Part shown: one piece after another, positions 1 to 64,000 of the stretch
How positions within the stretch are numbered: the first letter of the stretch is position 1
Layout of the letters: each line of letters begins with the position of its first letter
Source: an uncultured bacterium
Lineage (GTDB): Bacteria; Zixibacteria; MSB-5A5; CAIYYT01
Length of the DNA stretch: 64,000 bases
Direction: 5' to 3'
NCBI GenBank assembly: GCA_903930455.1
Contig: CAIYYT010000002.1
Coordinates: 6,479-70,478 of the forward strand
Program-made: the position numbers and the translations under genes
The notes under the pieces: model-generated
Seen by the model: the letters and a program-made list of their open reading frames with translations, nothing else
The model's database searches: none
What the model was told of the DNA's origin: nothing

Positions 1-222
1 ACAGATCTGCAACCTTCTCAGCTAAGAAATATCATAACTTACTACTCTGTGGCGCCGCGGCCAATTGCGCATCTGGCATGGCTGTCAGCGCCGTCAGCAC
101 CTCCTCGTTCCATAGAACTCCGGTATATTGATGACTTGTGATAACGAAAGGATAATCGCAGTTAGGTTGCGATTCTTGGCATAGTCCAATTTCCTGCATT
201 CCATAAATTCCCAAGACTCCGC

Positions 223-1224
223 CTACTGGGCTCCTCTGCCTGTGAGCACGACCGCAGCCGTCTTGAGGACTATGCGTGAATCTAGTCCTAGTGACCAGTT
301 GCTGATGTAGTGCACGTCGTATTTGACTTTGGCGCGGACAGAGTCTATTGAGTTGTCGTAACCATTTTCGACTTGTGCCAGTCCGGTGATCCCGGGTTTG
401 ACCTGCAGCCTCGTCAAATAACCCTCGACCTTGCCCGACAGCTCGGCGACAAACATCGGTCGCTCGGGACGGGGACCGATCAGGCTCATTTCCCCTTTGA
501 CAACGTTGAGTAGCTGGGGTAGCTCGTCGAGGCGAAACTTGCGTAGAATTCTGCCGACGCGAGTAACGCGGGGGTCGTTTGCCGTCGCCCACACGGGACC
601 GCACTTCTTCTCTGCATTGGCAACCATCGTCCTGAACTTGATAATCCGAAATGGCTTACCATGAATGTTGTGCTGTCGGCGTTCCTGATTCCGGAGATTG
701 GCGGTTGTCAGACAATCATGCTGCCGACGGGTTGACTGGCGCCGGTTGCGCCCAATTCTCTGCTGCAAATAGAAAACCGGCCCGGGCGAATCGACACGGA
801 TCATTATTGCTACCAGTCCAAACAGCGGCAAAAGTAGCAGTAGCCCCAGAATGCTGGCGACGACATCAAGAACGGTCTTGATCATTTGCGGCAAATGTCG
901 GCAAGAGTTGAACAGGCCGGCTCTTAGGGACTGAGAGGCTGCAGACCAGAGAGTGCTGCAAAGACAGGTGGCGAGCAAGAGGTTACTCACTACCAGTTCC
1001 ACGATCTGGTAGTGAACTCCATCACGAACATTAGTCAGCCGCGTGAATGATCGACGCTGGAGTTTAGGCGATTGGTCTCCCAAATCGTGTCTGGTGCCAG
1101 CGACGGCAACAGGATGACCTACAAGATCTCTCGGGCGAAGGGGTAGGACCTCTAGAGAAGTAGATGATTGGTTAAACGGCATGGGTGTTAGAACCTTTCT
1201 ATATAGCTGGTATCCGCGTAACAA
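223..1224 (-). CDS. Polyprenyl-phosphate sugar phosphotransferase (bacterial sugar transferase family, WbaP/PglC-like). Start uncertain: the ORF begins with TTG at 1224, and internal ATGs at 1182 or 885 are alternatives.
   Basis: C-terminal motifs [36 protein letters not shown] and [11 protein letters not shown] are diagnostic of the Bac_transf family. There is a TM helix ([18 protein letters not shown]) before the catalytic domain. Confidence 0.85.
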
Positions 1225-1537
1225 ATAAATCCATTTGTTGAGTAGTTTTCCGTCTGATTAAGAACTGAGCCAGTATTCGACTTTCAGCGGCGGACCAATT
1301 TGGTCACCACTTTGTGTCGTTGATGTTAGTATCAGTGCACGGCTTATCGCGCCAATTCCTGTTAAGAGCAAGCTTTGTGCCAAACTCCGGTCGACAAGTT
1401 GTCAACTGTATTCTGATGAGACAGAGTTGGTTTTGTAACATACGCCGCGACTCCTTTGGCATAGTATGGCAATATCGCCAGAAAAGCGTCGTCTCAAACG
1501 TGGCGTTATCGCCATGGAAGAGAAAATGCTTTAGAGC

Positions 1538-1566
1538 GAGACCAGCAGCAGTCAGCTGCTGGTCTC
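1538..1566 (-). terminator. Stem-loop (13-bp perfect stem gagaccagcagca/tgctgctggtctc, 3-nt loop) just downstream of the stop of the giant 1589..7303 gene, followed on the minus strand by a moderately U-rich stretch.
   Basis: Perfect inverted repeat read directly from the sequence, placed 23 nt after the stop codon. Confidence 0.4.
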
Positions 1567-1588
1567 AATTCGCTTGAACACCCCACCT

Positions 1589-4500
1589 CTACTTCATCAG
1601 CACCATCTTCTTGGTTTCGGTGAAGTCGCCTGCTTGCAGGCGGTAGAGATAGACACCACTAGCGACTGAGCTGCCGTTGTCGTCGGTGGAGTTCCATTCG
1701 ATGGAATGTGTCCCGGCAGGCATGTAGGCGTCGACCAGTGTCTTTACTTTCTGGCCGAGTGTGTTGATGACTTCCAGCCTGACCTGACCTGCTGCAGGTA
1801 ATGCGAACTCAATGGTCGTAGCCGGATTGAACGGATTGGGGTGCGCATCGCCAAGAGAGAATTCGGTGGGCACATTCTCTGTTTCGACAGCAGTAGTGTC
1901 TTCGCCAGCGGTCTCTTTAGGAACTGCGCCGGAGAGCGTAATGTCGACCGCGGCGACGAACTTGTTGCCGTCGGTGAAATCACCGGTGATCATCACAGTG
2001 TGCGTGTCGTTGGTCAATGGTTGTGGCAAGGACTGCACCGCCAGTTGGCGACTGAAGGCCACCTCCATCACTAGCCCCGCAAATCCGGTCATGTTTGGCC
2101 TGATGCGATACGACCCGCCGAAGATGGGGACTTGGCCGTCGAGTCGAATCGATGACGGGACGATGTTGCTGGCAGTATGTCCTGCAGGAATATTGCCGAT
2201 ATAGCCACGAACGGTGCCGGCGCTGCTGCCGGTCCAGCTTGAGTACCAGAGCGAGGGCAGTAACTGCACCTTGGCAACGTCGGCGACCTTTGTCAAGGCA
2301 AAGTCGACCTCTGACGATTCACAATAAACAGTAAAGAACTTCTGTGCGCTATCTGTCACGTATCCTAACGCAGGCCTGATAATGATTGAATAATTTCCGT
2401 TTATCAAACTGTCGATTGCATAGCGACCAGTACTACTCGGTGTTAAGGTCGATATTAGATGACCTGATTCATCATAAACCTCCAAAACCGATCCGATGGT
2501 GATATTGTTGACGGGATTGACGTATCCCTCAAAAGCCCCAGAGGCTGCCTTAAACCAACGAGCATGTCCACTGACAGTTGTTGTTGACGATTGATCGTTA
2601 TATAGAAGTGTCAAGGAATCGCCAGACGAGACCTGCAGCTGTCTCAAGGACGGATTCGAAGGAGTCACATCTAAACCGACGAAACCAGTAAAAACTCCAG
2701 AGCTGGCTGCCGATTCGATCAACGGAGTATCAAATCCCTTGGGATCGGTTTTTGAACTCACGTGAACCGTTACAGATTGATAAGTCCAAGGATCGGTATC
2801 CAGATCTTTGTCTTTTACGATGAGAACAGCTTGTGCTCCTCTGCCGATATAAACTTCTTTATCGAACGTGCTAGTACCGATGCCCGCCTCCGCGGGGTAA
2901 ACTTCCAGAACAAATGATTGAGAATCCGCTCTCCCTGTTCCATCGTCCACTGCCAAACTGATAGCATTACGTCCAAGCGTAACTAGATTAGCGGGCCATA
3001 ATACAGTATTTCCATTCACGACAGCCATGCCTGTCGGGCCCGTCACAAGAGAAGTAGAAATAGCATCGCCGTCAGGATCAGATGCACTGAGGGTATAGGA
3101 ATAAGGCAAACCATATTTCAAGACCAGTGGAGGTTTTGAGACGATGGTTGGGTAATTGCCGTGCGTGCTGGAAATGAGTTGATAAGTAATCTCGTTGGAG
3201 AACCTACTTTGAACGCCTGCCGTATCAAATGCCTTCACAGCTATCCGATATTGTCGACCTGCCAGAACATCTGACAGCAAATACTGTGATGTGTCCCCGA
3301 CTGAGACATGGTAGGTGTATTCATCATTATCCACTCTGTCCGCATAAGCGATCACATATCCTAAGACATTTGGTGAGGAGCTTTTGACCCAACCTAGGAG
3401 TACTCCATTGGCAGTGTCGTTGCCTTGCAGATTCGAAGGAGGTTGGGGAGCTGCTGGGTTAATAATGTCGAAAGCCTCCGGAGAGTAGGCAATGACGGGG
3501 GCATGTTTACCATCTTCAATTTTCGCATAGACATAGTACCTTCCAGTGGGAACACTTGCAATATTCCAGTCATATTGCATACTTTGGCTGGCTAGGGGAA
3601 TTCCACCGGCAATAAATGTTCCGTCTTGGTCTCTGCCATTGTCGTCATAGTAAAGGCTAACCTTCCAGTCCTGGCTGATGCTCCCCGTGTGCCAAGTGAT
3701 TCTCTCCGTACTGGAACCCAATACTTCAACTTTGTCCATGACCAAACCTGGTTTCTGCGCCAAGGCGTACGCATCAAGTTGATATCCTGAACTTTGGCTG
3801 CCTTCCAATTCTGTGTGCCACAGACCGGACACTGGATCGTTGACAATGCAATACATTACATCTCTTCCCAGCACAGCTTGGAAAAACACACCCCTTAAGG
3901 CAGAAGAGTCAAAGTCAGTCGATAAATAATCATGTCCACCAGGTGCCTGTACAGCACACTGAGGAACAGCAGCAGTCCCCTCCCAGCGGAATATTATTTG
4001 CTTCAGACCGGGTTCAATCATAAAATCAGCACCCGAGCTCGAAGCAGCATTTAGAATTGTCGTTCCGACTGAGGCAATCTTGGGAGAGGAGGCTACAGCA
4101 ATTTGCTGCAAATGTTCAAGATCCTGTCCCAGATAGAACGCAACGTCAGGCGGTTCATAGAGGAGGGCACCTGCCAATTGGAGCTCTAATGTCACCTCAT
4201 GTCCAAATACATCGAATGTCCTCGAAACCTTGAATTCACCAACTAAGGAATCGTTCGAGACTGACATTTCAACGTCACCAACTTCGTAAGGCAAGCTGAC
4301 AACAGTCTTGATTAAGTCATAGGGAAAACCTTCGCCGTCTGGAATTGACAATTCACCAGTTGCAGAGCCGGAGAATCGTTGGTCATCAAGACTTGCGGCT
4401 AAATCAGCCTTTAACACATCAATTAGACTGATTTTGCCTTCCGCACCGATGATACCACGCCTGTATCCAATGCTTCCGCTGGCAACATTTTGCCCAAAGA

Positions 4501-7303
4501 CCTTCAGCTTACCCATTCCTTCAAGAAAATCCGGAGGGCTCACTCGTAGTCCAAAGTCCTTCAACTCCACAATGTAGGTTGAACCGATGCTTGGTCCGCC
4601 CGTCAAATCAACTGTCAATGTAATATAGAGCGGTGGAGAGGCGATACCTGACAACTCCCCGCCGCCGCCGGCCAAAAAGATTCCCGTCCCTCCTATCGGG
4701 ATTGGCTGCCCCAATTCTATAGTCAGTTTTACTCGATCGAGCTGACCACTTCGTATCGTCGCCCCACCCCCAATTGCGACCAGAGGGGTCTTAGCCCGCG
4801 TATAACCTGCAAATATGCTGCTGTCTGTGTCGAAGTTAAGCTGAGTGTTTGTCAGTTGAATAGCGCCCAGCAAATCAATGGTCGGCACATTTACTTGACC
4901 GGCTACATGTACACCGGTGCTATTGCTGACAGTCAGGTTGTTGATTGAAATTACTACAGGTTTGGACATTTGAGGCAGACGGAAATCTAGGCGCCCGGCA
5001 ATCTGTACACCATCAGAGAGCAGAGCCAGGTCTTTGAGAGTCACCTTAATGCCCGCCAGTTGTAACTGTTGCTTGATATTCGAACCAATGAAATCGGTCA
5101 ATACCCCGTCTGGACCCAAGAGCCCGAATTCACTATCGCCGTCATATAGAATGAGGCGTTGACCCAGGTATTCGATGTATATTTGTCCTGCCTCAGAAAC
5201 CGAAAGCCTGCTAGGGTCAACAATAAGACTGTCCGTAAAATGCAGATATTGATTAATTGTTACGTTTCCTTTTACGACTTTCTTTCCATCGGTAGTCTGA
5301 TAAATTATGTCGCCCTTGATATGGATTACGCCAAAGACCAGTTCTGTCTCTTGCGCCGTGCCATTGCCTGTGAGATCAATGCCCAAGCTGGGTTCATTGG
5401 GGTCATTGCTGGCGATCGCCAGATGACCCGTATAACTCGTCGCATTGGGAGGCGAAAAGCGAATCGTTACGTTTTCAGATTGATTGGGCGAAATCACACC
5501 CGGGAAAGTGCTTGGGGATATCACTGAAAAGACGGCGTTATCTGATGATATTGTTATCAGTTGAAGGCTCGCATTACCAGTGTTTTGTATGGTGAAATTC
5601 CAATCACTGCTGTTTCCGATTCCTACCCGTCCGAAATCATGTGATGTCTCTGTAACAGCTATATGGGGAACCGGCGTCGGCTGGCCAGAATGCTCAGCTT
5701 GATAGATTTGTGTTATCTCGGATACGTCAAGGGTCCGGTTGTAAACCCGCACCTGATCCAGAGAACCGTTAAAATAACCCGGAGATGTTGATAGCTGGCG
5801 ACCGATTTCCAAAGGGTACGAGTTGGTTGGGGGAAGATCGTTGCCGCCGCCGCTAGAACCATTCCAGTGTGTCCATTGGCCCGTCTTCTGGGCGCCATCG
5901 ACAACCCATTGTGCAGTCGTGGGGCTGCCGAACTGCAACGAAAACGCCAGATGATGCCAGTTGTTGTCATTGAGACCGGTCAGGTTGCTGATCATGTAGT
6001 TATTCCCGGTAGTGCAACCGGTTCCGTATTGAAAGGCAAGGAACGGCTGACCGGCCGCCAGTCCGTACTTGATGTCGTAATTGATCTGGCAGTTGACATC
6101 GCTCTGCAATCGCTTATTAATCAGGAAACCTTCAGACTCAGTTGGGTCAATTTTCGCCCAAAGCATGATGGTAATGCCGCTGGTCAGGTTCAGTAGTCCA
6201 TTTTGGGGAACTTCGATGTAACTGGTTAATCCATTGAAACTCCGCGCCTTCCCACTGACGCCGTCGATAATGTTTGCATTGTGAGCAGTACCAGAGAGTC
6301 CGTTGGGTGAAGCGTCGGCAGCTGTATTCCCTGACGTTTCATCCAGCGGCCAGAAGGCGACAAGACCGGTCGGTGGTGGCGGAGTAGAGCTGAACTCGAC
6401 AACATAGGACGCAAATTCTGTCGAAATCGCATTGTGCATGATATTGTTCCAGCGACCCGGCAGCCTGGGAGAAACGGAAAGCGAAGTGTACATCTCTAGA
6501 GAGGTTTCGCGTTCCGGGGTGACGTTACTTGGTTCGCCTGAATTCCAGCTCGTGTAGGACCATGGCTCTCCAGAAACCCATGCCCATACTCCTGGTGATG
6601 ACTCAAAACCCCCTATGTAGGTTCCGACGCCCGGTTGGGGTAATGACAGCAAGAAGTCGTTTTCGCTTTGATTGGACACAGTGGCCAGATATCCACCCAT
6701 TGCGATTGCTGCGTCTCTACACTGATCCCAAGTCATAGTCCCTGAAGTCGGTACTACCTGATAGTAGTGGCCCGTACCGTAGAAGTACCTCGGAGTTGAG
6801 GATAGGCTTGGATCAGAATCAAATTCAATTATCAGTCCGACCGGCGGATTACAATCGGCTGCGTCATTCCACCTTCCTTGCCAATATGATCCGCCCGAGA
6901 TCGCGAGGTAGTTCTCATTGCCACCGGTGTTGCTGGGTTCACCAGGGTTCCAGTTGGTATAGTCCCAGGGTTCACCATTCGCCCAAACCCACACGCCATT
7001 GTTATTGGGTTCAAATCCTCCCAACCAAGCGCTTCTAGATGGATTCTCCTGAAAGGTGTTCCGAATGAAGCTATTCTCGCCCGCCGAATGAATGGTAGCC
7101 AAGTAGCCGCCTTGAGCGATTGCGAAATCTCGGGCAGCGGTCCAGCATATGCTCGGGGTAAACTGGACGTATTGGTAGTAGTGCCCTGTTCCCGAATACA
7201 AGACCGGCTGTGTGGTCTGGCCATACGATGGTGCCGCCAAGGCAAGAAGAGACGCAATGAAAATGATCGCCCCTCTCTTCAGCAATGTTTTCCCCAAGAG
7301 CAT
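1589..7303 (-). CDS. Giant secreted multidomain adhesin/lectin (1904 aa). It has an N-terminal signal peptide, two C-type-lectin-like domains, a LamG/concanavalin-like domain, beta-rich Ig/cadherin-like and FN3-like modules, and a C-terminal T9SS (Por) type-A sorting domain.
   Basis: Signal peptide MLLGKTLLKRGAIIFIASLLALAAPSYG. Two repeats of the WxxARxxAxxxGGYLATxxSxxENxFxxN...WLGGxE...WxWxxGEPWxYTxWNxGEPSN C-type lectin signature. LVAFWPLDETSG...LDQVRVYNRTL LamG-like region. C-terminal PNPFNPATTIEFALP...GVYLYRLQAGDFTETKKMVLMK matches the T9SS C-terminal domain. ATG start with GAGGAGG RBS. Confidence 0.9.
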   Translation of the reverse strand: MLLGKTLLKRGAIIFIASLLALAAPSYGQTTQPVLYSGTGHYYQYVQFTPSICWTAARDFAIAQGGYLATIHSAGENSFIRNTFQENPSRSAWLGGFEPNNNGVWVWANGEPWDYTNWNPGEPSNTGGNENYLAISGGSYWQGRWNDAADCNPPVGLIIEFDSDPSLSSTPRYFYGTGHYYQVVPTSGTMTWDQCRDAAIAMGGYLATVSNQSENDFLLSLPQPGVGTYIGGFESSPGVWAWVSGEPWSYTSWNSGEPSNVTPERETSLEMYTSLSVSPRLPGRWNNIMHNAISTEFASYVVEFSSTPPPPTGLVAFWPLDETSGNTAADASPNGLSGTAHNANIIDGVSGKARSFNGLTSYIEVPQNGLLNLTSGITIMLWAKIDPTESEGFLINKRLQSDVNCQINYDIKYGLAAGQPFLAFQYGTGCTTGNNYMISNLTGLNDNNWHHLAFSLQFGSPTTAQWVVDGAQKTGQWTHWNGSSGGGNDLPPTNSYPLEIGRQLSTSPGYFNGSLDQVRVYNRTLDVSEITQIYQAEHSGQPTPVPHIAVTETSHDFGRVGIGNSSDWNFTIQNTGNASLQLITISSDNAVFSVISPSTFPGVISPNQSENVTIRFSPPNATSYTGHLAIASNDPNEPSLGIDLTGNGTAQETELVFGVIHIKGDIIYQTTDGKKVVKGNVTINQYLHFTDSLIVDPSRLSVSEAGQIYIEYLGQRLILYDGDSEFGLLGPDGVLTDFIGSNIKQQLQLAGIKVTLKDLALLSDGVQIAGRLDFRLPQMSKPVVISINNLTVSNSTGVHVAGQVNVPTIDLLGAIQLTNTQLNFDTDSSIFAGYTRAKTPLVAIGGGATIRSGQLDRVKLTIELGQPIPIGGTGIFLAGGGGELSGIASPPLYITLTVDLTGGPSIGSTYIVELKDFGLRVSPPDFLEGMGKLKVFGQNVASGSIGYRRGIIGAEGKISLIDVLKADLAASLDDQRFSGSATGELSIPDGEGFPYDLIKTVVSLPYEVGDVEMSVSNDSLVGEFKVSRTFDVFGHEVTLELQLAGALLYEPPDVAFYLGQDLEHLQQIAVASSPKIASVGTTILNAASSSGADFMIEPGLKQIIFRWEGTAAVPQCAVQAPGGHDYLSTDFDSSALRGVFFQAVLGRDVMYCIVNDPVSGLWHTELEGSQSSGYQLDAYALAQKPGLVMDKVEVLGSSTERITWHTGSISQDWKVSLYYDDNGRDQDGTFIAGGIPLASQSMQYDWNIASVPTGRYYVYAKIEDGKHAPVIAYSPEAFDIINPAAPQPPSNLQGNDTANGVLLGWVKSSSPNVLGYVIAYADRVDNDEYTYHVSVGDTSQYLLSDVLAGRQYRIAVKAFDTAGVQSRFSNEITYQLISSTHGNYPTIVSKPPLVLKYGLPYSYTLSASDPDGDAISTSLVTGPTGMAVVNGNTVLWPANLVTLGRNAISLAVDDGTGRADSQSFVLEVYPAEAGIGTSTFDKEVYIGRGAQAVLIVKDKDLDTDPWTYQSVTVHVSSKTDPKGFDTPLIESAASSGVFTGFVGLDVTPSNPSLRQLQVSSGDSLTLLYNDQSSTTTVSGHARWFKAASGAFEGYVNPVNNITIGSVLEVYDESGHLISTLTPSSTGRYAIDSLINGNYSIIIRPALGYVTDSAQKFFTVYCESSEVDFALTKVADVAKVQLLPSLWYSSWTGSSAGTVRGYIGNIPAGHTASNIVPSSIRLDGQVPIFGGSYRIRPNMTGFAGLVMEVAFSRQLAVQSLPQPLTNDTHTVMITGDFTDGNKFVAAVDITLSGAVPKETAGEDTTAVETENVPTEFSLGDAHPNPFNPATTIEFALPAAGQVRLEVINTLGQKVKTLVDAYMPAGTHSIEWNSTDDNGSSVASGVYLYRLQAGDFTETKKMVLMK

Positions 7304-7529
7304 TGTAACCTCCTCAAAAATGATGAATTGAGTGTACTTCTAGTAATATCAGAAACTGCGTTCCTGCTTGCAGTTCAGGAAATTGCGCGTGGGCACTCCC
7401 ACGCAGCGTCAGTCCAAACAAATAGCCCGTTATCATCCACGATAACAGGCTTGGTTCACTTGCTTATGATGATTTGCGCTGTTGCGCCTCTGCCTGCCTG
7501 TTGAGCGCGCTTCTGACATCTGACCTAGT

Positions 7530-8126
7530 CTATTTCGATCTTCTTCTTGTGTATCCTGCCACCCCGACCATGCCCAATCCTAACAGTATCAGTGTCACCG
7601 GCTCAGGGACAACACCGCTTTGGCTCGACACGCTCACCTGGTAGTCCTCCACCTCTCCAGTGAAGTAGTCTCCTGTTGGCGTCAATGGGCCATCATAGGT
7701 GATGCGGGCGCGCATCCAGGTGTCTCCCAGTAAGGCATCGGTGGGTACCGTAAAGCTTGGTGTCAGGGTTGTCATGCCGTTGTCGAACCATTGATCACTC
7801 AAACTGAACATCTGCTCGTTGTCGGCAAATACTTTGTCTTGGTTCCAGTCGATCCAGATCGACGCCCACTCATTCGATCCAACGTCAAAGAAGTTGTTGA
7901 GGGATACCTCTACTGATAGGTCGGCTGTTTGGCCTAGCCAGAAGGAGGGTGGATGGGTTATTCCGTCGGGAGTGCCGCCATCCTGGCCGAACCATTCTGA
8001 CAGGTAGTCTGGATCATCCAAGTGTGCGGCTGAGCCGTAACCGATCGCGCTAGAATACGACAAGCCCCAGCACGCGGCTGGAAGAAGCATGATGATCATT
8101 AACGTGAGAAGATGAGTGTTGCGCAT
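7530..8126 (-). CDS. PEP-CTERM sorting-domain protein (secreted, 198 aa from the internal ATG at 8126; the longer ORF to 8342 is unlikely).
   Basis: C-terminus VVPEPVTLILLGLGMVGVAGYTRRRSK* is a PEP motif, then a TM helix, then an Arg-rich tail. ATG at 8126 is preceded by AAGGAGAG and followed by a signal peptide (MRNTHLLTLMIIMLLPAACWG). Confidence 0.8.
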   Translation of the reverse strand: MRNTHLLTLMIIMLLPAACWGLSYSSAIGYGSAAHLDDPDYLSEWFGQDGGTPDGITHPPSFWLGQTADLSVEVSLNNFFDVGSNEWASIWIDWNQDKVFADNEQMFSLSDQWFDNGMTTLTPSFTVPTDALLGDTWMRARITYDGPLTPTGDYFTGEVEDYQVSVSSQSGVVPEPVTLILLGLGMVGVAGYTRRRSK

Positions 8127-8626
8127 AAACTCTCCTTGTCCCGGTGGAACCGATAGTTGTGAATCGTTTATTGTCTCCGAAGAGTGAAGAAAGTGCGAAT
8201 CGAGTCCAAAGCTGGCACTCGTCTCGCGATCCTGCAAGTATACTCTCAATGTCCCAAATCCCCGTAAAACCACACATTTTGTCGCCAGCGTGGAACTTGA
8301 CAAAAAACGCAGTGCCCTAGTTTCGGGCGGACAAGACGACAAGAAACATCTTTACCCATAAAAAGATATGCGGGTCTACGCAATAGTCAATGGAGATCAA
8401 TACGATAAAATTGTGTACAAATTACGTATCGTAAATACGTAACAGCAATCAATCGGAGGTTGGAGGTTCGAGACACCATCCGAGATGTACATCCATCACT
8501 GTGCGCTAGCGCAAGTGTTCGTGGCAGTCATTTTGTCGCTAACTTGAAGAGCCTTTGCGTAGGAGGAAAACACTTCGGGGGTTAGACGATCACGTGATTT
8601 CAATCGGGGTTGTTACCATTCTCTGA

Positions 8627-8671
8627 AGAATCTTGGAATCGTCGTCATTGACTGTGTGATTCCAAGATTCT
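8627..8671. repeat. Perfect 14-bp inverted repeat (agaatcttggaatc ... gattccaagattct) with a 17-nt spacer, about 80 bp downstream of the HerA-like gene stop. Candidate terminator, operator or island-boundary site.
   Basis: Read directly: 8627-8640 is the exact reverse complement of 8658-8671. Confidence 0.5.
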
Positions 8672-8751
8672 CTTTATCCGGGGTTTGAAATGGCTTGTTG
8701 TTGGGGTATTCGTGGGTTTTGGCCTTGGAAGCAGTGAAATAGGTTCGTCAT

Positions 8752-10728
8752 TCAAAGTTTGACAAGTTGCTGAACTGAGGTGAGCAGAACCCTTGATTGT
8801 TCAAAATCAGTCGTGAGTTGGTTCTGGATCTGGATTAGGCATTCTGGTGTTGTTGCCATGATGATTATTGATTCGAAGTCCTTCTTCAGGTTCTTTTCGA
8901 GGTTCTTTTTCCAGTCTGATTTGCCGGTTTCGATTTCTACTGCTGTTCGTTTGCCGTCTTTTTCGATGACGATGTCTGTGTAGCCGTTCACTGGTTCTTC
9001 GATGAGGACTTTGTATCCCAAAGTTTCATAGTGTTCGGCCACTTTCTGTTTCCAGAATTTGTGTTCGAGTCCTTCGTTGAATCGCACTGGCGGCTTCTGG
9101 TGTCCGGATTGTGATAGCTGTTGCCAGCCGTCTTGGGTGATGTCGAGGAGTACCATTCTTCCGCTTTTTGTCAGTATGCTGACTGGTTCGATCAGTTGTT
9201 TCTCGATTAGGGATTTCTTGATGGTGTCGCCGTTTCTTCTGCTGACTCTCAATCTTCTGTAGCGTTCTACGACTCCCGAGAAAGGATGACTGGCGATCTC
9301 GAGCAGTAGTGCCTGTTCTCGTTCGTTGAGTTTCGCGGTGAAATCCTTTTTCGGAGGGGGCTCGATCTGAGCTGCTTGATTGCGGAGAACGTTTCTATAC
9401 GCCATCATGGCCTTGAGTTTTTGGTCGTCTACTGCTCCCTTGGGTACTTTGCAGTGGGAAATGACGACTTCAAATGGCTGAAGCCATCTTCCTTGTAGCT
9501 TTACGACCGCCGCTCCGATGGGTAAGCGGCCGAGTAGTTCGTTGTCTTCGTCCTTCATCAGCATAGCCGCAGCAACAGCATTGACGTCGAGTCGGTGTTT
9601 CAAGTTCATCGTGATGGTAGTGTAGGAGTTGCCCAATGCGGGTATGGAGATCAAGCTGGGGTGTTGGTCGACGAGGACTATGGCTTCGCCGAGTTCTCTG
9701 ATTTCCCTCAAGATGGTGTCGGTTACTGCTTCTCCTCCTGATCCTCCGGGCTTTTTGAGTAGTATGTGGTGTGCTTCTTCGATGAAGATGACGTGTTTGA
9801 AGCACTCCCTGTCCGGCTGGACTAGGCGATAGTGGTGTATCCAGAGAAGCATGGATTCGATGATCAGGTTCTTGTCATTGTTGGTCAAAGCATCAAGCTC
9901 AAGAATAACGTTTCTGTCAAGTAGGCTTGCCAAGTTTGGCTGGCTGGAAGTGTTGACTACTTCGCCCATGGGGCCAAAGCAGATGGACTTGATTCCTCTC
10001 ATGGTGGAGTCCATCCAGAGCGCCTTTCTGCCCTTGACCGGGTTGTCCTCAAGCCACTTCAAAACGTCTATGAAGGTGGGGTACTTCTGGGGGGTGCCCT
10101 CGTAAACACCAAATTGCTCGTAAACTGCATTCAATGCCTCCTGGAGCAAGAACATGACTCCCTCACCCAAGTAATAGGCGCCGGCGATGATCTCGATCAG
10201 TTTCTTGAGCCAGACTTTGGGATCAGTGCCCGTTGGAGGAATCAAGGGGTTGAAAACCATGGGGGAGGTGTTTCTACCAACAGTGTACACCAATATACTC
10301 TCGTCAGTCATGGCTAAGAGGTCTCGGTAGTTGCGTTTCCAGTCAAAGATCAAGAATGGCTTCTTCCTTGCCAAAAGGCTCTTGAGTAGAATGAAGACCG
10401 TGTTGGTCTTACCAGCACCACTTCTTCCAAAGATGGCTGTGTGCTGTATCCATTCGTCTTCCCGCAAGCCAAACTGGTGGTAGTTTCGTCCTGAGTAGTG
10501 GATTGTTCCGATGGGGTATTCGCCGTGGGCGGTGTCCTTTGGCGGGACTGAGAGATAGGTTTCGGGGCTGTCGACTGTCGAGCCGAGGCGTTTTACTGCC
10601 ATGAGCCGTATTGCTGCTTCGATGTCTCTTCTGCCGTCTTGGTCTTCGGTGAGGTAGGCGAGGTAGTACTGGTCGGCTTTCTTGCCGATGAGTGGTTTCA
10701 ATTGTCTGCAGAGTTCCTGGACGTCCAT
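8752..10728 (-). CDS. HerA/FtsK-superfamily (DUF87-like) ATPase fused to a C-terminal winged-helix and PD-(D/E)xK (Hjc/Mrr-like) nuclease-like domain. An alternative TTG start lies at 10734.
   Basis: Walker A FGRSGAGKTNT. Walker B HVIFIEEAHHIL. HerA-type downstream motif LVDQHPSLISIPALGNSYTTITMNLKHRLD. C-terminal ...NEREQALLLEIASHPFSGVVERYRRLRVSRRNGDTIKKSLIEKQL (wHTH-like) and GYTDIVIEKDGKRTAVEIETGKS (GxxD...E.K nuclease core). Its start lies 2 nt after the upstream gene's TGA. Confidence 0.8.
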   Translation of the reverse strand: MDVQELCRQLKPLIGKKADQYYLAYLTEDQDGRRDIEAAIRLMAVKRLGSTVDSPETYLSVPPKDTAHGEYPIGTIHYSGRNYHQFGLREDEWIQHTAIFGRSGAGKTNTVFILLKSLLARKKPFLIFDWKRNYRDLLAMTDESILVYTVGRNTSPMVFNPLIPPTGTDPKVWLKKLIEIIAGAYYLGEGVMFLLQEALNAVYEQFGVYEGTPQKYPTFIDVLKWLEDNPVKGRKALWMDSTMRGIKSICFGPMGEVVNTSSQPNLASLLDRNVILELDALTNNDKNLIIESMLLWIHHYRLVQPDRECFKHVIFIEEAHHILLKKPGGSGGEAVTDTILREIRELGEAIVLVDQHPSLISIPALGNSYTTITMNLKHRLDVNAVAAAMLMKDEDNELLGRLPIGAAVVKLQGRWLQPFEVVISHCKVPKGAVDDQKLKAMMAYRNVLRNQAAQIEPPPKKDFTAKLNEREQALLLEIASHPFSGVVERYRRLRVSRRNGDTIKKSLIEKQLIEPVSILTKSGRMVLLDITQDGWQQLSQSGHQKPPVRFNEGLEHKFWKQKVAEHYETLGYKVLIEEPVNGYTDIVIEKDGKRTAVEIETGKSDWKKNLEKNLKKDFESIIIMATTPECLIQIQNQLTTDFEQSRVLLTSVQQLVKL

Positions 10729-10730
10729 TT

Positions 10731-11462
10731 TCAATCATTGATCAGTTTTTGTCTGTTCGCTTGGGTGTCGATCTGCTGCTTTAGCTCGAGCAACTGCCCT
10801 TGCAGCCGGCTGACGTCTCGCCAGCAGGCGACTTGTTCAAAGCGCTTTTCTTGTTCGAAGGTGATCAGTTCCTTTTCGAAGAAGGATTTGCGCTTGTCAA
10901 TGACTGGCAGTGCTCCGAGCTCGAAAACGTCGAGTTGATCCAAGACTGAATTGGCACGACTGATTCGTCCGTCAATCTCATAAAGATTGCTGTCACGGAT
11001 GGAGAGGCGCTCGTAGATCTGCTCCAAAATACCCTTGGAGGAGTTCAGCAGTACTTCCTTCTTGGAATCAAGAAACCTATCAATAGGATCATTTGCCTTG
11101 ACGATGGAATCGAGACCAGGATTATCACTGGCCAACTTTGGACTTGCGACTGGCAGGTAGTGTTCATCGACGCCGAGAAGATACGGGTAGCCGAGTAGTC
11201 TTGAACAAGTTGAGAAAATTTGTGGAGCTGTATCTAAAACGAGTTTCTCGTGTCCCATGGGGTTGTAAGGATTGACATAGTTGAAGATCATGGTTACCAC
11301 CTGAAATGTCTTGACTATCCAGTGGTAATCAGCGCAAGTATATAAATGTTCCGATTTCGCAGTCTTTCGAACGATATGGACGAGTTTTTCCATCGCGTGA
11401 ACACCGAACGGTTCAGAGCAGACCGGCCTGAGGTACTCAGCAGCACTAGCAAGCATTGGCAC
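10731..11462 (-). CDS. Hypothetical protein, partner of the HerA-like ATPase (operonic, coupled). The true start may be the internal ATG at 11291 (186 aa), which is preceded by AGGTGG.
   Basis: ORF with a coiled-coil-like C-terminus (...RLQGQLLELKQQIDTQANRQKLIND). The internal ATG at 11291 sits in the motif CAGGTGGTAACCATG (strong SD + ATG). No recognisable family. Confidence 0.6.
   Translation of the reverse strand: MPMLASAAEYLRPVCSEPFGVHAMEKLVHIVRKTAKSEHLYTCADYHWIVKTFQVVTMIFNYVNPYNPMGHEKLVLDTAPQIFSTCSRLLGYPYLLGVDEHYLPVASPKLASDNPGLDSIVKANDPIDRFLDSKKEVLLNSSKGILEQIYERLSIRDSNLYEIDGRISRANSVLDQLDVFELGALPVIDKRKSFFEKELITFEQEKRFEQVACWRDVSRLQGQLLELKQQIDTQANRQKLIND
11278..11370. repeat. About 90-bp repeat, copy 1. 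It overlaps the 5' region of ORF 10731..11462 and contains a TATATA-like box, an AGGTGG SD and the ATG. It is nearly identical to 14608..14700.
   Basis: By-eye alignment: tagttgaagatcatggttaccacctgaa[a/t]tgtcttgactatccagtggtaatcag[c/a]gc[a/g]agtatataaatgtt is shared, with 3-5 mismatches over about 80 bp. Confidence 0.7.
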
Positions 11463-11647
11463 CGCGGCAGATTAACCGATTGTCAATAGCCGCTGTCAAT
11501 CCTCATGGCAATCCCGCTAGTTTCGAAGAAAGGCTTCTCTGAAAACATAACTGACGAATGCAGCAATGTTGCGAACGGAGATTTGCCCAACGCAACAGCA
11601 ATCAGGCGGAAAGACTGGACCTGCCGATTACCTCCGCAAAATGCGGG

Positions 11648-14323
11648 CTATCTCAGCAGCAGCATTTTGTTGGTTTCCGATGCGTTTCCGGCCTTCAACC
11701 GGTAGAAATAGATTCCGCTGGCCACCAAACGCCCCCAATCATCTGTTCCATCCCAAGTGGTTGTATATGAGCCCGCATTCTTCGACTCATCGATAAGCAT
11801 TCGGACCTTTCGGCCGAGATTATTGAAAATAGTTATGGAGACGTGAGAGCGGCCTAGAATGCTATATTCAATTATCGTCGCTGGATTGAAAGGGTTCGGG
11901 TAATTCTGAGAAAGCCTCGCAGATTCTGGCAGCGGCTGCAATCCGTCATCTATCACGTCCGTGGCACTTCCTTTGAACCACCGCGCAAGATGGGCTGACA
12001 CTTTCCCCCCAGCTATTGTAAATCTTCCTCCCGCGATCAGATCATTGCCATAGGTTGTGAGAGCAGAAACGAAACCGTTCATCCCTGAACCGAGCGGTGA
12101 CCAAATAGTGTCATCCCATGCAGCAATATAGCTGGCTGTGACTTCTCCTGCTGACCAAAATTTTCCACCTGCAATCAACCTGTTCCTATGGACCGCTAAT
12201 GCGGAGACATATCCACCCATCCCTGAGCTCAAGGAGGACCAAGAGTTTCCGTCCCAAGCAGCTATGTATCTGACCAGGTTGTTTCCTCCTCCTCCCGCTG
12301 TCTCAAACTCTCCTCCAGCAATCAGCTTGTTGTTGAAGACGGTGAGGGCATTGACAGCGAAGTAATACCCACCCGTCCCTGAGCCAAGTGACGTCCAAGA
12401 AACGCCATCCCAAGCTGCGATGCCGGCTCGAGGAACACCCCCAGCAATGTTGAAATATCCTCCGACAATCAGCTCCCTGTCATAGATCGCCAGGGCACGG
12501 ACTTCGCCATTTGTCCCAGAACTGAGCGGAGACCATGAGCTGCCATCCCAGGAAGCAATAAAACTAGAGGCTACGCCCCCCTCCCACGCAAGCAATCCGC
12601 CCGCGATCAACTTGTCGTTGTAGACCGTGAGAGCATAGACGGGGCCATCCATTCCTGAGCCGAGGGTCGACCAAGAGTTGCCGTCCCAGGCGGCAATGTA
12701 ACCGACGCTGACCCCGCCTGCTGAGTGAAAACTCCCCCCCGCTATCAGCTTCTGATTATAGACAGTGAGAGCATTTACGCTTGGTCGACCATAGTTGGCG
12801 CTCATTCCTGGGCCGAGCGATGACCAGTTAGTGCCGTCCCAAGACGCGATGCAATTGACCCTGATACCTCCCGCCATGATGAACTCTCCCCCTACGATAA
12901 GCTTGTCATCATAAATTGTGAGAGCATAGACTGGACCATCCATTGCAGTCCCTAGCGGCGTCCAAGAAGTACCATCCCATCCAGTAATGTTATGGGTAGC
13001 GAAATCTCCTGCATTCTGGAATTGTCCCCCAGCGACCAATTTGCCGTCATAGGACGTGAGGGCCAACACCATGCCTGAAGTTCCCTGGCCCAGTGGTGAC
13101 CAAGATGTACCATCCCAACTGGCGATGTTCTGGGTCGAGATCCCCCCCGCATTATAGAATTTACCTCCGGCGATCAGTTTGTCATCATAGGACGTGAAGG
13201 CAAGCACCATGTCAGTAGTTCCCTGGCCCAGTGGTGACCAAGATGTACCATCCCATCCAGCAATATTATAGGTAGCGACACCTCCCGCTCCCCAGAACAA
13301 CCCTCCAGCGATTAACTTGTCATGATAAACCGTGAGAGTTCGGACAATACCATAATCGCTTATCCCTGTGCCGAGAGTTGACCAAGACGTGCCATTCCAA
13401 GCAGCGATTCTGCTGGCCGGGTCGCCTCCGGCCTCGGAAAAGTTTCCTCCCGCGATAAGACTACCGTTGTAGACTGTAAGAGCCTCGACAACCGAATTCA
13501 TCCCCGACCCAAGCGGCGACCAAGAACTACCATCCCAGGAAGCAATGTGGCGAACCGAATCGCCGTCAACCACGGAGAAGTTTCCTCCCGCGATAAGCCG
13601 CCCGCTATAGACCGTGAGACTTGCGACGACCGAATTCATCCCCGATCCAAGTGGCAACCAGGAGCTGCCGTCCCAAGCTGCGATGTGGTAAGCCTCAATG
13701 CCTCCTGCATTGGTAAAGAACCCTCCGGCTACTAGCCTATTACCATAGACTGCGAGAGCATAGACCTCGCCGTTCATCCCTGTGCCGAGCGTTGACCAGG
13801 AAGTGCCGTTCCAGGCAGCGATTCTGCCGGCAAAAACGGTGCCTGCCAGAGCGAAGCCACCTGCGACGATCAACTGACCATTGTAAACAGCAAAAGCGTA
13901 AACCAGACTATCGACCCCTTGAAATGATGGTGAAATGCTGTTATCCCAATAGATGTCATCAGGGTGATCGGTTGGCGAAGCAGGAGAAGCAGGGCGAAAC
14001 ACTGGCTGACCTGTGGAATTGTCAAATGCGGAGGTGAAACCTCTCAAGTCCAACGGTCCCTGATAACCTGAACGCTGTGCAGCTTCAAGTTCGAATCGTC
14101 CGTCAGGCTTGAGAAACTCCCCGATGCTTCTGCCGGAGGCCTTGTCTGTGTCATCAGTTGCATTCGCCTTGAAGAACCCGCAGCCATCCCATTGCCCCAT
14201 GTTTTTCGTGAATGCCAGTGGCATCTTTTTGAGTGTTTCAGCGGTTATCTGTGATGCTTGCACTTTGTACGCGAACAATAGGCTACAGAGCCCAAGCGCG
14301 GTGAATAGGATCGCTTTTTTCAA
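11648..14323 (-). CDS. Secreted beta-propeller-type repeat protein (14 or more tandem ~50-aa WDG(T/S)SWSxLGxG...YALxVYxxxLIAGGxF repeats) with a T9SS C-terminal sorting domain. TTG start.
   Basis: N-terminal signal MKKAILFTALGLCSLLFA. Long tandem repeat array. C-terminus LSQNYPNPFNPATIIEYSI...GIYFYRLKAGNASETNKMLLLR (T9SS CTD). TTG start with GGGAGG SD; the N-terminus is shared with 14798..17164. Confidence 0.9.
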   Translation of the reverse strand: MKKAILFTALGLCSLLFAYKVQASQITAETLKKMPLAFTKNMGQWDGCGFFKANATDDTDKASGRSIGEFLKPDGRFELEAAQRSGYQGPLDLRGFTSAFDNSTGQPVFRPASPASPTDHPDDIYWDNSISPSFQGVDSLVYAFAVYNGQLIVAGGFALAGTVFAGRIAAWNGTSWSTLGTGMNGEVYALAVYGNRLVAGGFFTNAGGIEAYHIAAWDGSSWLPLGSGMNSVVASLTVYSGRLIAGGNFSVVDGDSVRHIASWDGSSWSPLGSGMNSVVEALTVYNGSLIAGGNFSEAGGDPASRIAAWNGTSWSTLGTGISDYGIVRTLTVYHDKLIAGGLFWGAGGVATYNIAGWDGTSWSPLGQGTTDMVLAFTSYDDKLIAGGKFYNAGGISTQNIASWDGTSWSPLGQGTSGMVLALTSYDGKLVAGGQFQNAGDFATHNITGWDGTSWTPLGTAMDGPVYALTIYDDKLIVGGEFIMAGGIRVNCIASWDGTNWSSLGPGMSANYGRPSVNALTVYNQKLIAGGSFHSAGGVSVGYIAAWDGNSWSTLGSGMDGPVYALTVYNDKLIAGGLLAWEGGVASSFIASWDGSSWSPLSSGTNGEVRALAIYDRELIVGGYFNIAGGVPRAGIAAWDGVSWTSLGSGTGGYYFAVNALTVFNNKLIAGGEFETAGGGGNNLVRYIAAWDGNSWSSLSSGMGGYVSALAVHRNRLIAGGKFWSAGEVTASYIAAWDDTIWSPLGSGMNGFVSALTTYGNDLIAGGRFTIAGGKVSAHLARWFKGSATDVIDDGLQPLPESARLSQNYPNPFNPATIIEYSILGRSHVSITIFNNLGRKVRMLIDESKNAGSYTTTWDGTDDWGRLVASGIYFYRLKAGNASETNKMLLLR

Positions 14324-14352
14324 AATGCCTCCCGGCGAAGTATGATGACTTA

Positions 14353-14388
14353 CTGAACAAGGATAATTAATATGGCTGAATTGTCAAG
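14353..14388 (-). promoter_or_regulatory. Sigma70-like promoter candidate for the 11648..14323 gene: -35 TTGACA (14388..14383), 17-nt spacer, -10 TATCCT (14365..14360). It is conserved upstream of the paralog at 14798..17164.
   Basis: Hexamers read on the minus strand. The about 85-bp upstream/leader region 14324..14420 is about 90% identical to 17165..17260. Confidence 0.45.
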
Positions 14389-14489
14389 GCAAAGCGTCGC
14401 CGATGTACATCCAAGGTCACCTACCGTAGTCGTCGAGGGGCGTTTAGTGATTGTGGGTGTTGGTTGTGGGGTGAGAAGGGGCCGTTTTG

Positions 14490-14700
14490 GGCTCCTTCCC
14501 TGTGCTGTCGGCTATGCTTCAACGTTCAGATATGCCCCTATTGCGGTTACTTCTCATCTGATGAGCGCCCCAGCCAGTGACATCAGGTCGTAAGTGTCGT
14601 TGTCGTAGTTGAAGATCATGGTTACCACCTGAATTGTCTTGACTATCCAGTGGTAATCAGAGCGAGTATATAAATGTTGTGATTCAGCAGTGGTGACACG
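14490..14700 (-). pseudogene. Hybrid gene fragment. The 5' end resembles the N-terminal region of ORF 10731..11462 (...HLYTRSDYHWIVKTIQVVTMIFNY) and the 3' end resembles the C-terminus of ORF 17342..18721 (DNDTYDLMSLAGALIR*EVTAIGAYLNVEA). An in-frame stop interrupts it.
   Basis: Minus-strand translation of 14490..14700 compared with ...HLYTCADYHWIVKTFQVVTMIFNYVNPYNP (gene at 10731..11462) and ...NNDIYDLTSLARAIIKGEITQAGAYLNVEA* (gene at 17342..18721). Confidence 0.5.
14608..14700. repeat. About 90-bp repeat, copy 2 (see 11278..11370). It abuts the decayed C-terminal fragment of a paralog of 17342..18721.
   Basis: By-eye alignment with 11278..11370. Confidence 0.7.
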
Positions 14701-14797
14701 CCACTGGGTGTGCCGTACAGCTTCGATGACTTGTCAAAAAGAAAAACCGGAAGCCGCCCTCTAAACTCCCGGTCATCAGTTCACTCAGCGTCCTTGC

Positions 14798-17164
14798 TTA
14801 CTTGCACCCCGCACACGGTGCCAGTCCGCCAGAGAATATGTACGCAATCAGATACACCGCGTCCGAAATATCAACCGACCCACTGCAATTGGCGTCTCCG
14901 GATTGATATGGGCAAGGCTCTGGGCCACCCCCAAAGATATAAGCAATCAGATATACAGCGTCTGAGATATCAACGCTCCGACTGCCGTCAGCGTCACCGC
15001 AGAGCTGTGGTTCGCTGAAGGCACCAAACTTGGTCACGCATGCGAGATACGGACCGTTGCCTGCCGACTGGTATGGATTGAGAAGCGGAAAGTCCGCCGA
15101 CCAAGTCATTCCTGTTACATAGGCGTTGCCCCCATTGTCAATTGCGATGTGTGGACAGTAAGCTCCTTCCCCGTCCATGCCACTGCCGCCGAGGTAGGTG
15201 CTGTATTCAAGCGATCTTCCGCATGGTTTCAGTTTGGTCACGAAAAAGTCCCAGTCACCATGATTCATTGACTGGTATGGATTCTGAATCGGAAAGAGAG
15301 ATGACTTTGTTGCTCCCGCCACGTAGGCATTTCCGACATTGTCTACAGCAATCCCAAATCCTTTGTCATAATCTCCTCCACCAAGGTAGGTGCTATATAA
15401 CAGACTGCTGCCAGAACTTGAGAGTTTGCATACAAAAGCATCGCAATAGCCACCTGCAAACGTCCCCTGATAGGGATTCTGAGTCGGGAAGTTGGAAGAC
15501 CATGTTTCCCCAGTCACATAGGCATTTCCGGTGCCATCGACTGCGATGGCGTGTCCTGCATCCGCCTCTCCTCCACCGAGGTAGGTGCTGTATATAAGAC
15601 TGTTCCCGGCACTGCTCAGCTTGGTTACGAAGGCATCGAATGGGCCACCCTGCAATGTTGCTTGCAACGGATTCTGAGTCGGAAAGTCTGTTGATACAGT
15701 CCGCCCCGTAACATAGGCATTATCGTTGGCATCGATCGCAACTCCATAGCCCTCGTCTTCTCCTAATCCGCCGAGATATGTACTGTAAGCCAGTGTGCTA
15801 CCGGTCGGATTCAGTTTCGTGATGAAGGCGTCGACTAAGCCACCACGAAATGTGGATTGGTAGGAATTTTGGGTGGGGAAATCTCCCGCATAGGTAAGGC
15901 CCGTTACAAAGGCGTTGCCGTTGCCATCGACAGCGATCCCATAGCTTTCGTCATAATCACGGCCGCCTAGGTAAGTGCTGTAGACGAGTGCATTACCGTC
16001 CGCATTTAGCTTGGTAACGAAAGCATCATAATAGTGATGATTCAAGGTTGACTGGAACGGATTCTGCGTCGGAAAGTCCATCGAACCAGTACCACCCGTA
16101 ACGTAGGCGTTGCCACCGTTGTCAACTGCGATGCCCCAAGCGAATTCAAAGTCTTCACCACCGAGGTAGGTGCTATATATCAGACTGTTCCCAGTGGTTG
16201 AGAGCTTTGTTACAAAGACGTCCTGGTTGCCATGGTACGTCTGATAGGGATTCTGAGTCGGGAAATCGATCGACTGGGTCCAGCCCGTTACATAAGCATT
16301 ACCGGAGTTGTCTACTGCAATGCTAAAGGCTTCGTCATAGCCGCTCCCACCTAGCAAGGTGCTATAGATAAGCCCAACATTCAGCGATGTTGATTGCATT
16401 CGGCTCTGATCCGTAGTTTCCAAGGTAACCGTATCCTCTGCTTCTCGCGAAAACAGGGCAGAACCTGAACGCTTATCGTTTGTCGGCCCTGCAAAAGCGA
16501 CTATCACGTCTCCCCACTTGGTTTGCACTAAAAGTGTGCCGCCGGAATCGACCAAAGTCTTTTCGGCGCCTTCGAAGGCTATTTTGACTTGTGCCACATC
16601 TGCTCCCGGCTCCACGATATACGCATACGACGCCTGGCCTGTGCCGTCGCCAGAATATCTTATGTCGATACCGGGATAAATGTCTTTGAGCGTGATCGCT
16701 TCGTAGTTGGGCACATCGGTATGCCATTTCGACGGATCATTACCGATGAAGTAGTTGCACTTGTATTCCAATTGCCCCTCGGCTACAACTTCGGGATTCG
16801 AATTCGCCCCGACGAATTTGGCAGTTAGAATCATCTGCTCGACGGAGTCCCTTTCCTGCGAGAATCGATCAGCCGTGTCAAAGGGGCTAGCGGCGTTCGC
16901 CAGACCAGGCACACTAACTGCACCGCCGCGGTCGATCCGTCTTGTGAATTGGTAGGTCACCCCTTCTTTTGTAAACCACATCGTGGCGCCTCCGGCGCTA
17001 GCGCGGAACAAGACGCGTTCGTCCCACTGGCCCATGTTTTTCGTAAAGGCCAAAGGCATCTTTGCGAGTGTCTTAGTGGTAATTTGTGATGCTTGCACTT
17101 GGAACACGAACAATAAGCTACAAAGTCCTAGCGCGAGCGCAGTGAGTAGGATTGCTTTCCTCAA
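14798..17164 (-). CDS. Secreted SBBP (beta-propeller) repeat protein with two C-terminal dockerin-type repeats. It is a paralog of 11648..14323 at its N-terminus only. TTG start.
   Basis: Signal peptide MRKAILLTALALGLCSLLF. Repeated GxGNAYVTGxTxSxDFPTQNPYQ... units (SBBP-like). C-terminus CGDADGSRSVDISDAVYLIAYIFGGG...GDANCSGSVDISDAVYLIAYIFSGG is a duplicated dockerin-type Ca-binding motif. Confidence 0.9.
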   Translation of the reverse strand: MRKAILLTALALGLCSLLFVFQVQASQITTKTLAKMPLAFTKNMGQWDERVLFRASAGGATMWFTKEGVTYQFTRRIDRGGAVSVPGLANAASPFDTADRFSQERDSVEQMILTAKFVGANSNPEVVAEGQLEYKCNYFIGNDPSKWHTDVPNYEAITLKDIYPGIDIRYSGDGTGQASYAYIVEPGADVAQVKIAFEGAEKTLVDSGGTLLVQTKWGDVIVAFAGPTNDKRSGSALFSREAEDTVTLETTDQSRMQSTSLNVGLIYSTLLGGSGYDEAFSIAVDNSGNAYVTGWTQSIDFPTQNPYQTYHGNQDVFVTKLSTTGNSLIYSTYLGGEDFEFAWGIAVDNGGNAYVTGGTGSMDFPTQNPFQSTLNHHYYDAFVTKLNADGNALVYSTYLGGRDYDESYGIAVDGNGNAFVTGLTYAGDFPTQNSYQSTFRGGLVDAFITKLNPTGSTLAYSTYLGGLGEDEGYGVAIDANDNAYVTGRTVSTDFPTQNPLQATLQGGPFDAFVTKLSSAGNSLIYSTYLGGGEADAGHAIAVDGTGNAYVTGETWSSNFPTQNPYQGTFAGGYCDAFVCKLSSSGSSLLYSTYLGGGDYDKGFGIAVDNVGNAYVAGATKSSLFPIQNPYQSMNHGDWDFFVTKLKPCGRSLEYSTYLGGSGMDGEGAYCPHIAIDNGGNAYVTGMTWSADFPLLNPYQSAGNGPYLACVTKFGAFSEPQLCGDADGSRSVDISDAVYLIAYIFGGGPEPCPYQSGDANCSGSVDISDAVYLIAYIFSGGLAPCAGCK

Positions 17165-17193
17165 GGTGCCTCCCGGCGAAGTATGATGATTTG

Positions 17194-17228
17194 CTGAATA
17201 AGGATAATCAATATGGCTGAATTGTCAA
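17194..17228 (-). promoter_or_regulatory. Promoter candidate paralogous to 14353..14388: -35 TTGACA (17228..17223), 16-nt spacer, -10 TATCCT (17206..17201).
   Basis: Same hexamers in the conserved leader region. Confidence 0.4.
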
Positions 17229-17341
17229 GGCAAAGCGTCGCCACCGTGCCCTCCCTCATGGATCGCTTGCCGTGCTTTCCTAGAGGTGTTTGCTGTGGCG
17301 GGGAGAAGGGGCCCAAAATGGCCCCTTCTTTGTGCTGTGGG

Positions 17342-18721
17342 TTATGCTTCGACATTCAGATATGCCCCTGCTTGTGTGATTTCTCCTTTGATGATGGCTC
17401 TTGCGAGTGAGGTTAGGTCGTAAATGTCGTTGTTGTGGCTGGCTTCGAGTATTGTGTTTCCTCGTAGGTGTTTGGTGGTGTACATGGCGAGGATGAGCTC
17501 TTTTAGGTCGCAGTCGTTGATCACGTTGAATGGGTGTGATTCGCTTAGGCCTGCTGTGGTGTTTATGTAGTGGTTGTGGTTGAAGTAGTCGTCCAGTTCT
17601 GGTTCTTTTTCTCGGTAGACTTTGGCTGCCAGCTTGGCAAGCTTTTCCAACAATTCCTCTTTTCTGCCGGTCATGGCGACTTCGTGGTTTTTGAGCATCT
17701 CTTTGATCATCTCTCCCGAGGCGTTTACTCGTATGAATCCGCCTATGGCGTAGGTGTGTACTCGGTGTTCGGTGAAGGCGGCGTTGGCAGTGCTTGCCTC
17801 TTTTGGGGCGAGGTAGTTGAGGTTGGGGAAGCCGATTTGGAAGTTGCCTTTCTCGATCATCCTTTCGGCTGTTTCGATGTTGACGGTGAAGCAGTATCTG
17901 CCTTTGTCGTGTCGCCAGCGTTCGGCTATTTGTCTTGCTTGTTCTCTGATGGCGTGGCGGGGAACCAGAGATGGTAGCATTCGGATGGTTTCGCCTTTTC
18001 GTGTGCAGGTGTAGATAATGCTCTCCGAGTAGGCGATGTTGCGGTAGCCGTCTGAGCGCATCTGGAAGTGGCTAATTGATTCAGTCAGTTTGAGTTTTCC
18101 TTGGTCGTCGGCGATCTGCCCGAGTACGCTCGCCTGCCTGAAGTTTGTAATCGGCAAGGCCTGACTGATCAGGACGCTTTCTTCATCTTGGAAGTCTTCC
18201 AGGGTGAGTATCTGGCTGAGGTCGTAGCTGTTGATGTCGTTGTAGCCAGAAAGCTTGATCTGCTTGCTCTTGCCCTTCAGGAAGTCCCTGAGCGAGTTGA
18301 AGTCACTGTAAATCCTCGAAAGGAGACTGTAAACTGTTTGGTGAGTCCAGTTGGCTACGAGAGTCCTCTTGGCAATAGCGACCAGCTGCAAGTAGCCGAG
18401 GCCGTCGACGAAATACAAATGGTCGCGGATGTCGGCCAGCATCCTCTCAAACATGGTTCCTTCCCGATAATAAGTTCGTTCAGTTGAGTAATTGATGTCG
18501 TGGCTGTAGCCCAGCTCTTTGAGCTCCGTAATCAATTGATCTGGCGCGTTTAGTCTTTGCAGGGTGGTTTCGATGATGTGGCTTGAGTGGTCGCTGCAGC
18601 CCCAGGGGTGGATGCCTCTTAGCAGGACGTCGGCAAGTGAAACTTCCACGATCTTGAAGGTTAGGCGTTTGAATTCGGGGACTTGCTCGTCTGGTATTAG
18701 TGACAGCTGGATAGTTTGCAT
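17342..18721 (-). CDS. Hypothetical 459-aa protein with a SAP-like motif near its C-terminus. It is the third gene of the vWA-MoxR cluster and overlaps the MoxR gene by 25 nt.
   Basis: ATG start. The segment IKEMLKNHEVAMTGRKEELLEKLAKLAAKV resembles a SAP DNA-binding motif. No other recognisable domain. A decayed paralogous C-terminal fragment lies at about 14490..14607. Confidence 0.7.
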   Translation of the reverse strand: MQTIQLSLIPDEQVPEFKRLTFKIVEVSLADVLLRGIHPWGCSDHSSHIIETTLQRLNAPDQLITELKELGYSHDINYSTERTYYREGTMFERMLADIRDHLYFVDGLGYLQLVAIAKRTLVANWTHQTVYSLLSRIYSDFNSLRDFLKGKSKQIKLSGYNDINSYDLSQILTLEDFQDEESVLISQALPITNFRQASVLGQIADDQGKLKLTESISHFQMRSDGYRNIAYSESIIYTCTRKGETIRMLPSLVPRHAIREQARQIAERWRHDKGRYCFTVNIETAERMIEKGNFQIGFPNLNYLAPKEASTANAAFTEHRVHTYAIGGFIRVNASGEMIKEMLKNHEVAMTGRKEELLEKLAKLAAKVYREKEPELDDYFNHNHYINTTAGLSESHPFNVINDCDLKELILAMYTTKHLRGNTILEASHNNDIYDLTSLARAIIKGEITQAGAYLNVEA

Positions 18722-20211
18722 ACAACTTCACCTCCATTGGCGGTTGATTGGTGATGGTTGGAGATTAGTAATTCGAAGGTCTCGAGGTCCTTCTCGATTG
18801 CTTCTCGGGTCTGCTCGATGTCATTGGGATCAAGGTTTTGCTTTCTGGCGAGCTTGGCAACATGGCTGTAGGCAACGATCTTGGCCAAGTCAGACTGCTG
18901 ATCCAGCAACCCCTCTACCTCCTCGACAAATTCGATGCATTCCCCTTGAAGGTTCGGGATACACTTGCTGGATAGCTTCTCGCCGGAGACCTTGCGGCTC
19001 AAACCCTCCAAAAGCTCCCTGGGAACTGTGCCGGGACGGCGTGCCTCTACTTGCAAAGCCGTATAGGCCAGCAGAGTGATGTCTTGCTCGCCATTGATTA
19101 AGTCATTCCAGGCCTTGGAAGCCGCAAACTCTCCCAGGTTTGATGTGAGTAGGATTTCGGCTTTGCGCATCATGTCTTTGGTCGTGAAGAGCTCGTAGAT
19201 GGTGTTGACCTTTTCCATATTCGAACCCTCAGCGAAAAAGCTACTCAACAGGTCGAAGCAGATCTCCATCTTGTGAACTGCCTCTTCTTTCTTGAGTGAT
19301 TCATCGTTCAAACCGACTGGAATGCTGGATTGGACAACGTAGCGAGCTGACTTGACAAAGTCTGGTATCGTTGTGCTGAGCACTTCGGACTTGGCCAATT
19401 CGATGGCCCGATTGGAGAGGATGTTTCGGTAGATAAAGCCCAGCCTTCTACCATCAAGTGAGATGTCGCCTTTGGATTCCCTCATCAGGAGATCGGCAAA
19501 GCGCGCCAAGAACAAGGAAAGCGTTGAGTACTGCTCTCTTAGGGTGTTGAAGTGTCTTGCTGCGGTGTGGAACATCTGGGTCATCTTCTGACCGATTTCC
19601 TTCACTTCCTGCTTGTCAACTGTGCCACTGGTTTGTCCGTTGTTCCAGACTGAGATGGCAGGAGCATCATCGCCGTTGATGTGTCCGGTGACTTTGATGC
19701 GGTCTGCTTCCTCCATCTGCAAGACATCCGGAGGATAAACAAACAAGGCAAATCGGCCGATCAGTGCTTCGTCGAGTGCCTGGGTGGCTGAGTAGTTCAT
19801 GGGGTTCATGGCTGCCCACACCCATTTGACCTTGGTCTCAAATCCCATGATCTTTCGAGAACGGATAATTTCGAGCCATTTGCTCTGAAGTTCGGGGACG
19901 GCGCGATTGAGTTCGTCTATCAGGACTAGTTCCTTGTCCCAGATGGTGACGTTGCTCGGGACATATTCTACGACTCCCTGTTTCAATTTTTCGATGTTGG
20001 GGAAGCCAAGTATGTCCTCGAACATGCATTTGCTTGCGTCGTAGACGAGTGACTTGCGGTTGAGTGCTTGGCCGATTTTGTTGGCCACGTGGGTCTTTGC
20101 GCAACCATGATTGCCAATCAGTAGTAGCGGGTCGCCTGTCAAGAGCGATGACAGGATTAGGTTTTCGTCTTCGTCTTTCCAGCCGTAGATGCCGAGTGTT
20201 TCGAGTATCAT
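18697..20211 (-). CDS. MoxR-like AAA+ ATPase (AAA_5 family) with a C-terminal extension.
   Basis: Walker A LIGNHGCAKTHV. Walker B with NRA: LVLIDELNRA. Sensor/Arg finger AMNPMNYSATQALDEALIGRF. ATG start with AGGAGA SD. Confidence 0.85.
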   Translation of the reverse strand: MILETLGIYGWKDEDENLILSSLLTGDPLLLIGNHGCAKTHVANKIGQALNRKSLVYDASKCMFEDILGFPNIEKLKQGVVEYVPSNVTIWDKELVLIDELNRAVPELQSKWLEIIRSRKIMGFETKVKWVWAAMNPMNYSATQALDEALIGRFALFVYPPDVLQMEEADRIKVTGHINGDDAPAISVWNNGQTSGTVDKQEVKEIGQKMTQMFHTAARHFNTLREQYSTLSLFLARFADLLMRESKGDISLDGRRLGFIYRNILSNRAIELAKSEVLSTTIPDFVKSARYVVQSSIPVGLNDESLKKEEAVHKMEICFDLLSSFFAEGSNMEKVNTIYELFTTKDMMRKAEILLTSNLGEFAASKAWNDLINGEQDITLLAYTALQVEARRPGTVPRELLEGLSRKVSGEKLSSKCIPNLQGECIEFVEEVEGLLDQQSDLAKIVAYSHVAKLARKQNLDPNDIEQTREAIEKDLETFELLISNHHQSTANGGEVVCKLSSCH

Positions 20212-20456
20212 TGTTTTTTCTCCTATCTTCTTTGCCCCTTTGAGGGCAATGAAAAAGGGGAGATCCTCGCTGATGAGGGTTCTCCCCGTGGTTTAAGTTT
20301 GTTGATGATTGTTAGCTGTTGTTGAATTGAGATGAGTGGAGCTATGGTTTGTGGATGATGTCCCCTTTTCCGTTGCGATGTCGCGCCCCAGTCATGGAGG
20401 AACAGCTGTTAGTGGGGCGGACAGTGATTTGTGGTTTCTTCCTGGTTTTCTCCTTT

Positions 20457-21752
20457 CTATTCGCAGACGTCTGAGAGGTTGACGATGTCGCCGAATTTGG
20501 CAAAGTCCTCGCAGGTGGTTGTGCCGTCGAAGAGGATCGTCAAGGTAACGAGCCCCAAGGCTTTAAGTTGTTTTGACAATTCTTCTGACATGTCGGCGTA
20601 ACCATCGGTAATGATGATTGCCTTTTCGAATCGTCTTTCGAGTATTGATTGGGCTATGCAGTTGAAGTCGGTGCCGTAACTTGTCCTGATTTTGCCTTTG
20701 ATCAGATCTTGCATGGTGGTTTCGACTACTATGTTCGAAAACAGGAACAGCGAGGTGACACTGTTTTTCAGCTTGGATAGGACTCCGATGATATTTGGCA
20801 GGTAATCGTTTACGCTTCCAGAGACGTCAAGGTAGATCGCCAGACCCTTTTCTTCAGAGGTTGGTTTGGATGTGTGGTTGTGGAAGTACCCCGGATAAAA
20901 CCCCGAAGCCAACAGTACCAAGTCGCGTTTGGATGGATACAATGGAATGGGTGAAACTCCCACCCGCTGAACCCGAAAGTACTCCTTGAATCGGTCAAGT
21001 TTGCGCTTGGTCAGAAACTTTTGTAGCAGTACTTTCTTTATTGATAGGTGTGTCTTCAACGCCTCCATAAACAGATCAAGCAGTTCAAGGCTGAATCCGG
21101 CGTTTCTTCCTCCTTTGCCGGCGACGCTGCGCTTCAGGTCTTCGGCGATTTTGGAGAGCAGTTCGTTTGGAAAAGAGGTCTCGTGACTCGATGGGTTTCC
21201 GTCGTGGGAGTGGCTGCCGATCAAGACAACAGTTGATAGTCGTTCGCTTTGGGTCAGGATCTTCAAAGTCTGGATCAACTCTCCAGTCGTGAAATGATCG
21301 TGTTCGTCGTTTTGACTGTATAGCCTTTCGTAGACCTTGCTGTACTTGCCTCGCGACATTTCACTCAAGGGCCGCAGTAGCCCAGGCAGTCCTCGATCCG
21401 GATAAAACTTGCGGAACAGACTGCCGTTGCGGGAATAGTCGGTGTATACTTCGCTGATGACAGCATTGATGATTGCATCAGCAGCAATGTTCTCCAGCTC
21501 ACCATTCTCATAGATGAAGTGGCAGAACATTGGATGCAGCAGCTCGTGAAAGACCAGGCTGAACAAGTCTTCTTTACATGTGATATGCTTGTTGATGAAC
21601 CCTGGATTGTACGACAGTTTGCCGTCAACGGTGATCGCCGCCGTCGGAATCCTGTCATCTTCAACGGTTTCGTTAACGAAGCCGGCGACGAAGCTGTCAA
21701 AGCCGAGAGCATCTTTGAGTACTTCTCTCACGGTTTCGAGATTGATTTTCAT
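20457..21752 (-). CDS. DUF2201-type protein: N-terminal putative metallopeptidase-like domain (HExxH) plus a C-terminal vWA domain. This is the vWA partner of the MoxR ATPase.
   Basis: PTAAITVDGKLSYNPGFI...LVFHELLHPMFCHF...NIAADAIINAVI fits the DUF2201_N pattern (AATDGxxLYYNP...HExLH...WNxAxDxAIN). C-terminal IYLDVSGSV is a MIDAS DxSxS motif, followed by ...AIIITDGYAD. ATG start with AGGAGGT SD. Confidence 0.85.
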   Translation of the reverse strand: MKINLETVREVLKDALGFDSFVAGFVNETVEDDRIPTAAITVDGKLSYNPGFINKHITCKEDLFSLVFHELLHPMFCHFIYENGELENIAADAIINAVISEVYTDYSRNGSLFRKFYPDRGLPGLLRPLSEMSRGKYSKVYERLYSQNDEHDHFTTGELIQTLKILTQSERLSTVVLIGSHSHDGNPSSHETSFPNELLSKIAEDLKRSVAGKGGRNAGFSLELLDLFMEALKTHLSIKKVLLQKFLTKRKLDRFKEYFRVQRVGVSPIPLYPSKRDLVLLASGFYPGYFHNHTSKPTSEEKGLAIYLDVSGSVNDYLPNIIGVLSKLKNSVTSLFLFSNIVVETTMQDLIKGKIRTSYGTDFNCIAQSILERRFEKAIIITDGYADMSEELSKQLKALGLVTLTILFDGTTTCEDFAKFGDIVNLSDVCE

Positions 21753-22232
21753 GGTTACCTCCTTTCAAGGCACAAAATGAAAAATGCCCGATGGTCTGCT
21801 TGAGCAATCCGTCAGGCGGTTGATTTGCGTTCTTCTCGATGAATTCATCGCGAAGAGCCATTGATGAGACTTCTCAGAAAAGACTAAAACGCACTCCGAG
21901 AGCACAACGAAACAGGACACAGTGGAGCGAGATATCTACTTAGCGCCGCCTTTGCTTTCGCTCGTCGCCCAGCGACGAATACAAGGGCAACACGGTGGAA
22001 ACTGAAGTTCAATTCACTCTCACCAAGACAGGCAAAGGTGAAGACGATTGTTAGTTCTCATTTAGTCTGAATATCAGATCAACTCTTGCGAGGATCACAA
22101 ACCAGATTGTTACTATCACCCAGTGGGAATGAGCCAATGCTTATAAATCTTTCGCTTATTAAAACTTAGCTCCATTTGAAAAATTAACAAACCCGAACAA
22201 ACAGAAGCTCCAAGAGCCGGCAAGCAAACGAT

Positions 22233-22325
22233 GAGGAAAAAGGAAAAGAAGGAGAAGGAAGAAAAGAGAAAAGGGAAAAGAGGGAGAGAAAAAAGAGAGA
22301 AGGAGAAAGGGAGAAAAGGAAAAAA
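22233..22325 (+). repeat. 93-nt perfect homopurine (GA-only) tract on the plus strand. Purine-rich bias extends over about 22228..22360. Low-complexity, potential triplex/H-DNA-forming element.
   Basis: No C or T between 22233 and 22325. The ORFs called across it (22116..22376, 22159..22404) translate to F/S/L low-complexity strings and are judged spurious. Confidence 0.9.
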
Positions 22326-22419
22326 CGAGAAACGAAGAAAATGAACTAAAAGCAACGAAGCAACGGACCACATCAAAACAATACATCCAGAACTGAATCA
22401 ACAAAAAGGAATCTAGGTC

Positions 22420-22704
22420 CTAAATCCAAGGAACGATCCGAACGTTCCACCACTTGATCGAAGTGCGAATCTCAACCACCATCACCCTTTCCTCCAACGA
22501 CTTCACCCTTCGACACCCCGGATCCTTCCAAACCACCGAATAATCTCCGACAAGAGGACAACGACCAACCCACTTGTGAATCTGCCAGGAAAACACCCTA
22601 TCGACCTTCCGAGGTGCCTGCGCCTCCAAAATCGCCGCCTTGATCACCTGACTGTAATCAATCTCATACATACCAAATCTTACCTTCTGTTTGTATCCTT
22701 CCAT
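22420..22704 (-). CDS. Small hypothetical protein (94 aa) with a weak RelE/ParE-like motif (VGDYSVVW). Possible toxin-like gene in the mobile-element remnant.
   Basis: ORF only. LVGDYSVVWK resembles the RelE VGDYRLIY core. No clear antitoxin partner. Confidence 0.3.
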   Translation of the reverse strand: MEGYKQKVRFGMYEIDYSQVIKAAILEAQAPRKVDRVFSWQIHKWVGRCPLVGDYSVVWKDPGCRRVKSLEERVMVVEIRTSIKWWNVRIVPWI

Positions 22705-22734
22705 CTTAAGCCTCCAGGAGCTCTCACGTGAACT

Positions 22735-22765
22735 CCGTTTTTTTTCAATTTTTCAAAAAAAACGG
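22735..22765. other. Perfect hairpin CCGTTTTTTTT-caatttttc-AAAAAAAACGG (11-bp stem, 9-nt loop) between ORFs 22420..22704 and 22753..23043.
   Basis: Read directly from the sequence. Confidence 0.6.
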
Positions 22766-23009
22766 GGTTCACCAATCACACGGAGACCGGCTTGCTGCAA
22801 AGGACGGTAGGCGACCCCGAAGGGGGAAAGCTTTACTAAATAGTTCGCGATGAGCGAATCTATTAGATAAAGCTTTAGCCGCCGTCCGAGCAGCAAGCAA
22901 CGCCGATTGAACTTCACTGTCCCACCCTCGTCATCTCCTGTCATACCTGTATACCTACTATATTCGAGTTTCGTTACAAATGCCAAGTCGTTGGCCGTTA
23001 GGGAATTCG

Positions 23010-23085
23010 GAGTAACAAAATTGTAACATAATGGTAATCCCAAAAGGCAATTATGTTACCTTTTTCGGCCAATTATGTTACTGCT
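23010..23085. repeat. Iteron-like cluster. The motif GTAACA(A/T)AAT and its complement ATTATGTTAC occur 4-5 times as direct and inverted copies immediately downstream of the replication-relaxation gene.
   Basis: gtaacaaaat-tgtaacataat (23013..23032). aattatgttac at 23049..23059 and 23071..23081. Confidence 0.55.
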
Positions 23086-24004
23086 TTTCAGAAGCTATAT
23101 TATCGGGTTCGGGCTCTTTGTTGAGGGGTAATTGATATTCGAAGGACTGGAAAACTCCGAGAATGGAATACAATCCAGACTTGGTGTCACCCCCCTTTGT
23201 CCAGATCCGAGCTGAGATACCGGACTTAAATAGGGAGTTATGGTCGGCAAGCCAGATGAAGTCGGTTGCGGGAACGGATCTGACCAGTCGGCAGAGCTGG
23301 AGGGAGCGAGCCTCAGTATTTGCCACGAACAGCGTCCGGAATCCCCTAAAAAGTGCCGGCAGTATCTCTTCAAACTGTTTGTAGGATCCGGATCGGAACA
23401 CCTGTTGATAACTGAGAATCTTTTTCCGGATGTCTGTGGTCTTGGTGTCGGAGCTTGACAAAGTCTCGGTGCCCATGTCGACTTCGAGAAAAAAGAGCAA
23501 CGACTTGCCCTGCTTCGTATCGGTTATCGAAAAGATGCCGTCGGGGATGATGCTTGTCGCGATCCGGGAGTCCGGCAAACTGATTTCGCAGCGACCACGA
23601 TCGATCGAGGAAGATAGGAAATCGACTTTCAGGTACGAACGTTGCCTGACCAGCTGAGCCAGGTGAATCCAAACCCAATTGACGAGCAGCTGATGGCCGA
23701 GACTTCTGAAATCGAGATTCGTGATCTGATCGCCGGCTGTGCCGGCATCAATTTCCCCGGAACCTTTCAAAACCTTCAGGCCCAGGGAAGTGAGGCAAAC
23801 CAGGGATTCCGGTCTGCCTGCAGAACTGTCGCTTGGCCGCTCGGCCATCGTAAGGAGCCCGACTGCTCTAAGTTCGCGAACTTTCTTGCGTGCCATCTGC
23901 TGGCTGGGAAAGATCAGCAGGGTCAATTGGGACGTCGTCAGAATGCGATACTCCGCCACAGTCTTGAGTATCTCGATGTCTCTCGGTGTTAGGTCTGCTC
24001 TCAC
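23078..24004 (-). CDS. Replication-relaxation (Replic_Relax) family protein, a plasmid/ICE-associated HTH protein. GTG start.
   Basis: N-terminus MRADLTPRDIEILKTVAEYRILTTSQLTLLIFPS...VRELRAVGLL is the characteristic wHTH of the Replic_Relax family. Size about 308 aa. Confidence 0.75.
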   Translation of the reverse strand: MRADLTPRDIEILKTVAEYRILTTSQLTLLIFPSQQMARKKVRELRAVGLLTMAERPSDSSAGRPESLVCLTSLGLKVLKGSGEIDAGTAGDQITNLDFRSLGHQLLVNWVWIHLAQLVRQRSYLKVDFLSSSIDRGRCEISLPDSRIATSIIPDGIFSITDTKQGKSLLFFLEVDMGTETLSSSDTKTTDIRKKILSYQQVFRSGSYKQFEEILPALFRGFRTLFVANTEARSLQLCRLVRSVPATDFIWLADHNSLFKSGISARIWTKGGDTKSGLYSILGVFQSFEYQLPLNKEPEPDNIASEKQ

Positions 24005-24537
24005 AACGAAGTAGCGGATGAACCAAACAGGCGGTTTCGGCAGTTTGATGTAAGGGATTGACCTCTGACCGAATATTGCTCCACTCCGAAAGCTGGCCCT
24101 TCGGATCCAAAGATTTCCTGTGATCGATTAGGCTGCCTGTGTCGCGGACACATATGGCGTTCCCCTGACCGTCGGGGACAGAATCCGATAAGTCCCGAAA
24201 GAGCACTATCGAAAAATGATTGCACCACTCAGAGCGTGGCTGAAATTCCAGTTCCGTGTGTCCGAGTTGGTTTGACAACGTACATAAGACTCTTCCTTTT
24301 TTAACAGACTCCAAATCCACATGCGACGCACATGGTTGATCCTATAACGTTGATGGCGAGTACGTGATGTCACTACACTCGGCGGAGTGATCAGATTCCC
24401 GGAGGGCTACAGAGCAGGATATTTCACGTACAACGACAGGGAAGAAACGGAATTTACTGGGCTAAATCGAGGTCGTTGCCCTTTGCAGATTTATTCCCTC
24501 GTCCACATGCAACTCTGGCGTTTGGTTAGGCACAGCG

Positions 24538-25500
24538 TCATTCCAGCCAGAATCGGTTAAGATACACGATAACAGGACGTTCTGGCTGATGGGCAAATAG
24601 TATTACTCTTTGGATCGCTTTCATGTCAGTTTCGCGTCCTTTCGGCGCCCTCCTCACCTTTTCCAAGGGAATCCTTATGGAATTCAGGCCTGCCACAAGG
24701 ATTAGCTCACACGTAAAACGATCGCTTTCGCTGAAGTTGTGATGAACATCGTCAATTCTCAGACCAAGATGCAGCGTGTCCTGACTATTCGAAAACGCAT
24801 CAATACGAAGAGTCTTGTACGAACTCCAGTCAGGATATGGTTCTTCAATAGTGACACCGGGATACTCGGACTCGCCTAGACAAAGGCGGGCAACTTGGCT
24901 TTGGCTCAAATCAGACCACCCAACCGGGGGAGAAACTCGGGTCAACGTGGCATCTTGCATCTTGATAAACTGATCGCTCCAACATGAGACGAAATTACAG
25001 ATCTGCGGAAACTCTTGACTTCGCATGACATATGCCGTTACGCTGAAACCGAGTGAGATAAACGCCGAAAGGAAGATCAAGAGTGAAAGCACAAGAAGGA
25101 TATTCCTGACTGCCCCACTCCAAATCTTGGTCCAGCAGGTAATTTTGGAATCGAGTATGAAATACGAACCGAGAAAGGAAGCCGCTCCCAGGGAGTCGCG
25201 CACGACGTCGATGAAGTCAGCATCTCTCTGAAGAAAGTGTTGAATAATTTCTATCGTCACGCCGATAAGGATAGTAATTCCAAACGAAAGAAGATAGTAG
25301 ACTAACTGAGCGTGATTGTATCGAGGAAGAATATTTCGCAGCAAAACTAGGAGTGCGATCGCAAAAACGCCGAATGCAGGCGCATGACATGCATTCTGAA
25401 CTGCCGCCCAGAGCATCGTGCTATCGGGGAGATTGCCGATGACTGTGACTATACCGATCGCGAGGATGATGCAAAGTGATAATGCACTCGATGCTTTCAT
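24538..25500 (-). CDS. VanZ-like family membrane protein with a C-terminal extracytoplasmic extension.
   Basis: Multi-TM N-terminus. Motif IEIIQHFLQRDADFIDVVRDSLGAASFLG fits the VanZ DE..Q...R.....D...N/D..G signature. Confidence 0.7.
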   Translation of the reverse strand: MKASSALSLCIILAIGIVTVIGNLPDSTMLWAAVQNACHAPAFGVFAIALLVLLRNILPRYNHAQLVYYLLSFGITILIGVTIEIIQHFLQRDADFIDVVRDSLGAASFLGSYFILDSKITCWTKIWSGAVRNILLVLSLLIFLSAFISLGFSVTAYVMRSQEFPQICNFVSCWSDQFIKMQDATLTRVSPPVGWSDLSQSQVARLCLGESEYPGVTIEEPYPDWSSYKTLRIDAFSNSQDTLHLGLRIDDVHHNFSESDRFTCELILVAGLNSIRIPLEKVRRAPKGRETDMKAIQRVILFAHQPERPVIVYLNRFWLE

Positions 25501-25670
25501 TGATTAGCCTCCGAGATGACATGAACATAACTTGGATGGCTGGTTCATGTGACAATTCCTTTCCATTGCCGTGGCAAATCGGTACGTAAGGGACTTATTC
25601 TCTAGATGGTCGTGCGCGCCGGATCTTGGTGGGTGTCCATCGGTTGACGTGGATTAAGATTCTGAGCCAT

Positions 25671-26414
25671 TCATGCCTTGACTGAAACACTTGTGTAGAG
25701 AAATTCACTCAAGCCGATGGCACCGATTATCTTGTATTTCAGATCAGGTGATTGGATGTATTTCCGCCGGCAATCCCGATAACCTTCTGAAGTGTAATAC
25801 TTAGTGATATACCCGTGGTGAAAAAGGAATTCCGCGATTCTCTTGAGAGTGAACCTGTGGGGGTGTCCTCTGTCAATACGTGTTATTGCCAATATTCCAT
25901 GCAAGAAGGAACCCCAAGCAGGGTGAACATTAACGGTTAGATATAGGATGCCGTCCGCCTTGAGTACTCGGTAAATCTCCGCTACGAGTCTGTCGGCATT
26001 TCGAACGTGGTCTATGACGTTTTCGATAATGACTAGGTCCATGGAGCTGTCCTCAAACCGCAGTCCTTCTTGCTCGATATCTCATATCTTATATTTGGAC
26101 TCCGGTACTCCACAAGTTCCGGCTGAGTAGAATAGAAATCGCAGAGCGGGTCGATCGCAAATCGTTCGGACGCATCCCGTGAATGCTATGGCTCCTACCG
26201 GCCAGCTTCCCACTTCAAGAACGCGTACCTGAGAGAAGGATCTCCGTTCGCCTAGAAACGCTTTGTTTAGCATTTCCATAAGGTATTCTGAACGCCATTT
26301 GTGATAGGTTAATGGCGGGCGCGCCCCATCTCGTATTCTCTGTGCGGTGGCTTTCCAAAAAAGCCGTTCAATGATTTGCGCTTTCTTCCAACGATCAAGT
26401 GAAATCACGAGCAT
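25671..26414 (-). pseudogene. Class I SAM-dependent methyltransferase interrupted by a single in-frame TGA (minus-strand codon 26084..26082). The N-terminal part carries motif I and the C-terminal part the methyltransferase type-11 region.
   Basis: ORF 26082..26414 ends ...VLEVGSWPVGAIAF...ESKYKI*. The same frame continues DIEQEGLRFEDSSMDLVIIENVIDHV...LKADGILYL (ORF 25671..26042). Confidence 0.55.
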
Positions 26415-26947
26415 TCTCCATGACAGATCGATGATTTCTGCCCTATTCCCTTATGTAGTTTACGATAGATTGTTGTCGATTGCAACCGATTTCTTGAGTC
26501 CTGTTGCGAGACCTTTCATCGCAATTTATCTCAACATCAGCTTTTCATCGGGCAAACGCGACAAAGCCATTTCTTTGTACTCCCAAAGTTGTAGCTTTAT
26601 TTCGGCTTTTCAAGCTATCTTAATGGAGTGTGAATTACAAGGAAGTCCCTCGCCAATATCGCCGAATACCGGTCACTGTCGTCGACCCGAAGGGTATTAT
26701 TTTCGTACTGCAACAATTCGCTGGCTTCGGTTTCATTTCAGATTGGGCATGCCTCGGGTAAGGCCGAATCGATTATCAGGCCCACTTGAGGAAGCTGCCG
26801 TCTTCGGAATGACGGTGTTGATAGAATCCCACGAGATGCAGTAAATGACCCGAAAATACAATCTGCCTTTTTGGCTCAAACAATTCGCGCGTGGGACAAG
26901 GGTTGCTTTTTGACAGAGACTGCCATAAATTCAATTAATGATTATGA

Positions 26948-28498
26948 ATGCTATGCAACAAGACGATTCAATCAATGAGTAGCACACTTTTCAGAATAGG
27001 TAGAAACGTTTTTTCGAACTGGGTCGGTTATGTCGTTAACATAGTCGTCTCATTCTTTCTAGCGCCATTTATGGTGCACAGCTTGGGGAACGCTGGTTAC
27101 GGAATCTGGGTGCTGGTCGGCTCACTGACCGGTTACTTGGGGGTCCTCGATATGGGACTGCGCCCGGCAATTGTAAAGTTCGTGGCCCGTTACAAGTCGC
27201 TCGGTGACGATCTGATGGTAAATCGGATTGTCAACACGACTCTGATAATTCTCTTATTTGCCGCTGCGATAGTGTTCCTGGCGAGTCTAGTGTTGTCATT
27301 CTTCTCAGTCGGTATCTTCAAAATTCCTGACGAGTTTCATGGCCAGTTTCAGTTGATCATAATCATAGTCGGTCTGAACCTTGCCGCCAGCTTTCCATTC
27401 GCCATTTTTAGCGCCTTATTGGCCGCATTTGAACGGTTCGATCTTGGCAATGCCATTCAAATTTGCGTATTTCTGGTTAGGGCAATATTTCTCGTCGTCT
27501 TCCTCAAGCTCGGGGGAGGGCTTGTTGCGGTCGGAGTGATTGCACTGGCCGCAGGCGTGACCGAATCTCTTTGGAGAGCGCGGCTTTCCCTCAAGCTCTT
27601 TCCGAAACTCGAGATCAATCGGCACTTGGCCGACCGGGATACGTTTAAGTTGATCGCTGCCTTTAGCAGCTACGCATTCATCATGAACATTGCTTCGCGG
27701 CTTTCGTTTCAGACCGACGCGATTGTGATTGGCGCCATGCTTTCGACCGAAGCTATCACCAGCTTCTCCATCGGCTCGACCATGGTCGACTACCTGCTTA
27801 CCTTGATATCGTACATGTCGACCACCTTACTGCCCGTAGTTTCGGCACTCGAAGCCCAGCAGAATTATGAGAAACTGCGCCAACTGTTGATTATCGGCAC
27901 GAAATACTGCGTGGCGATCATTCTCCCCGTCAGCTTCACCTACCTGGTGCTTGGGGAAACCTTTATCAGTCTCTGGATGGGGCAGCAATACGGTCCGACT
28001 TCAGCCAAGGTTCTTGCTATTCTGACGTGCGGGTATTTCGGATTCCTCTCTCAGTTTGTGGCTAACGTAATCTTCGTCGGATTGGGAAAACTGAAGTACC
28101 TCGCATATCTCAATATTGCTCTCGCGTTCGTGAACCTGGGGCTCAGCATTATTCTTGTGAAGTGGCTCGGTATTTACGGTTCCGCACTGGGCACGGCCAT
28201 CCCACTAATCATCAGCGGTTCGATTCTCTATCCCATATACATTTGTCGAACCGTCAAGCTTGGTTTCCTACGATATGTTAGCAAATCCTATATTCGTCCC
28301 CTGCTGGCGTCGCTCCCGTTTTTGTCTCTCATCTTGCTTTGTCATTACCTGATCGATATCAACTCTTTTGGGCGCTTCATAACGGTCGTTGGAACCGCTT
28401 GTATAGTTCATGCTGTCGCGTCGTTTTATGGCGTTCTGGAATCAAACCACCGAAGCAGTATTTCACACAAAGTCGGGAATTTGCTGTCGATGCGATGA
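26948..28498 (+). CDS. Polysaccharide biosynthesis protein / Wzx-type oligosaccharide flippase (MOP superfamily).
   Basis: About 12-14 predicted TM helices. Polysacc_synt-like N-terminal motif GNAGYGIWVLVGSLTGYLGVLDMGL...VKFVARY. It is the only plus-strand gene in an EPS context. Confidence 0.85.
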   Translation: MLCNKTIQSMSSTLFRIGRNVFSNWVGYVVNIVVSFFLAPFMVHSLGNAGYGIWVLVGSLTGYLGVLDMGLRPAIVKFVARYKSLGDDLMVNRIVNTTLIILLFAAAIVFLASLVLSFFSVGIFKIPDEFHGQFQLIIIIVGLNLAASFPFAIFSALLAAFERFDLGNAIQICVFLVRAIFLVVFLKLGGGLVAVGVIALAAGVTESLWRARLSLKLFPKLEINRHLADRDTFKLIAAFSSYAFIMNIASRLSFQTDAIVIGAMLSTEAITSFSIGSTMVDYLLTLISYMSTTLLPVVSALEAQQNYEKLRQLLIIGTKYCVAIILPVSFTYLVLGETFISLWMGQQYGPTSAKVLAILTCGYFGFLSQFVANVIFVGLGKLKYLAYLNIALAFVNLGLSIILVKWLGIYGSALGTAIPLIISGSILYPIYICRTVKLGFLRYVSKSYIRPLLASLPFLSLILLCHYLIDINSFGRFITVVGTACIVHAVASFYGVLESNHRSSISHKVGNLLSMR

Positions 28499-28715
28499 TA
28501 CAACCAGTATCGAGATGCGAGCTGCAAGAGAATTCGGTGTTTTGCACCCATGAAAGCAGACTTTGATCCCGAAGAAGGGGTATAATTCCTGTTTCGAAAA
28601 ATCCTTCAGGAATCGACGCACGGCGGCTGTTATGACAAAAAGCAAAGGCAGGTGTTCATGATTAAGCAATTCTCGCATGATCTGGGTTGAAGTTGGAATC
28701 TCAGCGACACTGAGG

Positions 28716-30728
28716 TCAGTTCTTAGTGGTTTCATGGCCGTTGCAGATTGTTGTAAAATCGCGCCATACATTGAAATTGGTCACGCGATGGATCTCTCTT
28801 TCATTGAATTTCTCGATAAACTGGTCGACTAGCATTTGGGTCGAGAGTATCCCCATAAAAGCCATATTGTCCCTAAATGACATCTGCCCTTGCGATTGTC
28901 TTAGGCACTTCTCATGAAGCTTGCCGACCATCGTAGGATTAAATACGCCAGCCTCTTTCACCTTTTCTTCCGACAGCAATTCCTTGACATAACCGGGTGC
29001 CTGTTTCTGTGTAAAGCACCTTGAATCGGGCGCCATGTATGGCTGCTTGGGGCGTTTAAGAATTGCCTCGGGTAACGCTCCATGCATGGCCTTCTTTAGT
29101 ACCCATTTTTCTTTCAGTCCAAAGAGTTTGTAGTGTGGCGGAATCCTTGTCGCCAACTCGATCACACGGTGATCGAGGAACGGATACCGTCCTTCCACGG
29201 CATTGGCGGCTGCCATACGATCACCCTGCGAAGAGAGCAGATACCCTGACAGCAGTGATTTTGCTTCGATGAATTGCGCGCGAGAGACATGATGCCATTG
29301 AGCAAATCGCAATGGCAGCATATGCGCAAATGCATTCATAGAGTCGCTTGCCGCTGACTTAGACTTGAAATCAGCATCATAGAAATCTTTGATTCGAGAA
29401 GTCGCCTTGATTCGTGGTATATGCGAGAAATAGTAGCGATCAGTCTCGGTCAATCCCTCTTTGTAGAATTCCTCGAGGAAATAATTGAAGCGGACTTTAC
29501 TCAATGGTAATGTGGGGTACAGTCGCTTAAGAAGCAGCGGCCGAGATCGTGAGTTGGGATTCTTCGACCAGAAATATCTGATCTTTGTTTCTTTGAATAT
29601 GTCATAGCCGCCAAATATTTCGTCCGATCCTTCACCAGTCAAGACTACCTTGAACCCGGCATCGTTTACCAATCGTGAGAGTAGATACATCGGCGCAGGC
29701 GCGGTTCGCAATATCGGACGCTCGGTGTGCCAGATAACATTCGGGAAACAGGCTGCGATATCTTCATAATTGCACTGTACCTGGTGGTGAGTCGTGCCCA
29801 ATTGCTTTGCCATCAGCCTCTGATTGCTTGACTCATCAAAGGCGCTGTCGCCAAAAACGATTGAGAATGATTCCAATGGATTTGAGGTAAAACTCCGCAC
29901 CAGCGATGCTATGGCAGAAGAATCCAACCCGCCCGAAAGGTACACGCCTACTGGTACATCCGCCCGCAGACGCAACCGAATCGAATCTACTAACAGGGCG
30001 TGTACCTCTTCGGCCCAGGACCCGACGCTGCGACTATCATCGTAATGGTCGGGATACTCCATCGACCAGTAGCGCGCTGTAGAGATTCCTATCTCGCTGA
30101 TTTCCATATACGATCCCGATTCCAGTTCAGCGATTCCACCAAAGGCAGTTTTTGGCGGTGCGCAGGTCCACCAGGTAAAGACTTGATCGAGCCCTTCAGC
30201 GTCTAGTTCTCGCTTGATTGAATGGTCGGCGAAGAGTGCTTTGATCTCCGATGCAAAGTAGAATCGTCCATTTTGAACCGTATAAAACAAGGGCCGTTTA
30301 CCCATCCGATCTCGGGCAATGAACAGCGTGCGCTTATTCATATCATAAATGGCAAACGAAAACTGACCGTTGAAATGCTGAACGCACTCCCGGTCCCACT
30401 GCTCATAGGCGTGGACAATTACTTCCGTATCGGAATGCGTGCGAAATCTATGTCCCAGTCCTTCGAGCACGGGGCGTAACTCAACGTAGTTGAATATTTC
30501 TCCGTTGAAGGCTATCCAAACGGTCTCATCTTCATTGCACAATGGCTGCTGGCCTGTCGACAAGTCAATAATCGATAGGCGGGCATGTCCGAGTACGCAT
30601 TTGTTATCCAGAAAGGCACCGAATTCATCCGGCCCACGGTGACGGATCAAGGAAATCATCTTGACGATTAGATCTTTGTCCGGCGGGCGCGTGCCTTCGA
30701 GTTGAAAGTATCCAGCTATTCCGCACAT
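28716..30728 (-). CDS. asnB: Asparagine synthase (glutamine-hydrolysing) family amidotransferase, of the kind found in EPS/exosortase-type loci.
   Basis: N-terminal MCGIAGYF (Ntn Cys). The central SGGLDSS PP-loop is within the protein. 670 aa. Confidence 0.9.
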   Translation of the reverse strand: MCGIAGYFQLEGTRPPDKDLIVKMISLIRHRGPDEFGAFLDNKCVLGHARLSIIDLSTGQQPLCNEDETVWIAFNGEIFNYVELRPVLEGLGHRFRTHSDTEVIVHAYEQWDRECVQHFNGQFSFAIYDMNKRTLFIARDRMGKRPLFYTVQNGRFYFASEIKALFADHSIKRELDAEGLDQVFTWWTCAPPKTAFGGIAELESGSYMEISEIGISTARYWSMEYPDHYDDSRSVGSWAEEVHALLVDSIRLRLRADVPVGVYLSGGLDSSAIASLVRSFTSNPLESFSIVFGDSAFDESSNQRLMAKQLGTTHHQVQCNYEDIAACFPNVIWHTERPILRTAPAPMYLLSRLVNDAGFKVVLTGEGSDEIFGGYDIFKETKIRYFWSKNPNSRSRPLLLKRLYPTLPLSKVRFNYFLEEFYKEGLTETDRYYFSHIPRIKATSRIKDFYDADFKSKSAASDSMNAFAHMLPLRFAQWHHVSRAQFIEAKSLLSGYLLSSQGDRMAAANAVEGRYPFLDHRVIELATRIPPHYKLFGLKEKWVLKKAMHGALPEAILKRPKQPYMAPDSRCFTQKQAPGYVKELLSEEKVKEAGVFNPTMVGKLHEKCLRQSQGQMSFRDNMAFMGILSTQMLVDQFIEKFNEREIHRVTNFNVWRDFTTICNGHETTKN

Positions 30729-30776
30729 GCAAATTAAACGATTTCGGTTCTCATTTATTTGATCCTCTGACTTCGA

Positions 30777-32354
30777 CTAAACTTCATGCTGCTCATTCTT
30801 GAGCAAATGCTTAATGATCTTGCCCGATTGATACTTGGGCAGCGCTTCGACAATATCAATTATCTTCGGTACTTTAAAATCTGCCAGAGAGCGACGACAA
30901 TGCAGAAGAATTTCCTTCGTTTCCAGTTCGATGCCGGGCTTCAACACGATTACAGCCTTTATCACTTCCCCTAACAGCCTATCCGAGACACCGACAACGC
31001 ACGCCTCTAGAATGTTCTCATTTGCAATGAGGCACTCCTCGATCTCCTTGACGCTAACCCGATTGCCACCGGTCTTGATAATTTCCTTCTTGCGACCGAT
31101 GATGAAGAGAAATCCGTCCTCATCCTTATAGCCCAGATCGCCTGTGAAAAGCAAACCATCTCGCAGCACTTCCTGCTCTTCGTCTGGCTGGCGCCAGTAG
31201 CCCATCATCACGTTATCGCCCGACACCACCAATTCACCTGTTTTCCCAACAGGTAACTCGTGCTCCTGTTCGTCCATAATCGTCACCGAGATTCCGGTAA
31301 GCGGTATGCCAATCGAGCCAAGCTTTTCCGCCAATCGCTGCGGCGGCAAGTACGTGACTCGTGGTGCGGCTTCCGTCTGTCCATACATGATGTATATTTC
31401 TTTATTGGGAAAAGCGTGCATCAGTTTTCTGGTTATTTCCGGAGCCATGGCGCCGCCGGCCTGCGTAAAATAGCGCATGTGAGGAAACTGTCGGGAAGCA
31501 AAAGTCGACCTGCCAAGAAGAATCATGAAAGTCGATGGTACGCCGGAGAAGCCGGTACATCTCTGCTCTTCCATCGTGTTAAGCACCGTCTCCGGGTACA
31601 TAAATCGATTGTCGATAACGAGACACGCACCGCAGGCGATGTTGGTCAAGAGCAGCGAGTTGCCATAGATGTAATAGAATGGCAAGATGACGAGTGTGCG
31701 ATCGTCTCGCGAGAGGTTCAGATACTCTATCGTCGATAGAGTATTGCTGACCAAATTCAGATGCGATAGCATAACGCCCTTCGAAACACCAGTGCTTCCC
31801 GATGTATAGAAAATCGCCGCCAGCTCATGTAATTTGCCAAAACGACACAAAGAGATCGCCTCCGGGGCTTTTAACGAGGGGGTCGTCTCCGACACATCGA
31901 ATTGCTCAACTTGCAGTGATCGATCAAAGACCAGTGCGCGCAGCGATCGTGATCCGAAATTAGGGATAGAGTCGCAAAGCAACACCTCGACTCCGCAGTC
32001 CGTCTCGAAAATGACCTTGAGCTGACGCCGAAAGTGTGATTGCGCAATCAGAACTTTGACGCCGCAATCGGCCAGAATGAATCTTAGGGTGTTGCCATTT
32101 GCAGAAGTATCAAGGGGAACAACTACGAGCCCGGCTTCCAGAACCCCGAAATATGCAATTGTGTACTCAATTGAGTTTTCCAATAGCAACCCCACACGCG
32201 CCCCATCTCCAAGAGACAGGCGACGCAGATTATTCGCCAACCCGTCGGCAGCGTCTGCCAGCTCGCGATACGTTATGCTGCGATCTTGAACGCTTACGGC
32301 AACTCGATCCGGATAAGAATCGATGCTCTGGCGCAAGAATTGATTGAGATTCAT
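30777..32354 (-). CDS. AMP-dependent acyl-CoA/acyl-ACP ligase. The start is set at ATG 32354 so as not to overlap the ACP gene.
   Basis: AMP-binding motif FYTSGSTGVSKGVMLSH, later YGQTEAA and GDLGYKDEDGFLFIIGRKKEIIKTGG. Confidence 0.85.
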   Translation of the reverse strand: MNLNQFLRQSIDSYPDRVAVSVQDRSITYRELADAADGLANNLRRLSLGDGARVGLLLENSIEYTIAYFGVLEAGLVVVPLDTSANGNTLRFILADCGVKVLIAQSHFRRQLKVIFETDCGVEVLLCDSIPNFGSRSLRALVFDRSLQVEQFDVSETTPSLKAPEAISLCRFGKLHELAAIFYTSGSTGVSKGVMLSHLNLVSNTLSTIEYLNLSRDDRTLVILPFYYIYGNSLLLTNIACGACLVIDNRFMYPETVLNTMEEQRCTGFSGVPSTFMILLGRSTFASRQFPHMRYFTQAGGAMAPEITRKLMHAFPNKEIYIMYGQTEAAPRVTYLPPQRLAEKLGSIGIPLTGISVTIMDEQEHELPVGKTGELVVSGDNVMMGYWRQPDEEQEVLRDGLLFTGDLGYKDEDGFLFIIGRKKEIIKTGGNRVSVKEIEECLIANENILEACVVGVSDRLLGEVIKAVIVLKPGIELETKEILLHCRRSLADFKVPKIIDIVEALPKYQSGKIIKHLLKNEQHEV

Positions 32355-32403
32355 AGGAACTTCTGTATGGCCCTGAGTTCGGATAGTCTCTTTTGACGAC
32401 AGC

Positions 32404-32679
32404 TCAACAGTTGGATTTACTCCTGATGAAACTAACCAAGCTTTCGACGCTGTCCAAATTTGTGGGTAGCATTTCGTCATCAGTTACAGTCACTCCGAAG
32501 TGCTGTTCGAGAAAAGCCACCAACTCGAGGATGCCCATCGAGTCCATAATACCACAACTCATAAATGAATCCGAGTCAGAAAACTTGACGCTTTCATCAC
32601 CAAGCAAATACGAATCGACGATGAACGCTCTTATCTCGGAGCGAATTTTTCCCGCTTCAAACTCCATACTATCCCTCAT
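32404..32679 (-). CDS. Acyl carrier protein.
   Basis: 91 aa. GIMDSMGILELVAFLEQHFG contains the DSx phosphopantetheine attachment Ser. It lies directly upstream of the acyl ligase. Confidence 0.8.
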   Translation of the reverse strand: MRDSMEFEAGKIRSEIRAFIVDSYLLGDESVKFSDSDSFMSCGIMDSMGILELVAFLEQHFGVTVTDDEMLPTNLDSVESLVSFIRSKSNC

Positions 32680-32729
32680 TGAGCGGCATCACGTATACCC
32701 TTCGCAACACCTGACCGACTATATCCAAA

Positions 32730-33704
32730 TCACTCGGGTAGATCAATTTCCAGCGGCGGCAAACGCAGTGGTTCTGTCGCTTGAATCTTTCGAGCGATAT
32801 GTGCGTAGCCGTGCTCTGCTTCCTGGACCGAAATTCCGAGGACTTTGGCCGCCTCGGCAGCCGGAACATTCGTTTCCATGGCGTGCCAAAGCATGTCCAT
32901 CCGATAGAAATCCAGACCGAAGAAAAACTCTTCCTGAGTAGATCCAGCACTGTAAGTATCGGTTGTTGGAATCCGTTTGATGATTTCCGTGGGGACCCCC
33001 AGATACTCCGCCAGTTGATAAACCTGAATCTTGAACAAATTCGCTATCGGCTTGAAATCAGCGCCGCCGTCTCCGTATTTGACGAAGAAGCCCTGCATAT
33101 GCTCATCCTTGTTGCCGGTTCCTGCTACCGCCCAGTTGCAACGCTCAGCGTGGTAGTAGAGCGTCGTCATGCGCAGACGTTGCTTCAGATTGGAAGCAGC
33201 CACAACTTGAGCGTAGACATTAGGAGTCATGCGCTTGGTATTTGCCTCTTCCCCCGGCTTCTGAATCGTCAAGTGAAAGAAATTGAAAGTATCCTTGGAT
33301 AAAATGCTTTCTGGTATCGTGATCTTGCACTTGTAACTCTTGTCGTACATTGGAAACAACTGCTTTATGGCTTCATCACGCTTCTCGTAGCAGCTCAGAC
33401 CAGTTAGGCCGCCGGTGATATCTTCCTTGATGGCTTCAAAGCCGAATTGAGCCGCCAGTTGGCGGGCAAGTGTTTCACTTTCTCCGGAAGACTCCTGCTC
33501 CGGCATCATGACGCCCAGAACACGCTCCGGCCCCAGCGCACGAGCGCAAAGCGCCGATACGACTGTCGAATCTATCCCCCCGGATATACCGACAACAGCG
33601 CCGCTTTTCTTCAGATCATCACGTACCTGTCGCCGAATCGCCTCACAAAGTTGCTTAGTAACGCGAGCTACATCCAGTTTGAGAATGTCTTCATGAAACT
33701 TCAA
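32730..33704 (-). CDS. nadE: NAD+ synthetase (NadE-type PP-loop amidotransferase). TTG start.
   Basis: GISGGIDSTVVSALCARALG PP-loop. Overall NadE-like architecture, 324 aa. Confidence 0.8.
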   Translation of the reverse strand: MKFHEDILKLDVARVTKQLCEAIRRQVRDDLKKSGAVVGISGGIDSTVVSALCARALGPERVLGVMMPEQESSGESETLARQLAAQFGFEAIKEDITGGLTGLSCYEKRDEAIKQLFPMYDKSYKCKITIPESILSKDTFNFFHLTIQKPGEEANTKRMTPNVYAQVVAASNLKQRLRMTTLYYHAERCNWAVAGTGNKDEHMQGFFVKYGDGGADFKPIANLFKIQVYQLAEYLGVPTEIIKRIPTTDTYSAGSTQEEFFFGLDFYRMDMLWHAMETNVPAAEAAKVLGISVQEAEHGYAHIARKIQATEPLRLPPLEIDLPE

Positions 33705-33862
33705 TCTTCACCCTTCGCAAGAAAGTATCTGTTTCACCGCAAATTACTTCCTAAAATAGTATCGAACGAAAGCCCGCGAAACTGCAACTTACGCCGGCAT
33801 AAATTCTTTACACACACTCAAGAACTCGTGATCGGTCACAGCCCTGCTTTTACTTTCATTCT

Positions 33863-35374
33863 TTACAGCCCCTCAATTTTGGGGATTGTTCCAACAACTG
33901 AAAATCCCAGCGTTTGTTCGGCATCCTCGATACTCTTGATCGAATCGTCAAAATACTCTGCGATAATTAGCGCACCTGCGCCCAGGCCGATGCCCGCAAA
34001 TAATCCAAGCAGGACAATCATTTTTTTATTCGGCCAGATTGGCACCAGCGGCAGACGCGCCGGTTCGACCACTCTGAACCTTGACTCCATCAACAATGCC
34101 TCCGAAATCTGCGTGCCTTCCTGAGACAGTTTGAACTGGTCTCGAAGATTGCGCGTAGCATCGATCTCGCGCGTCAGCTGCTCGATCTTGGCCTGCAAGT
34201 CCGGCATCAGGCTTGCACGACGATCCAAATCTGAAAGAGTCAGTTTCATGTTGTTGCGATATGAGTACAGTGTTTCAAGTCGCAGCCGCAAGCCGAAGAG
34301 CGTGATCAGATCCCGTATCGTCGCCTCGGACTGCTGTGTAAACCGTGATCGCACAATTCGGCCCACTTCCTCATCAACGTCGTTAGCGAGCCCAAATAAG
34401 CTCATCTTGAGTGTCATGAAACTAGGAGTATTCCAACCAGACTTCCGCATCATTTCCGGCATCGACGCGAGTAGCTTGGTGATTTCTGATTTGTTCTCCT
34501 GCAAGGCAGACGATTCCTCAAGAACAGGAAGCCCGTCGGGCAAGCCCGATAATCGTATCTGTGTATCATGCACGGCCTTTTCCTTCTCGCTAATTTCCAC
34601 TGTGATCGCCTGAACTTCCATGTTGATTTGTTTGCGATTCTCCTGCGACACGACTGCTTCATCAAGCTGTATTTGCAGCAGTTCCTTCTGGATATCGGTT
34701 CTCTGCGTGATCTTATTTTGAAGGTCACCTTCAAAGCTTGTCAACTGGTTGGATGAGAAATCTGAGGTGATTGAGTTGGTGCGGGATTCCTGCTTGGTTT
34801 TTTCCTGAATAAAAATCTCGCCGAGATTTTGCACGATCAGCTTGGCCTCTTCGGGGTTTGCTGATTGTGCCAGAATCTTCACCTGATTGATGCCCGCAAA
34901 TTCAACTCGAATGCGCTTTCTCAGTCCCCTCAGCAGCATGTCAAACTTCAAATCATCCAGCGAGACGCTTGGGTTGTTTACTTGTAGCTTTCGAGCCAGC
35001 AACTCAATCGTGGGATCCTTATCGAATTGTAGATTCTGCACAAGCTGGCTAATATACGGCGAGGATACAATCTCATTCTTCAGACTCTGTAATTCCCTAT
35101 CCATCCTCTCAGAGTTGTCATCGATCGCGGAACCGGCATTGCCGATCAGACGCTGGATATCCTGAGAAAGCCGAACCGGCTTTTCCATGGAGATCGTGAT
35201 CGAAGCTTCATAAATCGGGCTGAGGTAGAAGGTGCCGGCGGCCGTAATAGCCGTAACCAGGACAACAGGGATGACGACCAGCCACTTGCGCCTCCAAAAG
35301 CTCGCGAGGATGTTTCGAGCATAGAAAGTCCTTGATTTTTTGAAATTGTCCAAGCTAAGACTCTCCTTATCCAA
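33863..35374 (-). CDS. Polysaccharide chain-length determinant (Wzz/GumC-like PCP without a kinase domain, PEP-CTERM-locus type). TTG start.
   Basis: N-terminal Wzz region FWRRKWLVVIPVVLVTAITAAGTFYLSPIYEAS. Long coiled-coil periplasmic region. C-terminal TM KKMIVLLGLFAGIGLGAGALIIAEYF. Confidence 0.85.
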   Translation of the reverse strand: MDKESLSLDNFKKSRTFYARNILASFWRRKWLVVIPVVLVTAITAAGTFYLSPIYEASITISMEKPVRLSQDIQRLIGNAGSAIDDNSERMDRELQSLKNEIVSSPYISQLVQNLQFDKDPTIELLARKLQVNNPSVSLDDLKFDMLLRGLRKRIRVEFAGINQVKILAQSANPEEAKLIVQNLGEIFIQEKTKQESRTNSITSDFSSNQLTSFEGDLQNKITQRTDIQKELLQIQLDEAVVSQENRKQINMEVQAITVEISEKEKAVHDTQIRLSGLPDGLPVLEESSALQENKSEITKLLASMPEMMRKSGWNTPSFMTLKMSLFGLANDVDEEVGRIVRSRFTQQSEATIRDLITLFGLRLRLETLYSYRNNMKLTLSDLDRRASLMPDLQAKIEQLTREIDATRNLRDQFKLSQEGTQISEALLMESRFRVVEPARLPLVPIWPNKKMIVLLGLFAGIGLGAGALIIAEYFDDSIKSIEDAEQTLGFSVVGTIPKIEGL

Positions 35375-35935
35375 GGGTTTTCAGACGACGATCCACTCAA
35401 TTGCTTACAGGAGTATGCAATTCCACAATCACTCGTTATACCCATCGCCAACATCCGAATTCCGGGGAAATAAGTCAAATACAATTTGCCATGATTCAAT
35501 TTCTTGTTCTTATTGTTGGTAAATTGATCTGAATGAAAAAGCCAAAACAGGAAACTTAGCGTGGGACGTTTAATAAATAACATCCCCCCTTTTTAGTGGA
35601 CAAGGAGAAATGATAGAGTTATGGCGCAGAGCGGATGAGGATACGTTATTAGTTCAAGCGCGAAGCGTCGGGGTTTTGACCGCGGGTGGCACGGGAATTA
35701 GTGATGAGCTCCTACCTGTCGCATCAAGGACTGTTGAAAAGCCCAGACTGTGTCATCTCGAGGAGTGCGGAGAAGTGATGCCGGGTGTGGAGCACGACGA
35801 AGCAATCTCTTTTGGTGCTATTTCGATGTTGGCGAGCAGATTGCTTCGTCGTCACTGCCCCTCCACTCTTCCTCCAGCCTTGACTCCTCGCAATGACAAT
35901 TTCGGGGTTTTTCAACAGTTCCATCATATTCGAGA

Positions 35936-35972
35936 TGCCAAAAAAAGAAGCCGAGACCTGACGGGCTCGGCT
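35936..35972 (-). terminator. Rho-independent terminator for the PEP-CTERM gene 36007..36771: 7-bp stem agccgag/ctcggct followed by a U-run on the minus strand.
   Basis: Minus strand reads AGCCGAGCCCGUCAGGUCUCGGCUUCUUUUUUUGG. It lies 35 nt after the stop. Confidence 0.55.
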
Positions 35973-36006
35973 CCATGATTTCCGAAGACTCTACAATTCG
36001 TCTAAA

Positions 36007-36771
36007 CTATGACCGCTTGCGTCCTAACAGGACGACGCCGCTAAGTCCAAGACCCAATAATAGCAGCGTCCCTGGTTCTGGGACGACTTCGTACTGTTTT
36101 TCCAAGAGATCATTGCCACATTCCAAGTTCTGATGGAAAGTTACCTCGCCCGTCGCCCCAAAATTTGAAAGCAACGACTTTTTGAAACGATACTCCCACA
36201 CATAAGTGTCATGGCTGCCACCGGCCATCGGATTGATCTCGAGAGTCGGGTCGTTACTCTTTAGGATGTCAACGTCTCCAATAGTTGTCCCGGTTCCAAC
36301 GCGCCAAGCACCAGCAGCGTTCCTGATTATAGGATCGCTGTAGTACGTCCCTGGAGTGTTAGAAATTCCGGCCACGGTTGCCACATTGACCAAATTACCA
36401 CCACTTGTGATAGCGTAATCGTACTTGCTACCGCCAAAGCCAAAAAAGAGATCGCCGCGACCGTAGGTTCGATTCCAACCTGTAGAATAGGCGTCTTCGT
36501 TAAACGACGAGGTGACGCTCAAGTAAATGAAATCGTTATCGTAAGCAAAGTTGAGGCCTTCAATATCGAATTTCTCCCCACCTTCGCCAAGATTGCCTGG
36601 AGACGGGAGTGAGCCAATACCCGGTCCATAGTCGATGTCAGACGTATTGTTATGTTCGTCGAAATAAGCTGAGCCGAAATCGTGGTAAGTCCAGCTAAAG
36701 TTAACGGCGCTAGCTGACGAGATGTAGAATAACGATGTCAGTGCAAGTGCGATTAAGAATTTTTTCAACAT
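36007..36771 (-). CDS. PEP-CTERM sorting-domain secreted protein.
   Basis: ATG at 36771 with GGAGGA SD. Signal peptide MLKKFLIALALTSLFYISSASA. C-terminus VPEPGTLLLLGLGLSGVVLLGRKRS*. Confidence 0.85.
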   Translation of the reverse strand: MLKKFLIALALTSLFYISSASAVNFSWTYHDFGSAYFDEHNNTSDIDYGPGIGSLPSPGNLGEGGEKFDIEGLNFAYDNDFIYLSVTSSFNEDAYSTGWNRTYGRGDLFFGFGGSKYDYAITSGGNLVNVATVAGISNTPGTYYSDPIIRNAAGAWRVGTGTTIGDVDILKSNDPTLEINPMAGGSHDTYVWEYRFKKSLLSNFGATGEVTFHQNLECGNDLLEKQYEVVPEPGTLLLLGLGLSGVVLLGRKRS

Positions 36772-37652
36772 TACATCCTCCAAGGAGTTATTGGCAAGTA
36801 GTTATTATCATCCTCATGACGAGATTTTAAGCAAGATACGTGCCTGACGCGAGTACCTAATTCACTGTGCCTAAAGCACTGTCAGGCAGCGAAATAGAAA
36901 ACAAAACACCTCAGCCCCGTATCGCGTGTGCAGGGCTATGCACAATATGGATATTTCCGAGACCACCAAGAGCGGAATTTGTGTCATCGTGTATCGCGTG
37001 GTTTGCTACGAAGCATAGACAGTGCTGATGATTGCGAACAGTTCTTATCTCGCCGTTCCGTATTGGAGTTGGCCTCACATTACGCTACCGACAGTGGCCT
37101 TGAGTCTCGAATCCTGATGCACCCAGTCTCATTGCTAGCAACGTCTTACGTCATGTCTAGGTTAGCTGTTGGTCACCTTAGCAAATTTAAGTATATGAAT
37201 GACAACACGTAAACACAGCACAGCTAGCTATGCCAGTAATATGAAAGATAATTGCAGGGTGCCTTGCAGCAGTCCCAATCCGTTTATACCTCCATGCAAT
37301 TGGTTTGGTCAATCTCAAACGAGGATTATAGTCGTTATATATATAGGGGCATTGTTTGACTCATCATCTGAATTCTAGGCGACGTATGTCGATAATTTGG
37401 ACAAGTGACAATACCTGGCTAAGTGCTACGCATTGATCGCGTTAGCTACTATGATCGATCTGGTAAACAAAACAATCGTCGGAAAGATGAACAAACTTCG
37501 CGATTCAGACGACAATATTGAAAACACAAGTGCCTTGCTAACCGCATTCTGTGAAAATACTTATGAGAATGACGGAGTGCATGACATATTCACTGGCACG
37601 ATTCTTGCTACTACGTCCTTCAGTAAGGCAAAATTTGCTTGGGAGAGAAATC

Positions 37653-38492
37653 ATGTTACAATTCTTTTGGAAGCTCCTCTTGGCAACAGCCTTAGCTCTG
37701 ACGTTTTTTATTCCGCGCGTTCAGGCTCAGGTGGCGTGGCAGTGCATTGACCTTGGTTCGTCATATTTCGACGGGCATAACAACACAACTGAGATGTCGC
37801 TTGGATATCCCGGAGGTATTGGTAACCGACCATCTCCTGGGGATTTCGATGTCGATGGAGGTGAACGATTCGATATTGAAGGCATTAGCTTCGCTTATGA
37901 CGATTCCTACCTGTACGTGTCGGTAACGGCTTCATTCCGAGTCGTGGCATACTCTAATCAGTTCAACCGTTGGCTAAGTGAACGGGGTCTATTCTTTGGC
38001 TCTAATGGCAGCAACTATGACTATGCTGTTGATGCTTCCACTCGCGAGCTGCGGGTGGTTGATTCTTGGGATTATGTGCCGAATAGGAAAGGGACTTATG
38101 GCTCTCACACAGCCCTACAGCAGGACATAGGAGCCTGCAGGAAAGGAGATATACCTCCAGGAAGCGGGAAAAACGGAGTGTTAGGATCAGTAATGGAAGA
38201 ATACTACCAATGCCGGAGGTTGGAACAGAATTACTTGACTCCCGGCAATGGTAGCACTTTGACCGAAGAGTATCGGATCTCCCGGGCTGATCTTCCAGGT
38301 CAAGCGAGCTATGGCACGATTTCTTTTCATACGAGTTTGAAATGCGACAACGATGTTGCTAACAAGGACTTCGCTTTTGTGCCTAAGCCAACAGCTATCA
38401 TTCTCCTTGGTATTGGTCTCTTGGGCATCGGCGCTTACAACAAGGCGAGATCAAGAAGTATAGTACTGAGTGCACATCGGCAGGAAAAATGA
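37653..38492 (+). CDS. PEP-CTERM-like secreted protein, a paralog of 36007..36771, with a variant VPKP tail.
   Basis: ATG 37653 preceded by GGGAGAG. Signal MLQFFWKLLLATALALTFFIPRVQAQ. Central region homologous to the divergent neighbour (…GERFDIEGISFAYDDSYLYVSVTASF). C-terminus FVPKPTAIILLGIGLLGIGAYNKARSRS. Confidence 0.8.
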   Translation: MLQFFWKLLLATALALTFFIPRVQAQVAWQCIDLGSSYFDGHNNTTEMSLGYPGGIGNRPSPGDFDVDGGERFDIEGISFAYDDSYLYVSVTASFRVVAYSNQFNRWLSERGLFFGSNGSNYDYAVDASTRELRVVDSWDYVPNRKGTYGSHTALQQDIGACRKGDIPPGSGKNGVLGSVMEEYYQCRRLEQNYLTPGNGSTLTEEYRISRADLPGQASYGTISFHTSLKCDNDVANKDFAFVPKPTAIILLGIGLLGIGAYNKARSRSIVLSAHRQEK

Positions 38493-39649
38493 TGTGAGTG
38501 ATATTGTTAAGAAGCAACCACTATTGACATACTTCGACATTCGCATTTCGGCAAGCCGCCGGATGGATGCCCACAAGGAAGCGCTGCTGCGGATCCGTAA
38601 TCTCTATCTCAGTTATCTTGCAGTGTTGGGTTTGTTGACAAAAAACACCGCTTTAGTCAGACGAGATGGCGTTCACATAAGTTTATGCCTAATTTTCTGC
38701 CGGAGTACATCTCTTTTACGTCAGGACTGCTACTTATTAAAAAACTTTGAGTTGGGAAATGGGCGAGCATGCACCCAGTTGATTTAGTCGACGAGCGACG
38801 TTCGGCTATGAAAATTCCTTGCCGCGAAGACCAGGCAAGCATATGGATAACAGGATGGCGGAAGAAGAGGCTCTGATGGCACTATCTGATCGGCCAGTAA
38901 GGAAATCCCCTCATTGCTTTGACTTCCGTTATCCTTTGGTAAATCAGGACTTAACAGGAAAGGTAATTTGGGTCTGACTGCCAGTGCCTTATTTCCCAGT
39001 CTGGCTGCTGCGGGGATAAACTGAGCAACTTCAGAAATTGAAGAACATGATTGACAGACAGAATCTTAGCTATTTTCCATCAAGAGAGCGCGACAAACGC
39101 TCTCTTTTTGCATCCCTGGGCCCCTTTGTAAATGGTGTAAGTCGTCAGACCAATTTGGACACCTAAGGGGAAGGCCGCGATCAAGCAGTTTTTTTCCTAT
39201 CGTCGCCGTCAGGCGGCGGTATTTGTCATGTCGGATTGGGCACGTTACTTATTCGAGCCCTTTCCCCTGGGAAGGCCCACGATATTGTTCTATTCGAGAG
39301 GTCGCTCACTCATGAAGCCCGGATTCTCGTTGATCAAATCCAGTCTTCTGAACTGACCTATCTCCCTGCAATTCCGACTCGTCTACTACTCACTCGCTGA
39401 TTTGGTCGGCCTGTAGTCGGAATGGTCCTCCATGTTCCAACACGGTATAGATCACCGTTACCAGCTTTCTGGCCACCGCGACGCGCGCCTTCTGAACATT
39501 CCTACAATAAAGAACGGGGTGAACGGGACGGTGATTCTGAAATCGCACTAATTGAGGCTTCGACTAGGGCGTGACGCAATGGCCGAGAGTCAAAACCTGG
39601 TGATGCCTCAGCTATGAAGGCTGTCACCAGAGGCTCTAATCGACGGAAT

Positions 39650-41020
39650 CAGACCGTATAACTGGCAGGAGCTCTTGAGCTCTGGAAGCGGTCAACGTTA
39701 TCGATCTTGGCATAGATCGTGTTGGGATCGTTATCATGACCGCCAGTCTGTCAAATGGATGCCAGAACAGCTACCGCAGCGGATAGTCTCCCGCCGAATG
39801 TACCCAAAGCCGACGGCACCACCTGGGCGCCGATTTTTTGGCAGTTGACATTGAATTGTGCTGATCTGAGCGTTCTCCAACACTGTCCCTTGAAGGCATT
39901 TTTCAACGCCAACAACAGGCGGAACTGGTTGGCGACAGATCAATGATAACTCAAATGATCACCCTTGAGGTTGTTTTTAACTCTTGAATCCGATTCTCGC
40001 AGTCACCACCAAAGGCGTATAAGTTATATAGCACTTGCCGGGTTCCGACTACGTTCGTCACCAGAAACCCGAGGTTGGAACCTTTGTCGTTGGGTTTGAC
40101 TTCGATGCTCACCCGCCACTCTTTCTCTCAGGAACCGGCTCGATACTCAGCCCCCGCGAACAGTCGCTGCTTCTGCGAATACGCCGTTTTAGCCACCTCG
40201 CCCGACTCTTTAGCTGAAGCTAGCAGACGATTATTGGTAATCAAACCGATCACATACGGCAAACCAGCCATTTCTCAGCAATCATACAGCTCGGGAATCG
40301 CAAACCCGGCGTCGGCGCGAATCACGATCTCCGTCTGGGGATACACTTCCCGTAGTCGCTTGACAATCTGCTCCAGAATCGCCACCACCCGACGGCTGGC
40401 ATGAACATTCCCCTCACGCAATGCCGCCGCAATCAACTCCCCGTTCTCACCATAGTAACCAACAACGGATGATAACTGCAGTTGTCGTAATATCCGTGAT
40501 AAAACGGCAGCCGCTGGTGACCATGCATCGGATCGGCCGTCGAATCAACATCCAAAATGATGCGCCACCGCGATCATGATGGCGACGAAAGGCAGAACTC
40601 CAGCGGATACGAAGAGAACCTACACAGCCCGCACCAGATTGCATGGTTTTCAAAACGACCGATCGTCGACTGCGAGGCTAACGACCCCTCCCACAACATC
40701 CGACCTGCGATACTCTTCAGAACCGAATCATGCCGCAAACTGTCAGCATCAATGGCGTCGTAGCCCGACACAATCTGTTAAAGACGCTGACGTGAGATCT
40801 CCGATAATGACTGCTTCACGTAACTCCCATGTCGACGATCCCGCAAACACTTTACCGACCCCGCCATGAAACCCAGCTTCTCGTCCTGTTGACGAACTAA
40901 CAACAGCCCCGCATCCGAGGAAATCTCCCCCATGGAAATCAACACTCGACTTTCGCTTGTCATAAGAAGGAAACAATTCTTCACAACAACCTAAATTTTC
41001 AATGGTCTCCACGGCAATCA
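39650..41020 (-). mobile_element. Degraded IS-type DDE transposase gene (IS4/IS1380-like), broken by several frameshifts and stops.
   Basis: Minus-strand fragments in different frames: SDAGLLLVRQQDEKLGF; ILDVDSTADPMHGHQRLPFYHGYYDNCSYHPLL; ELIAAALREGNVHASRRVV...YPQTEIVIRADAGFAIPELYD; NLGFLVTNV; LYNLYAFGGDCENRIQELK. These match the D-D-E and C-terminal signature blocks of this transposase class. Confidence 0.6.
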
Positions 41021-41417
41021 AGTTAAAACACTACAAATATATCACTTGGCGGCATTATCAAAAGTATAGTTATTACTCCGTAAGTATCTGGACTCGACAG
41101 ACGACAGAGATTCAGAACTCCTGAATCAGTGACACGATCGCACAGACGGTCAATCAATCGGCGTGCTGTTTTCATATTTTCCATTATTCCATTCTCCAGA
41201 TCGGCTGGAAATGACGACGACACTTGAGTGTGTCCGATGGTCAACCACAAATGCGGCCGATTGAGGCACCGTAGTTCAATGCGTGCATTGACATGAAACT
41301 GTGTAGAAAGCTGTTAAGTACCAATGCCAACTGCAGATAAGTTGGTTTCAACGAGATGATTTCGTTACCAAAACGACTGTAATCGCAGTGTCAGCTCATC
41401 TTCACGATTGTTGAACG

Positions 41418-42476
41418 TCACAGCTTCGACGTGTATTCCAAACTTAGCGTCCGGGCTATGATGGCAGGCGAGGAAGTGATCGGTATGCTGATGCGTCCTA
41501 GCAGATACAAACTGGACGCTGAATTGACATACCCAGGCCAACTGGTACAGGCATAGCGAAAATCGTGCTTTTCAAGCACTGGTTTGAGTCTGCGGTATCC
41601 GGCGACATCATCGCCGTATGGATAGGCAAATCCGGCGACCTCGGTTCCAAGATGCCGTTCGATAATGCTTTTTGATTCGACAATTTCCCGCTCAGCAGTC
41701 TCCAAATTAACATGAGAGAGATTGGAATGCGAGCATGTGTGGGCGCCAAAGCGGATGCCATAAGCGCCCATTTCACTGACTTGTTCCCAGGTCATCGGCT
41801 CCTCAATGCACGTAGCAGGCTCCCCCCATTGGATCAAGGCACCACGAAGCTCTTGCAGAATTCGATCGCAAGTCGCATCGTTTTTACGCATCAGGTCTCC
41901 TCTCAAATTCACAAGCAAAACCCGCTTGGCAGTGGCAGGAACTCGCAACGAATTCGCATCTAGTCCAACCGACCGCCCCATAATCTTTTCCACCTTCGTG
42001 ACCGTGTCCATTGTCAGGTCACATTGATCAATCATGACGGTAAGTGCTAACCACCAAGGCGTCAACCGTCCGTCGATCCAATCAGTAGGCAGAAAGATTG
42101 TAGCCGTGATGTCGTACTTTCTCAACAGGGGAAAGACAATCTTGTAAGCCGACGAATAGCCATCATCAAGCGTGATCGCGGCGCTTTTTTCTCTGAGCTT
42201 CCCGTTATCTCTGATCTCACGCACTGCATCTTCTACCGAAACTACCCGGTAATAACTTTTCAGCGTTATTAGCACTGCTTCAAATTGGGTCCGACTGGGC
42301 GTTCCCCCGGCAAACCAATGTGACTGCTGGGCATCATCTACCACGTTATGAAACATGAGGATTAGTAAGTGATTCTCAGATGGCTTGTGAAGATGTTCAT
42401 ACAGGGAATAATACCCGCTGTAATAGAGTATTTTCTTGACGATATCCTTCTGCTGATCTCTTGTCCAATCCATCAC
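41418..42476 (-). CDS. Polysaccharide deacetylase (NodB homology domain) family protein. GTG at 42476, ATG at 42473.
   Basis: ITLDDGYSSAYKIVFPLLRKYDITATIFLPTDWIDG (NodB motifs 1-2). ...FGAHTCSH... Confidence 0.85.
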   Translation of the reverse strand: MMDWTRDQQKDIVKKILYYSGYYSLYEHLHKPSENHLLILMFHNVVDDAQQSHWFAGGTPSRTQFEAVLITLKSYYRVVSVEDAVREIRDNGKLREKSAAITLDDGYSSAYKIVFPLLRKYDITATIFLPTDWIDGRLTPWWLALTVMIDQCDLTMDTVTKVEKIMGRSVGLDANSLRVPATAKRVLLVNLRGDLMRKNDATCDRILQELRGALIQWGEPATCIEEPMTWEQVSEMGAYGIRFGAHTCSHSNLSHVNLETAEREIVESKSIIERHLGTEVAGFAYPYGDDVAGYRRLKPVLEKHDFRYACTSWPGYVNSASSLYLLGRISIPITSSPAIIARTLSLEYTSKL

Positions 42477-42478
42477 TT

Positions 42479-43723
42479 TTATTGCCTCTTAACCAGCCAT
42501 CGCTTGACTGTTTCAGTTTTACTCCCGAGCACAGTCTTGCCGATTTGCTTGCTGAAGCGATTGACAAACTGAGTAAAAATATGGATCAGTGCCCCAGAGG
42601 ATCGGTTGTAGAAGGTAACCAGCAATTCCCGTTGCTCCCGGTCCGTCCAGTTATATTTGTAGTCTTCATATCCACGGAGGAAATCAAATTTCGTGCACCC
42701 GCGTTTGATGGCCGCTTCAAGGCACCGGCCAAGCAGAACCCGTCCGATACTTGCCTTAGGTACGGCCGAGTGTTCTGTTCCAAGAAGGTAGCCATGCATA
42801 ACTTTGTTGTGCTCAAAGCCGTAAAAACTGCCGACCGGCGTTTCATCAAGTTCGAGGTTACACAAGAACAGGTTTCCGTCGGCGAGTAGATTCCCTGCGA
42901 GCTCGTGGTGGAACTGCCTAAATTTCTCGGTAGCAAAACTGCCGTTCTGGCCACGCTCTTTCCATGACTTGCGGTGAAGTGCAATGAGGGTTTTCATGAA
43001 CACGGGAATACTGTCAACAGTGCTACAGACATTCAGCTCAAGAGGCCCCGCCTGGGTCATAAGGCAGGCAGAGGTTTTCAAGCTCCCTCTCGAATTGGAA
43101 CTCAGCGAAGCAAGGTACGCTTCCCATGTATCCGGAAGAGCTACATATGGACAAATCGTGTATCCGGTGATGCCCATCTCAATGCAACGATTATCCTTGT
43201 CAGACAGCTCCCTCAATATCTGAAGCACCCTTGAATCCGATGGCACATAGTTATACTCCCAGATGTCCCATTCTTTGCACAGAGGACCATAAAGGTGCTC
43301 CCAGATTGCCGCGCAGATGGTTTTGGAATTCTTTCGAGAAACGATCAGATCCAAATGATCGGCACAGATCTCTTCGGAGCCGATAAATCGCAGTATTTTC
43401 AGGTTACCTAATCCAAGTTGTCGCACCCGCTTTATCCAAAACGGTGCCAGTCCGACCAGTTTATCGTCGTCGAAGATTGCCAGACAGAGCGGTCGGCTTT
43501 CCTTGAGATAAACGCTCATCCAGTGTGAGAGCCACACCCAAGTGAGGGAATAACTGTCATTAAGACTTTGCCCAAGCAACTGGTCCCACTGGCTAGAGAG
43601 TGCCTCTAATTCTTCGACACCGGTCAGACACTTTACGTGAAGCAAGCTTTCATTACCTCCAGTGGTGGTTATTGGATATTGAATCGCAATCGGACATCGC
43701 ATCGACAGGCCCCGACATATCAA
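42479..43723 (-). CDS. FemAB/CelD-like (GNAT fold) acyltransferase of the type associated with PEP-CTERM EPS loci. TTG start at 43723; the ATG at 43702 is an alternative.
   Basis: 414 aa. Overall architecture of BioF2/FemAB-like acetyltransferases (…FDFLRGYEDYKYNW…). Placed in an operon with the deacetylase (3-nt gap). Confidence 0.65.
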   Translation of the reverse strand: MICRGLSMRCPIAIQYPITTTGGNESLLHVKCLTGVEELEALSSQWDQLLGQSLNDSYSLTWVWLSHWMSVYLKESRPLCLAIFDDDKLVGLAPFWIKRVRQLGLGNLKILRFIGSEEICADHLDLIVSRKNSKTICAAIWEHLYGPLCKEWDIWEYNYVPSDSRVLQILRELSDKDNRCIEMGITGYTICPYVALPDTWEAYLASLSSNSRGSLKTSACLMTQAGPLELNVCSTVDSIPVFMKTLIALHRKSWKERGQNGSFATEKFRQFHHELAGNLLADGNLFLCNLELDETPVGSFYGFEHNKVMHGYLLGTEHSAVPKASIGRVLLGRCLEAAIKRGCTKFDFLRGYEDYKYNWTDREQRELLVTFYNRSSGALIHIFTQFVNRFSKQIGKTVLGSKTETVKRWLVKRQ

Positions 43724-43849
43724 CTTGTTGCTTCATAGTCATATTCCCGGTCGGCAATTTGCCATTGTCGCAGTTAGATGACATGTTGTCCCATCCTCCT
43801 GATAGAACGAAATACTACCTTCCCGATTTGTCCACCAAATTGGGACGGT

Positions 43850-44539
43850 TCACATATCTGCACTCCCCCTCTTTGAACGTGGCTTTCTAATTGGCGCACT
43901 TTCGAAGTGCTTTAGCAACATTTGCCTCTTATAGTCCTTTGGTATTTCCATCTCTCTCGGGAATGGGTATTCATCACTTCTGACCAAGCCTTTGCTATTC
44001 ATCCTACTTAACCTGTAGAACTCAATATCTGACATCCACTTCGCAGGATTGCCGATAATAACTGAATTGTCAGGAAAACTACTCATTACTACGGAACCCG
44101 CTGCCACCAAACAATTATCTCCGATTTGGACGTCCGGCAGGAAGATCGTTCTATACCCAATAAAGCAGTTTCGTCCGATCTTAATTCTCCCAAAATAGCC
44201 GTGAATATTCCCCTGTCCATCATTAAAGTTATACACAGCACCATCGTGAGTTATAAAAGAAACATCACCAGATATAATCGTATTGTCACCAATCTCTACC
44301 AAGTAAGCTTCTGGTGAAAATAAAAGGCCACCAAAGAACCTGCAATTATCCCCGACTTTGGCTCCTTGATCACGCGCAGATTGTATGTTCCAAGCAATGT
44401 GATCTCTTCGGGCAAGCTGTCTCATCCAGAAGGAACGATAAAGACCCTTGAATAATTCCACTTTTCGCAAAAAAGTGATCTTTAGAAATAAAGATACAGT
44501 GTTAACAAAATAGCCTCTTATCCTGTACGTTGATTTCAT
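43850..44539 (-). CDS. Hexapeptide-repeat (LbH) acetyltransferase, WcaF/CysE-like. Start chosen at ATG 44539; the ORF extends to a TTG at 44575.
   Basis: IGDNCRFFGG...VEIGDNTIISGDVSFITHDG...IKIGRNCFIGYRTIFLPDVQIGDNCLVAAGSVV hexapeptide repeats. Confidence 0.8.
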   Translation of the reverse strand: MKSTYRIRGYFVNTVSLFLKITFLRKVELFKGLYRSFWMRQLARRDHIAWNIQSARDQGAKVGDNCRFFGGLLFSPEAYLVEIGDNTIISGDVSFITHDGAVYNFNDGQGNIHGYFGRIKIGRNCFIGYRTIFLPDVQIGDNCLVAAGSVVMSSFPDNSVIIGNPAKWMSDIEFYRLSRMNSKGLVRSDEYPFPREMEIPKDYKRQMLLKHFESAPIRKPRSKRGSADM

Positions 44540-44640
44540 TTTGTAGTGTTCTCCATTCCAGTATCCAGAATACAAACCCTGTCGAGCACCTCAATCGGTG
44601 GAAATACTACGGTTGCATCAACATTGTATGCACCGCACCA

Positions 44641-45780
44641 TCATTTCCTTCCCACGACATCTTTATACACCGCCAATACGCGGTTGCGGTGAACCTCAAT
44701 CGAAAATTCTGTTTCCACCCTGAGCCGTGCCCCTTCTCCAAGCGTTAGCTCCCGATCAGCTTGCGCAAGCAGATCGAGGCAGACCCTAGCCACACGCTCA
44801 ATGTCTCCGGGCCTCACGAGTATGCCGGAGACGTTGTGTTCGACAACCTCCGGTATTCCACCGACACTCATCGCCACCACCGGTAGCTTCAGAGTCATCG
44901 CCTCCAACAGAATCAATGGTATCCCTTCATGATACGATGTCATCACAAACAGATCAAGGCAATTTACAATATCCCATATATCATGACGAAATCCCAGAAA
45001 TCGCACTTGATGTTCCAGTCCCAGGGACTTGGCCAATTGCTCGTACTCGGATTGTTTAGGACCGTCACCGACAAGGAGAAACACGGCATCCGACCTCCGC
45101 GACGCGATCACCTTTGCAGCTAGGAGAAATCGATCAAACCCCTTGACTGGCACCATCCGTCCGATTGCCCCAATCACGGGCTGACTGTCACCGATTCCCA
45201 ATTCTCTCCGGACCACTCCTGCTGGTCGGGACGGAATCACGCGGGACATGTCCACGGCATTGTGTATCGTCACGATCTTCGCATAATCAAGACAACCACT
45301 ACGCTGACGTCGGATATCATCGGAGACGGCGATAATGCGGTCAAATCTGCGGGAGATGCGACTATTTATATAGCCATACAGACGAGCTTTGAGACTCTTC
45401 AGTCCGCTCATATTCTCTTGGTTTCCGTGCACGGTCTGGACAAGATGGCCTATCTGACAGCGCCTTTTTAGCAGAACTCCCAGAAGGTTTTCTTTGTAGC
45501 GATGCGAATGCAGAATATCTATACTCTGTCCCGAAAGTTCTGCGCTTGCCATTTTTACGATTGTCCCAAACCGGTTCTTAGTTTCGTCGATTACCGTGAC
45601 TTGGATGCCTGCCTGCTTGAGCAGATCGGCCAATTTCCCTTCATTCAGAACAATGACCGAGAGACTAAGCGATGGTTCCGTTCGCAGAGACAACAAAAGC
45701 GAATACGCCTGCACCTCGGCACCAGCCCACAAATCGCCGGAAACAAGGTGGCAGATGGCTATCTTTTGGTTGATTCCCAT
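44641..45780 (-). CDS. Glycosyltransferase family 4 (GT-B).
   Basis: EGIPLILLEAMTLKLPVVAMSVGGIPEVV, the classical E-x7-E GT4 motif. ATG start. Confidence 0.9.
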   Translation of the reverse strand: MGINQKIAICHLVSGDLWAGAEVQAYSLLLSLRTEPSLSLSVIVLNEGKLADLLKQAGIQVTVIDETKNRFGTIVKMASAELSGQSIDILHSHRYKENLLGVLLKRRCQIGHLVQTVHGNQENMSGLKSLKARLYGYINSRISRRFDRIIAVSDDIRRQRSGCLDYAKIVTIHNAVDMSRVIPSRPAGVVRRELGIGDSQPVIGAIGRMVPVKGFDRFLLAAKVIASRRSDAVFLLVGDGPKQSEYEQLAKSLGLEHQVRFLGFRHDIWDIVNCLDLFVMTSYHEGIPLILLEAMTLKLPVVAMSVGGIPEVVEHNVSGILVRPGDIERVARVCLDLLAQADRELTLGEGARLRVETEFSIEVHRNRVLAVYKDVVGRK

Positions 45781-46907
45781 ACCACGTATTTGTTTCCCGA
45801 CAAATATTTGTACCAGGCCAACAGGATCGATAGGTTGACCATCGAAAAAAACAAAGGAATCTTAAACGGCGCAAATCGTTGTAGTCTCCGGATGAGATAA
45901 CCGGCCAGAGCCAGCAGGTACACCAACGCCTGAGCCGCCAGTGTCAACTGGTAGAACCAACCGTGGTTCACCAGCGCCAAATTTGTGGCCACAGCGATAA
46001 TGAGCGCGAATGGCACCAGCCAGCGACAGAGTTTATGGCTAATCATCTGAAAGGCATAACCACCATACTTGAATGGGTTCATAATCCCCTTGAAATGAAA
46101 AAGAACTTCAAGGCCATGAACCACCGTCCGCACCTTGCGTTCGAACTCCCTGGCCGAATCATTGACGACCCGATAGACGCCAAACGCCTCATGATCAACC
46201 ACAGCACGATAACCATTCATTTTCGCAACGATCGGCATGTAGAAGTCGCTCGACATTTCATCGATCCAGGCGCTGCACAGGAGCTTTCGTACCGAGAAGA
46301 AGCAACCGCTAGCCCCCACGATTGAGTCAACTCGTTCCTCGAACGAACGAAGCTTCATCTCATATTTTACGTACGCTCCTTCTCCGGCCAACTCGCCCCC
46401 CGCTGTTTCGGTCCGGTCTTCTCCCGAGACACAGCCGACGCTCGGGTCCGCATAGCTTCGAACGATCTTGGACAGGGCGTCCCTCTCGAGAAATGTTGTG
46501 GCATCAGTAACAACCACAATCTCGCCGACGGCCACTTGAAGGCCCCGGTGCTGGGCAGAGTGCTTGCCTTCGCGCACCGACGCCGTCAACAGCGTTATAT
46601 TACGATCGGCAAATGATTTGACTATCGTGTCTGTTGCGTCAGTAGAAGCGTCTGACACAACGAGGATTTCGAGCTTACTTTTAGGATAGTTCAGGCTCAG
46701 ACTATTCTCTATCTTCTGCGCAATCCGCTTTTCCTCATTGTACGCGGTGATGATCACGCTTAACTGAGGAAAATAGTCCTTCTTGTTGACTGGTCTCGGT
46801 CGAACGACGGACAGAATCCACATTGTAACGAAATAGCCGACATAGGCCCACCAAACCAGTAGCAGAGAGCCCCAGAAAGATATGTAAAGAATAGTGACAA
46901 TCGTCAT
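45759..46907 (-). CDS. Glycosyltransferase family 2 with flanking TM helices (membrane-embedded, possibly processive). ATG 46907; a GTG at 46928 is the alternative.
   Basis: LSVIITAYNEEKRI...LEILVVSDASTDATDTIV (DxD region). ...GASGCFFSVRK. TM helices at both ends. Confidence 0.85.
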   Translation of the reverse strand: MTIVTILYISFWGSLLLVWWAYVGYFVTMWILSVVRPRPVNKKDYFPQLSVIITAYNEEKRIAQKIENSLSLNYPKSKLEILVVSDASTDATDTIVKSFADRNITLLTASVREGKHSAQHRGLQVAVGEIVVVTDATTFLERDALSKIVRSYADPSVGCVSGEDRTETAGGELAGEGAYVKYEMKLRSFEERVDSIVGASGCFFSVRKLLCSAWIDEMSSDFYMPIVAKMNGYRAVVDHEAFGVYRVVNDSAREFERKVRTVVHGLEVLFHFKGIMNPFKYGGYAFQMISHKLCRWLVPFALIIAVATNLALVNHGWFYQLTLAAQALVYLLALAGYLIRRLQRFAPFKIPLFFSMVNLSILLAWYKYLSGNKYVVWESTKR

Positions 46908-46985
46908 ATGGCCGGTCTTTTCCGCCACAGGCGTGGGATAGTAGTCGATTCTGCTCGCTTCCCAACTGCTGCCAGAACTACCATA

Positions 46986-48080
46986 TCAACCCAGTACCCT
47001 TTGAATGTGGCAGGCAAAAAGGGACTCTGAGAAACCTCCGAATATCCCTAAACTGTTTCCCTGATGAACATTAGTTCGTCCTAATGCATATCGGTCACTC
47101 TGACGTGAAATATGAGCGCTTGCTACAGCCAATGCGCATCGATACCCAGTTTGTCGAACAAGTTGTTTGATCTCGTCATCATAATTGCCATTCGGGTAAG
47201 CCAGAGAGTCAACCTTGGTCCCCAGTCGCTCTTCTATCGCTCTTTTCGACTCCCGCAATTCTCGCTCCTGTTGCACGGGGCTGATCATCGTCAGTAACTC
47301 GTGACTGATACCATGTGAGCCAAACGTGATCCCCGCTGTTTTCATTTCTGCGATTTCATCCCAGTCGAGCATCACTCGTGCCCCCGACGTGGCGGGGATA
47401 TTTTCGGGCGCACGATTGAACAGCATTTTCATCAGAGCTTCTCTCGCGTCTGGCGTCAATTGCTTCATCTCCGCGATGAGTTGATTCAACACGAGCGATA
47501 GCTGCGCCGCACCGGTCTCGCCGATGGATCTTATCAGCTTTCCGATAACCGCTGGAACCAGAACGCCGGCGTCATTCAGAAGTTCCCTAACAAACTGACC
47601 TTCGTCGGTTAGGCATTTAATCACGCGTTCTGGCCAGAAGATACTATTCGTGCCGATGAATTTGGTTGAAAGAAATATCGTTGCCGGGAGCTTGTATTTC
47701 TTGAGTACTGGGTAGGCGTAGACGTAATTATCTCTCCAGCCGTCATCAAATGTGATCACGACGGACTTAGATGGCAAAGAATTTTCTGAATCAAGACACC
47801 GAAGCAACTGGTCAAGCGAAATCACTTTGTAATTACTTGCGATATAGCGCATCTGTGCATCGAACATCTCCGGCGACACAAGAATCCCAGGCAAAGACCG
47901 ACACCGTTCCCATTCCGGTCGTTCTCTGACATCTCTGTCGATGGGCAAGATTCGGTGATACATCAAAATGATGCATGAGCCGTATGGCTTCGAGCGACTT
48001 CTGACGCGCTCAATGACAGACAGGAGACCGGAATAATAGACGACGGTCGCCAGAGCCAATTTGACTGTTGTTCTGATCAT
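46986..48080 (-). CDS. Polysaccharide deacetylase (NodB) family protein. Its ATG overlaps the upstream gene's TGA (ATGA).
   Basis: VVITFDDGWRDNYVYAYPVLKKYKLPATIFLSTKFIG. Start at 48080 chosen because ORF 48077..49510 terminates at 48077. Confidence 0.85.
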   Translation of the reverse strand: MIRTTVKLALATVVYYSGLLSVIERVRSRSKPYGSCIILMYHRILPIDRDVRERPEWERCRSLPGILVSPEMFDAQMRYIASNYKVISLDQLLRCLDSENSLPSKSVVITFDDGWRDNYVYAYPVLKKYKLPATIFLSTKFIGTNSIFWPERVIKCLTDEGQFVRELLNDAGVLVPAVIGKLIRSIGETGAAQLSLVLNQLIAEMKQLTPDAREALMKMLFNRAPENIPATSGARVMLDWDEIAEMKTAGITFGSHGISHELLTMISPVQQERELRESKRAIEERLGTKVDSLAYPNGNYDDEIKQLVRQTGYRCALAVASAHISRQSDRYALGRTNVHQGNSLGIFGGFSESLFACHIQRVLG

Positions 48081-49510
48081 GAGGATAGCAAACTCGAAAC
48101 GGGCAAGCTGGATAATGCCTGTTTTTTCGCGATGGCATGTAACGCTATAGTAAGAGCAGCTATTATGTATAAATGCGGATAGTACAAGACTGTCAAGAAA
48201 AAACCATGGACGATAAAGCCAATCAGCGAACAGTCCAAGGCTAAGGAAAAATTCGTTAGCCACGGTTCGTTAAGATTTGCTTCGCGACAGATTCTTCGGG
48301 TTTCTTGGTTACGCCTAAATATCAGTATCAGTACCGCTACGACCACAACCAGCCCCCCGAGACCTAACTCCGATGCGGCCTGAAGAAATATGTTATGAAC
48401 GACACTCGCTCCCCCCACTCCGGAAGGACGATACTTCGACAGCCAATTTGGCGAAAAATTGTTAATGCCGATTCCCGTCAGTGGATGATCTGCTAACATA
48501 CTAAGACCAGCCTTCCACAAGGTGATCCGGGACGAAGCCGTGCCATCTTCCTCATAGTTCTGGGCGTTAAGAAATCGTTCTTTCCATGGGTCCGAGGCAA
48601 TTGCCCAGAATCCTGCGAGGAAGGCTAAGACTAATGCAAGATTGACCAGTTTATTCCGGCTTCTTGCCCAGTACAGTGCGGTTGCGGCTGCCAATCCTAA
48701 CGCCGCCCCACGCGAACTACTCCGAAGGAGAGCAATAACGAAAGTGGCAGTGAGTGCCCCGGAAACAATTTTGAGGATTCTCGATTTCACCGACAGAAAG
48801 AGGTAAAAAGCCAATGGCACCACAATTACCATCGCTATCCCGAAGTCGTTGCCATTTCCGAAAAAACCGCCAGAACCGGCACCTATCCCCTGCTGGATAA
48901 AGAAGGACTGATTGGAAGTCGAAGATAACCCTGCAGCGAAACTCCTTAACTGAAACTGCGCCAGCTTGAAGTTTAGGAGAAGAAAAAGCCAGATGAATAC
49001 TTGTAACTTGGGTATTGTGTTCACCAAATTGATGATAAGGAAACTGATAACAAAATATTTGGCGAGATCGATGGTCGCATCAAGAGCCATCTGCATATTC
49101 ATAGCAACGGCCATTGACACAAGGGAGATTCCGAGCCACGCCAGGAACAACACGTACATTTTGTCCGAGACGATCTTGATATCGTGCGAAGTAGCACGTC
49201 TGATCAGGAATATGATTAGCGTCGTCAGTACAATCAGTTTGCCAAACTGAAGATCTCGAAGACCGGGAAACATTGCCGAGAGTCGGGTGTATTCGAACAC
49301 TATATACGCGAGCGCACCCAGATAGGGATTGTGTAACAGCATAACCGCAAGGAATATGATGCCCATAAGACCAAAGACGAGCGTTGGCCCGGCGAACAAG
49401 AGGCCGATACCGCAAGCCAAAGAGACGACCACCAGTGCGGCATACCATAAATGCCGCGACTCCACCAGTTGAGTCCGTTGTGTACCGGCCAGTCCAGAGT
49501 CATTTGCCAC
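48077..49510 (-). CDS. O-antigen ligase/Wzy-like polymerase family membrane protein (exosortase-system-type putative O-glycosylation ligase). GTG start.
   Basis: 10 or more TM helices. Wzy_C-like periplasmic loop region (...LLRSSSRGAALGLAAATALYW...). Confidence 0.75.
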   Translation of the reverse strand: MANDSGLAGTQRTQLVESRHLWYAALVVVSLACGIGLLFAGPTLVFGLMGIIFLAVMLLHNPYLGALAYIVFEYTRLSAMFPGLRDLQFGKLIVLTTLIIFLIRRATSHDIKIVSDKMYVLFLAWLGISLVSMAVAMNMQMALDATIDLAKYFVISFLIINLVNTIPKLQVFIWLFLLLNFKLAQFQLRSFAAGLSSTSNQSFFIQQGIGAGSGGFFGNGNDFGIAMVIVVPLAFYLFLSVKSRILKIVSGALTATFVIALLRSSSRGAALGLAAATALYWARSRNKLVNLALVLAFLAGFWAIASDPWKERFLNAQNYEEDGTASSRITLWKAGLSMLADHPLTGIGINNFSPNWLSKYRPSGVGGASVVHNIFLQAASELGLGGLVVVVAVLILIFRRNQETRRICREANLNEPWLTNFSLALDCSLIGFIVHGFFLTVLYYPHLYIIAALTIALHAIAKKQALSSLPVSSLLSS

Positions 49511-49844
49511 TGCTATCTGCGTTTTCCTCTTCGCCTAAATGTGTTGGCTTTATCTACATTGCGGTAATGTTTCCCCCCAGTTCGAGCAGCTTCCTACTGT
49601 CTGTGTCGAACGGGCAGCTCTAGACCGCGGGGACTGAGAAGCTCTCTTATGGGCAGTTCCTTTCCGAATATGGATTAACACTGCCGTCACGACGAGGGCT
49701 GCGAATCGAGTGTCGGTACCATACTGTTTCCACATAGCTATCATGCGCCCTACTTCGGCCAAAGTCAACAATATTTCACCGAGACGCTGACCGCTCCGTT
49801 ACTGACAATCCCCCGAGAGGAAGTCATGAAGAATCTTCGGACAT

Positions 49845-50969
49845 TTAGCCAATGCAGTTTCGGTACAATTCGGCATAACTCCTGATACTGCGCTCAATGC
49901 AAAACCTGTCCCTTACCGCAAACTTGGCCGCCGCGCCGAGAACCGAGGCCAACTCGCGATCGCGGATAAGCCGGAGTATTCCCTGTGCGAGAGCATCGGC
50001 ACTTTGCGGGGGGATCAACAAACCTGTCTTGCCGTCTTCCACAATCTCAGCCGGTCCACCCGAGTTTGTCACCACTACAGGTTTTCCTAATCCCATGGCC
50101 TCGATAGTGGCTATGGACAGTCCTTCGGTGTTTGAGGACATGGCAAAGATATCACACTGCTTCAACAATTGCGAAACATCACTTCTGAAGCCCGTGAAGA
50201 AAACTCGCTCCTGAAGCCCCAGCGAAGCCCTGAGAACCAGCAGGTCGGCAAGCAGTTCTCCGCGTCCCTCTCCGGCGATCACAAAGTAAGTATCTTGAGC
50301 TATGTCAATAACTATTCGAGCGGCATTTAGCAAGTACTCGTACCCCTTGGCCTTTCGGATATTTCCAACTGAGCTGACAAGAGTGGCTGTTAGGGGAATG
50401 CCAAATTCAGAGCGCAACGCGTTAGACCGGGTTGCCCGGTCCAATAATTCAAAATCGATACCATTGTAGATTCTAGTTACCTGGTCAGGTCGAAATGACC
50501 AACCTTGAAACAGCTCATTCTTAAGGTGATCCGAGACTACCACAACGCTCTTTGCTTGTCGTTTGATCACCGCCATCTTCAGCCAGTTCTTTGGACTTCT
50601 GGTGCTCCAAGTGCCCACCATCCCGTGAAAGGTTACAACAACCGGAATACGAGTGAACAATCCGGCTAAGCACGCATAAAAATTGGCGTCAGGCAGGTGA
50701 GAATGAATCAGGTCAACTCTTCGGGTGCGAACGATGCGCATGATCTCTCGAAGAAAACTCCAGTCAAAGGCGCCGCTACTCTTGACTACAAGGGGAGTGA
50801 TTCCGGCAGCCTTCATGCTATCGTAAAGCCAGCCGATGCCAGTCAGCAAAACTATCGATTCAAACTCCATTGGATCGAGCCATCCCACGACATTCAACAA
50901 TACTGTTTCTGCGCCTCCGGGCCCGGTCGTCTCAATCATATGTAGAATCACCGACTTACGATTCTGCAT
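49845..50969 (-). CDS. Glycosyltransferase family 4. ATG 50969; a TTG at 50984 is the alternative.
   Basis: N-terminal ILHMIETTGPGGAE. C-terminal SSNTEGLSIATIEAMGLGKPVVVTNSGGPAEIVEDGKTGLL. Confidence 0.9.
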   Translation of the reverse strand: MQNRKSVILHMIETTGPGGAETVLLNVVGWLDPMEFESIVLLTGIGWLYDSMKAAGITPLVVKSSGAFDWSFLREIMRIVRTRRVDLIHSHLPDANFYACLAGLFTRIPVVVTFHGMVGTWSTRSPKNWLKMAVIKRQAKSVVVVSDHLKNELFQGWSFRPDQVTRIYNGIDFELLDRATRSNALRSEFGIPLTATLVSSVGNIRKAKGYEYLLNAARIVIDIAQDTYFVIAGEGRGELLADLLVLRASLGLQERVFFTGFRSDVSQLLKQCDIFAMSSNTEGLSIATIEAMGLGKPVVVTNSGGPAEIVEDGKTGLLIPPQSADALAQGILRLIRDRELASVLGAAAKFAVRDRFCIERSIRSYAELYRNCIG

Positions 50970-50993
50970 TCTGCACCAATCCAAAGTAGTTCA

Positions 50994-52196
50994 TCATACT
51001 TCATTCAATATGGCTATAATTATGTCGATATCGTTCTGACGAACATAGGCATGAGTCGGCAGAGTGAAGAGTCTTGCCACTATCTGTCTTCCACCGGGAT
51101 AGTCACCTTTGAGTGAGGCCAATTGCGGTTCGATTCCCCGGATCTCGCGAATGATCGCCGGATACATGGTCACTGCGGTGAAACCCCCCTTCCGCAAAAA
51201 GCGCACCGCACGATCGCGCATGGCCTGGTCGGCGGCGAGCACCGGCAGACGCAGATAGATCGTACCTGTAGCCGCTTGTGAGCCAGGGATCTCAAACTTG
51301 CCGAGCGGACGAACCCCTTCCGCGATCTTCAAAGCGCAGGCCGATCTCTGCGAGTTCAACATGTTGAGTCTGTCGATCAGCAATCCGCCAGCACATTGTT
51401 GCAGGCGGCCGAGTTTCGCCACCGAAAAGTGGTCGTCATATATCGTCTCTCCCAGTCCAAGGAACGGTAGCATATTTGGAAACCAGTAACACCGCGGCCG
51501 GAGAAACATTGAGTGGAGGAAGAACTTCAAGACTGTTACCACTTCCGAGATGATCCCCGGCGTGGGCAGTGATTCGATTGCCTCTTCTATGTATCTCCCC
51601 AGATCGTCGTTATCGGTCACGAGAACACCTCCAGCGCAGGTGGATAGGTTTTTACCCCGGTCGAGACTATAGAAGCCGGCATCACCAAGCGTTCCGGCCG
51701 CGCGGCCATTTACTATTGTGCCGAGTGCCTGGGCAGCATCATCGATCAGAAACACCGACTCTTCCTTCGTGATGGCACGCAGTTTGCTCCAGTCACTTAC
51801 GATCCCGAACAAATTACTGGCGATCACAGCCAGAACATGATTAAAATCAATCTTGCGCAGTTTGTTATAGTCGTAGTCCATAGTCATCGGGTCGATATCC
51901 ACCAAACGAATCTTGAGGCCAGCCCTAACAATTGATGCTGCCACCGAATAGCAGGTCCAGGACGGAATAACGACCTCATTCTTTTCCGGGCGGGCCAACC
52001 GTGAAACTTCCCGTAGCATAACCAACAGCGCTGTGCGGCCGGAATTAAGCAACCACACATGCTTGCTACCGGTAAGACGCTTTAGCTTTCGAGTGAACGG
52101 CTCATCGAGTTTCTCTAAACCAACACGTAGAGCGATAATTTTGGCAATATCTTTGATGCTAATGGGCGTTCCTGAGGGAGGCATCAGATAAAACAT
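50994..52196 (-). CDS. DegT/DnrJ/EryC1/StrS-family PLP-dependent aminotransferase (sugar aminotransferase). ATG 52196 with AGGTG SD; GTG at 52202 is the alternative.
   Basis: ...FLIDDAAQALG...AGFYSLDRGKNLSTCAGGVLVT places the PLP-lysine in the K-N-L context typical of DegT. Confidence 0.85.
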   Translation of the reverse strand: MFYLMPPSGTPISIKDIAKIIALRVGLEKLDEPFTRKLKRLTGSKHVWLLNSGRTALLVMLREVSRLARPEKNEVVIPSWTCYSVAASIVRAGLKIRLVDIDPMTMDYDYNKLRKIDFNHVLAVIASNLFGIVSDWSKLRAITKEESVFLIDDAAQALGTIVNGRAAGTLGDAGFYSLDRGKNLSTCAGGVLVTDNDDLGRYIEEAIESLPTPGIISEVVTVLKFFLHSMFLRPRCYWFPNMLPFLGLGETIYDDHFSVAKLGRLQQCAGGLLIDRLNMLNSQRSACALKIAEGVRPLGKFEIPGSQAATGTIYLRLPVLAADQAMRDRAVRFLRKGGFTAVTMYPAIIREIRGIEPQLASLKGDYPGGRQIVARLFTLPTHAYVRQNDIDIIIAILNEV

Positions 52197-52209
52197 ACGC
52201 ACCTGCCGA

Positions 52210-53241
52210 CTACGGGAAATTCCTGATCACACGCGGGCCGAGAACATTGGCGACAGAAAGTGGCAGCTTTTGCCAGATCTTAATAAGCAATTGATATTTC
52301 GAATCAGCCGGGTTGAGTGTCGGAAGTTCTTTGAGCTTAAGCAATGAATATTGCCAATGTAATTGTTGCGGAAGTGCGCCCCACTGTTTCTTGAAATTGT
52401 AGGCGCCGCTATCAATTGACGAGCGCCCGAAATCAAGATATTTGAATCCGGTGGCGGAACCATCTTCGATCACCGCCCAATAGAGCGCATGATTCGGGCA
52501 AAACTCTAACATGTGACGATATGCCGATGCCGAAGGTACATAGAGTGAATCTTTGAACGCCAACACCAAGCCCGCGGCAATGACCGCGCCTCCCCTACGC
52601 ACGAGAACGAAGCGAGCGGTTTCGCGAAATTCACCTAGTATTCGCGCAAAAAAGCCCTTTCCCCAGACCGGTGTGCCAAGATCCCGCATGTTGTGAGCAA
52701 ACACTCGATAAAATTCGTCTAACTTCTCCAGTCCGCCAAATTCTGTCGTCAGTCCTGATTTTTGCGATTTGCGGATTTGGTTGCGAAGTTTGGAGTTGAA
52801 TCCATTCCAGATGGTTACTGCGTTAGATTCAAGCGGCAAGTGAAACGTCACCTTATCCCGTCGTACAGACAATCCAAGTTCCTGCACCCATAATGAGCGA
52901 AATTCGATAAACTGAGCACCTTCTCGCACGGCAAGACTCATAGCTGCGTCCAACAAAGACTGTTCGGTCGGCAGGTCGTCTGCCAGAATGCCCCCGTAGT
53001 CAATCCAGGGCAAACTGACGAGATACTTGGAACGCCACCAGGTCGTGATTAGAAACAACGGAAGCACGCCCGTCAGCTTTCCATTTTCTTGCGCTATGAA
53101 GTACTTGGGAACGTGTCCGAGCCCGCGCCAAATTACCTCGCGCCAACCAATCTGATGAGCGATGGTGGCTCGTGGGGACCGGGTAACATAATCAGACCAC
53201 CGACTCCGGAAATCGGAGGTATATTTTGAAACCGATACCAT
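52210..53241 (-). CDS. FemAB-family (GNAT-fold) acyl/aminoacyl transferase, the second copy in the locus.
   Basis: 343 aa, FemAB/BioF2-like architecture (…FIEFRSL…FKDSLYVPSASAY…). ATG start. Confidence 0.65.
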   Translation of the reverse strand: MVSVSKYTSDFRSRWSDYVTRSPRATIAHQIGWREVIWRGLGHVPKYFIAQENGKLTGVLPLFLITTWWRSKYLVSLPWIDYGGILADDLPTEQSLLDAAMSLAVREGAQFIEFRSLWVQELGLSVRRDKVTFHLPLESNAVTIWNGFNSKLRNQIRKSQKSGLTTEFGGLEKLDEFYRVFAHNMRDLGTPVWGKGFFARILGEFRETARFVLVRRGGAVIAAGLVLAFKDSLYVPSASAYRHMLEFCPNHALYWAVIEDGSATGFKYLDFGRSSIDSGAYNFKKQWGALPQQLHWQYSLLKLKELPTLNPADSKYQLLIKIWQKLPLSVANVLGPRVIRNFP

Positions 53242-53281
53242 TAGAGATCACATTGCCGTCGCGGCGTTTGCCCTGGTCGAA

Positions 53282-55861
53282 TCATTGTTGTACTCCGAGG
53301 TTTTTTACTGCGGCAGGTGGTATCGTATCTGACACTGGTCCCCAAATCTGCAATTCTGTTAGCCAATTGATACCGGGATACGTTGCTGGTCCCATGTTGG
53401 CTGGCTGATAGATTCGTAACCGCTGCGTACTCACAGTCGAGAAAGTGGTAAAAGCGAGACTGTCGGTCGCCGTCGGAATGTTCACCGTAACAATATCGGT
53501 ATAGGCGCTGCCGTTCCAGCTCTGAATTCGGTATTGCCGAGAAACCATCCAGGCGGATTGGAAACTGTTCCAAGCCCAGTAGATTCGAACTCCGTTGACC
53601 GGTCGCACTGCCCCAAAATCAATTTCTACCCAGTGCGGAACTGTAGTGCCATCGTCCGATGCCCACGTTGTTGCGGTGGTGTTACGAGGCAAAATAACAC
53701 CGTCGGCAATCGGGGTTACAGTATATCCCGAATATGTTCCACTCACAGCCGCGGTTCGCCCCAACGCATAGTTCACAGTGTCGGCAGAGGGGGGCGACGT
53801 GGTGAAGGTGAAATCTGAACCAACTGCCTCATTGGCGGCAGCATCTCGTGATCTGACGCGATAATGATAAATTGTCCCAGCGCTTAGTCCGGTCAGAGAC
53901 TGACTGTGGGATGTTAGGTATGCAGGGTCCAAAGTAGTAGAAGAACCATAACTGACCGTTAGTCCATAATTTACTTGCGAGGTCGCTAGTTCGTTAGTAG
54001 TCCACGTAACGGTGGCACTACTTGCCGCGATGCTCGTCGCCTGAACCACACTTATGACCGGCTTCGTGGTATCAGCCGGAACGTCATTATCTAGGATCAT
54101 TCCCGTCGCCGTTGGCTGAGCGATACGACCGATGGTCGCGTTAGTCAATGTGATCGTCATCGTCTCGGTCGGCTCAACTATGGCGTCGTCGATAGTTTGA
54201 ATAACAATTGTGCCGGTAACTGATCCAGCCGGAATCGCTATTTGACCATTGACAACCGCTGTATAATCTCCGGGCGCAATAGCGGTACCATTCGCAGTGC
54301 TATATTTGATGACACAGGGGGAAGCCAAGGTTGTCCCGATAGTTATGGGGAAGACGAGGTTGACTCCTTCGATAACCGCAGGTGCGTCGCCGACGCGGAT
54401 GGAAGAATCCTGCGCACCCGACGTGCCTAGTGCTCCGAGATATGTCGGATACGCTCCACCCTTACCACCTGATAAAGCCGGAGAACCGGCCTGCAAATGA
54501 TAGTTGTGATTTGCCCCATCGACAAACAGCGGATTGGCAATGGTTGAGTGAGCATCTTTTCCGGTAACTTCAGCTATATTGTTGGCTTGCCACTCAGCAA
54601 GGGTGTAATAAGTTCCTGAACTGTGACTTTGATAATTGTTATCAGCGTTTGGATACCAGAACAGATCATCCGACGAGGTACGGCCATAAAACAAGTTGTA
54701 GTCAGTGTAAAGGGAAGCCACGGGCAGACCCGACTCAATCGGCTTTATTGACGTGGTTGGTTGGTGATCCCAGATGATATTATTGAAGAAATTGGAACTA
54801 TTACCAGCAACCGATCTTCCAGTTTGATAACCAAATCCTGTCTTGTACATGTCGATGGTGTTGTTATACACCCAAACACGGGTATTGTTATATCCCAAAT
54901 TAGATAAATCATTTTGGACAATCGCCCCAAATTGACTGTAACTATCACTACCGGTTCCAGCCCCTATATTGTAGATGATGTTATTCCTCACTACTACACT
55001 GTCGGTACTACCCCCAGACGCTGGCCCCAAATCAATTCCAACTACCCCTGCGCCGTTTATGATGTTATTCTCCATCATAATGACATACATCGGGGAATCT
55101 TTTCTCTTGAGTTTTAAGCCAACCCCTAAAACATCTTGGATATAGTTATCGTGAATCCAGGCAGTATCTCCATCATATAGCACTACACCATCATAGTTAT
55201 TCTGACTCCCACCTGCGAATAACGCCCCAGTTCTGTAAATCTCACAGTGTGACACCTCTATCCCGTCACCAACGGTCTCTCCCCATGCCCCCGATATAAT
55301 TCCCCCACAATTACCAAAATTATTTGGACTTATCATATATACTGAATCTACACGACAGTATTTTATCGTCAAATGACCAGCATCCACTACAACACCACCA
55401 CAATTACTAATCCGAAAATCAAGAGAATCAAGGGTGATATAAGGATAGTCTATGTAGGCAGTTATGGAACCCGTGCCATCCTGATTGTCCGAACCCCCGT
55501 ATTTACCACGTAGAATGGGTCGGCAACCGTTCCCCTTGTAGACTATCGGATGTCCAGCAGTTCCACCGTGGGTGGGTCTAAGAACACAGTAATAAGTAAT
55601 ACCGTAAAATGTACGGGTTTGCCCCTCATGGTAGTACGTCCCATCGCTAATCAAAACCGTATCATTAGCAACTACCGTCGTATCTGCCCTATAAATTGTT
55701 TTCCAAGCGTTGGCGAGAGAATGGCCATCGAGTGCATCGTTGCCGTCAGGCTTGACGTAATGTTTAGCGGCCATCGTTGTTCCATCCATTAAAAGTGCGC
55801 TAAGAAGCAAACAGGGAATCGCAAAGGACCACATGATTATAATAGGTTTCGGCTTATTCAT
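53282..55861 (-). CDS. Large secreted right-handed parallel beta-helix protein with Calx-beta, fibronectin type III and F5/8 type C (discoidin) domains. Candidate EPS glycanase/lyase or surface protein. Start at ATG 55861 (signal peptide) rather than 56011.
   Basis: Signal MNKPKPIIIMWSFAIPCLLLSALL with GAGGGAGA SD. Repeated NNIIxN/VVRNNIIYNIGAGTG beta-helix turns. Calx-beta GDYTAVVNGQIAIPAGSVTGTIVIQTIDDAIVEPTETMTITL. FN3 ...ATVTWTTNELATSQVNYG...GTIYHYRVRSRDAAAN. Discoidin ...VPHWVEIDFGAVRPVNGVRIYWAW. Confidence 0.8.
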   Translation of the reverse strand: MNKPKPIIIMWSFAIPCLLLSALLMDGTTMAAKHYVKPDGNDALDGHSLANAWKTIYRADTTVVANDTVLISDGTYYHEGQTRTFYGITYYCVLRPTHGGTAGHPIVYKGNGCRPILRGKYGGSDNQDGTGSITAYIDYPYITLDSLDFRISNCGGVVVDAGHLTIKYCRVDSVYMISPNNFGNCGGIISGAWGETVGDGIEVSHCEIYRTGALFAGGSQNNYDGVVLYDGDTAWIHDNYIQDVLGVGLKLKRKDSPMYVIMMENNIINGAGVVGIDLGPASGGSTDSVVVRNNIIYNIGAGTGSDSYSQFGAIVQNDLSNLGYNNTRVWVYNNTIDMYKTGFGYQTGRSVAGNSSNFFNNIIWDHQPTTSIKPIESGLPVASLYTDYNLFYGRTSSDDLFWYPNADNNYQSHSSGTYYTLAEWQANNIAEVTGKDAHSTIANPLFVDGANHNYHLQAGSPALSGGKGGAYPTYLGALGTSGAQDSSIRVGDAPAVIEGVNLVFPITIGTTLASPCVIKYSTANGTAIAPGDYTAVVNGQIAIPAGSVTGTIVIQTIDDAIVEPTETMTITLTNATIGRIAQPTATGMILDNDVPADTTKPVISVVQATSIAASSATVTWTTNELATSQVNYGLTVSYGSSTTLDPAYLTSHSQSLTGLSAGTIYHYRVRSRDAAANEAVGSDFTFTTSPPSADTVNYALGRTAAVSGTYSGYTVTPIADGVILPRNTTATTWASDDGTTVPHWVEIDFGAVRPVNGVRIYWAWNSFQSAWMVSRQYRIQSWNGSAYTDIVTVNIPTATDSLAFTTFSTVSTQRLRIYQPANMGPATYPGINWLTELQIWGPVSDTIPPAAVKNLGVQQ

Positions 55862-56139
55862 TGCATCTCCCTCAGAGATATTACAATTCGTATCATTCGA
55901 CAAACCAACTGCAACGGCGGAGACAAAAATCGATTTGCATATTATGTCTCCCATAATACAGTTATAGACTTCATAATAGCAATTTGAGTGCCGCGCTCCA
56001 ACCAAAATCAATGCCCGTAAGTACTTGATTGACAGGCACTCAAAGAACGCGGAATCTGGTTCCTCCCCGCTTACCGAAAGGAACTGTATAATATTCGCTC
56101 AGACTGATCATGTTTTGGCTTCGATCAGCTACCGGGCGT

Positions 56140-57537
56140 TCAGAAACCCAGCGGAACCTTGGAAATCACCCAACGAAACTTGCCGTTCGCAGTGCGCGCA
56201 ATCGAATCGACGATTTCAACGGTAACACTCACTTCCGGACCAAAAACTTGCCTCAGCGAATCAATGATAATGGCCTCTTCACGTTCGTTGTAGCTGGGCC
56301 GGGGCACGACGCGCATCATTACGTGATAGAGATCCTCCTGCACAATTTGCGATTCTTCGACACTGAGCAGATGGTGAGTAACCGCATTCAGAATCGAAGA
56401 CGATATATATCGTCCGTCGGGCGTCACGGTAATGTCTTCATCCTTGGTCGTAACCCCGCTCATAAGCGGCAATACTCGTCCGCATCGACAAGGATTTGAC
56501 TCCAGTGAAGTGACATCATTTGTCTCGTAGCGAATGAGCGGCATCGCGTAATTATGCAGACCAGTGGCGATAATTCTTCCGAGTCGCTTGCCACTGCTCG
56601 TGAATTGCTTTCCACCGACGATCTCAACGAGGCCAAAGTCGGTATTGACGTGTTTTCCGCAGTGCTCTTCGCACTCGGTTGCAAATACGACCCGTTCCGC
56701 CATTCCGTAGAAGTCGAATACTTTGCAGGCAAAGGCCCTCTCAATCGCCTCGCGCTGAGTTTTGAAAAGCGTCTCAGAAGAAGTCAATACCACCTGGAGC
56801 GGAAAGGTCTCGCCCCGCTGGTTTAGATACCCCGCCAGAATTGACATCGTGGAGGGATACCCCTCGATTGCACGGGGCTTGAATTTGCTAAGCTTCTCGA
56901 GGTAATGCGGCACATTGACCGGCGACAAATGAAACGAGGAGCAAAAGAGGTGATTCAGAATCCAGTTGTGGCGCCAAAACGGGGGCTTAGTTCGCCTTAG
57001 CGGTACCACCTGCCGACCCAAGAAGAAGGCTATTCTGTCGCCCGGATTCAAGCCCGCCATGCGCTTTTGTCTCCAGTCAACCACCGTCTTTACAAGGCAC
57101 ACCTGCCTGTCCCACATTAGCCGTAAAGGAGACCCGGTCGTTCCGGACGTGTGACCGATGATTCGATCGAATCGGCCGGTGTTTCGCGCCACCAAATCAT
57201 CGCGATTTTCCATCACCTGTTTGCGCGTCAGCACCGGTAGCTTGGGCAGATCCGCCAGCGTCCTGATGTCATCAGGAGTAATCCGCGCAGCCTGCATCAC
57301 GCCATTGTAGTACGGGACATTTTCATAGCAGTGCTTGATAAGAATAGTCAGATGCTCATCCTGATACTCTCGCATCTCTTCAGGGGAATACCATGAGTGT
57401 TTCTCGAATTCTTCCAGCAACTGACGCAGTTTTCTGCCATATTCTCGCCGGTATAGTTTCATACCATACAGCGTCATCCCGATGTTTTGGATCAGGGCGG
57501 GACTACGTGAGTACACTTTGTCCAGAACACTACTCAC
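56140..57537 (-). CDS. Phenylacetate-CoA ligase-like (PaaK/CapK/F390-synthetase family) adenylate-forming enzyme. GTG start with AGGAAA SD.
   Basis: GHTSGTTGSPLRLMWD (adenylation P-loop variant of this family). Size 465 aa. CapK-like context next to capA. Confidence 0.8.
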   Translation of the reverse strand: MSSVLDKVYSRSPALIQNIGMTLYGMKLYRREYGRKLRQLLEEFEKHSWYSPEEMREYQDEHLTILIKHCYENVPYYNGVMQAARITPDDIRTLADLPKLPVLTRKQVMENRDDLVARNTGRFDRIIGHTSGTTGSPLRLMWDRQVCLVKTVVDWRQKRMAGLNPGDRIAFFLGRQVVPLRRTKPPFWRHNWILNHLFCSSFHLSPVNVPHYLEKLSKFKPRAIEGYPSTMSILAGYLNQRGETFPLQVVLTSSETLFKTQREAIERAFACKVFDFYGMAERVVFATECEEHCGKHVNTDFGLVEIVGGKQFTSSGKRLGRIIATGLHNYAMPLIRYETNDVTSLESNPCRCGRVLPLMSGVTTKDEDITVTPDGRYISSSILNAVTHHLLSVEESQIVQEDLYHVMMRVVPRPSYNEREEAIIIDSLRQVFGPEVSVTVEIVDSIARTANGKFRWVISKVPLGF

Positions 57538-58633
57538 TGTTTCGTTTCCTGCGATTTCTAATCATTCTCGCGAAGTTGTCAATGAGACGTCTTCCATCGT
57601 ACTTATGCAAGTGCCTCAAGTAGTACCAATAAACCTCTCGTCTGAAGCGAGCGGTGTTTTTCTTTAGCTCCTGAGAGTAGATCGGTTGGGTGTACGCAGG
57701 ACTACCAATTTTTTGGCTCAGTCTGAGCACTTCTCCGATCAGTTCTTCCCCGGCCACACTATCCAATACTATCGGCTGCAGATCATCATTTATGAATACG
57801 GGTATAATATCATAATCGATGCGGTTCGTACCAGAGAAGCGACATCGTAATATCATACTCTTACGCAAACGTGGCTGCCACATATCGAACACGAAATTTC
57901 CCAGACTATAGGCAATAACGCCGCGACCATACTTCTCCACCCCTTGGAGTATATGAGGGTGGTGCCCTAAGACTACTGCGCAGCCACAATCGATAATCTG
58001 CCTACCTAGCCTAACCTGATCAAGCGATGGATAATCGATGAACTCATCTCCCCAATGCACGGAGACAACCATATAGTCAACCATATTTCGATACTGCTCT
58101 ATATCCTGTTTGATCCTGTCCAAACTACCTGCAACGTCGCATCGTGAAACTATCTGATACTGCTCCGGTCGAAAATTATACGCGAGAAACCCGAATTTGC
58201 GCCCTTTGATCTCAAGTTTATGAAAATTCTCAACGCCGATTTCTGAGAGCTCAACCCCCGTAAATCCAATTCCATTCTGTCGCAGATGTAAGATGGTCTC
58301 AATGAGCGGTTGCTGTCCGTGCTGCATAATGTGATTGTTGGCCAGCGACACAACATCAAATTGCGCCGCCACTAATCCTTGCACCGCCTCGGGTTGACCT
58401 CTGAGTTGGACCCGATCAAAAGGGTCATGCCGGCTGTCAAACCGCGAGAGCACCGTTTCAAGATTACCAAAAAGAATATCTCCGGCTCGCAACTCCTCAA
58501 GGCAGCGGGCGAACGGAAATAAGGGACCGCATTTCTCGATCTTGGAAGCCACGCCAATACCGTAGGAAACCGCAAGGTCCCCCAGCATGATGTCGCCAAC
58601 AGCCAGAAGTGTAATTGTCTCGGAGGAACTCAT
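57530..58633 (-). CDS. CapA/PGA_cap-family metallophosphoesterase (poly-gamma-glutamate/capsule biosynthesis protein CapA-like).
   Basis: LLAVGDIMLGD...GNLETVLS...VSLANNHIMQHG...VVSVHWGDEF...VVLGHHPHILQG...YSLGNFVFD. Confidence 0.9.
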   Translation of the reverse strand: MSSSETITLLAVGDIMLGDLAVSYGIGVASKIEKCGPLFPFARCLEELRAGDILFGNLETVLSRFDSRHDPFDRVQLRGQPEAVQGLVAAQFDVVSLANNHIMQHGQQPLIETILHLRQNGIGFTGVELSEIGVENFHKLEIKGRKFGFLAYNFRPEQYQIVSRCDVAGSLDRIKQDIEQYRNMVDYMVVSVHWGDEFIDYPSLDQVRLGRQIIDCGCAVVLGHHPHILQGVEKYGRGVIAYSLGNFVFDMWQPRLRKSMILRCRFSGTNRIDYDIIPVFINDDLQPIVLDSVAGEELIGEVLRLSQKIGSPAYTQPIYSQELKKNTARFRREVYWYYLRHLHKYDGRRLIDNFARMIRNRRKRNSE

Positions 58634-58642
58634 GAGAAGTGA

Positions 58643-59617
58643 TTAACTACTTCTAACATTTTTCGTTGTACTTTTGGCATTTTGAGTCCAGATAGCTTGG
58701 GTTAGAGCTTCCGTTCTTGCAAAATAGAAGATCAGATAGAGTACCACTAAATGGAAGAAATATCTGAAATTCTTGTACTGCAGAATTCGGTACAAAGCAG
58801 TAGCAACCGGCACCCACAAGAACAGGGCCGGAATCACCGTGGGGTTGAGAGTTCCCACCTCAACAAAGTACACAGCGAATACCGTCGCAAGCGCACTCAG
58901 AAGAAAGAGAACATGCATGATCATCGGTTTGTCTAGTCGAGTACCTATTCCCAACTTGAAACCTCCAATTGCGTGCCACTTCTTTTGACGATAAAACTGT
59001 CTTAACGTCTCTGGAACTCCCAAGTTAATGACGCGAACATCTGGGTTCTCGATGATAATGAAACCCGCGAGGTTTATCTTCAGGCCAATATCAGAATCCT
59101 CATCTGTCACTAGTTCATCATCAAATCCCTCGATCGATTCAAAAACCTGTCTTTTCACAACAAGATTTGCTGAGTTAAGATAGTGAACAGCTGTTTGATG
59201 GCGCACGCGAGACGATTGCCACGCCCGGACCATCCAGTTGGCATCAAGGGGTGGATCACACGTTGACCCGGTCGCACCTACATTATCGTCTCCCAACGTT
59301 GTTTCTACCGACTGTCTCCAGTCCTTGCACAACAGACAGTCACTATCAATGAACGCAAAGATATCTCCTTTAGCGGCATTAGCGCCGCGATTTCGCAAAG
59401 CTCCAATAGTGATGTCAGGATATTGAAGTATCCTCACACTTGGATAACCTCGTACAATAGATAGGGTAGTATCAGTCGAACCGTTATCGACGACAATGAT
59501 CTCGTCTTCGGGCGCCATCTCACTACAAATGTGACCTAAACAGCCCTTGATATATTTTTCACCATTAAGAACCGGTATTATAAAACTTATCGTAATTCTA
59601 CTTGGGTCGAGATTCAT
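58643..59617 (-). CDS. Glycosyltransferase family 2 with C-terminal TM helices. ATG 59617; a GTG at 59638 is the alternative.
   Basis: ISFIIPVLNGEKYI...EIIVVDNGSTDTT...AFIDSDCLL (DxD). Confidence 0.85.
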   Translation of the reverse strand: MNLDPSRITISFIIPVLNGEKYIKGCLGHICSEMAPEDEIIVVDNGSTDTTLSIVRGYPSVRILQYPDITIGALRNRGANAAKGDIFAFIDSDCLLCKDWRQSVETTLGDDNVGATGSTCDPPLDANWMVRAWQSSRVRHQTAVHYLNSANLVVKRQVFESIEGFDDELVTDEDSDIGLKINLAGFIIIENPDVRVINLGVPETLRQFYRQKKWHAIGGFKLGIGTRLDKPMIMHVLFLLSALATVFAVYFVEVGTLNPTVIPALFLWVPVATALYRILQYKNFRYFFHLVVLYLIFYFARTEALTQAIWTQNAKSTTKNVRSS

Positions 59618-59709
59618 CGAATATGCTATCCTTGCCACGCCTTCACGTTATTCAAAATACTAACACTCATTCTCAGCTACGGTGTAGCGCGATATGTGAC
59701 CTCGGGAGG

Positions 59710-60483
59710 TTAATCCCCCCTTGATTCTGCCGGACTCAGGTGCCACTTGAGAACACGCAACAGGTTCAAGGAAAACTCTAACAGCGCCAATGATCTGTTT
59801 CTGCGTCGCAGAAAGCGACGATGTGGCTGACATTCTAAAAATGGACTCCAGCAAACAAACTTCCCCTGTCGTAAAACTTCCACAATCCCGTCATTGCTAC
59901 AGCTTACACCACTGAGCTTCAGTCCCATATTGGCATACCCTTTTTGCCGATGAAAACCAAGGTCGAAAGAGACATAGATTTTCGGGTTGGTCTTGCGAAA
60001 AGAGCAGAACCGGTTAACAGATTTCATCTGAGGAAGATACAGACTGTCCACGGCTCGATTCCAGATTTCCGCGCCATCAAGCTTCTCGATCCAAACATCC
60101 CTGAACATACACTCTTCGGATTTCGAAGGATGGGACAAAACCGCCACCCCTCCATAAGCGTGGATATAGTCGCTGACACAGCCCGGATTTGTATCTTTTG
60201 TCATCGAATTGATCCCTATTCCCATGATATGAATTTCTCCGTCACAGGAGTACTCGAGGCCAGGAATAAACTTAAACTCTTCGTCGGATAGCTTCGCACA
60301 TTGCTCCAGTAGAGTTTCAAATTGAGCCGGCGTAACGTCTTGAAAATGATCAGTCAGACAGACGAAATGAAATCCATGATCTTGGAAGAAGATCTTCAGC
60401 TCGGAAAGCGTATGAACACCATCGTGGGACAATTGCGTGTGAACATGAACCGCACCCTTCAAGCTTCTCTTGTCGTTTGTCAC
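59710..60483 (-). CDS. PHP-domain phosphoesterase (CpsB/CapC-type capsular polysaccharide tyrosine-phosphatase-like). Its GTG start overlaps the upstream TGA (GTGA).
   Basis: N-terminal VHVHTQLSHDG (PHP H-x-H). ...CLTDHF...HIMGIGIN. Confidence 0.75.
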   Translation of the reverse strand: MTNDKRSLKGAVHVHTQLSHDGVHTLSELKIFFQDHGFHFVCLTDHFQDVTPAQFETLLEQCAKLSDEEFKFIPGLEYSCDGEIHIMGIGINSMTKDTNPGCVSDYIHAYGGVAVLSHPSKSEECMFRDVWIEKLDGAEIWNRAVDSLYLPQMKSVNRFCSFRKTNPKIYVSFDLGFHRQKGYANMGLKLSGVSCSNDGIVEVLRQGKFVCWSPFLECQPHRRFLRRRNRSLALLEFSLNLLRVLKWHLSPAESRGD

Positions 60484-61712
60484 CGGCGTCCTTTCAGTTT
60501 CCCAATTACCGAGGCCAGATAGTCCCTCAATTCTCTTCGGGCCGGCCCCAAGTCATCAACGTGCAACATTTCGTTCTTTGATGAACTCCAAGTTTCCTTA
60601 ACGAAGTCCACTAGAACGCCGATTCGCCCGGGATAGTCACGCGATAGCGACAGCGTCTTCCGTCGGTGCAACCATATAATGAGTAGATGATCGACGTCGC
60701 CCAGGTACCAGCGCGACTGAAGACCGATAGGATAAGTTTCGGGAAACACTGGCGAAACCTTCTGACTGACTTGATAGAGCCAGTACGGGAAATCCATCCC
60801 ACAATCAATGGCAAGTTGTAGCGATCCCCAAAATCGACCGTTAATCTCCATCAGTTTGGGCGTGTTGTCGCGTGCGTCCAGTTTGAACTCGACCATTGCC
60901 ACGCCGGTCCAATTCAAGGCTTTCAGCAGTTTGCAACTATACGTGGATAGACGGTCATCAAGTTGAGCTGATTCTCTAAGCACGCTCACACCACCTGACG
61001 GCGGCTTTTCTCTCAATCGACGATGGGCAAACAATGCTAACGGTTCGCCGCGAAGACACAGAGCAAACAGGCCGCATCCAGATCCTTCGATCCGCTCCTG
61101 AACAATCGGAGCCGGCATGTTGGCATGACTCTCGGCGAATTTCGCAATCAGTTCATCCCGGGAATTAGCATATTGGACATGACCATTAGCAAACGAGTTC
61201 CCGATTCGCATTCGCGACCGGCGAGCCTTGAGCACAACAGGATACTGCAGGTTGACAGCGACGGTTTCAAGTTGCGCAGTGTCGTTCGGGAACAACGTGG
61301 CAGGTACGGGAATGCCGAGAGACTGAGCCAGCTTGATGAGTTCTGCTTTGTCCGAAGCAAGCGAATAAGCGTCGCCATCCGGTAGAGCAACAGAAAGTAA
61401 CGGACGCAGTTGTTCAATAATCTCCGCGGTTAGAGTACAGGCAAGATCAGTCATTGGAATAAGCAGCTTGTAACTATGCCTCTTGACGTGCTCTAACAAA
61501 GCTTGCTGAAATCCGATCGGATCCGACACCGGTGAAGGGTACACAAACTGGCCAGAGCAAAACTTTGAACAGGCAGCGAGGCTCTTGTCTCGCCGCTCGC
61601 CCACAATCACTTGTAGTCCCTTTCGACCCAGTGAGCGAACAACGGCTACGGTGGCTCGTTGATCGCCGTCGGTTACCAGCACATCCATAAAAGACAAGTT
61701 GCCTTTGTTCAT
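60480..61712 (-). CDS. ATP-grasp domain ligase (carboxylate-amine ligase).
   Basis: ...YPVVLKARRS...IVQERIEGSGCGLFALCLRGEPLALFAHRRLRE...LMEINGRFWGSLQL (ATP-grasp C-terminal E-x-N motif). Confidence 0.75.
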   Translation of the reverse strand: MNKGNLSFMDVLVTDGDQRATVAVVRSLGRKGLQVIVGERRDKSLAACSKFCSGQFVYPSPVSDPIGFQQALLEHVKRHSYKLLIPMTDLACTLTAEIIEQLRPLLSVALPDGDAYSLASDKAELIKLAQSLGIPVPATLFPNDTAQLETVAVNLQYPVVLKARRSRMRIGNSFANGHVQYANSRDELIAKFAESHANMPAPIVQERIEGSGCGLFALCLRGEPLALFAHRRLREKPPSGGVSVLRESAQLDDRLSTYSCKLLKALNWTGVAMVEFKLDARDNTPKLMEINGRFWGSLQLAIDCGMDFPYWLYQVSQKVSPVFPETYPIGLQSRWYLGDVDHLLIIWLHRRKTLSLSRDYPGRIGVLVDFVKETWSSSKNEMLHVDDLGPARRELRDYLASVIGKLKGRR

Positions 61713-61775
61713 AACATCCAGATTGGCATCGGAGAAACTACTTCCATTTTCCTCGACGTTTCCATGATCATTATG

Positions 61776-62816
61776 TTACTTCTTGTAGATAAACAAGAAT
61801 GAATGACAGAAGAACCCCTTGCCCTCCAACGCCGTTAGCCATCGTAAAAGAGTACAATGGAACCATTTCCTAGTTCCGAAGGGCAATTCATGAATTTTGC
61901 TACTAAGATGCTTGACAATTTCAATTTTGTTCAGCTTAACAAAATCTACGGGATGGCGGTAATTGGGCCAGGGATGATACTCACTCTCCTGCGAATAGCC
62001 GGCGTTTTTTAACATATCTCGGTACCCTGATAACGAGTGGGTATGCATGAAATAATCCTTGCCGGTTCGCAATTTGAAATAGGATTGTGCCATCCATCGC
62101 GGCATAAGGCTGGTAAATCGAATGAAGCTGTGGTCATCCGCCTGTCCAAGAAAATAGCGCAGGCTAAATCTGTTCTCAATCCCAATGTAGATTAGTCCTC
62201 CGGACACCAAAACCCTGTAAGCTTCCCTTAACGCTTGCATCTGAATATCCATTGGAGTTCTTTTCGTGTCATCGCCACCGAGCCACTCTAACACACCATT
62301 AAAAATGACAATATCAAAAGACTCTGAAGGATATGGAAGAGCCATAGCCGACGCGAGGGCCGTACTAATGTTAAACAAGCCACACTCTTCTGCTCTCAAT
62401 TGAACAAATTTTACACGTTCAATGGTTGCATCAATCGCAGTAACATGTTTGATATTCCGGGCAATGGGTATTGTATTTGTGCCCCATCCACAGCCAACAT
62501 CCAGTACTTTGGTATTCGTATCCAAGGGTAGGAGGTTAATCCATTTTGCGCGATTTTCGTCCAGTGCATAGTCCTGTATCCAAGGATCATCTATGACAAC
62601 AGAGATTGCGTTCCGATACCCGGAGGTCTTGGCCAGTTCAATTAGCCTTGTCATTCGCTCCCGATCGATCTCGCCATAGTAATTATCAATATTGTAGAAA
62701 ACAGGAATGCTTTCAATCAACGGGAAACTAACAGAACATGATGTGCAGCGAAGCGATTTCCCTAAGTCTTGAATTGATCCTCGACAGACAGGACAACTAT
62801 ATATTTGAGAAGTCAT
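61776..62816 (-). CDS. Class I SAM-dependent methyltransferase with an N-terminal Cys4 zinc-ribbon.
   Basis: CPVCRGS...CTSC ribbon. Motif I VLDVGCGWGTN. Post-I DIVIFNGVLEWL. Confidence 0.85.
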   Translation of the reverse strand: MTSQIYSCPVCRGSIQDLGKSLRCTSCSVSFPLIESIPVFYNIDNYYGEIDRERMTRLIELAKTSGYRNAISVVIDDPWIQDYALDENRAKWINLLPLDTNTKVLDVGCGWGTNTIPIARNIKHVTAIDATIERVKFVQLRAEECGLFNISTALASAMALPYPSESFDIVIFNGVLEWLGGDDTKRTPMDIQMQALREAYRVLVSGGLIYIGIENRFSLRYFLGQADDHSFIRFTSLMPRWMAQSYFKLRTGKDYFMHTHSLSGYRDMLKNAGYSQESEYHPWPNYRHPVDFVKLNKIEIVKHLSSKIHELPFGTRKWFHCTLLRWLTALEGKGFFCHSFLFIYKK

Positions 62817-62924
62817 ATGTAGCCTTTCTTTGAACGTTGATCGACGGTTCCGACATCAATCTCTTGCCCATATCTCCCACGTATTCCTTAATTTCAAAAC
62901 AGTCAGGACTTCCGATCATTGACC

Positions 62925-63107
62925 TTATTTATGGACGCTGGTCACATAGTACTTCTCGATCGTTTCGCGAGCCACTTCTTCCAGCCCAAGCATGAGCTTG
63001 CACTCTTCAATCTGGACCTCGTCGCGAGCAACGATCCCAATGTAATGCAGGCGAAGATTATTCCCCAAAGCATTCATGTGTCGTTCCACTTGCCTTATAT
63101 CGGTCAT
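62925..63107 (-). pseudogene. Truncated VOC/glyoxalase-family fragment: only the N-terminal beta-alpha-beta-beta-beta module (about 60 aa).
   Basis: MTDIRQVERHMNALGNNLRLHYIGIVARDEVQIEECKLMLGLEEVARETIEKYYV resembles the N-terminus of glyoxalase/methylmalonyl-CoA epimerase (HIGIAV.DLE...Y...LGF). No room for the second half before the next gene. Confidence 0.25.
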
Positions 63108-63254
63108 TCTTGGCAAGCCGACAGTCGCCAGCGATATCGCACGCAAGGTCGTTGTTGTCAATTGGAAGGCGAAAATAAATAAAAACATGAATTGCAGGTC
63201 GTTGTTACAATAACAAAAAATATACACAAGATCTGTTGAGACCGATCGTTAAAA

Positions 63255-64000
63255 TCAGGCGCCCCTTCTGAACAGCGACTTGATGGCTCGGCGGCTATCC
63301 AAAAGTCCCTTAGTCAGGCGGCCCGGAAGCTTGGCCAGCAAAGAGAAAGAGAGAGGAGCATTCTCTACATCTGATAGTTCTTTGCGGGCATCCCTAGCAT
63401 TGCCCCTCAGAAGCAGCCTTCCTATCCAGAGGAGTTGTTCTTCTCTGAGCCGCTGCCGGTATAATGCATCGTGCTCTCGCAAAAATTCCGGGTCGGCGCC
63501 CCAGACTCTCCGCAAAATACGGATTCTCGAAGAAGCAACGTCAGACAGATCGAGGTCAATGAGTTGCTGTCCTGAGTGATGATACACCAAGGCAGTTTCG
63601 CAATGCAGATAGACGCCTATGCCTGCGCGCGCCAGTCGAGCGCTACACTCCCATTCCTCGGCAGTCGGCGTATCCTCTGCGAACCGCAGATTGTCACCGG
63701 CTTCCAGCCGCCTCACAATCAGAGTGTTAACGGAGACATAACTAGTATAACACTGCGACCGATAGAGATTGTCTCCTTCAAAGCACATACAGTCTTGCAT
63801 CCCACTTGGAAGCGCTATGAACGACGAAACCGGCCTCGATGCCCCCATGATCTCGTGCCAGTCTAATTCCGGGCCATCGTGAGGCTTCAGTGCAAAATGA
63901 CGGATAGAGCCATCTCTGAAACGGCTGGCATAATTCGTGAAACAGAACAACAGTTCGGGCCGAGCTGCCATAAAAGACCGTAGGAGCAAGAGATGTCCGG
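63255..64000 (-). CDS. C-terminal part of a glycosyltransferase-like protein. The N-terminus lies beyond the window end.
   Basis: ORF reaches the window edge. ...FAEDTPTAEEWECSARLARAGIGVYL... resembles the acceptor-side (ED/QxxRW-like) region of GT2 enzymes. Weak. Confidence 0.4.
   Translation of the reverse strand, partial: GHLLLLRSFMAARPELLFCFTNYASRFRDGSIRHFALKPHDGPELDWHEIMGASRPVSSFIALPSGMQDCMCFEGDNLYRSQCYTSYVSVNTLIVRRLEAGDNLRFAEDTPTAEEWECSARLARAGIGVYLHCETALVYHHSGQQLIDLDLSDVASSRIRILRRVWGADPEFLREHDALYRQRLREEQLLWIGRLLLRGNARDARKELSDVENAPLSFSLLAKLPGRLTKGLLDSRRAIKSLFRRGA

Follow-up and report, generated by a model that had tools for sequence, protein, structure and literature searches.

A mobile gene pair encoding a HerA-clade ATPase-winged helix-nuclease-fold protein and a small helical partner, with a conserved cis element made up of ATTCC repeats and a covarying hairpin

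We identified a two-gene cassette in the window (the whole 64,000-nucleotide stretch of DNA that was analyzed) in which a small helical protein is encoded directly upstream of a HerA-clade ATPase fused to a winged helix-turn-helix (wHTH) and a PD-(D/E)xK domain (Table 1). The cassette is horizontally mobile, being found mainly on integrative mobile elements, and it is associated with a cis element, conserved and new here, that consists of ATTCC repeats and a covarying hairpin. Our preferred reading, which we hold tentatively, is that of an element-borne, ATP-driven restriction or conflict module that binds, cuts and pumps DNA. The preliminary description of this DNA had proposed a candidate defense or DNA-processing system; defense is plausible from the sequences, and DNA processing seems nearly as likely.

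Table 1 Features of the gene pair, its cis element and the upstream backbone in the window.
Feature	Position	Strand	Basis
HerA-clade ATPase-wHTH-nuclease fusion gene	8752-10734	-	ORF list, junction sequence, homologs
N-terminal domain (residues 1-92)	10459-10734	-	AF2: three helices and a beta hairpin
HerA/FtsK-type P-loop ATPase (residues 93-430)	9445-10458	-	Walker A GRSGAGKT, Walker B IFIEEAHH
Linker, partly disordered, weakly conserved (residues 431-470)	9325-9444	-	pLDDT, identity, motif analysis
MarR-like winged helix-turn-helix (residues 471-541)	9112-9324	-	SRR(K/R)GN segment conserved
PD-(D/E)xK (restriction-endonuclease-fold) domain (residues 556-653)	8776-9069	-	
Partner gene, ~186 aa	10731-11291	-	AGGTGG-ATG start at 11291; ORF open to 11462
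Non-coding cis element, directly 3' of the ATPase stop	8622-8746	-	Covariance model R1, alignments
Hairpin/inverted repeat, AGAATCTTGGAATC - 17 nt - GATTCCAAGATTCT	8627-8671	.	Perfect 14-nt arms
Rest of the conserved 3' flank	8468-8621	-	blastn of the window vs L007-L010, L021, L022
Same-strand element backbone, upstream context	17342-24004	-	Pfam/PHROGs matches, synteny
Replic_Relax gene	23078-24004	-	Pfam/PHROGs
VWA/DUF2201-like gene	20457-21752	-	
MoxR AAA+ gene	18697-20211	-	
459-aa gene of no named family	17342-18721	-	

Both open reading frames exist as first described. The large protein can start at a TTG (10734; 660 aa), which overlaps the partner TGA by 4 nt, or at an ATG (10728; 658 aa) located 2 nt past the partner stop. 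Homologs begin at the ATG position (MDVQE/MEVQE), so the 2-nt spacing given in the preliminary description is right, and their alignment makes 658 aa the more likely length. More than 1900 full-length homologs of the fusion (650-690 aa) were found, and the partner gene lies directly upstream of the ATPase gene in 77 of the 84 related loci that could be evaluated; the pair is thus far above chance expectation. The partner frame as first drawn is over-extended, and the shorter gene in Table 1 is likelier, because most close homologs are 186-190 aa long and because of the start codon listed there.

The partner is a helical, translationally coupled protein with a variable N-terminus and a conserved C-terminal domain of ~125 aa in which one R is invariant and a cW(R/K)D motif occurs. 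An exhaustive profile search yielded 831 clusters, all of 63-259 aa, which were small stand-alone proteins only, with no informative fusions. The family had no match in Pfam, PADLOC, NCBIfam, PHROGs or PDB; a 52-member profile retrieved only coiled-coil noise (prefoldin, NDC80) from PDB and scattered matches from Pfam. Tight coupling to a small protein of no recognizable family, as well as its co-occurrence with HerA-like ATPases, which had been put forward as a check, were therefore borne out by the 2-nt spacing and the 77/84 loci.

The domain calls made at first sight (HerA-type ATPase, wHTH and restriction-endonuclease fold) were recovered as folds and motifs, with the AF2 model of the large protein reaching a pLDDT of 86. 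The N-terminal domain had no family match but has a conserved LKPxxG...YLxED motif and a mean pairwise identity of 0.38. The ATPase domain, with sensor Q357 and R416, shows the features that define the HerA clade within the FtsK-HerA superfamily: Walker A and B motifs, a Gln sensor-1 closing strand 4, and an Arg finger. Its fold matches HerA/VirB4/DndH-C, and it contains a helical insert of 4-5 helices (residues 171-262; 9949-10224). An NCBIfam match to CedD was set aside, as it reflects HerA-clade membership only. In the linker, pLDDT falls below 50 at residues 453-464 and mean pairwise identity is 0.21. No transmembrane segment was found in either protein, the highest Kyte-Doolittle 19-residue means being 1.6 (in the ATPase helical insert) and 0.97 (partner).

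The C-terminal domain has the a-b-b-b-a-b core of the PD-(D/E)xK superfamily, which settles the fold check proposed earlier in favor of a nuclease fold. Its invariant residues are H558, E579, D587, E600, E602 and N611. The acidic residues anticipated for the motif are present and invariant, but the E.K signature is not: the motif reads H558...E579...D587...E600-x-E602, that is, a D...ExE variant of ExK. The canonical Lys position is a Glu (E602) in 76 of 77 sequences, with lysines nearby at K605 (48/77) and K614 (69/77). The replacement of the canonical catalytic Lys makes nuclease activity uncertain. Conservation of the acidic residues across 77 sequences from many phyla indicates purifying selection on a putative active site. 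The C-terminal wHTH-nuclease module is without a current family annotation.

Under the preferred conflict reading, the large protein would assemble into a soluble hexamer, a ring of the HerA type driving double-stranded DNA through it at the expense of ATP. Since every subunit has a winged helix, which would hold or recognize DNA, and a nuclease-fold domain, which would cut it, the enzyme would bind, cut and pump. The small helical partner, kept in fixed ratio through translational coupling, would most likely gate or target the ring. To the benefit of the carrier element and host, the module would then catch and degrade DNA that enters the cell or competes there, be it from a phage, a plasmid or a rival element, along the lines of the 'HerA/FtsK capture' logic. 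The intact architecture and motifs of the ATPase and nuclease-fold domains argue for this reading, as do the invariant acidic residues and the absence of transmembrane segments, whereas the Glu at the canonical Lys position speaks against it.

The gene pair is present, with a patchy distribution, in ~20 phyla of bacteria and in several lineages of archaea, and proteins that are 87-92% identical occur in MAGs labeled as different phyla. The pair is the sole constant unit of these loci while the other genes vary, which again fits a conflict module. Further points in its favor come from the neighborhoods. Three separate lineages (L005, L032, L046) have an N6/N4 DNA methyltransferase (PF01555) built into their operon, although it fails to separate the readings because the DNA-donation operon of the Thermus ICETh1 has one too (PMC5365140). 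An Orc/Cdc6-like AAA+ gene is found at most 8 kb away in 17 of the 38 well-flanked, non-redundant loci (adjacent in ~10), and in L087 and L088 the adjacent genes include TIR, SIR2-TPR and pentapeptide genes; this linkage and adjacency fit the neighborhoods that Rakesh et al. 2024 (PMC10853773) read as counter-invader systems.

Other neighbors weigh against the conflict reading. Instead of known defense genes, the closest ones are for the most part small ORFs without annotation and genes for element maintenance (Orc/Cdc6, recombinases, Replic_Relax, ArdC, CobS/T-like, XRE). No defense-island signature was seen among the 149 nearest neighbors, where PADLOC, which has no model specific to this family, scored only methyltransferases and XRE-type HTH proteins. 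One MAG holds three diverged copies in elements of more than 10 kb, which likewise speaks against it.

In a close rival reading, which we consider possible though doubtful, the large protein would be a TdtA/TraB-like motor for self-mobilization (donation or processing) of the element's own DNA. Its wHTH would read a cis-acting ATTCC-repeat site, its nuclease would open the DNA, perhaps at an extruded hairpin, and the HerA ring would pump the double-stranded DNA of the element, either to the outside of the cell or into some carrier. A single chain would thus join what ICETh1 splits (TdtA and the nucleases) with the role that the C-terminal HTH of TraB plays at clt. Besides the multiple copies in one MAG, element hallmarks (Orc/Cdc6-like, recombinase, Replic_Relax or ArdC genes) in 24 of the 38 well-flanked loci favor this rival. 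Precedents are offered by the REase-NurA-TdtA-MTase operon of ICETh1 and by TraB with its clt repeats (PMC5365140).

A further argument for self-mobilization is the cis element, which is composed of two sequence blocks, A (CTATTTCACTGCTTCCAAGG) and B (ATTTCAAACCCCGGATAAA), and of the hairpin. The covariance model R1 scored 106 bits in the window, 80-124 in the training loci, and 110 and 89 in the held-out loci L018 and L021, respectively; all of these matches sit straight after the ATPase stop. The element follows this stop in every full-length locus of the window clade with downstream sequence except L016. In the 10-bp consensus stem of the hairpin, 94% of cells are paired and 4 pairs show compensatory changes, and the covariation score was matched by 0 of 500 shuffles. 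The same hairpin was found 85-94 nt past the ATPase gene in 14 metagenome contigs. DNA similarity to L007-L009 and L021 (blastn) stops between 8468 and 8627, and the boundary of the mobile element is therefore probably there. A small ORF past the stop (MTNLFH...) was rejected as a gene: it is not conserved in relatives, and the 3' element was consequently treated as non-coding.

In distant homologs, the ATTCC-repeat motif is embedded in the linker-coding region, which is enriched in ATTYC (1.06 vs 0.24 per 100 nt) and in the Ser codon TCC (32% vs 18%, p=4e-7), and in which the nucleotides stay the same while the encoded peptides vary. At least two ATTYC copies were present in 31 of 34 genes with an xRRxG helix and in 16 of 29 with helices of other kinds, compared with 26% of random segments, counts that ignore kinship among the genes, which lessens their weight for the self-mobilization rival. 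A subclade with NRY(K/Q/R)GN has TTGTCAG-type repeats in place of ATTYC. The presence of the motif thus appears to track the recognition segment of the wHTH, and we infer from the sequences that the wHTH may read it. Neither the position of the cis element, within or beside the gene, nor this tracking of the helix is expected under a pure restriction role; both bear more resemblance to a site of the clt, pac or oriT type.

Several observations argue against self-mobilization. Full copies of the cis element without the ATPase gene occur in the related backbones of L093 and L110 (and probably on L122, a 1-kb contig), and hairpin-only copies were found elsewhere too; it may therefore be a component of the backbone or of module junctions and not of the enzyme's own unit. 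A membrane anchor is absent from both proteins, and a membrane protein (c3) is encoded in only 15 of 72 loci, so that there is no conserved membrane partner. The pair is often without a recognizable element gene nearby, and neither Orc/Cdc6 nor integrase genes were detected anywhere in the 64-kb window. No relatives were found among the 2.9 million viral contigs of IMG/VR, which argues against a capsid-packaging version, and PLSDB and a phage collection gave only ATPase-domain matches of ~25% identity. The best plasmid match, from Bacillus sp. PGP15, was rejected as a different architecture, since the protein has 1027 aa and HNH is encoded by a gene of its own.

The preliminary description had named conjugative transfer modules as the setting that would speak for transfer rather than defense. 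Homologs do lie mostly on integrative mobile elements, but T4SS, relaxase and coupling-protein families (VirB4 and VirD4 among them) were absent from the top Pfam families of the 149 nearest neighbors and from the recurrent clusters, an absence that we count for the conflict reading. Replic_Relax, a nicking/replication family, was found in 5 of 72 loci and in the window. A bolder form of self-mobilization, which we regard as somewhat unlikely, would make the pair and the ATTCC/hairpin site a minimal portable DNA-donation unit: the motor would recognize a site placed in, or directly behind, its own gene, cut there, and export or hand over the double-stranded DNA of the carrier element, providing a T4SS-independent transfer route common to many uncultured bacterial phyla and archaea.

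The island setting with mobile-element remnants held up, as the window contains the Replic_Relax gene and a MoxR/VWA triad (17342-21752) that recurs in 7 of the 38 well-flanked loci. The backbone, which also holds a 1.3-kb non-coding region, is syntenic with L009, L010, L021 and L022, and its end is where the pair is located in the lineage of the window, a further point for self-mobilization. We treat this backbone as context and as a candidate part of the system. No tRNA genes or Rfam families were found in the window, and scans for consensus promoters and terminators were uninformative.

A role in element maintenance, through partition or replication initiation, would combine an NTPase, an adaptor and centromere- or origin-like repeats beside the operon; iterons would be bound by the wHTH, and the ring would serve either for segregation, as its motor, or as a replicative helicase. 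This is improbable, as the invariant nuclease-type active site has no role in known partition systems, the replication genes differ in type and are missing from many loci, and we know of no HerA-clade ring serving as a partition motor or replicative helicase. A chromosomal complex for DNA-end processing or repair, analogous to HerA-NurA, is more improbable still: the partner, having no family match, is not NurA, no Mre11/Rad50 linkage was seen among the neighbors, and the distribution is patchy and horizontal, the genes being found in several copies per genome and in element surroundings.

If the conflict reading is true, the family adds a widespread HerA-based architecture with motor, DNA reader and nuclease in one chain together with a new helical regulator, and it makes the 'HerA/FtsK capture' idea, so far based only on genome comparison, accessible to experiment. 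If the pair is self-mobilizing, T4SS-independent transfer of double-stranded DNA, known to our knowledge only from Streptomyces TraB and Thermus TdtA, would extend to many candidate phyla and archaea. In both cases, the nucleotide signal inside a disordered linker, and the way it seems to match the recognition helix of the same protein, are concrete leads open to testing.

Among known systems, DndH/DptH already combines an REase and a HerA/FtsK ATPase in a single chain, and the initial view that a one-chain ATPase-nuclease is unusual was thus overstated. DndH is a protein of ~1700 aa with eight domains, has its REase N-terminal to the ATPase, and works with DndF and DndG; these partners and the extra domains are absent here, no dnd genes were found among the neighbors, and the PADLOC DndH model matches the ATPase region only (1e-5, residues 96-357). 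In the SIR2-HerA (Nezha) and DUF4297-HerA pairs, the effector is separate and HerA lacks a wHTH or nuclease, whereas in the present system the nuclease domain is part of the ATPase chain and the partner is a small helical protein without an enzyme-like family; neither SIR2 nor DUF4297 is adjacent to the ATPase gene in the window. The ATPase also matches the mad8 model of MADS (1e-13, PADLOC), with a marginal match to mad3 (0.031, a 24-residue P-loop stretch), but the pair, scored alone in PADLOC, does not make up the mad1-mad8 gene set. HerA-NurA likewise pairs a HerA-clade motor with a nuclease, but NurA is absent here, a putative nuclease domain of the PD-(D/E)xK fold is fused to the motor, and the context is mobile rather than that of a repair operon. 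Viral FtsK/HerA packaging ATPases differ in their linkage to virus genomes and capsids, which is absent here (IMG/VR).

TdtA, which functions in the transjugation of Thermus thermophilus ICETh1, is a hexameric HerA-family ATPase free of transmembrane segments on an element without a T4SS, and the operon REase-NurA-TdtA-N4/N6 MTase is required for DNA donation (PMC5365140). The likeness lies in a soluble HerA-family motor on an element and in the accompanying PF01555 methyltransferase, which three lineages embed here; TdtA has no DNA-binding or nuclease domain and its nucleases (Tth111II, NurA-like) are separate genes, whereas these domains are fused here (PMC5365140). Compared by description, the two proteins are probably not sequence orthologs, their common ground being the ATPase superfamily. 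TraB of Streptomyces plasmids and AICEs reads 8-bp clt repeats via its C-terminal HTH (PMC5365140). The location of the wHTH, on the C-terminal side of the motor, and the short repeats within or beside the gene recall TraB; however, TraB is FtsK-clade, membrane-associated and without a nuclease, while the protein described here is HerA-clade and soluble, with an invariant nuclease-type site.

Another close counterpart is found in Rakesh, Aravind and Krishnan (NAR 2024, PMC10853773), who predict, computationally, mobile Orc/CDC6-linked 'HerA/FtsK capture' neighborhoods that bring together an ATPase of the HerA/FtsK type (in one version with a 4-helix insert), a wHTH, an REase that looks active and an Orc/Cdc6 AAA+ protein, on one polypeptide or spread over several. 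The capture logic, proposed there for DndH and the Orc/Cdc6-linked neighborhoods, is the interception of DNA during segregation, transfer or packaging. The small helical partner and the cis element have no mention in its text. The Orc/CDC6 protein of the capture systems is described there as 'invariably' having an inactive REase between the AAA+ core and the wHTH; the Orc/Cdc6-like neighbors found here, mostly of 344-438 aa with Pfam AAA (24-180), lid (196-259) and wHTH (281-334) regions, leave no room for such an insert, and the gene is missing from more than half of the loci, including the window. The HerA ATPase, wHTH and REase-fold domain described in that text are common to both, and the helical insert fits its '4-helical bundle' version.

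The preliminary description had reported a two-gene cassette, in which a HerA-type ATPase fused to a winged helix-turn-helix (wHTH) and a nuclease domain is coupled to a small partner, and had proposed it as a candidate defence or DNA-processing system. The cassette was confirmed, with both ORFs present, the domain calls for the large protein upheld, and the pair conserved, and the interpretation was partly supported overall. At the gene junction (...AAT GAT TGA AA ATG GAC...), an ATG at 10728 starts 2 nt past the TGA of the partner, as described for the stop-start gap, and a TTG at 10734 overlaps that stop. Since homologs of the large protein start at the ATG position, its length is probably 658 aa. 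The partner gene likely spans 10731-11291, since most close partner homologs are 186-190 aa long and the ORF contains an internal AGGTGG-ATG start at 11291.

Features of the pair, its cis element, and its surroundings (feature, position, strand, description). Nucleotide positions are those of the window unless preceded by the handle of a comparison locus; residues are those of the large protein.
ATPase-wHTH-nuclease ORF	8752-10734	-	660-aa ORF
Partner ORF	10731-11462	-	243-aa ORF
Cis element, window copy	8622-8746	-	covariance model
VWA/DUF2201-like, MoxR AAA+, and 459-aa gene trio	17342-21752	-	same strand as the pair
Replic_Relax	23078-24004	-	backbone gene in the window
N-terminal helical/hairpin domain	residues 1-92		AlphaFold2 model
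P-loop domain	residues 93-430		AlphaFold2 model
Insert of 4-5 helices within the P-loop domain	residues 171-262		AlphaFold2 model
Disordered linker	between P-loop domain and winged helix		AlphaFold2 model
Winged helix	residues 471-541		AlphaFold2 model
a-b-b-b-a-b-a-b domain (nuclease-type)	residues 556-653		AlphaFold2 model
N6/N4 DNA methyltransferase (PF01555) in operon	L005:9183-10004; L032:6073-6930; L046:1586-2539		three separate lineages, two archaeal

More than 1900 full-length homologs of the large protein were found. When one genome per species was scanned, 219 relatives were retrieved, spanning about 20 bacterial phyla, with archaeal relatives in Hodarchaeota, Nanoarchaeia, and Methanomassiliicoccales MAGs. 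Several MAGs carry two or three copies, and proteins that are 87-92% identical occur across MAGs labelled Calditrichota, Zixibacteria, and Ignavibacteria. IMG/VR yielded no relatives, and neither PLSDB nor the phage collection yielded a full-length one. Profile detection placed the partner immediately upstream of the ATPase gene, in the same orientation, in 77 of the 84 evaluable loci, and the partner-ATPase pair is the only constant unit across loci, all other genes being variable.

The partner ORF has no match in Pfam, PADLOC, or NCBIfam, in line with its earlier assignment to no recognisable family, and comparison with PDB and Pfam gave only coiled-coil noise. Its alignment combines a variable N-terminus with a conserved C-terminal domain of ~125 residues, in which one Arg is invariant and a cW(R/K)D motif occurs. 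An exhaustive profile search returned 831 clusters; among the 150 of these listed, all members are 63-259 aa long, with no additional fused domain.

The large protein matches Pfam DUF87/HerA above the cut-off (5e-11), PADLOC mad8 (1e-13) and HerA (2e-9), and, far below the family cut-off, NCBIfam CedD (7e-20); its last 200 residues have no match in Pfam, PADLOC, or NCBIfam. No membrane-span-like hydrophobic segment was found in either protein. An AlphaFold2 model built with 45 homologs as input (pLDDT 86) resolved the domains listed in the table. Among 77 homologs, E579, D587, and E600 in the nuclease domain are invariant, and H558, E602, and N611 are kept in 75-76. The nuclease fold claimed earlier thus stands on the modelled topology, but the ExK motif does not, as the canonical Lys position is occupied by Glu in 76 of the 77. 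Because of this topology and the conserved acidic residues, we consider the fold confirmed and the putative nuclease active site, an ExE variant by its sequence, to be under selection.

The recurrent neighbours of the pair are an Orc/Cdc6-like AAA+ protein with a lid and a winged helix, tyrosine and serine recombinases, Replic_Relax and ArdC-like proteins, MoxR or CobS-type AAA+ proteins with VWA/CobT-type partners, XRE regulators, and an N6/N4 DNA methyltransferase. Of 38 non-redundant loci flanked by at least 5 kb on each side, 17 contain Orc/Cdc6-like genes, 10 contain recombinases, and 24 contain one or more of four element hallmarks. Most of the 149 nearest neighbours lack a Pfam family, PADLOC recognised nothing among them except methyltransferases and XRE-type proteins, and the scanned neighbours included no T4SS genes. 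In two Planctomycetota-type loci, L087 and L088, the Orc/Cdc6-like gene, an 86-113-aa ORF, the partner, and the ATPase all lie on one strand, as a tight co-oriented block in L087 (8399-12569) and with the Orc/Cdc6 gene ~8 kb upstream in L088. TIR, SIR2-TPR, pentapeptide, ThiF, and NOV_C genes also occur near these two modules. One MAG, CAXXSM01, contains three element copies (L015, L017, and L018) with 88-90% DNA identity over >10 kb, in which the pair is followed by an ArdC-like gene and a CobT/CobS-like pair.

DNA comparison of the window with L007-L010, L021, and L022 defined a shared backbone, encoded on one strand: Replic_Relax, a 1.3-kb non-coding stretch, the VWA/DUF2201-like gene (431 aa, PHROG 1314), the MoxR AAA+ gene (504 aa, near the bpMoxR cut-off), a 459-aa gene, a variable slot, and the pair. 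The trio is also present in L003, L009, L019, L021, L037, L057, and L072, and is replaced by the CobS/CobT-like AAA+/VWA pair in L015, L017, and L018. The slot (11648-17164), bounded by the 459-aa gene and the partner, carries other cargo in L009 (6485-7258) and L021; in the window, it encodes two secreted proteins, an 891-aa beta-propeller bearing a T9SS sorting domain and an SBBP/dockerin protein of 788 aa. The 138-nt tandem repeats at 12962-13688 are ordinary beta-propeller repeats of the former. The non-coding stretch between the VWA-like gene and Replic_Relax (21800-23081) is a possible origin or nick region. Within it lie a AGGAGAAA tract rich in purines (22234-22341) and a hairpin with 21-nt arms (22728-22772), and the 3' end of Replic_Relax (23017-23081) carries CAATTATGTTAC as two direct copies and as inverted copies. 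DNA similarity to related elements stops between 8468 and 8627. The label of mobile-element remnant is fair, since the whole 64-kb window has neither an integrase nor an Orc/Cdc6-like gene.

We favour, tentatively, the reading of the pair as an element-borne, restriction-like bind-cut-pump conflict module. This preference draws on the track record of such cassettes in general, the structural kinship with DndH, the invariance of the nuclease-type site, the presence within the operon of methyltransferases (placed either between partner and ATPase or immediately upstream of the partner), and the comparative argument already published. It is unlikely that the pair serves partition or replication, and a role in repair is more improbable still.

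Immediately 3' of the ATPase gene, the DNA itself is conserved, in the form of a non-coding cis element of 125-143 nt with two ATTCC-type blocks, block A ((C)GATTTCAsnGATTCCAG) and block B (CCTATTCCAttCCnGGATAAg), and a 10-bp hairpin (GAATCTTGGa...tCCAAGATTC). It directly follows the ATPase stop in the window, L001, L003, L007-L009, L011-L015, and L017-L021, and this arrangement is kept in L001, L003, L011-L015, and L017-L020 even though their proteins are just 58-61% identical to those of the window. In the stem, 94% of cells are paired, with compensatory changes in four pairs; its covariation score was reached by 0 of 500 shuffles, and slid controls paired at 27-64%. The covariance model scored element copies at 80-124 bits, every one immediately after the ATPase gene, at loci that were its training loci except for L018 and L021. 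Searching metagenomes for the exact hairpin gave 44 contigs; in 14 of them, the ATPase gene ends 85-94 nt upstream. Full copies without the ATPase were found on related backbones at L093:1442-1582, L110:9889-10029, and probably L122:195-335, and hairpin-only copies without the gene in L092, L095, L108, L109, L115, L116, L119, and L121. The orphan element of L093 and L110 sits between an unrelated 129-130-aa gene and a 97-aa membrane-protein gene, which also comes after the pair in L001 and L003. A close rival to the conflict module, possible if somewhat doubtful, is that the pair is a self-mobilisation motor, which would account better for the cis element.

Distant homologs (at most 48% identity) have no downstream cis element. 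Outside the training loci, almost all sub-threshold covariance-model matches and all nhmmer matches fell at one spot in the ATPase gene, codons ~445-460 of the disordered linker (to ~486 in the longer L043 gene), with the motifs xATTCCnnnnxATTCC and ATTCCn7GATAAA (L005, L026-L028, L032, L034, L037, L040, L044-L048, L057, L059, L068-L070, and others). The linker peptides vary (YSxYS, DSxDS, CSxGS, YFxYL) while the nucleotides are unchanged. Across 55 genes, coding-strand ATTYC is 4.4-fold enriched in the linker (1.06 vs 0.24 per 100 nt). The share of the Ser codon TCC is 32% in the linker vs 18% elsewhere (p=4e-7). By raw counts that ignore shared ancestry, two or more copies of ATTYC, within the linker and the following 200 nt, are present in 31 of 34 genes with an xRRxG wHTH, 16 of 29 with other helices, and 26% of random segments. 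In one subclade (L031, L038, L041, and L060), the wHTH segment is NRY(K/Q/R)GN instead of SRR(K/R)GN, and TTGTCAG-type linker repeats replace ATTCC; this may be protein-DNA co-variation, but it represents a single evolutionary event. We infer that the wHTH reads an ATTCC-repeat site.

Among known systems, DndH joins an REase and a HerA/FtsK domain in a single chain (Rakesh, Aravind and Krishnan 2024, PMC10853773). The same work describes mobile neighbourhoods in which Orc/CDC6 and HerA/FtsK occur together with wHTH and active REase domains, one HerA/FtsK version carrying a 4-helix insert, and proposes them as counter-invader 'capture' systems; it contains no description of the partner or the cis element. 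The ATPase-wHTH-nuclease family shares these domains and, at many but not all loci, the Orc/Cdc6 linkage, but differs in that its Orc/Cdc6-like neighbours lack the 'invariable' inactive REase insert. In Thermus, the ICETh1 operon, which encodes the Tth111II REase, a NurA-like protein, the HerA-family hexamer TdtA, and an N4/N6 methyltransferase, is needed for T4SS-independent DNA donation (PMC5365140), and TraB recognises 8-bp clt repeats via a C-terminal HTH (as summarised in PMC5365140). By analogy with ICETh1 and TraB, DNA donation or mobilisation is an experimentally grounded alternative reading of the pair.

Follow-up and report, generated by a model that had tools for sequence, protein, structure and literature searches.

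The region 11272-17441 of the window, by which we mean the whole 64-kb stretch of DNA that was analysed, holds two genes for predicted exported proteins, B and C, lodged between two conserved operons. From high to low coordinates, the genes and features of this region and its surroundings are as follows.

17342..18721, minus strand: gene A, an open reading frame of 459 aa, which closes the conserved left operon
17165..17341, minus strand: intergenic part of the first copy of a ~430-nt repeat, with a terminator hairpin (17305-17329), a promoter-like TTGACA-16-TATCCT (17228-17201) and a GGGAGG Shine-Dalgarno sequence before a TTG start
14798..17164, minus strand: gene B, cassette 1, with a signal peptide, DUF7948, six SBBP propeller repeats and a dockerin (Pfam)
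14692..14797, minus strand: ancestral spacer between B and D, which contains a terminator-like hairpin and T-run (14774-14745), collinear with the interval between the dockerin gene and D in relatives
14606..14691, minus strand: D', second copy of a ~90-nt element, with the D promoter/5'UTR block, AGGTGG, an ATG (14619-14617) and D codons 1-5
14512..14605, minus strand: A', a degraded copy of the ~32 final codons of an EVTA-type A gene, with an in-frame TGA (14556-14554) and the original TAG stop (14514-14512)
14324..14511, minus strand: intergenic part of the second copy of the ~430-nt repeat, with a terminator hairpin (14474-14498), a promoter-like TTGACA-16-TATCCT (14387-14360), a Shine-Dalgarno sequence and a TTG start
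14159..14323, minus strand: B-type leader of gene C, ~55 codons comprising a signal peptide and PLAFTKNMGQWD (the start of DUF7948), fused in frame to an unrelated body
11648..14158, minus strand: body of gene C, cassette 2, a Rax2/DUF5122-type beta-propeller of 46-aa repeats with a T9SS C-terminal sorting domain
11364..11647, minus strand: foreign 3' flank of the C body, in place of the conserved terminator and upstream region that precede D in relatives
11272..11363, minus strand: first copy of the ~90-nt element, with the D promoter/5'UTR block, an AGGTGG Shine-Dalgarno sequence, ATG 11291 and the first five codons (MIFNY) of D
10731..11291, minus strand: gene D, 186 aa from ATG 11291, which opens the conserved right operon
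8752..10734, minus strand: gene E, a HerA/FtsK-superfamily ATPase (DUF87; Pfam DUF87 5e-11)

The conserved left operon encodes a 431-aa VWA-like protein, a MoxR-type AAA ATPase and A. Gene A has 86 homologues, each adjoining a MoxR-type gene; it belongs to no Pfam family, and its AF2 model is confident and finds no fold match in the PDB. The true start of D is ATG 11291, not the GTG at 11462 that opens the maximal reading frame; its relatives, of 187-190 aa, likewise start with MIFNY, and profile searches gave no family match for it.

Two repeats tie the cassettes together. The shorter one spans 92 nt (11272-11363 versus 14600-14691, an offset of 3328) and is 90% identical (83/92), rising to 95% (70/74) in a core at 11278-11351 versus 14606-14679; within the window it is found by BLASTN at E = 7e-30, and there is no third copy in the 64 kb. 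The initial annotation had placed this repeat at 11278..11370 and 14608..14700 with about 95% identity, which is right for the existence of the repeat and for its core, but those intervals are 2 nt out of register and their literal ungapped identity is 20%. It had also correctly recognized copy 1 as the 5' end (AGGTGG-ATG) of the gene that precedes the HerA-like ATPase. Alignments show that the promoter/5'UTR block is kept upstream of D in L003, L004, L006, L008 and L027-L036, and these ~75 nt show the same conservation throughout the relatives, including those whose D protein is only 66-70% identical, which points to a regulatory region under constraint. Because the block is conserved everywhere, the identity of the 90-nt repeat is uninformative on its age, and the earlier view that a junction repeat had stayed nearly identical after duplication is not supported. 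Nor does the element behave as an independently mobile sequence, given that each of its ten metagenome matches precedes D or forms part of the joint described below, with no MITE- or REP-like copies in unrelated contexts among these ten matches or in the 64 kb. An Rfam scan of 10500-18000 at E<=1 returned two chance-level matches only; the conserved promoter blocks are therefore not known RNA elements.

The longer repeat (14187-14606 versus 17022-17436; 76% identity over 428 nt, E = 4e-78) comprises the A 3' end, the terminator hairpin, the promoter-like site, the GGGAGG Shine-Dalgarno sequence, the TTG start and the first ~55 codons of the secreted-protein gene, and its copies share exact runs of 33 and 23 nt. 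It is longer than the parallel between 14324..14607 and 17165..17437 that had been described before, is not of low complexity and lies far beyond chance. The promoter-like site scores 10/12 in both copies, and the loop of the copy 1 hairpin is inverted with respect to copy 2 and to the relatives. The promoter, terminator and signal-peptide functions of both units are predictions from sequence.

Between the two cassettes, D' and A' form a joint of 180 nt (14512-14691) with the pattern GGTGGTAACCAYGATCNTCARCYAYRACAACGAC. From ATG 14619 the hybrid frame reads MIFNY and then DNDTYDLMSLAGALIR up to the TGA at 14556-14554, followed by EVTAIGAYLNVEA up to the TAG at 14514-14512, and downstream of MIFNY it aligns with the last ~32-33 codons of gene A. 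The in-frame fusion of copy 2 to decayed C-terminal codons of A, as first proposed, is thus confirmed by alignment with the last 33 A codons, and the corresponding end of gene A (17342-17441) represents the source type of the fragment. The breakpoint falls within 14612-14605, at an imperfect microhomology (CAACTA in D, CAGCCA in A), and the topology is that of a tandem-duplication joint, in which the distal end (D 5') is fused to the proximal end (A 3'). The same joint occurs in three other metagenome contigs with different cargo (L031, L032 and L033). The breakpoint hexamer comes in two variants, AACTAC in the window and L031 and AGCCAC/T in L032 and L033, which are two transitions apart; the differences could represent mutations, conversion tracts or separate events. 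All four A' fragments are of the EVTA allele type and three of the four share an ATG>ACG change, whereas the resident A of the window is of the EITQ type. With 75% identity to that resident gene, as opposed to 87% to the A gene of L027, the A' of the window was not made from its present neighbours.

Gene B is a DUF7948-SBBP-dockerin protein, with Pfam matches to DUF7948 (1.6e-44, 153 bits), SBBP repeats (1.2e-63, 211 bits) and a type I dockerin (Dockerin_1 at 1.2e-4 and 22.6 bits, just under the 22.9-bit cutoff, in a C-terminus that is kept in all B-like relatives). This type is the usual occupant of the slot in close relatives, with B-like genes following A in L004, L027, L031 and L033, and between the B stop and D' the sequence runs collinear with that of L003 (88% over 192 nt) and L004 (83% over 167 nt). 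Literature on SBBP, dockerin and Ignavibacteria and on duplication joints yielded nothing specific.

Gene C, in turn, matches Rax2 at 2e-27 and carries a T9SS tail in the form of a type A sorting domain (TIGR04183, 39 bits against a cutoff of 23; PF18962, 27.1 against 27). Other T9SS-tailed proteins are encoded nearby (1589-7303). Its leader is identical to the B N-terminus at 41 of 57 residues, and at the nucleotide level it is closer to the leaders that follow the same joint in L031-L033 (88-93%) than to copy 1 (81%). An alignment of the two secreted proteins breaks at about residue 55: homology is limited to aa 1-55, and beyond it the repeat families differ (65-aa SBBP versus 46-aa Rax2/DUF5122). 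The homology of C to its own large family begins at about aa 50-62, its nearest homologues are at most 56% identical, and these relatives bear signal peptides of their own. The 284 nt downstream of C are unrelated to the conserved pre-D region, the match to L003 and L004 being limited to the last ~99 nt before and into D. These comparisons show C to be an in-frame chimera in which a B-type promoter and signal peptide were placed on a foreign body with its own 3' flank. Since B and C share only aa 1-55, and since C has its own family and a foreign 3' flank, the C body is a replacement rather than a diverged copy, contrary to the initial suggestion that two passenger genes had diverged.

How the units are related can be judged from other genomes. 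The unduplicated state, A followed by one DUF7948/SBBP/dockerin gene and D, for which the initial annotation had called, is found in L004/L007 and in L027. Independent body replacements that left B-type remnants are seen in L003 (136 aa at the 5' side and a dockerin remnant at the 3' side) and in L021 (a leader remnant with a stop), and one contig, Ga0209777_10004354, has four genes in the slot. Copies 1 and 2 of the window are 75.6% identical to each other, as against 77-83% between each of them and the orthologous regions of other variants; they are sisters in 0 of 300 bootstraps of a neighbour-joining tree and have just 2 shared-derived sites. The A-3'/leader tree has the shape of a star and contains no supported clade of the four copies next to a joint, so that the case for a single origin is drawn from the breakpoint and the EVTA signature that these have in common rather than from phylogeny.

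We propose, with a probability of about three in four, that two cassettes form an array at 11272-17441, in a hypervariable cargo slot with a conserved operon on either side, and that they are separated by the inherited scar of an old tandem duplication. The duplicated unit would have run from the A 3' end through the promoter, the leader and the secreted-protein gene to the D 5' end, and its joint would have been made by an illegitimate join at the imperfect microhomology, linking D codon 4-5 to about codon 427 of A. The scar would be old and inherited, as other variants of the block have the same joint between different cassettes, and the allele lineage from which the second unit stems would not be that of the resident first unit. 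Cassette 1, with B, would retain the ancestral order A-B-intergenic-D'. In cassette 2, an unrelated propeller/T9SS gene with its own 3' flank would have taken the place of the stretch that begins near codon 56 of a B-type gene and reaches to some 75-88 nt before the D start, and the resulting gene C would use the promoter, TTG start and signal peptide of the B type. We infer that the D'/A' joint arose only once. Each cassette is presumably transcribed from its own promoter copy and insulated by the A' and B terminators, and later gain, loss and exchange of cassettes probably proceeded by recombination between the repeated ends, which share exact runs of 33/23 nt and 28/26 nt. Products of such recombination, with B or C deleted, were not seen among the contigs that encode the exact proteins. 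The single state predicted by this proposal, in which A is followed by leader::C and D, was not found: the exact C protein occurs in the B-C context only and the homologues are at most 56% identical, and neither is informative.

The strongest competing explanation, which we nonetheless regard as unlikely, holds that the four joints formed independently, be it by circularisation and re-integration of a cassette, by slippage at the CA.C.A microhomology or by a recombinase acting at the A 3' and D 5' ends. It would account for the two breakpoint variants and for the fact that the joint copies are not a clade, and single-crossover integration of a circular A'..D' fragment would yield exactly such a structure. 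Isolated or doubled A-3' fragments in the distant MAGs L024 and L025 could be taken in the same sense, though they are too short or weak to interpret. However, no recombinase, att-like core or inverted repeats were found at the joint, the breakpoint variants differ by a mere two transitions, the A' fragments share their allele type and, in three cases, ATG>ACG, and the mismatch between A' and the resident A argues against formation from the present neighbours.

Less probable still is the model of the initial annotation, in which an A-X-D segment was duplicated in tandem within this lineage and the two X copies diverged to B and C while the junction repeat remained near-identical. What stands of it is the footprint of a tandem duplication as such: the topology of the joint fits, the single-gene state exists in relatives, and over the 75-nt promoter/5'UTR sub-region copies 1 and 2 are the most similar pair (93%). 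What falls is the recency of the event and the divergence of the passengers in situ. Homology, which a recent in situ tandem duplication would leave along the whole unit, is confined to two terminal stretches, ~430 nt on the 5' side and 92 nt on the 3' side, with none detectable between B and C past aa 55 and with a foreign flank behind C; the copies were never sisters; and the EVTA type of A', against the EITQ of the resident A, together with the same joint in L031-L033, speaks against a recent and private duplication, just as the conservation of the D block in all relatives deprives the near-identical repeat of its weight. A graded series of B-like to C-like bodies is implausible for different folds, and we consider this model largely refuted. 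Because the scar is old and common to other genomes, the locus reflects ordinary cassette shuffling and not a recent duplication with diverged copies.

An assembly artefact, in which the assembler merged two strain variants, A-B-D and A-C-D, or linked them into a chimera at the shared repeats, has next to no chance of being correct: the repeats do sit exactly where assemblers misjoin, and some contigs break near conserved genes (L021, L022 and L026), but a misjoin cannot make a novel D'/A' fusion with mutations of its own, repeats of 76-90% identity are too diverged to collapse, and 18 contigs, assembled by two programs (scaffold-style and MEGAHIT-style k141) from several samples, agree in gene order at 99.9-100% identity.

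The proposed array of cassettes around an old scar has parallels among known arrangements. Tandem-duplication joints that arise in bacteria by illegitimate (microhomology) recombination show a novel distal-proximal fusion, a short imperfect microhomology and unit-flanking direct repeats that are able to recombine later. All three features recur here; however, the joint of the window is persistent (17-25% diverged), common to several variants and flanked by units with unrelated genes, rather than recent and unstable. In the orphan-module arrays of polymorphic toxins (the "displaced tips" of Rhs and CdiA), cassettes with unrelated bodies retain a piece of conserved upstream sequence. Here, too, the retained upstream piece is homologous sequence through which a downstream cassette might move to the expressed position or be lost, but there is no toxin/immunity pair, and the conserved piece is the 3' end of a neighbour gene with a promoter and a leader instead of the N-terminal body of one large protein. 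As each cassette in our case is a complete gene with a predicted promoter, a start codon and a signal peptide of its own, none should be silent. The morons and cargo hotspots known from phages and other mobile elements are self-contained transcription units of variable content between conserved genes. The likeness lies in the succession of promoter-like site, gene and terminator-like hairpin and in content that differs between close relatives, whereas an IMG/VR scan gave no relative of A, and PHROG matches are weak. With integron cassette arrays the locus shares tandem exchangeable genes and a recurring boundary sequence; yet profile searches of the block proteins at 7530-25500 gave no integrase or recombinase family, no attC-type imperfect inverted repeats lie at the cassette boundaries (the inverted repeats there are terminator hairpins only), each cassette has its own 10/12 promoter-like site, and the boundary is the scar of a gene fragment.

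Taken together, we argue that the locus is a clean case study and not a new kind of system. It provides a traceable example of how a variable region builds up, in which one old illegitimate join became a reusable boundary and homologous ends permit stacking and exchange, and of how a foreign gene may be made expressible and, by prediction, exportable by taking over a resident promoter and signal peptide in frame. Two warnings come with it, namely that high identity of a short repeat can mean regulatory constraint instead of recent duplication, and that neighbours that look paralogous can be unrelated genes sharing a captured head. A bolder idea, to which we give little credence, is that the D' promoter, the A' 3' end with its terminator, the promoter and the signal-peptide leader together make up a portable homology module, with which a family of VWA-like/MoxR/A ... 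D/HerA-like blocks, possibly mobile or conflict-related, would stack, swap and re-head secreted or surface beta-propeller proteins through recombination. If this were true, the slot would be a cassette-based diversification system for exported proteins, and C would exemplify the capture of a foreign gene that received the shared leader as its new head.

A more interesting lead may lie in the flanking block itself (VWA-like, MoxR, A, D and HerA-like), an uncharacterised set of genes that occurs widely across phyla. Its representative here stems from an Ignavibacteria-like genome, measures ~14 kb and ends near 8500. In the beta-propeller class of MoxR-vWA-centric ternary conflict systems, the defining feature is a beta-propeller C-terminally fused to the vWA component (Kaur et al. 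2020, PMC7159879). The block resembles these systems in that a MoxR-type AAA ATPase has as neighbours a weakly VWA-like protein and a third, conserved one, with beta-propellers among the variable neighbours. In contrast to them, its propellers are separate proteins, predicted to be secreted (by signal peptide and dockerin or T9SS tail), whose place is taken in L003 and L008 by cargo other than propellers, and a vWA-fused propeller is absent, since the 431-aa protein, which has weak DUF2201_N/VWA-like matches, contains no propeller and A matches neither vWA nor propeller. The MoxR-type protein scores 25.9 bits for bpMoxR (PF20030), under the cutoff of 27, and exceeds the Pfam cutoffs of AAA_5 and AAA_3. 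In PADLOC, PHROGs and NCBIfam, the HerA, CedD, VirB4 and mad8 matches of gene E are all sub-threshold, the 431-aa protein matches a PHROG labelled "HNH endonuclease", and beyond these matches no block protein received a defence-system or phage assignment. One distant relative sits in a defence-island-like setting, which is a further likeness to the ternary systems. The flanks around the block differ between L001 and L002, which suggests that the block may be mobile.

The structure between gene A, which follows a MoxR gene, and the 186-aa gene D is an instance of known processes, in that it combines a duplication scar with a cargo hotspot and with gene capture by fusion, and its history is unusually readable. 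The interval contains minus-strand genes only, which are read in this order:

18721-17342, minus strand: A (459 aa), first, followed by an intergenic region
17164-14798, minus strand: B, secreted-protein gene of cassette 1, followed by the intergenic region that holds the joint
14323-11648, minus strand: C, secreted-protein gene of cassette 2, followed by an intergenic region
11291-10731, minus strand: D
10734-8752, minus strand: E, a HerA/FtsK-type ATPase gene

When the region was searched for repeats and compared with the whole window by BLASTN, exactly two non-trivial repeat pairs emerged. The short one (11272-11363 versus 14600-14691; 83/92 identical, E = 7e-30) corresponds to the 90-bp repeat of the initial annotation, which is real and has a 74-nt core 95% identical in register, but whose coordinates in that annotation lay 2 nt out of register. 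Copy 1 comprises the region upstream of D, an AGGTGG Shine-Dalgarno, the ATG at 11291 and five codons. MIFNY is also where relatives of D begin, with lengths of 187-190 aa, which makes the longer GTG ORF an artefact of the upstream flank. Copy 2 (D') passes directly into a decayed copy (A') of the last ~32 codons of A, and the in-frame fusion claimed earlier is borne out, the hybrid frame reading MIFNY, DNDTYDLMSLAGALIR, a stop, EVTAIGAYLNVEA and a further stop. At this illegitimate D-5'/A-3' joint the CAACTA of D and the CAGCCA of A form an imperfect microhomology. The long repeat (14187-14606 versus 17022-17436; 76% over 428 nt, E = 4e-78) continues beyond A' through a terminator hairpin, a promoter-like site (TTGACA-16-TATCCT in both copies, 10/12 matches), a GGGAGG Shine-Dalgarno, a TTG start and ~55 codons, in agreement with the parallel promoter, leader and signal-peptide stretches noted before. 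The array is made up of two self-contained units, and the leader of C is a captured one.

Two minor features of the duplicated intergenic region may be mentioned here. First, the loop of the A terminator hairpin is ATTTTG in copy 1 (17305-17329) versus CAAAAT/CAAAAC in copy 2 (14474-14498) and in relatives (the L032 joint and L022); the copy 1 sequence is the exact reverse complement, an inversion of the loop that leaves the stem as it was. Second, the public assemblies annotate genes on two antisense ORFs of 73 and 65 aa (14372-14593 and 17213-17410, plus strand); these run across the terminator and promoter blocks and are unlikely to be real.

The same gene order recurs in 18 contigs that come from several samples and represent two styles of assembly, which excludes an assembly artefact. 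An ENA metagenome scaffold is identical to the window, whose closest genome matches are Ignavibacteria MAGs. A conserved block (~8500-11363 and 17300-22900) encloses a slot, the A-to-D interval, whose content varies between relatives.

Slot contents in related loci
L004/L007, L027: one DUF7948/SBBP/dockerin gene, the unduplicated state
L008: a 257-aa non-secreted protein
L006: other DNA
L003: a 136-aa B-type 5' remnant followed by a CBM96/metallophosphatase/T9SS gene and then by a B-type dockerin 3' remnant
L021: a leader remnant that contains a stop codon and, behind it, a C-like propeller that has a signal peptide of its own

The initial annotation had proposed a tandem duplication after which the two passengers diverged. 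This proposal is right in part: the repeats, the joint and the unduplicated state (A, one DUF7948/SBBP/dockerin gene, D) are all real, but B and C are not diverged copies, and the repeat copies flanking them are not sisters. B consists of DUF7948, six SBBP repeats and a dockerin, and C of a Rax2/DUF5122-type propeller and a T9SS sorting domain; their internal repeat periods are 195 and 138 nt, and BLASTP aligns their N-termini (41/57 aa identical) and finds no other similarity. C belongs to a very large family (nearest members at most 56% identical). Since only its N-terminus is B-like, its alignment to the family begins at about residue 50-62, and its nearest relatives bear their own, different signal peptides, C is an in-frame chimera in which the promoter, TTG start, signal peptide and first DUF7948 residues (PLAFTKNMGQWD) are B-type and the body is foreign. 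The remnants in L003 and L021 show that such body replacement within B-type genes has occurred repeatedly.

From the B stop to D' (14797-14600) the sequence is collinear with what separates the dockerin gene from D in relatives (L003, 88% over 192 nt; L004, 83% over 167 nt). True D retains only the last ~99 nt of this conserved upstream region, and the 284 nt between it and the C stop found no match in comparisons with relatives. Hence A-B-intergenic-D' is the old order, and the C body came with its own 3' flank, displacing all sequence between about codon 56 of a B-type gene and a point ~75-88 nt before the D start.

As to kinship, over the A 3' end, intergenic region and leader the two copies are 75.6% identical to each other, and either is 77-83% identical to L003 and L021; they have two derived sites in common (other pairs, 4-8) and were sisters in none of 300 bootstrap trees. 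A' is of the EVTA allele type, which all four joints share with the true A genes of L027 and L005; EITQ is the type of the resident A, as in L003 and L021. A' is 87% identical to the A gene of L027 and 75% to the resident A. For the leader, copy 2 is 88-93% identical to those associated with the other joints and 81% identical to that of copy 1. Nor did the near-identity of the short repeat, previously read as persisting since the duplication, prove specific to the two copies: the block AACATTTATATACT..CTGATTACCACTGG.TAGTCAAGACA..AGGTGG is near-invariant upstream of D in every relative, even where the D protein is just 66-70% identical, and the near-identity reflects constraint acting on a promoter or 5'UTR.

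A search of JGI metagenomes with a 22-nt pattern from this block found 10 loci. In seven the block precedes a true D; in three (L031, L032, L033) it is joined to a fragment of the A 3' end at the position seen in the window, after which come terminator, promoter and leader as in the window, then other cargo. One 16.8-kb contig has four secreted-protein genes in the slot and one such joint. The D' start codon is ACG in these three joints and ATG only in the window, so that the 21-codon hybrid ORF is not conserved. The tree of the A 3'/leader region is otherwise star-like, the joint copies forming no supported clade; it is from the common breakpoint and allele signature that we infer a single origin of the joint.

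We propose that an old tandem duplication made the joint, and that the repeated ends afterwards supplied homology for gain, loss and exchange of cassettes among block variants. Exact runs of 33 and 23 nt could still allow the array to resolve to A-C-D, and runs of 28 and 26 nt to A-B-D; neither product was seen among the contigs examined.

The left operon of the block encodes a 431-aa protein (20457-21752), a MoxR-type AAA ATPase (18697-20211) and A. Weak, sub-threshold matches of the 431-aa protein to DUF2201_N (putative metallopeptidase) and VWA-like domains (DUF2201, VWA_CoxE) suggest a MoxR-VWA pair; the PHROGs label of its relatives, "HNH endonuclease", looks doubtful. The block falls outside the published beta-propeller MoxR-vWA ternary class because its vWA component has no fused propeller (PMC7159879). 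A (17342-18721) has a confident AlphaFold model (pLDDT 88) with no fold match in the PDB, and matched no family in Pfam, NCBIfam or PADLOC. The MoxR-A pair is spread over many phyla (MAGs of Ignavibacteria, Zixibacteria, Thermodesulfobacteriota, Nitrospiraceae, Verrucomicrobiota and Hydrogenedentota), and A is an uncharacterised conserved MoxR partner. In a 2.5-Mb MAG contig (L014:11815-16700) the pair is followed by ORFs resembling Cas3, Cas5 and Cas8c by eye, which, if correct, would place a distant relative of the block in a defence island. A 3' fragments, weakly matched on short contigs, occur twice, 1.4 kb apart, in a Nitrospiraceae MAG (L024:53-208 and 1604-1726) and singly, in isolation, in Hydrogenedentota (L025:10001-10156), and may be scars of the same type in these distant lineages.

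Loci L001 and L002 have 15.5 kb in common at 99.9% identity and unrelated DNA beyond 22904, which hints either at mobility or at a boundary of recombination. A sharp limit of conservation at ~22899-22904 recurs when L001 is compared with L002, L003, L005 and L008, with the 15.5 kb on its right and, on its left, unrelated DNA with different Replic_Relax genes and chromosomal neighbours; a contig from another sample stops exactly at window position 8707. Together, these findings suggest a mobile or recombining block of ~14 kb. Its immediate surroundings encode a T9SS-tailed Lectin_C/Laminin_G/Ig-repeat protein of 1904 aa (1589-7303) and a GEVED/PEP-CTERM protein (7530-8342); another GEVED/PEP-CTERM gene and one for Bac_transf are located further on. 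Sorting signals of both the T9SS and the exosortase type therefore appear to be in use by the host in this neighbourhood.

Follow-up and report, generated by a model that had tools for sequence, protein, structure and literature searches.

In RavA-ViaA, CbbQ-CbbO, NorQ-NorD, CoxD-CoxE, ATV p618-p892 and Rea1/Midasin, an AAA_5-class ring is combined with a vWA adaptor containing a MIDAS in order to remodel a client. DNA binding and a zincin metalloprotease are brought together in ArdC, an antirestriction protein of conjugative plasmids, and also in eukaryotic SPRTN/Wss1, which acts with the AAA+ unfoldase p97/Cdc48 on DNA-attached proteins. Phage N4 (gp24/gp25) and the group 2.2 jumbo phages (PA5oct) have an AAA_5/MoxR ATPase adjoining a protein that joins an HExxH zincin at its N-terminus to a vWA domain at its C-terminus. 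The N4 ATPase and vWFA-metallopeptidase provide two of the 14 core genes of N4-like phages and belong to the middle transcripts (PMC4193335). The role proposed for phage MoxR/vWA pairs is in virion or tail assembly, not in DNA transactions (PMC7824862; ATV p618/p892, PMC4124505). Lastly, the vWA-MoxR ternary conflict systems (Kaur, Burroughs, Iyer and Aravind 2020, PMC7159879) comprise a MoxR ATPase, a vWA protein and a third protein specific to the family, a three-component logic that is shared by the locus described here.

Within the window, the whole 64,000-nucleotide stretch of DNA that was analyzed, there are three co-directional genes on the minus strand, as the initial annotation had placed them: 21752..20457 encoding 431 aa, 20211..18697 encoding 504 aa and 18721..17342 encoding 459 aa (p459). 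The 431-aa protein had been assigned as a DUF2201-type vWA/metallopeptidase, and this is borne out. Its N-terminus is a zincin-like metallopeptidase domain with HELLH at residues 69-73, and its C-terminus is a vWA domain with a complete MIDAS (D309-x-S311-x-S313, T361 and D383). H69, E70, H73, D309, S313, T361 and D383 are invariant in 40 homologues. Taken alone the window protein falls below the Pfam thresholds (DUF2201_N, 17.4 against 23.2 bits; VWA_CoxE, 17.8 against 26.4); at the level of the family DUF2201_N is matched by 22, DUF2201 by 15 and VWA_CoxE by 30 of the 40, and phrog_1314 matches the window protein over its full length (E = 2.5e-24). Within the DUF2201 architecture it forms a divergent branch.

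The 504-aa protein passes the Pfam cut-offs of both AAA_5 (40.7 bits) and AAA_3 (40.1 bits), in agreement with its designation as a MoxR AAA+ ATPase, and its closest match in the PDB is the MoxR-family structure 2r44. The AAA+ core extends over residues ~17-160 and is followed by a family-specific conserved C-terminal extension to residue ~450. Walker A K39/T40, Walker B D99/E100, R103, N136, R153 and R255/R256 are invariant among 24 orthologues, in which the conservation of residues 250-450 is 0.6-0.83. When the ATPase and vWA pair was compared with PHROG, phrog_1297 (E = 8.5e-12) was matched in addition to phrog_1314.

The initial annotation found no identifiable domain in p459 except a SAP motif. 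The window protein itself gives no Pfam match and does not reach the SAP threshold, but SAP is matched at E ≤ 1 by 38 of 49 homologues, and two divergent members exceed its gathering score at the homologous position. On this family-level evidence from sequence, p459 and its relatives (257 representatives) carry a genuine SAP domain, a predicted DNA-binding motif of helix-extended-helix form lying at residues ~336-370 (…MLKNHEVAMTGRKEELLEKLAKLAAKVY…; 17612..17716, minus strand). Outside SAP the fold appears novel, with no relative by sequence or structure in the PDB or BFVD, and no other catalytic or interaction domain is recognizable. All 49 homologues align from residue 1 of the N-terminus, so the start codon of p459 is correct.

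In each of the 26 loci whose flank is long enough, MoxR immediately precedes p459; the vWA gene lies upstream of MoxR. The reverse test, starting from vWA, finds MoxR downstream in 25 of 27 loci, and p459 right after MoxR in 23 of the 23 that are informative. The three genes are thus a strongly co-conserved trio in which p459 is the dedicated third component. Identity to relatives is highest for MoxR (53-75%), followed by vWA (43-68%) and p459 (30-52%). The hosts belong to at least nine phyla, the groups being Ignavibacteria, Zixibacteria, Thermodesulfobacteriota, Hydrogenedentota, Nitrospiraceae, Verrucomicrobiota, Lentisphaerae, Sumerlaeota and Auribacterota. The initial annotation had allowed that the third protein might be a common housekeeping family, or that the DUF2201-MoxR pair might lack it in related genomes; neither is the case, since the trio is kept together across phyla.

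A MoxR-class ATPase alongside weak VWA_CoxE similarity could suggest a chaperone of the CoxD/E, NorQ/D, CbbQ/O or CobS/T kind, which would insert a metal cofactor into, or activate, a metabolic enzyme, and CbbQ/CobT-like pairs do adjoin the trio in two loci (L007 and L030). Yet such chaperones have neither a HExxH protease domain nor a SAP partner, no conserved metabolic client gene is found nearby and the context is that of a mobile element, making this a most improbable role.

The genes had been described as overlapping or closely spaced. This holds for MoxR and p459, where stop and start overlap by 25 nt (18697-18721) and where coupling is also tight at other loci, with anything between a 35-nt overlap and a 38-nt gap. 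It does not hold for the vWA and MoxR genes, which are 245 nt apart. Their spacer contains two conserved hairpins (20232..20287, minus strand) identified from folding and conservation, with a minimum free energy of -33.1 kcal/mol (z = -5.57) that none of 200 shuffled sequences equals. The first is strong and terminator-like, with a stem at 20287-20257 and a U-tract at 20256-20252, and might act as a terminator or attenuator; the second sits just 5' of the MoxR ribosome-binding site. Both are retained in two Ignavibacteria relatives (L010 and L011), where the upstream spacer has diverged. Given the conserved terminator-like hairpin, and a spacer that ranges from 4 nt to 5.4 kb across loci, the suggestion of a single operon is doubtful as far as the vWA gene is concerned.

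The genes around the trio are those of a mobile element. To one side is a Replic_Relax protein, relaxase-like and associated with the initiation of replication by nicking (23078..24004, minus strand; PF13814, E = 3.3e-22; phrog_9381, E = 7e-13), and to the other are a small protein of ~186 aa and a 658-aa HerA/FtsK-type DNA-translocating ATPase (8752..11291, minus strand), which matches DUF87, TrwB and TraG, and also CedD, HerA and VirB4. The small gene probably starts at the ATG at 11291, judging from a repeated ribosome-binding site and ATG. HerA is present in 14 loci, its small partner in 12 and Replic_Relax in five. On clustering the neighbours, the only recurrent families are p459, MoxR, vWA, HerA, the small partner, integrase, GP88 and Replic_Relax; ArdC-N, SSB, DUF932, ThiF/E2 and primase are further neighbours. 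Elements carrying the trio have a nickase-type Replic_Relax initiator, a HerA/FtsK-type translocase with its small partner and, often, a tyrosine integrase. From 8.7 to 24.1 kb the window contains no integrase, and the mobility of this element is accordingly deduced from its relatives. The same element (99.86% identical) occurs in another locus (L009), where both the Replic_Relax and the flank are different.

Cargo located 3' of p459 varies and is frequently on the opposite strand, including HEPN-ApeA, nSTAND, type I-C Cas, RNase T, FGase and secreted propellers. Several loci have recognizable defence genes (HEPN-ApeA, nSTAND, Cas I-C, AbiU2-like and BREX-like) adjoining the trio, and mobile elements often carry such genes. 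Together with the ternary systems that have a third component (PMC7159879) and a weak match of the ATPase to bpMoxR, this could support the proposal of the initial annotation that the trio is an NTP-dependent conflict or defence system, in which MoxR/vWA would sense or license while the SAP protein acted as a DNA-directed effector or sensor against invading DNA. We consider this unlikely. The bpMoxR score of 25.9 bits is below the cut-off of 27, PADLOC gives no match for any of the three proteins and no VMAP, caspase, trypsin, TIR or nuclease effector domain is found in the trio, whose vWA protein has a zincin in place of the effector arrays of those systems. MoxR, at 53-75% identity across phyla, does not behave like the typically fast-diversifying conflict proteins, and the versions in phage genomes lie among replication and recombination genes. 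The trio is the constant backbone of the mobile element, and the defence genes are variable cargo alongside it.

The cargo has itself been rearranged. The initial annotation noted a decayed second copy of the p459 C-terminus and took it to imply duplication of the module. The copy is real, comprising 32 codons with an in-frame TGA (14610..14515, minus strand) that are 62% identical to p459 residues 428-459 (E = 7e-7), but what was duplicated is different. Copy A of a ~430-bp direct repeat (17006..17441, minus strand; alignment, repeat families D9-D11) takes in the closing ~30 codons of p459, a hairpin at 17329-17303, a TTGACA… site resembling a promoter (17228-17201) and the first ~55 codons of a 788-aa secreted protein. 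Copy B, with the duplication junction, is at 14171..14691 (minus strand; families D12 and D14, alignments). Here the region 14691-14600 copies the ribosome-binding site, ATG and first five codons of the small gene upstream of HerA, being 90% identical to 11363-11272, and is fused in frame to the decayed p459 end, which is followed by the hairpin, the promoter and the first 55 codons, signal peptide included, of an 891-aa secreted protein. Mean column identity is 83% over two aligned stretches of ~500 nt in which the repeat lies (75-88% for families D9-D11). This arrangement does not support duplication of the module: the unit duplicated in tandem is the downstream cassette of cargo, and the decayed copy is the scar left at the junction. 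In the interval from p459 to the small gene, L010 carries just one cargo gene, and L011 likewise one, a different gene (FGase).

The full trio is also present in an IMG/VR contig (L040) and a phage-like contig (L037), and in five large viral contigs a divergent version of the module lies beside DNA ligase, RecA, helicases, UDG, PolA and reverse transcriptase. The close family of the trio was not found in IMG/VR, and tblastn with the window pair reached no cultured phage, the sequences being too divergent. The matches to phrog_1314 and phrog_1297 raise the idea of a chaperone for assembly of a virion or DNA-transfer apparatus, with the zincin maturing structural proteins. There are precedents, shown for ATV p618/p892 (PMC4124505) and proposed for the jumbo-phage pairs (PMC7824862), and the HerA/FtsK-type ATPase could be a packaging or transfer motor. 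We nevertheless find this very unlikely, because the ±10 kb around the trio holds no recurrent capsid, portal, tail or pilus family across ~30 loci, the backbone from Replic_Relax to HerA spans only ~10 kb in the relative with least cargo (L011), the third component is a SAP DNA-binding protein, and the genes beside it in viral contigs serve replication and recombination rather than structure.

The trio looks less like a bacterial defence system than like core equipment of a little-known family of mobile elements and of large phages. We judge the chances about even that it is a conserved module in the backbone of integrated mobile elements, of a family not described before, remodelling or processing proteins on the element DNA. 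A MoxR hexamer would give an ATP-driven pulling force, the vWA domain would grip the target through its MIDAS metal site, by analogy with other MoxR/vWA and Rea1-type machines, and the zincin fused to it would cut what is gripped. p459 might dock the machine on the double-stranded DNA of the element, with the MoxR C-terminal extension as a plausible docking site, or might itself be the DNA-bound client. Such a three-protein complex, tethered to DNA, would have as substrates proteins bound to the element DNA, remodelled or proteolytically processed during replication, transfer or establishment in a new host.

Establishment could also be the whole purpose: as in ArdC, DNA binding and a metalloprotease would be joined for counter-defence, SAP tethering the machine to incoming DNA while MoxR unfolds, and the zincin degrades, host restriction, nucleoid or defence proteins. 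Among the neighbours, SSB, DUF932 and ThiF/E2 are characteristic of leading or establishment regions, the trio adjoins the Replic_Relax initiator in the window, and in L007 an ArdC-N-only gene is immediately upstream of the vWA gene. That is the sole locus with an adjacent ArdC-N, however, the proteins have no homology to known anti-defence proteins, and the phage replication-block setting fits a role in genome replication at least equally well; we regard this as quite unlikely.

The module can be set against the systems considered at the outset. Its ATPase and vWA-metallopeptidase correspond to N4 gp24/gp25 and belong to the same PHROG families as the phage MoxR/metallopeptidase-vWA pairs, and both reside on mobile genomes. 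Unlike those pairs, the order is vWA then MoxR, MoxR has a conserved C-terminal extension of ~300 aa, a translationally coupled SAP-domain protein is obligatory, and the module travels not in a tailed phage but in a small integrated element equipped with Replic_Relax and a HerA-type translocase. It departs from the ternary conflict systems in lacking a VMAP, beta-propeller or FtsH third component, in falling outside bpMoxR and PADLOC, in the fusion of a zincin to vWA, which is rare there, and in being a backbone feature rather than content of a variable island. The ATPase and MIDAS motifs are intact, as in the classical MoxR/vWA pairs, but the adaptor is fused to a protease domain, has a SAP DNA-binding partner and is found in a mobile element, not a metabolic operon. 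With ArdC, to which L007 provides the one link by neighbourhood, and with SPRTN/Wss1 the likeness is by functional analogy rather than by demonstrated sequence or structural homology, and the components are divided here between three proteins.

The genes for the zincin-vWA protein (vWA431; 431 aa), the MoxR ATPase (504 aa) and p459 (459 aa) are long open reading frames lying head-to-tail on the minus strand at 21752..20457, 20211..18697 and 18721..17342 respectively, in agreement with the initial annotation. The close spacing that it also claimed holds at one junction only. The MoxR and p459 genes overlap by 25 nt, and alignment of 49 homologues from the first residue onward makes the p459 start codon secure; the vWA431 and MoxR genes, however, are 245 nt apart. 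Within that spacer there is a strong hairpin followed by a U-tract at 20287-20252, and a second hairpin lies ahead of the MoxR ribosome-binding site. Folding of this stretch gives z = -5.57, with none of 200 shuffles folding equally well, and the stretch is kept in the two closest Ignavibacteria relatives where the remaining spacer has diverged. With these conserved elements lying in a 245-nt gap, one transcript for all three genes is therefore doubtful; the coupling of MoxR and p459 is solid. Between loci the joint of MoxR and p459 varies from genes that overlap by 35 nt to genes 38 nt apart, and the vWA-MoxR spacer can be as short as 4 nt or as long as 5.4 kb, some loci having further genes within it.

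The three genes are co-conserved, the third component included, which is what the initial annotation had looked to gene neighbourhoods to establish. Wherever a genome or metagenome locus extends far enough upstream of p459, the gene directly before it is a MoxR orthologue. Upstream of MoxR at these loci comes a vWA orthologue, on the same strand at 23 of the 29 clustered loci. The reverse test, a metagenome scan made from the vWA side, gave 27 loci whose sequence continues for 5.5 kb or more beyond the vWA gene. MoxR follows on the same strand in 25 of these, and p459 comes straight after MoxR in all 23 that have room, two contigs ending first; at the remaining two loci (L120 and L121) the module survives as decayed fragments. 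The closest relatives are in Ignavibacteria (76-79% identity), and other hosts are Zixibacteria, Thermodesulfobacteriota, Hydrogenedentota, Nitrospiraceae, Verrucomicrobiota, Lentisphaerae/Victivallales, Sumerlaeota and Auribacterota. Two outcomes were named at the start as fatal to the idea of a module, and neither was found: p459 is no housekeeping family, and the trio is kept together in related genomes.

MoxR passes the Pfam cut-offs for both AAA_5 (40.7 bits, cut-off 22) and AAA_3 (40.1 bits, cut-off 27), matches phrog_1297 with E = 8.5e-12, and has as its best PDB sequence match 2r44, a MoxR-family protein. In 24 orthologues the Walker A (GNHGCAKT; K39, T40), Walker B (LIDELNR; D99, E100, R103) and sensor/arginine residues (N136, R153, R255/R256) are invariant, and an extension reaching roughly residue 450 shows the same degree of conservation as the ATPase core. 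The score against PF20030 (bpMoxR) is 25.9 bits, under the cut-off of 27, with a match spanning the generic AAA core only.

For vWA431 itself, Pfam gives a sub-threshold match to DUF2201_N (PF13203; 17.4 bits, gathering score 23.2), another to VWA_CoxE, and none to DUF2201 (PF09967). The homologues are clearer, with DUF2201_N in 22 of 40 (best 8.4e-8), DUF2201 in 15 and VWA_CoxE in 30; in a precomputed table a few cluster representatives carry PF13203 or PF09967. Residues 32-397 match phrog_1314 with E = 2.5e-24. Across 40 sequences little or no variation is seen in either the HExxH residues (H69, E70, H73) or a complete MIDAS (D309, S311, S313, T361, D383). On these residues, vWA431 can be taken as a fusion of zincin and vWA domains in which both sites are preserved.

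The third protein had been described as having no identifiable domain except a SAP-like motif, and this is correct. No match for p459 itself was found in Pfam, NCBIfam or PHROGs, nor a Pfam SAP (PF02037) match in the copy from the window; the domain is seen in the family. Among 49 homologues, 38 match Pfam SAP at E <= 1 (best 5e-5), and the divergent members P0295 (30.2 bits) and P0335 (28.7 bits) exceed the gathering score of 23.9 bits, with the domain at a position homologous to p459 residues ~336-370. The two-helix fold with the conserved G-x-K…L pattern is present in p459. The family is small but real: a word-indexed search gave 86 full-length clusters, and 257 representatives came from searching 1.84 billion proteins exhaustively. 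AlphaFold2 models p459 with confidence (pLDDT 89.8, pTM 0.68), and no structural match to the model was found. SAP/HeH domains bind double-stranded DNA, and from its sequence p459 is a predicted DNA-binding SAP protein of otherwise novel fold. A tyrosine-recombinase-like motif picked out by eye near the C-terminus (KHLRGN…H…Y) was rejected, the downstream His and Tyr being unconserved in the alignment and structural comparison likewise giving no match.

When all the open reading frames in about 30 non-redundant loci were clustered, few families recurred. Besides p459 (29 loci), MoxR (28) and the vWA protein (23), these were a HerA/FtsK-type ATPase of ~660 aa (14), the small protein encoded just upstream of it (12), tyrosine integrases (8), GP88 (7) and Replic_Relax (5). 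The HerA-type ATPase matches DUF87, TrwB, TraG and CedD; looked up in other contigs, its gene gave the same arrangement only and no new flanks. By eye, the C-terminal ~60 residues of the window copy (8752-10728, minus strand) resemble a PD-(D/E)xK nuclease (GYTDIVIEKDGKRTAVEIETGKS), which would make it a translocase-nuclease fusion. Further neighbours of the trio are ArdC-N, SSB, DUF932, ThiF/E2, a DnaG-type primase and CobS/CobT-like pairs, all typical of conjugative or integrative elements. With ArdC-N among them, an ArdC-like counter-defence role for the trio can be considered, and we think it quite unlikely; that it should be a metal-cofactor chaperone, with CobS/CobT-like pairs as neighbours, is highly improbable. 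At L007 (5447-8466) and L030 (11470-14510), from distant genomes, a pair made up of AAA_5 (CbbQ/CobS-like) and CobT-like vWA proteins adjoins the trio, and so some elements hold two different MoxR-type/vWA pairs.

The elements are mosaic. L009, a second metagenome contig, is 99.86% identical to 22904-10457 of the window, across trio and cargo and into the start of HerA, at which point the retrieved locus stops. Yet its Replic_Relax is only 47% identical to that of the window, and its flank, with DsrE, DUF134 and cysteine metabolism genes, is unrelated. Such elements therefore lie in different genomic settings, and the pattern indicates module swapping between related elements. No integrase was found between HerA and Replic_Relax (8.7-24.1 kb of the window), where relatives have one to three tyrosine integrases nearby. 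A search around 7-27 kb gave no convincing pair of att-like flanking direct repeats, and no tRNA genes or Rfam families were found in the window. For a 123-aa open reading frame at 25671-26042 the sole match is to the C-terminal end of a methyltransferase domain; the frame may be a gene truncated at an old insertion site.

The cargo directly after p459 varies and is often on the opposite strand. It is RNase T at L001, an nSTAND1 NTPase at L002, HEPN-ApeA at L004, type I-C CRISPR-Cas at L007, formylglutamate amidohydrolase (FGase) at L011, and secreted beta-propeller proteins in the window and at L010. Varied cargo occupies both this slot and that between vWA and MoxR (L001, L002, L004, L006, L007), including an AbiU2-like HEPN, an SMC/AAA_21 protein and an S8 peptidase + AAA pair. 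Both window cargo genes (11648-17164) encode beta-propeller surface proteins built of internal repeats. In one these are SBBP repeats (period 195 nt), and a weak dockerin-type match falls just short of threshold; in the other they are Rax2-like (period 138 nt), and a T9SS sorting tail is present. The genes lie in what seems to be a region for exopolysaccharide and cell-surface functions, and encoded downstream are a PEP-CTERM/GEVED protein and a 1904-aa T9SS adhesin.

The company of such defence genes bears on the initial proposal that the trio is a variant NTP-dependent conflict or defence system. Within the element the trio stays constant, and it is the defence genes beside it that vary. PADLOC-DB v2 has no families for vWA431 or MoxR and only a chance-level Cas12d match for p459 (E = 0.008, 12 bits), so filing the trio under a known defence system was rejected. 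With the bpMoxR score under its cut-off and no effector domain in p459 as well, the proposal is not supported, and we regard a defence or conflict role as unlikely. The element family is also a vehicle for defence and surface-protein cargo, with two hot spots flanking the trio, and these elements could be mined for new cargo.

The initial annotation had also reported a decayed second copy of the p459 C-terminus and taken it to mean duplication of the module. The copy is real, with 32 codons at 14610..14515 that are 62% identical to residues 428-459 and contain an in-frame TGA, but it belongs to a direct repeat of ~430 bp (14171-14691 and 17006-17441) that holds the 3' end of p459 and no whole module. 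The repeat also copies the hairpin following p459, a promoter-like site and the first 55 codons, a signal peptide, of the downstream secreted-protein gene; the likeness of the 788-aa and 891-aa secreted proteins is limited to these 55 residues (72% identity). Fused in frame immediately 5' of the decayed fragment is a 92-nt segment that is 90% identical to 11363-11272, where the small gene upstream of HerA has its ribosome-binding site, ATG and first five codons. A tandem duplication of p459 3' end, cargo and small-gene 5' end would leave such a junction. On the make-up of repeat and junction we reject module duplication in favour of a doubling of the cargo cassette alone. L010 has the single-cargo state, and at L011 the slot holds one different gene, that for FGase. 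Lone p459 3' remnants (~37-51 codons) with neither MoxR nor vWA occur at L032 (1735-1887), adjoining BREX-like genes, and at L036 (10001-10111), adjoining a gene for an 822-aa AAA-type ATPase. These remnants suggest that recombination at the conserved p459 3' end is recurrent, which would make it a breakpoint for cargo exchange.

No member of the close family was found in IMG/VR, cultured phages or PLSDB plasmids. With the window proteins, tblastn gave no p459 in plasmids and no vWA protein in phages or plasmids, and MoxR gave a generic AAA-core match only. There are divergent versions. The phage-like contig L037 has two DUF2201 proteins, MoxR and a SAP protein. Its two zincin-vWA paralogues (2162-3727 and 5102-6448) lie upstream of the single MoxR, and the 521-aa paralogue matches PF13203 and, weakly, PF09967. 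The full trio is present in the 103-kb IMG/VR contig L040, where the third gene matches the family profile with E = 2e-13; at L042 and L043 the third-gene matches are marginal. In five large viral contigs the module lies amid genes for DNA ligase, RecA, helicases, UDG, family A DNA polymerase and reverse transcriptase. Cultured relatives of the zincin-vWA protein, reached via the L037 paralogue, are in PA5oct-like jumbo phages and in N4-like phages, Pollock among them, where gp24 is the ATPase and gp25 the vWFA/metallopeptidase. Virion assembly was proposed by Iyer et al. for such pairs in jumbo phages (PMC7824862), and the MoxR/vWA pair p618/p892 of ATV is implicated in tail development (PMC4124505). 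For the trio, the SAP partner together with the replication and recombination neighbourhoods points to a role on DNA, not to virion assembly or defence, and a chaperone for assembly of a virion or transfer apparatus seems to us very unlikely.

Together with vWA adaptors that bear a MIDAS, MoxR/AAA_5 rings grip particular clients and remodel them, as in RavA-ViaA, CbbQ-CbbO, NorQ-NorD, Rea1 and ATV p618-p892. Here ATPase, MIDAS and HExxH are intact, the SAP partner is obligatory and translationally coupled to MoxR, and the setting is a mobile-element backbone or a block of phage replication genes. We give an even chance to the reading that the trio is a DNA-tethered, ATP-driven machine that would remodel or proteolyse proteins bound to element DNA. 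Its action could be timed to replication, transfer or establishment of the element. In such a machine p459 might be the DNA adaptor, possibly docked on the C-terminal extension of MoxR, or alternatively the DNA-bound client. More specifically, and by analogy, the trio might be a mobile-element-encoded prokaryotic counterpart of the eukaryotic SPRTN/Wss1-p97 pathway, an idea we hold as a long shot. The SAP protein would then recruit MoxR as unfoldase and the vWA-zincin as protease, and covalently or tightly bound proteins would be removed from DNA. Candidates for removal are host proteins standing in the way of incoming DNA or, once replication or transfer is over, the nicking initiator or relaxase of the element itself. 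If true, this would provide a function for the long-orphan N4 gp24/gp25-type core genes of many phages.

The trio may finally be set against known systems. In the vWA-MoxR ternary conflict systems (PMC7159879) the MoxR is of the bpMoxR or a related clade, and that of the trio falls below the bpMoxR cut-off, and the third component is VMAP, a beta-propeller or an FtsH-type protein, with effector domains such as caspase, trypsin and TIR. No VMAP, beta-propeller, FtsH or effector domain was found in p459 in Pfam, NCBIfam, PHROGs, PADLOC or the structure search, and the trio lacks the defining features that were tested. The resemblance is instead to the pair of phage N4: among N4-like phages only 14 genes are core, gp24 and gp25 being two of them, on middle transcripts and with function unassigned (PMC4193335). 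Such a pair has adjacent genes of the same phrog_1297 and phrog_1314 families, and that of vWA431 and MoxR belongs to this known phage and mobile-element class of MoxR + metallopeptidase-vWA pairs, core genes of N4-like and many jumbo phages with no demonstrated function. We found no paper on MoxR together with a SAP domain, and DUF2201 appears only incidentally in the literature. New to the class are the obligatory SAP-domain third protein of novel fold and the conserved MoxR extension; the carrier, an undescribed family of integrative elements with a Replic_Relax initiator and HerA-type translocase; and the consistent association with DNA-metabolism genes. The locus thus gives a relative of the phage pair an obligatory third partner, a predicted DNA-binding protein, within a trio that is the invariant backbone of an element family in at least nine mostly uncultivated phyla, and a role on DNA becomes a concrete, testable hypothesis for the whole class.

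Follow-up and report, generated by a model that had tools for sequence, protein, structure and literature searches.

The CTCTT repeats of neisserial opa genes exemplify the homopurine–homopyrimidine mirror repeats that form H-DNA. Phase-variable repeats are represented by (GAA)n upstream of Mycoplasma gallisepticum vlhA and by the CT repeats in outer-membrane protein genes of Helicobacter. Polypurine tracts serve as RNase H-resistant primers or as R-loop origins, as in the retroviral PPT and in ColE1-type priming. The intrastrand triplex motifs of Escherichia coli form a different class with conserved sequences (PMC4666352). In the passages of PMC12360218 drawn on here, rut sites are described as C>G-biased and weakly structured, with an optimum of 60–90 nt, and the N-terminal insertions of Bacteroidota Rho are thought to aid Rut recognition. 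The same passages cite a report that a pure pyrimidine sequence is sufficient for Rho-dependent termination (Guerin et al. 1998). According to a survey of prokaryotic genomes, most phyla have purine and pyrimidine runs that are “normally represented”; the runs modeled there started at 15 or 30 nt (PMC4060949), so that a perfect tract of 93–160 nt lies far outside its coverage.

The tract studied here occupies positions 22233–22325 of the window, by which we mean the whole stretch of 64,000 nucleotides that was analyzed. All 93 plus-strand nucleotides are purines (58 A and 35 G). The run is bounded by T22232 and C22326, and the T-free stretch of the plus strand reaches 22341. The longest other purine or pyrimidine runs in the window measure 19 and 15 nt. 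At the G+C content of the window (49.4%), a first-order purine/pyrimidine model gives an expectation of ∼1e-23 runs of 93 nt per 64 kb. According to the ORF list the tract is intergenic, with a 94-aa ORF on one side and a vWA-like gene on the other. An earlier reading of the sequence alone had described a perfect, intergenic 93-nt purine/pyrimidine tract, highly non-random at about 50% G+C and located between the vWA–MoxR cluster and the Replic_Relax/iteron module. The run statistics and the gene map bear this description out.

All genes that flank the tract lie on the minus strand; therefore, the sense RNA would consist of C and U. Listed in sense-strand order, the features around the tract are as follows.

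23078–24004, minus strand: Replic_Relax gene (Pfam E 3e-22)
23011–23082: iteron-like GTAACATAATTG repeats in direct and inverted copies, between the Replic_Relax stop codon and the hairpin
22986–22957, sense direction: match to a sigma-70-like promoter
22790–22898, minus strand: three-way-junction hairpin element, with its core at 22810–22880
22728–22772, minus strand: U8/A8-armed hairpin immediately before the ribosome-binding site of the 94-aa ORF
22420–22704, minus strand: 94-aa ORF with a GGAGG ribosome-binding site, kept in relatives
22416–22448, minus strand: weak hairpin over the stop codon of the 94-aa ORF with a T-rich tail (dG ∼ −8 kcal/mol), a candidate weak intrinsic terminator
22155–22419, minus strand: inter-module spacer of 265 nt that includes the tract (T 53%, C 24%, G 15%, A 8–9%)
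22233–22325, minus strand: the tract, 58 T and 35 C on the sense strand and no other base, with homologous pure alleles in relatives
22140–22154, minus strand: near-invariant motif CGAAAGATTTATAAG, the 5′ boundary of the vWA–MoxR module and a candidate promoter or RNA 5′ end
21753–22139, minus strand: conserved structured leader of ∼400 nt, starting at near-invariant CGAAAGATTTATAA (21753–22154 including the motif)
20457–21752, minus strand: vWA/DUF2201-like gene (431 aa), the first of the downstream operon
18697–20211, minus strand: gene for a MoxR-type AAA+ ATPase

Distances from the tract are thus ∼80 nt to the leader start downstream of it, 480 nt to the start codon, and ∼700 nt to the iterons. 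GTAACA-type repeats like the iteron-like ones of the window are also present in L018, L020, and L028. The 94-aa ORF has no match in Pfam or PADLOC, homologs were found in two clusters only, and the AF2 model of its product (pLDDT 41) is unusable. The vWA-like protein is encoded on many public contigs. The MoxR-type ATPase carries an unusual P-loop (GNHGCAKT); it scores 25.9 bits against the model for β-propeller ternary systems. Because this is below the 27-bit cutoff, the description of those systems (eLife 2020, PMC7159879) serves as background only.

Beyond MoxR, the island encodes large β-propeller and T9SS-tailed secreted proteins and a HerA-like ATPase. Upstream of or between the large β-propeller/T9SS-tailed genes are paralogous DNA repeats (14187–14603 with 17022–17433, 76%; 11272–11363 with 14600–14691, 90%). 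The island as a whole (∼1.5–25.5 kb) is set between polysaccharide-biosynthesis genes (223–1224 and 26948–30728) for a sugar transferase, a flippase, and an asparagine-synthase-like protein. Relatives in GTDB genomes carry the label uncultured Ignavibacteria. Because the upstream context differs in two of the relatives (L002 and L008), the island or its Replic_Relax end is mobile or recombining. Several assignments were tried and rejected: a defense system, because PADLOC matched only the HerA-like ATPase on the island; a viral origin, because the hairpin core is absent from IMG/VR, which held one distant relative of the vWA-like protein (36%); and a plasmid origin, because tblastn searches of PLSDB with the vWA-like and Replic_Relax proteins gave no match. 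A scan for tRNA and tmRNA genes found none, and therefore no attachment site of the tRNA type.

The tract is reproduced base for base in five contigs from other samples (L002, L094, L095, L096, and L097), assembled by two assemblers (scaffold and k141 contigs). This count excludes L001 and L093, which match the window at 100% identity along 21 kb and are probably its source. L002 shares 99.86% identity with the window over 10457–22904 and is unrelated beyond 22904, so that the tract recurs in a different genomic context; differences of 1–2 nt in spacing in L094 and L096 fall outside the tract. Low-complexity sequence of this sort may be suspected of arising in assembly or sequencing, and several contigs indeed end at or beside such tracts (L090, L098, and L088/89/96/97). 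However, given the identical allele in other samples and the homologous alleles at the same locus in other projects, there is next to no chance that the tract is an artefact, which settles a doubt raised by the sequence-only reading. Such tracts are an obstacle to assembly, not a product of it.

T and C follow one another in a random-like order in every allele (runs tests, z −0.9 to 2.0). Autocorrelation revealed no periodicity in the alleles, internal direct repeats are not above the level of shuffles, and TRF returned only 64–84% matches of mixed periods on the tract. A microsatellite or minisatellite was rejected for want of periodicity and internal repeats. The tract had also been called mirror-repeat-rich, and this does not hold: the best mirror repeat of the window allele scores 13, against a shuffle mean of 12.6 ± 2.3 (82/200 shuffles at least as good), and those of six further alleles are likewise no better than same-composition shuffles. 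Mirror symmetry at the level of chance gives no sign of selection for canonical H-DNA. Taken with the lack of periodicity and repeats, it indicates that the constraint would act on composition. An alphabet of C and U rules out canonical self-pairing in the tract RNA; in a fold of 1.2 kb, 42/93 tract bases are paired, only with distant G-rich coding sequence.

Pure tracts are restricted to the subclade of the window (vWA-like proteins 88–100% identical), where they occupy the same position and are 100% C/T on the sense strand. The pure alleles have the following lengths.

Window: 93 nt
L011: 134 nt
L088/L089: 138 nt
L008: 148 nt
L009/L038: 160 nt

Gap-aware alignment shows that these five alleles are homologous (z 1.6–6.1 against shuffles, weakest for the window against L008 and L009), and the notion of “scrambled” tract interiors, taken from a first MAFFT alignment, was dropped. 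Allele pairs differ by many indels and by 7–20 C↔T changes, without a single purine. The flanks are ∼10% diverged with a transition/transversion ratio of ∼1.4, and transversions have hit 7.5% of flank sites one or more times on the five-allele tree. Between 7 and 12 transversions are thus predicted for tracts of 93–160 nt, against 0 observed (P ∼1e-3 to 6e-6). The tract is real, non-coding, and conserved in position; its purity is maintained against the transversion rate of the flanks, and it is patternless. Across the alleles compared, the conserved property is a restriction to pyrimidines, with about two T per C. The tract resembles a non-coding boundary that has been maintained, and it may serve to stop transcription.

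Outside this set the pure tract is lacking from L100 (vWA 90%), L005–L007, and L092; L007 (vWA 84%) has merely CT runs of 19 and 26 nt at the tract position. Together with the limitation to a young clade, these cases show that the tract is dispensable for the vWA–MoxR module. The architecture of Replic_Relax-like end, hairpin, small ORF, motif, leader, and vWA-like gene is shared by L018, L020, L028, and L071, whose vWA-like proteins are just 50–60% identical; this architecture is old, and the tract is young. At the spacer position, relatives show A-free stretches of 69–180 nt; the A-free or A-poor spacers of L020 and L099 are T/G-rich, and that of L010 is composed of T, C, and G. Long T-rich, A-poor spacers (258–330 nt) go together with weak hairpins after the small ORF, whereas in L018 and L028 strong GC hairpins (−20 and −23 kcal/mol) take up the short spacers of 51–56 nt.

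A rival reading is a neutral origin, in which a pyrimidine-rich seed in the T-rich spacer grew by replication slippage and its purity reflects a local mutational bias toward indels and transitions only. The CT runs of L007 resemble such a seed state, the differences between alleles are mainly indels, and the tract is lineage-restricted and dispensable. However, the absence of direct repeats and periodicity above shuffles leaves no trace of recent duplication or of slippage units, and substitutions are about as frequent in the tract as in the flanks, yet transversions are missing. Transitions alone are unable to create a purine-free sequence. Moreover, the same 93-nt allele in five contigs from other samples shows that the tract is not hypermutable. 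Neutral growth strikes us as unlikely, if still a serious contender. A hypermutable contingency locus was rejected because the allele is identical across samples, as compared in consensus assemblies.

Because stop codons are impossible in a pure tract, long ORFs run through it on both strands, and gene callers gave an 85-aa sense ORF or a 68-aa opposite-strand ORF in some contigs. The tract might accordingly encode a sense uORF of F, L, S, and P only that ends in the leader (22116–22376, minus strand) or an antisense K/E/R/G peptide starting from the ATG at 22231 (plus strand). In the window, L008, L009, and L010, the frame running into the leader closes with RKIYK and then seven more residues ahead of the stop (RKIYKHWLIPTG/E; RKIYKPAGIPTG in L010), and the plus-strand ATG abuts the tract in all alleles. 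The reading frames are not conserved, however. Anchor-to-anchor lengths are not congruent modulo 3 (93 and 138 versus 134, 152, and 164), alleles that share the 3′ frame differ in the N-terminal (5′-side) frame, L011 has an in-frame stop, and the nucleotides in common with L010 are read there in a different frame. Variable sites are distributed 6/5/10 over the codon positions, which is not significant, and neither start is preceded by a Shine–Dalgarno sequence. The glycine and arginine codons never use the pyrimidine-containing synonyms that a protein-level constraint would permit. With frame and ORF ends not conserved, a low-complexity coding region, which the sequence-only reading had named as a possible objection, was rejected on both strands; we regard translation of the tract as very improbable.

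The same reading had placed the tract near a likely mobile-element junction, and module junctions are indeed close by: homology breaks at ∼22904 (L002) and just upstream of 22154, ∼580 and ∼80 nt away from the tract. Homology to the window starts at the motif in L092 (82%), L100 (90%), and L006 and later in L005, which puts the tract ∼80 nt outside the recurrent module boundary. The breaks fall at the conserved motif and in the hairpin region rather than within the tract, and a junction or attachment site at the tract itself was rejected on account of these distances.

Proximity to such breaks is one of the points in favor of a role at the level of DNA, along the lines first proposed for the tract. 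In such a role a triplex (H-DNA), or an R-loop with purine-rich RNA, would act as a polar barrier to replication or transcription or as a recombination hotspot at the module junction. The purine/pyrimidine duplex is perfect and uninterrupted, contig ends cluster at the tracts, and triplex motifs have been linked to local instability in bacteria (PMC4666352). Further, a second tract described below forms an inverted pair with the first in L002-type elements, as expected of paired polar barriers, and a 26-nt inverted match between the two suggests exchange. On the other hand, mirror symmetry, the defining requirement of H-DNA, is at chance in seven alleles, the breakpoints fall at the motif and the hairpin rather than at the tract, and the allele is stable across samples. 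No sigma-70-like promoter for a GA RNA was found on the plus strand in 21600–23200. We consider a barrier or hotspot of this kind rather doubtful.

The second tract is A/G on the sense strand and 95–96 nt long; on one side it has a different Replic_Relax allele, on the other the hairpin. The elements that carry it are L002, L088/89, L096/97, and L010; the sequence is pure in L010 and contains one C in the others. Its coordinates are as follows.

L002: 8605–8700
L010: 2242–2336
L088: 25–120
L096: 25–120

The hairpin/small-ORF module of L002-type elements is thus enclosed by two tracts of opposite orientation. What both tract types have in common is that synthesis away from the central module yields C/U and synthesis toward it A/G. 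The two tracts of L002 have a 26-nt perfect inverted match in common (0/1000 shuffles).

Such an arrangement might allow the CU tract to pair with purine-rich RNA, either with the inverted GA tract of the same transcript across a loop of ∼730 nt in L002-type elements or, in the manner of an anti-SD, with Shine–Dalgarno sequences. For L002 the predicted GA/CU duplex reaches −92.7 kcal/mol, and the MFE fold of a 945-nt L002 RNA pairs 81/96 GA bases with the CU tract; the leader, moreover, itself uses a CCUC anti-SD. However, any GA/CU pair would do nearly as well (shuffles −83 ± 4.5 kcal/mol), and the duplex of L088 is no better than its own shuffles. Neither the window-type element nor L008 has a GA partner tract, and L010 has the GA tract but no pure CU tract. 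With the partners not both present everywhere, pairing cannot be a general role, and we judge it improbable as the explanation of the tract.

The modules on either side of the spacer are themselves structured. The core of the three-way-junction hairpin is 93–97% identical in loci whose vWA-like proteins are just 50–60% identical. The region 22720–22910, which includes the U8/A8 hairpin, has a fold z-score of −8, and the basal stem of the three-way-junction element displays some covariation. The U8/A8 hairpin is kept by compensatory changes in L018, L028, and L071. Rfam gave no match at gathering thresholds in the whole window and only chance-level matches in a permissive scan of 21700–23100. 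The three-way-junction hairpin may represent either an ncRNA not yet described or, at the DNA level, an origin or operator. Two contigs (L003 and L004) terminate within it.

For the leader, the alignment predicts two long-range helices and a terminator-like hairpin. The first predicted helix joins an anti-SD CCUC (within 22077–22096) to the SD of the vWA-like gene (within 21750–21765) and is accompanied by two compensatory changes; the second is a predicted long-range pairing of GAGUUGAUC/GAUGAAUUC. The terminator-like hairpin (21779–21817) is located just before the vWA ribosome-binding site. By these predictions the leader looks like an undescribed cis-regulatory RNA. In L100, which has neither the tract nor the small ORF, a truncated duplicate (1880–1950) is situated ∼570 nt upstream of the intact leader; it consists of the terminator hairpin of the leader together with the ribosome-binding site and ∼30 nt from the beginning of the vWA-like gene, and it is evidence of rearrangement at the junction.

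Our tentative preference is for an insulator: as RNA, the tract would be a spacer free of structure and of G that keeps two units apart, probably through the loading of Rho. It would then be a composition-constrained spacer between two co-directional transcription units, of which the upstream one comprises the structured hairpin element and the 94-aa ORF and the downstream one the vWA–MoxR leader and operon. The expected transcript would be a random copolymer of 93–160 nt with ∼2/3 U and ∼1/3 C and with maximal C>G skew. A polymerase not stopped by the weak hairpin terminator behind the small ORF would produce this naked, untranslated CU tract, which could load Rho or could destabilize the elongation complex through weak rU/rC:dA/dG hybrids. 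Transcription would stop ahead of the leader's start, so that the leader would always be made with its proper 5′ end, and a terminator at this place would protect a fold built on long-range pairing. What we infer here is the direction in which the region is transcribed and the mechanism of termination or of Rho action.

Several observations are consistent with insulation by the tract. None of the 7–12 predicted transversions occurred and five alleles are purine-free, and a constraint on composition only would suit a structure-free RNA that loads a protein, not a sequence-specific site. Over its 93 nt the sense tract is 38% C, contains 35 YC dinucleotides, and has no G (0%); it corresponds to rut sites in this C>G skew and in its low degree of secondary structure. 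It is oriented in line with all flanking genes, and the frames speak against its translation. The hairpin over the stop codon remains weak (−7 to −11 kcal/mol) across the long-spacer loci, and an equivalent is visible in L007 and L010, whereas the short spacers carry the strong hairpins, as would fit long spacers that bring about termination in another way; this contrast rests on few independent lineages. The tract ends ∼80 nt upstream of the invariant leader start, where an insulator would be useful, and with the inverted second tract of L002-type elements transcripts leaving the module either way would be C/U.

Other observations fit an insulator loading Rho less well. The depletion of A is not explained, since Rho does not require its absence, and the wider family has A-depletion and T-richness in common, not C>G skew. 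As the spacers of L020 and L099 are T/G-rich and that of L010 is T/C/G, the ancestral spacer cannot have had the role of a rut site. Furthermore, the pure tract is lineage-restricted (vWA at least 88% identical) and dispensable, and the GA-type tract tolerates one C interruption.

More broadly, pure two-letter tracts might represent a selected class of bacterial boundary element, C/U on the RNA that leaves a regulatory module and A/G on the opposite strand, defined by composition, free to drift in sequence and length, and possibly arranged in inverted pairs. Here, they would bracket the hairpin and small-ORF module of a Replic_Relax/vWA–MoxR island in Ignavibacteria and act as natural “super-rut” terminators or as polar polymerase barriers. 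We offer this generalization as a speculative one that is unlikely to hold. The purity of diverged alleles, kept while sequence and length drift, is evidence for a composition-only constraint. Should the tract prove to be a natural insulator that loads Rho, it would illustrate with unusual clarity the minimum that a rut site needs, and synthetic biology could use it as a portable part; should its action lie in the DNA, bacteria would here offer a natural example of a purine/pyrimidine polymerase barrier. The tract also points to an undescribed, strongly conserved hairpin element and to the long structured MoxR–vWA leader, which may match or exceed it in interest.

Compared with known systems, the tract resembles polypurine primers in offering a purine-only strand beside a replication-type gene (Replic_Relax) and iteron-like repeats, but there is no reverse transcriptase, a promoter for a purine-rich RNA was not found, and the iterons are ∼700 nt off. 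With H-DNA-forming repeats it shares the perfect purine/pyrimidine composition, a location near variable or recombining DNA, and the possible blockage of polymerases; unlike them, it has mirror symmetry at chance, lacks a repeat unit, is non-coding, and is stable between samples. Like phase-variable repeats, the tract is homopurine/homopyrimidine, stands near the start of a transcription unit, and varies in length between lineages, but it has no short tandem unit and shows no length polymorphism among same-lineage contigs, which are consensus assemblies. Natural rut sites differ from the tract in being not pure and rarely so long, and related spacers in the family are T/G-rich and would not be rut-like. 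The tract itself, however, parallels rut sites and the artificial polypyrimidine terminator in that it is C-rich, G-free, unstructured, at least 60–90 nt long, presumably untranslated, and situated downstream of an ORF.
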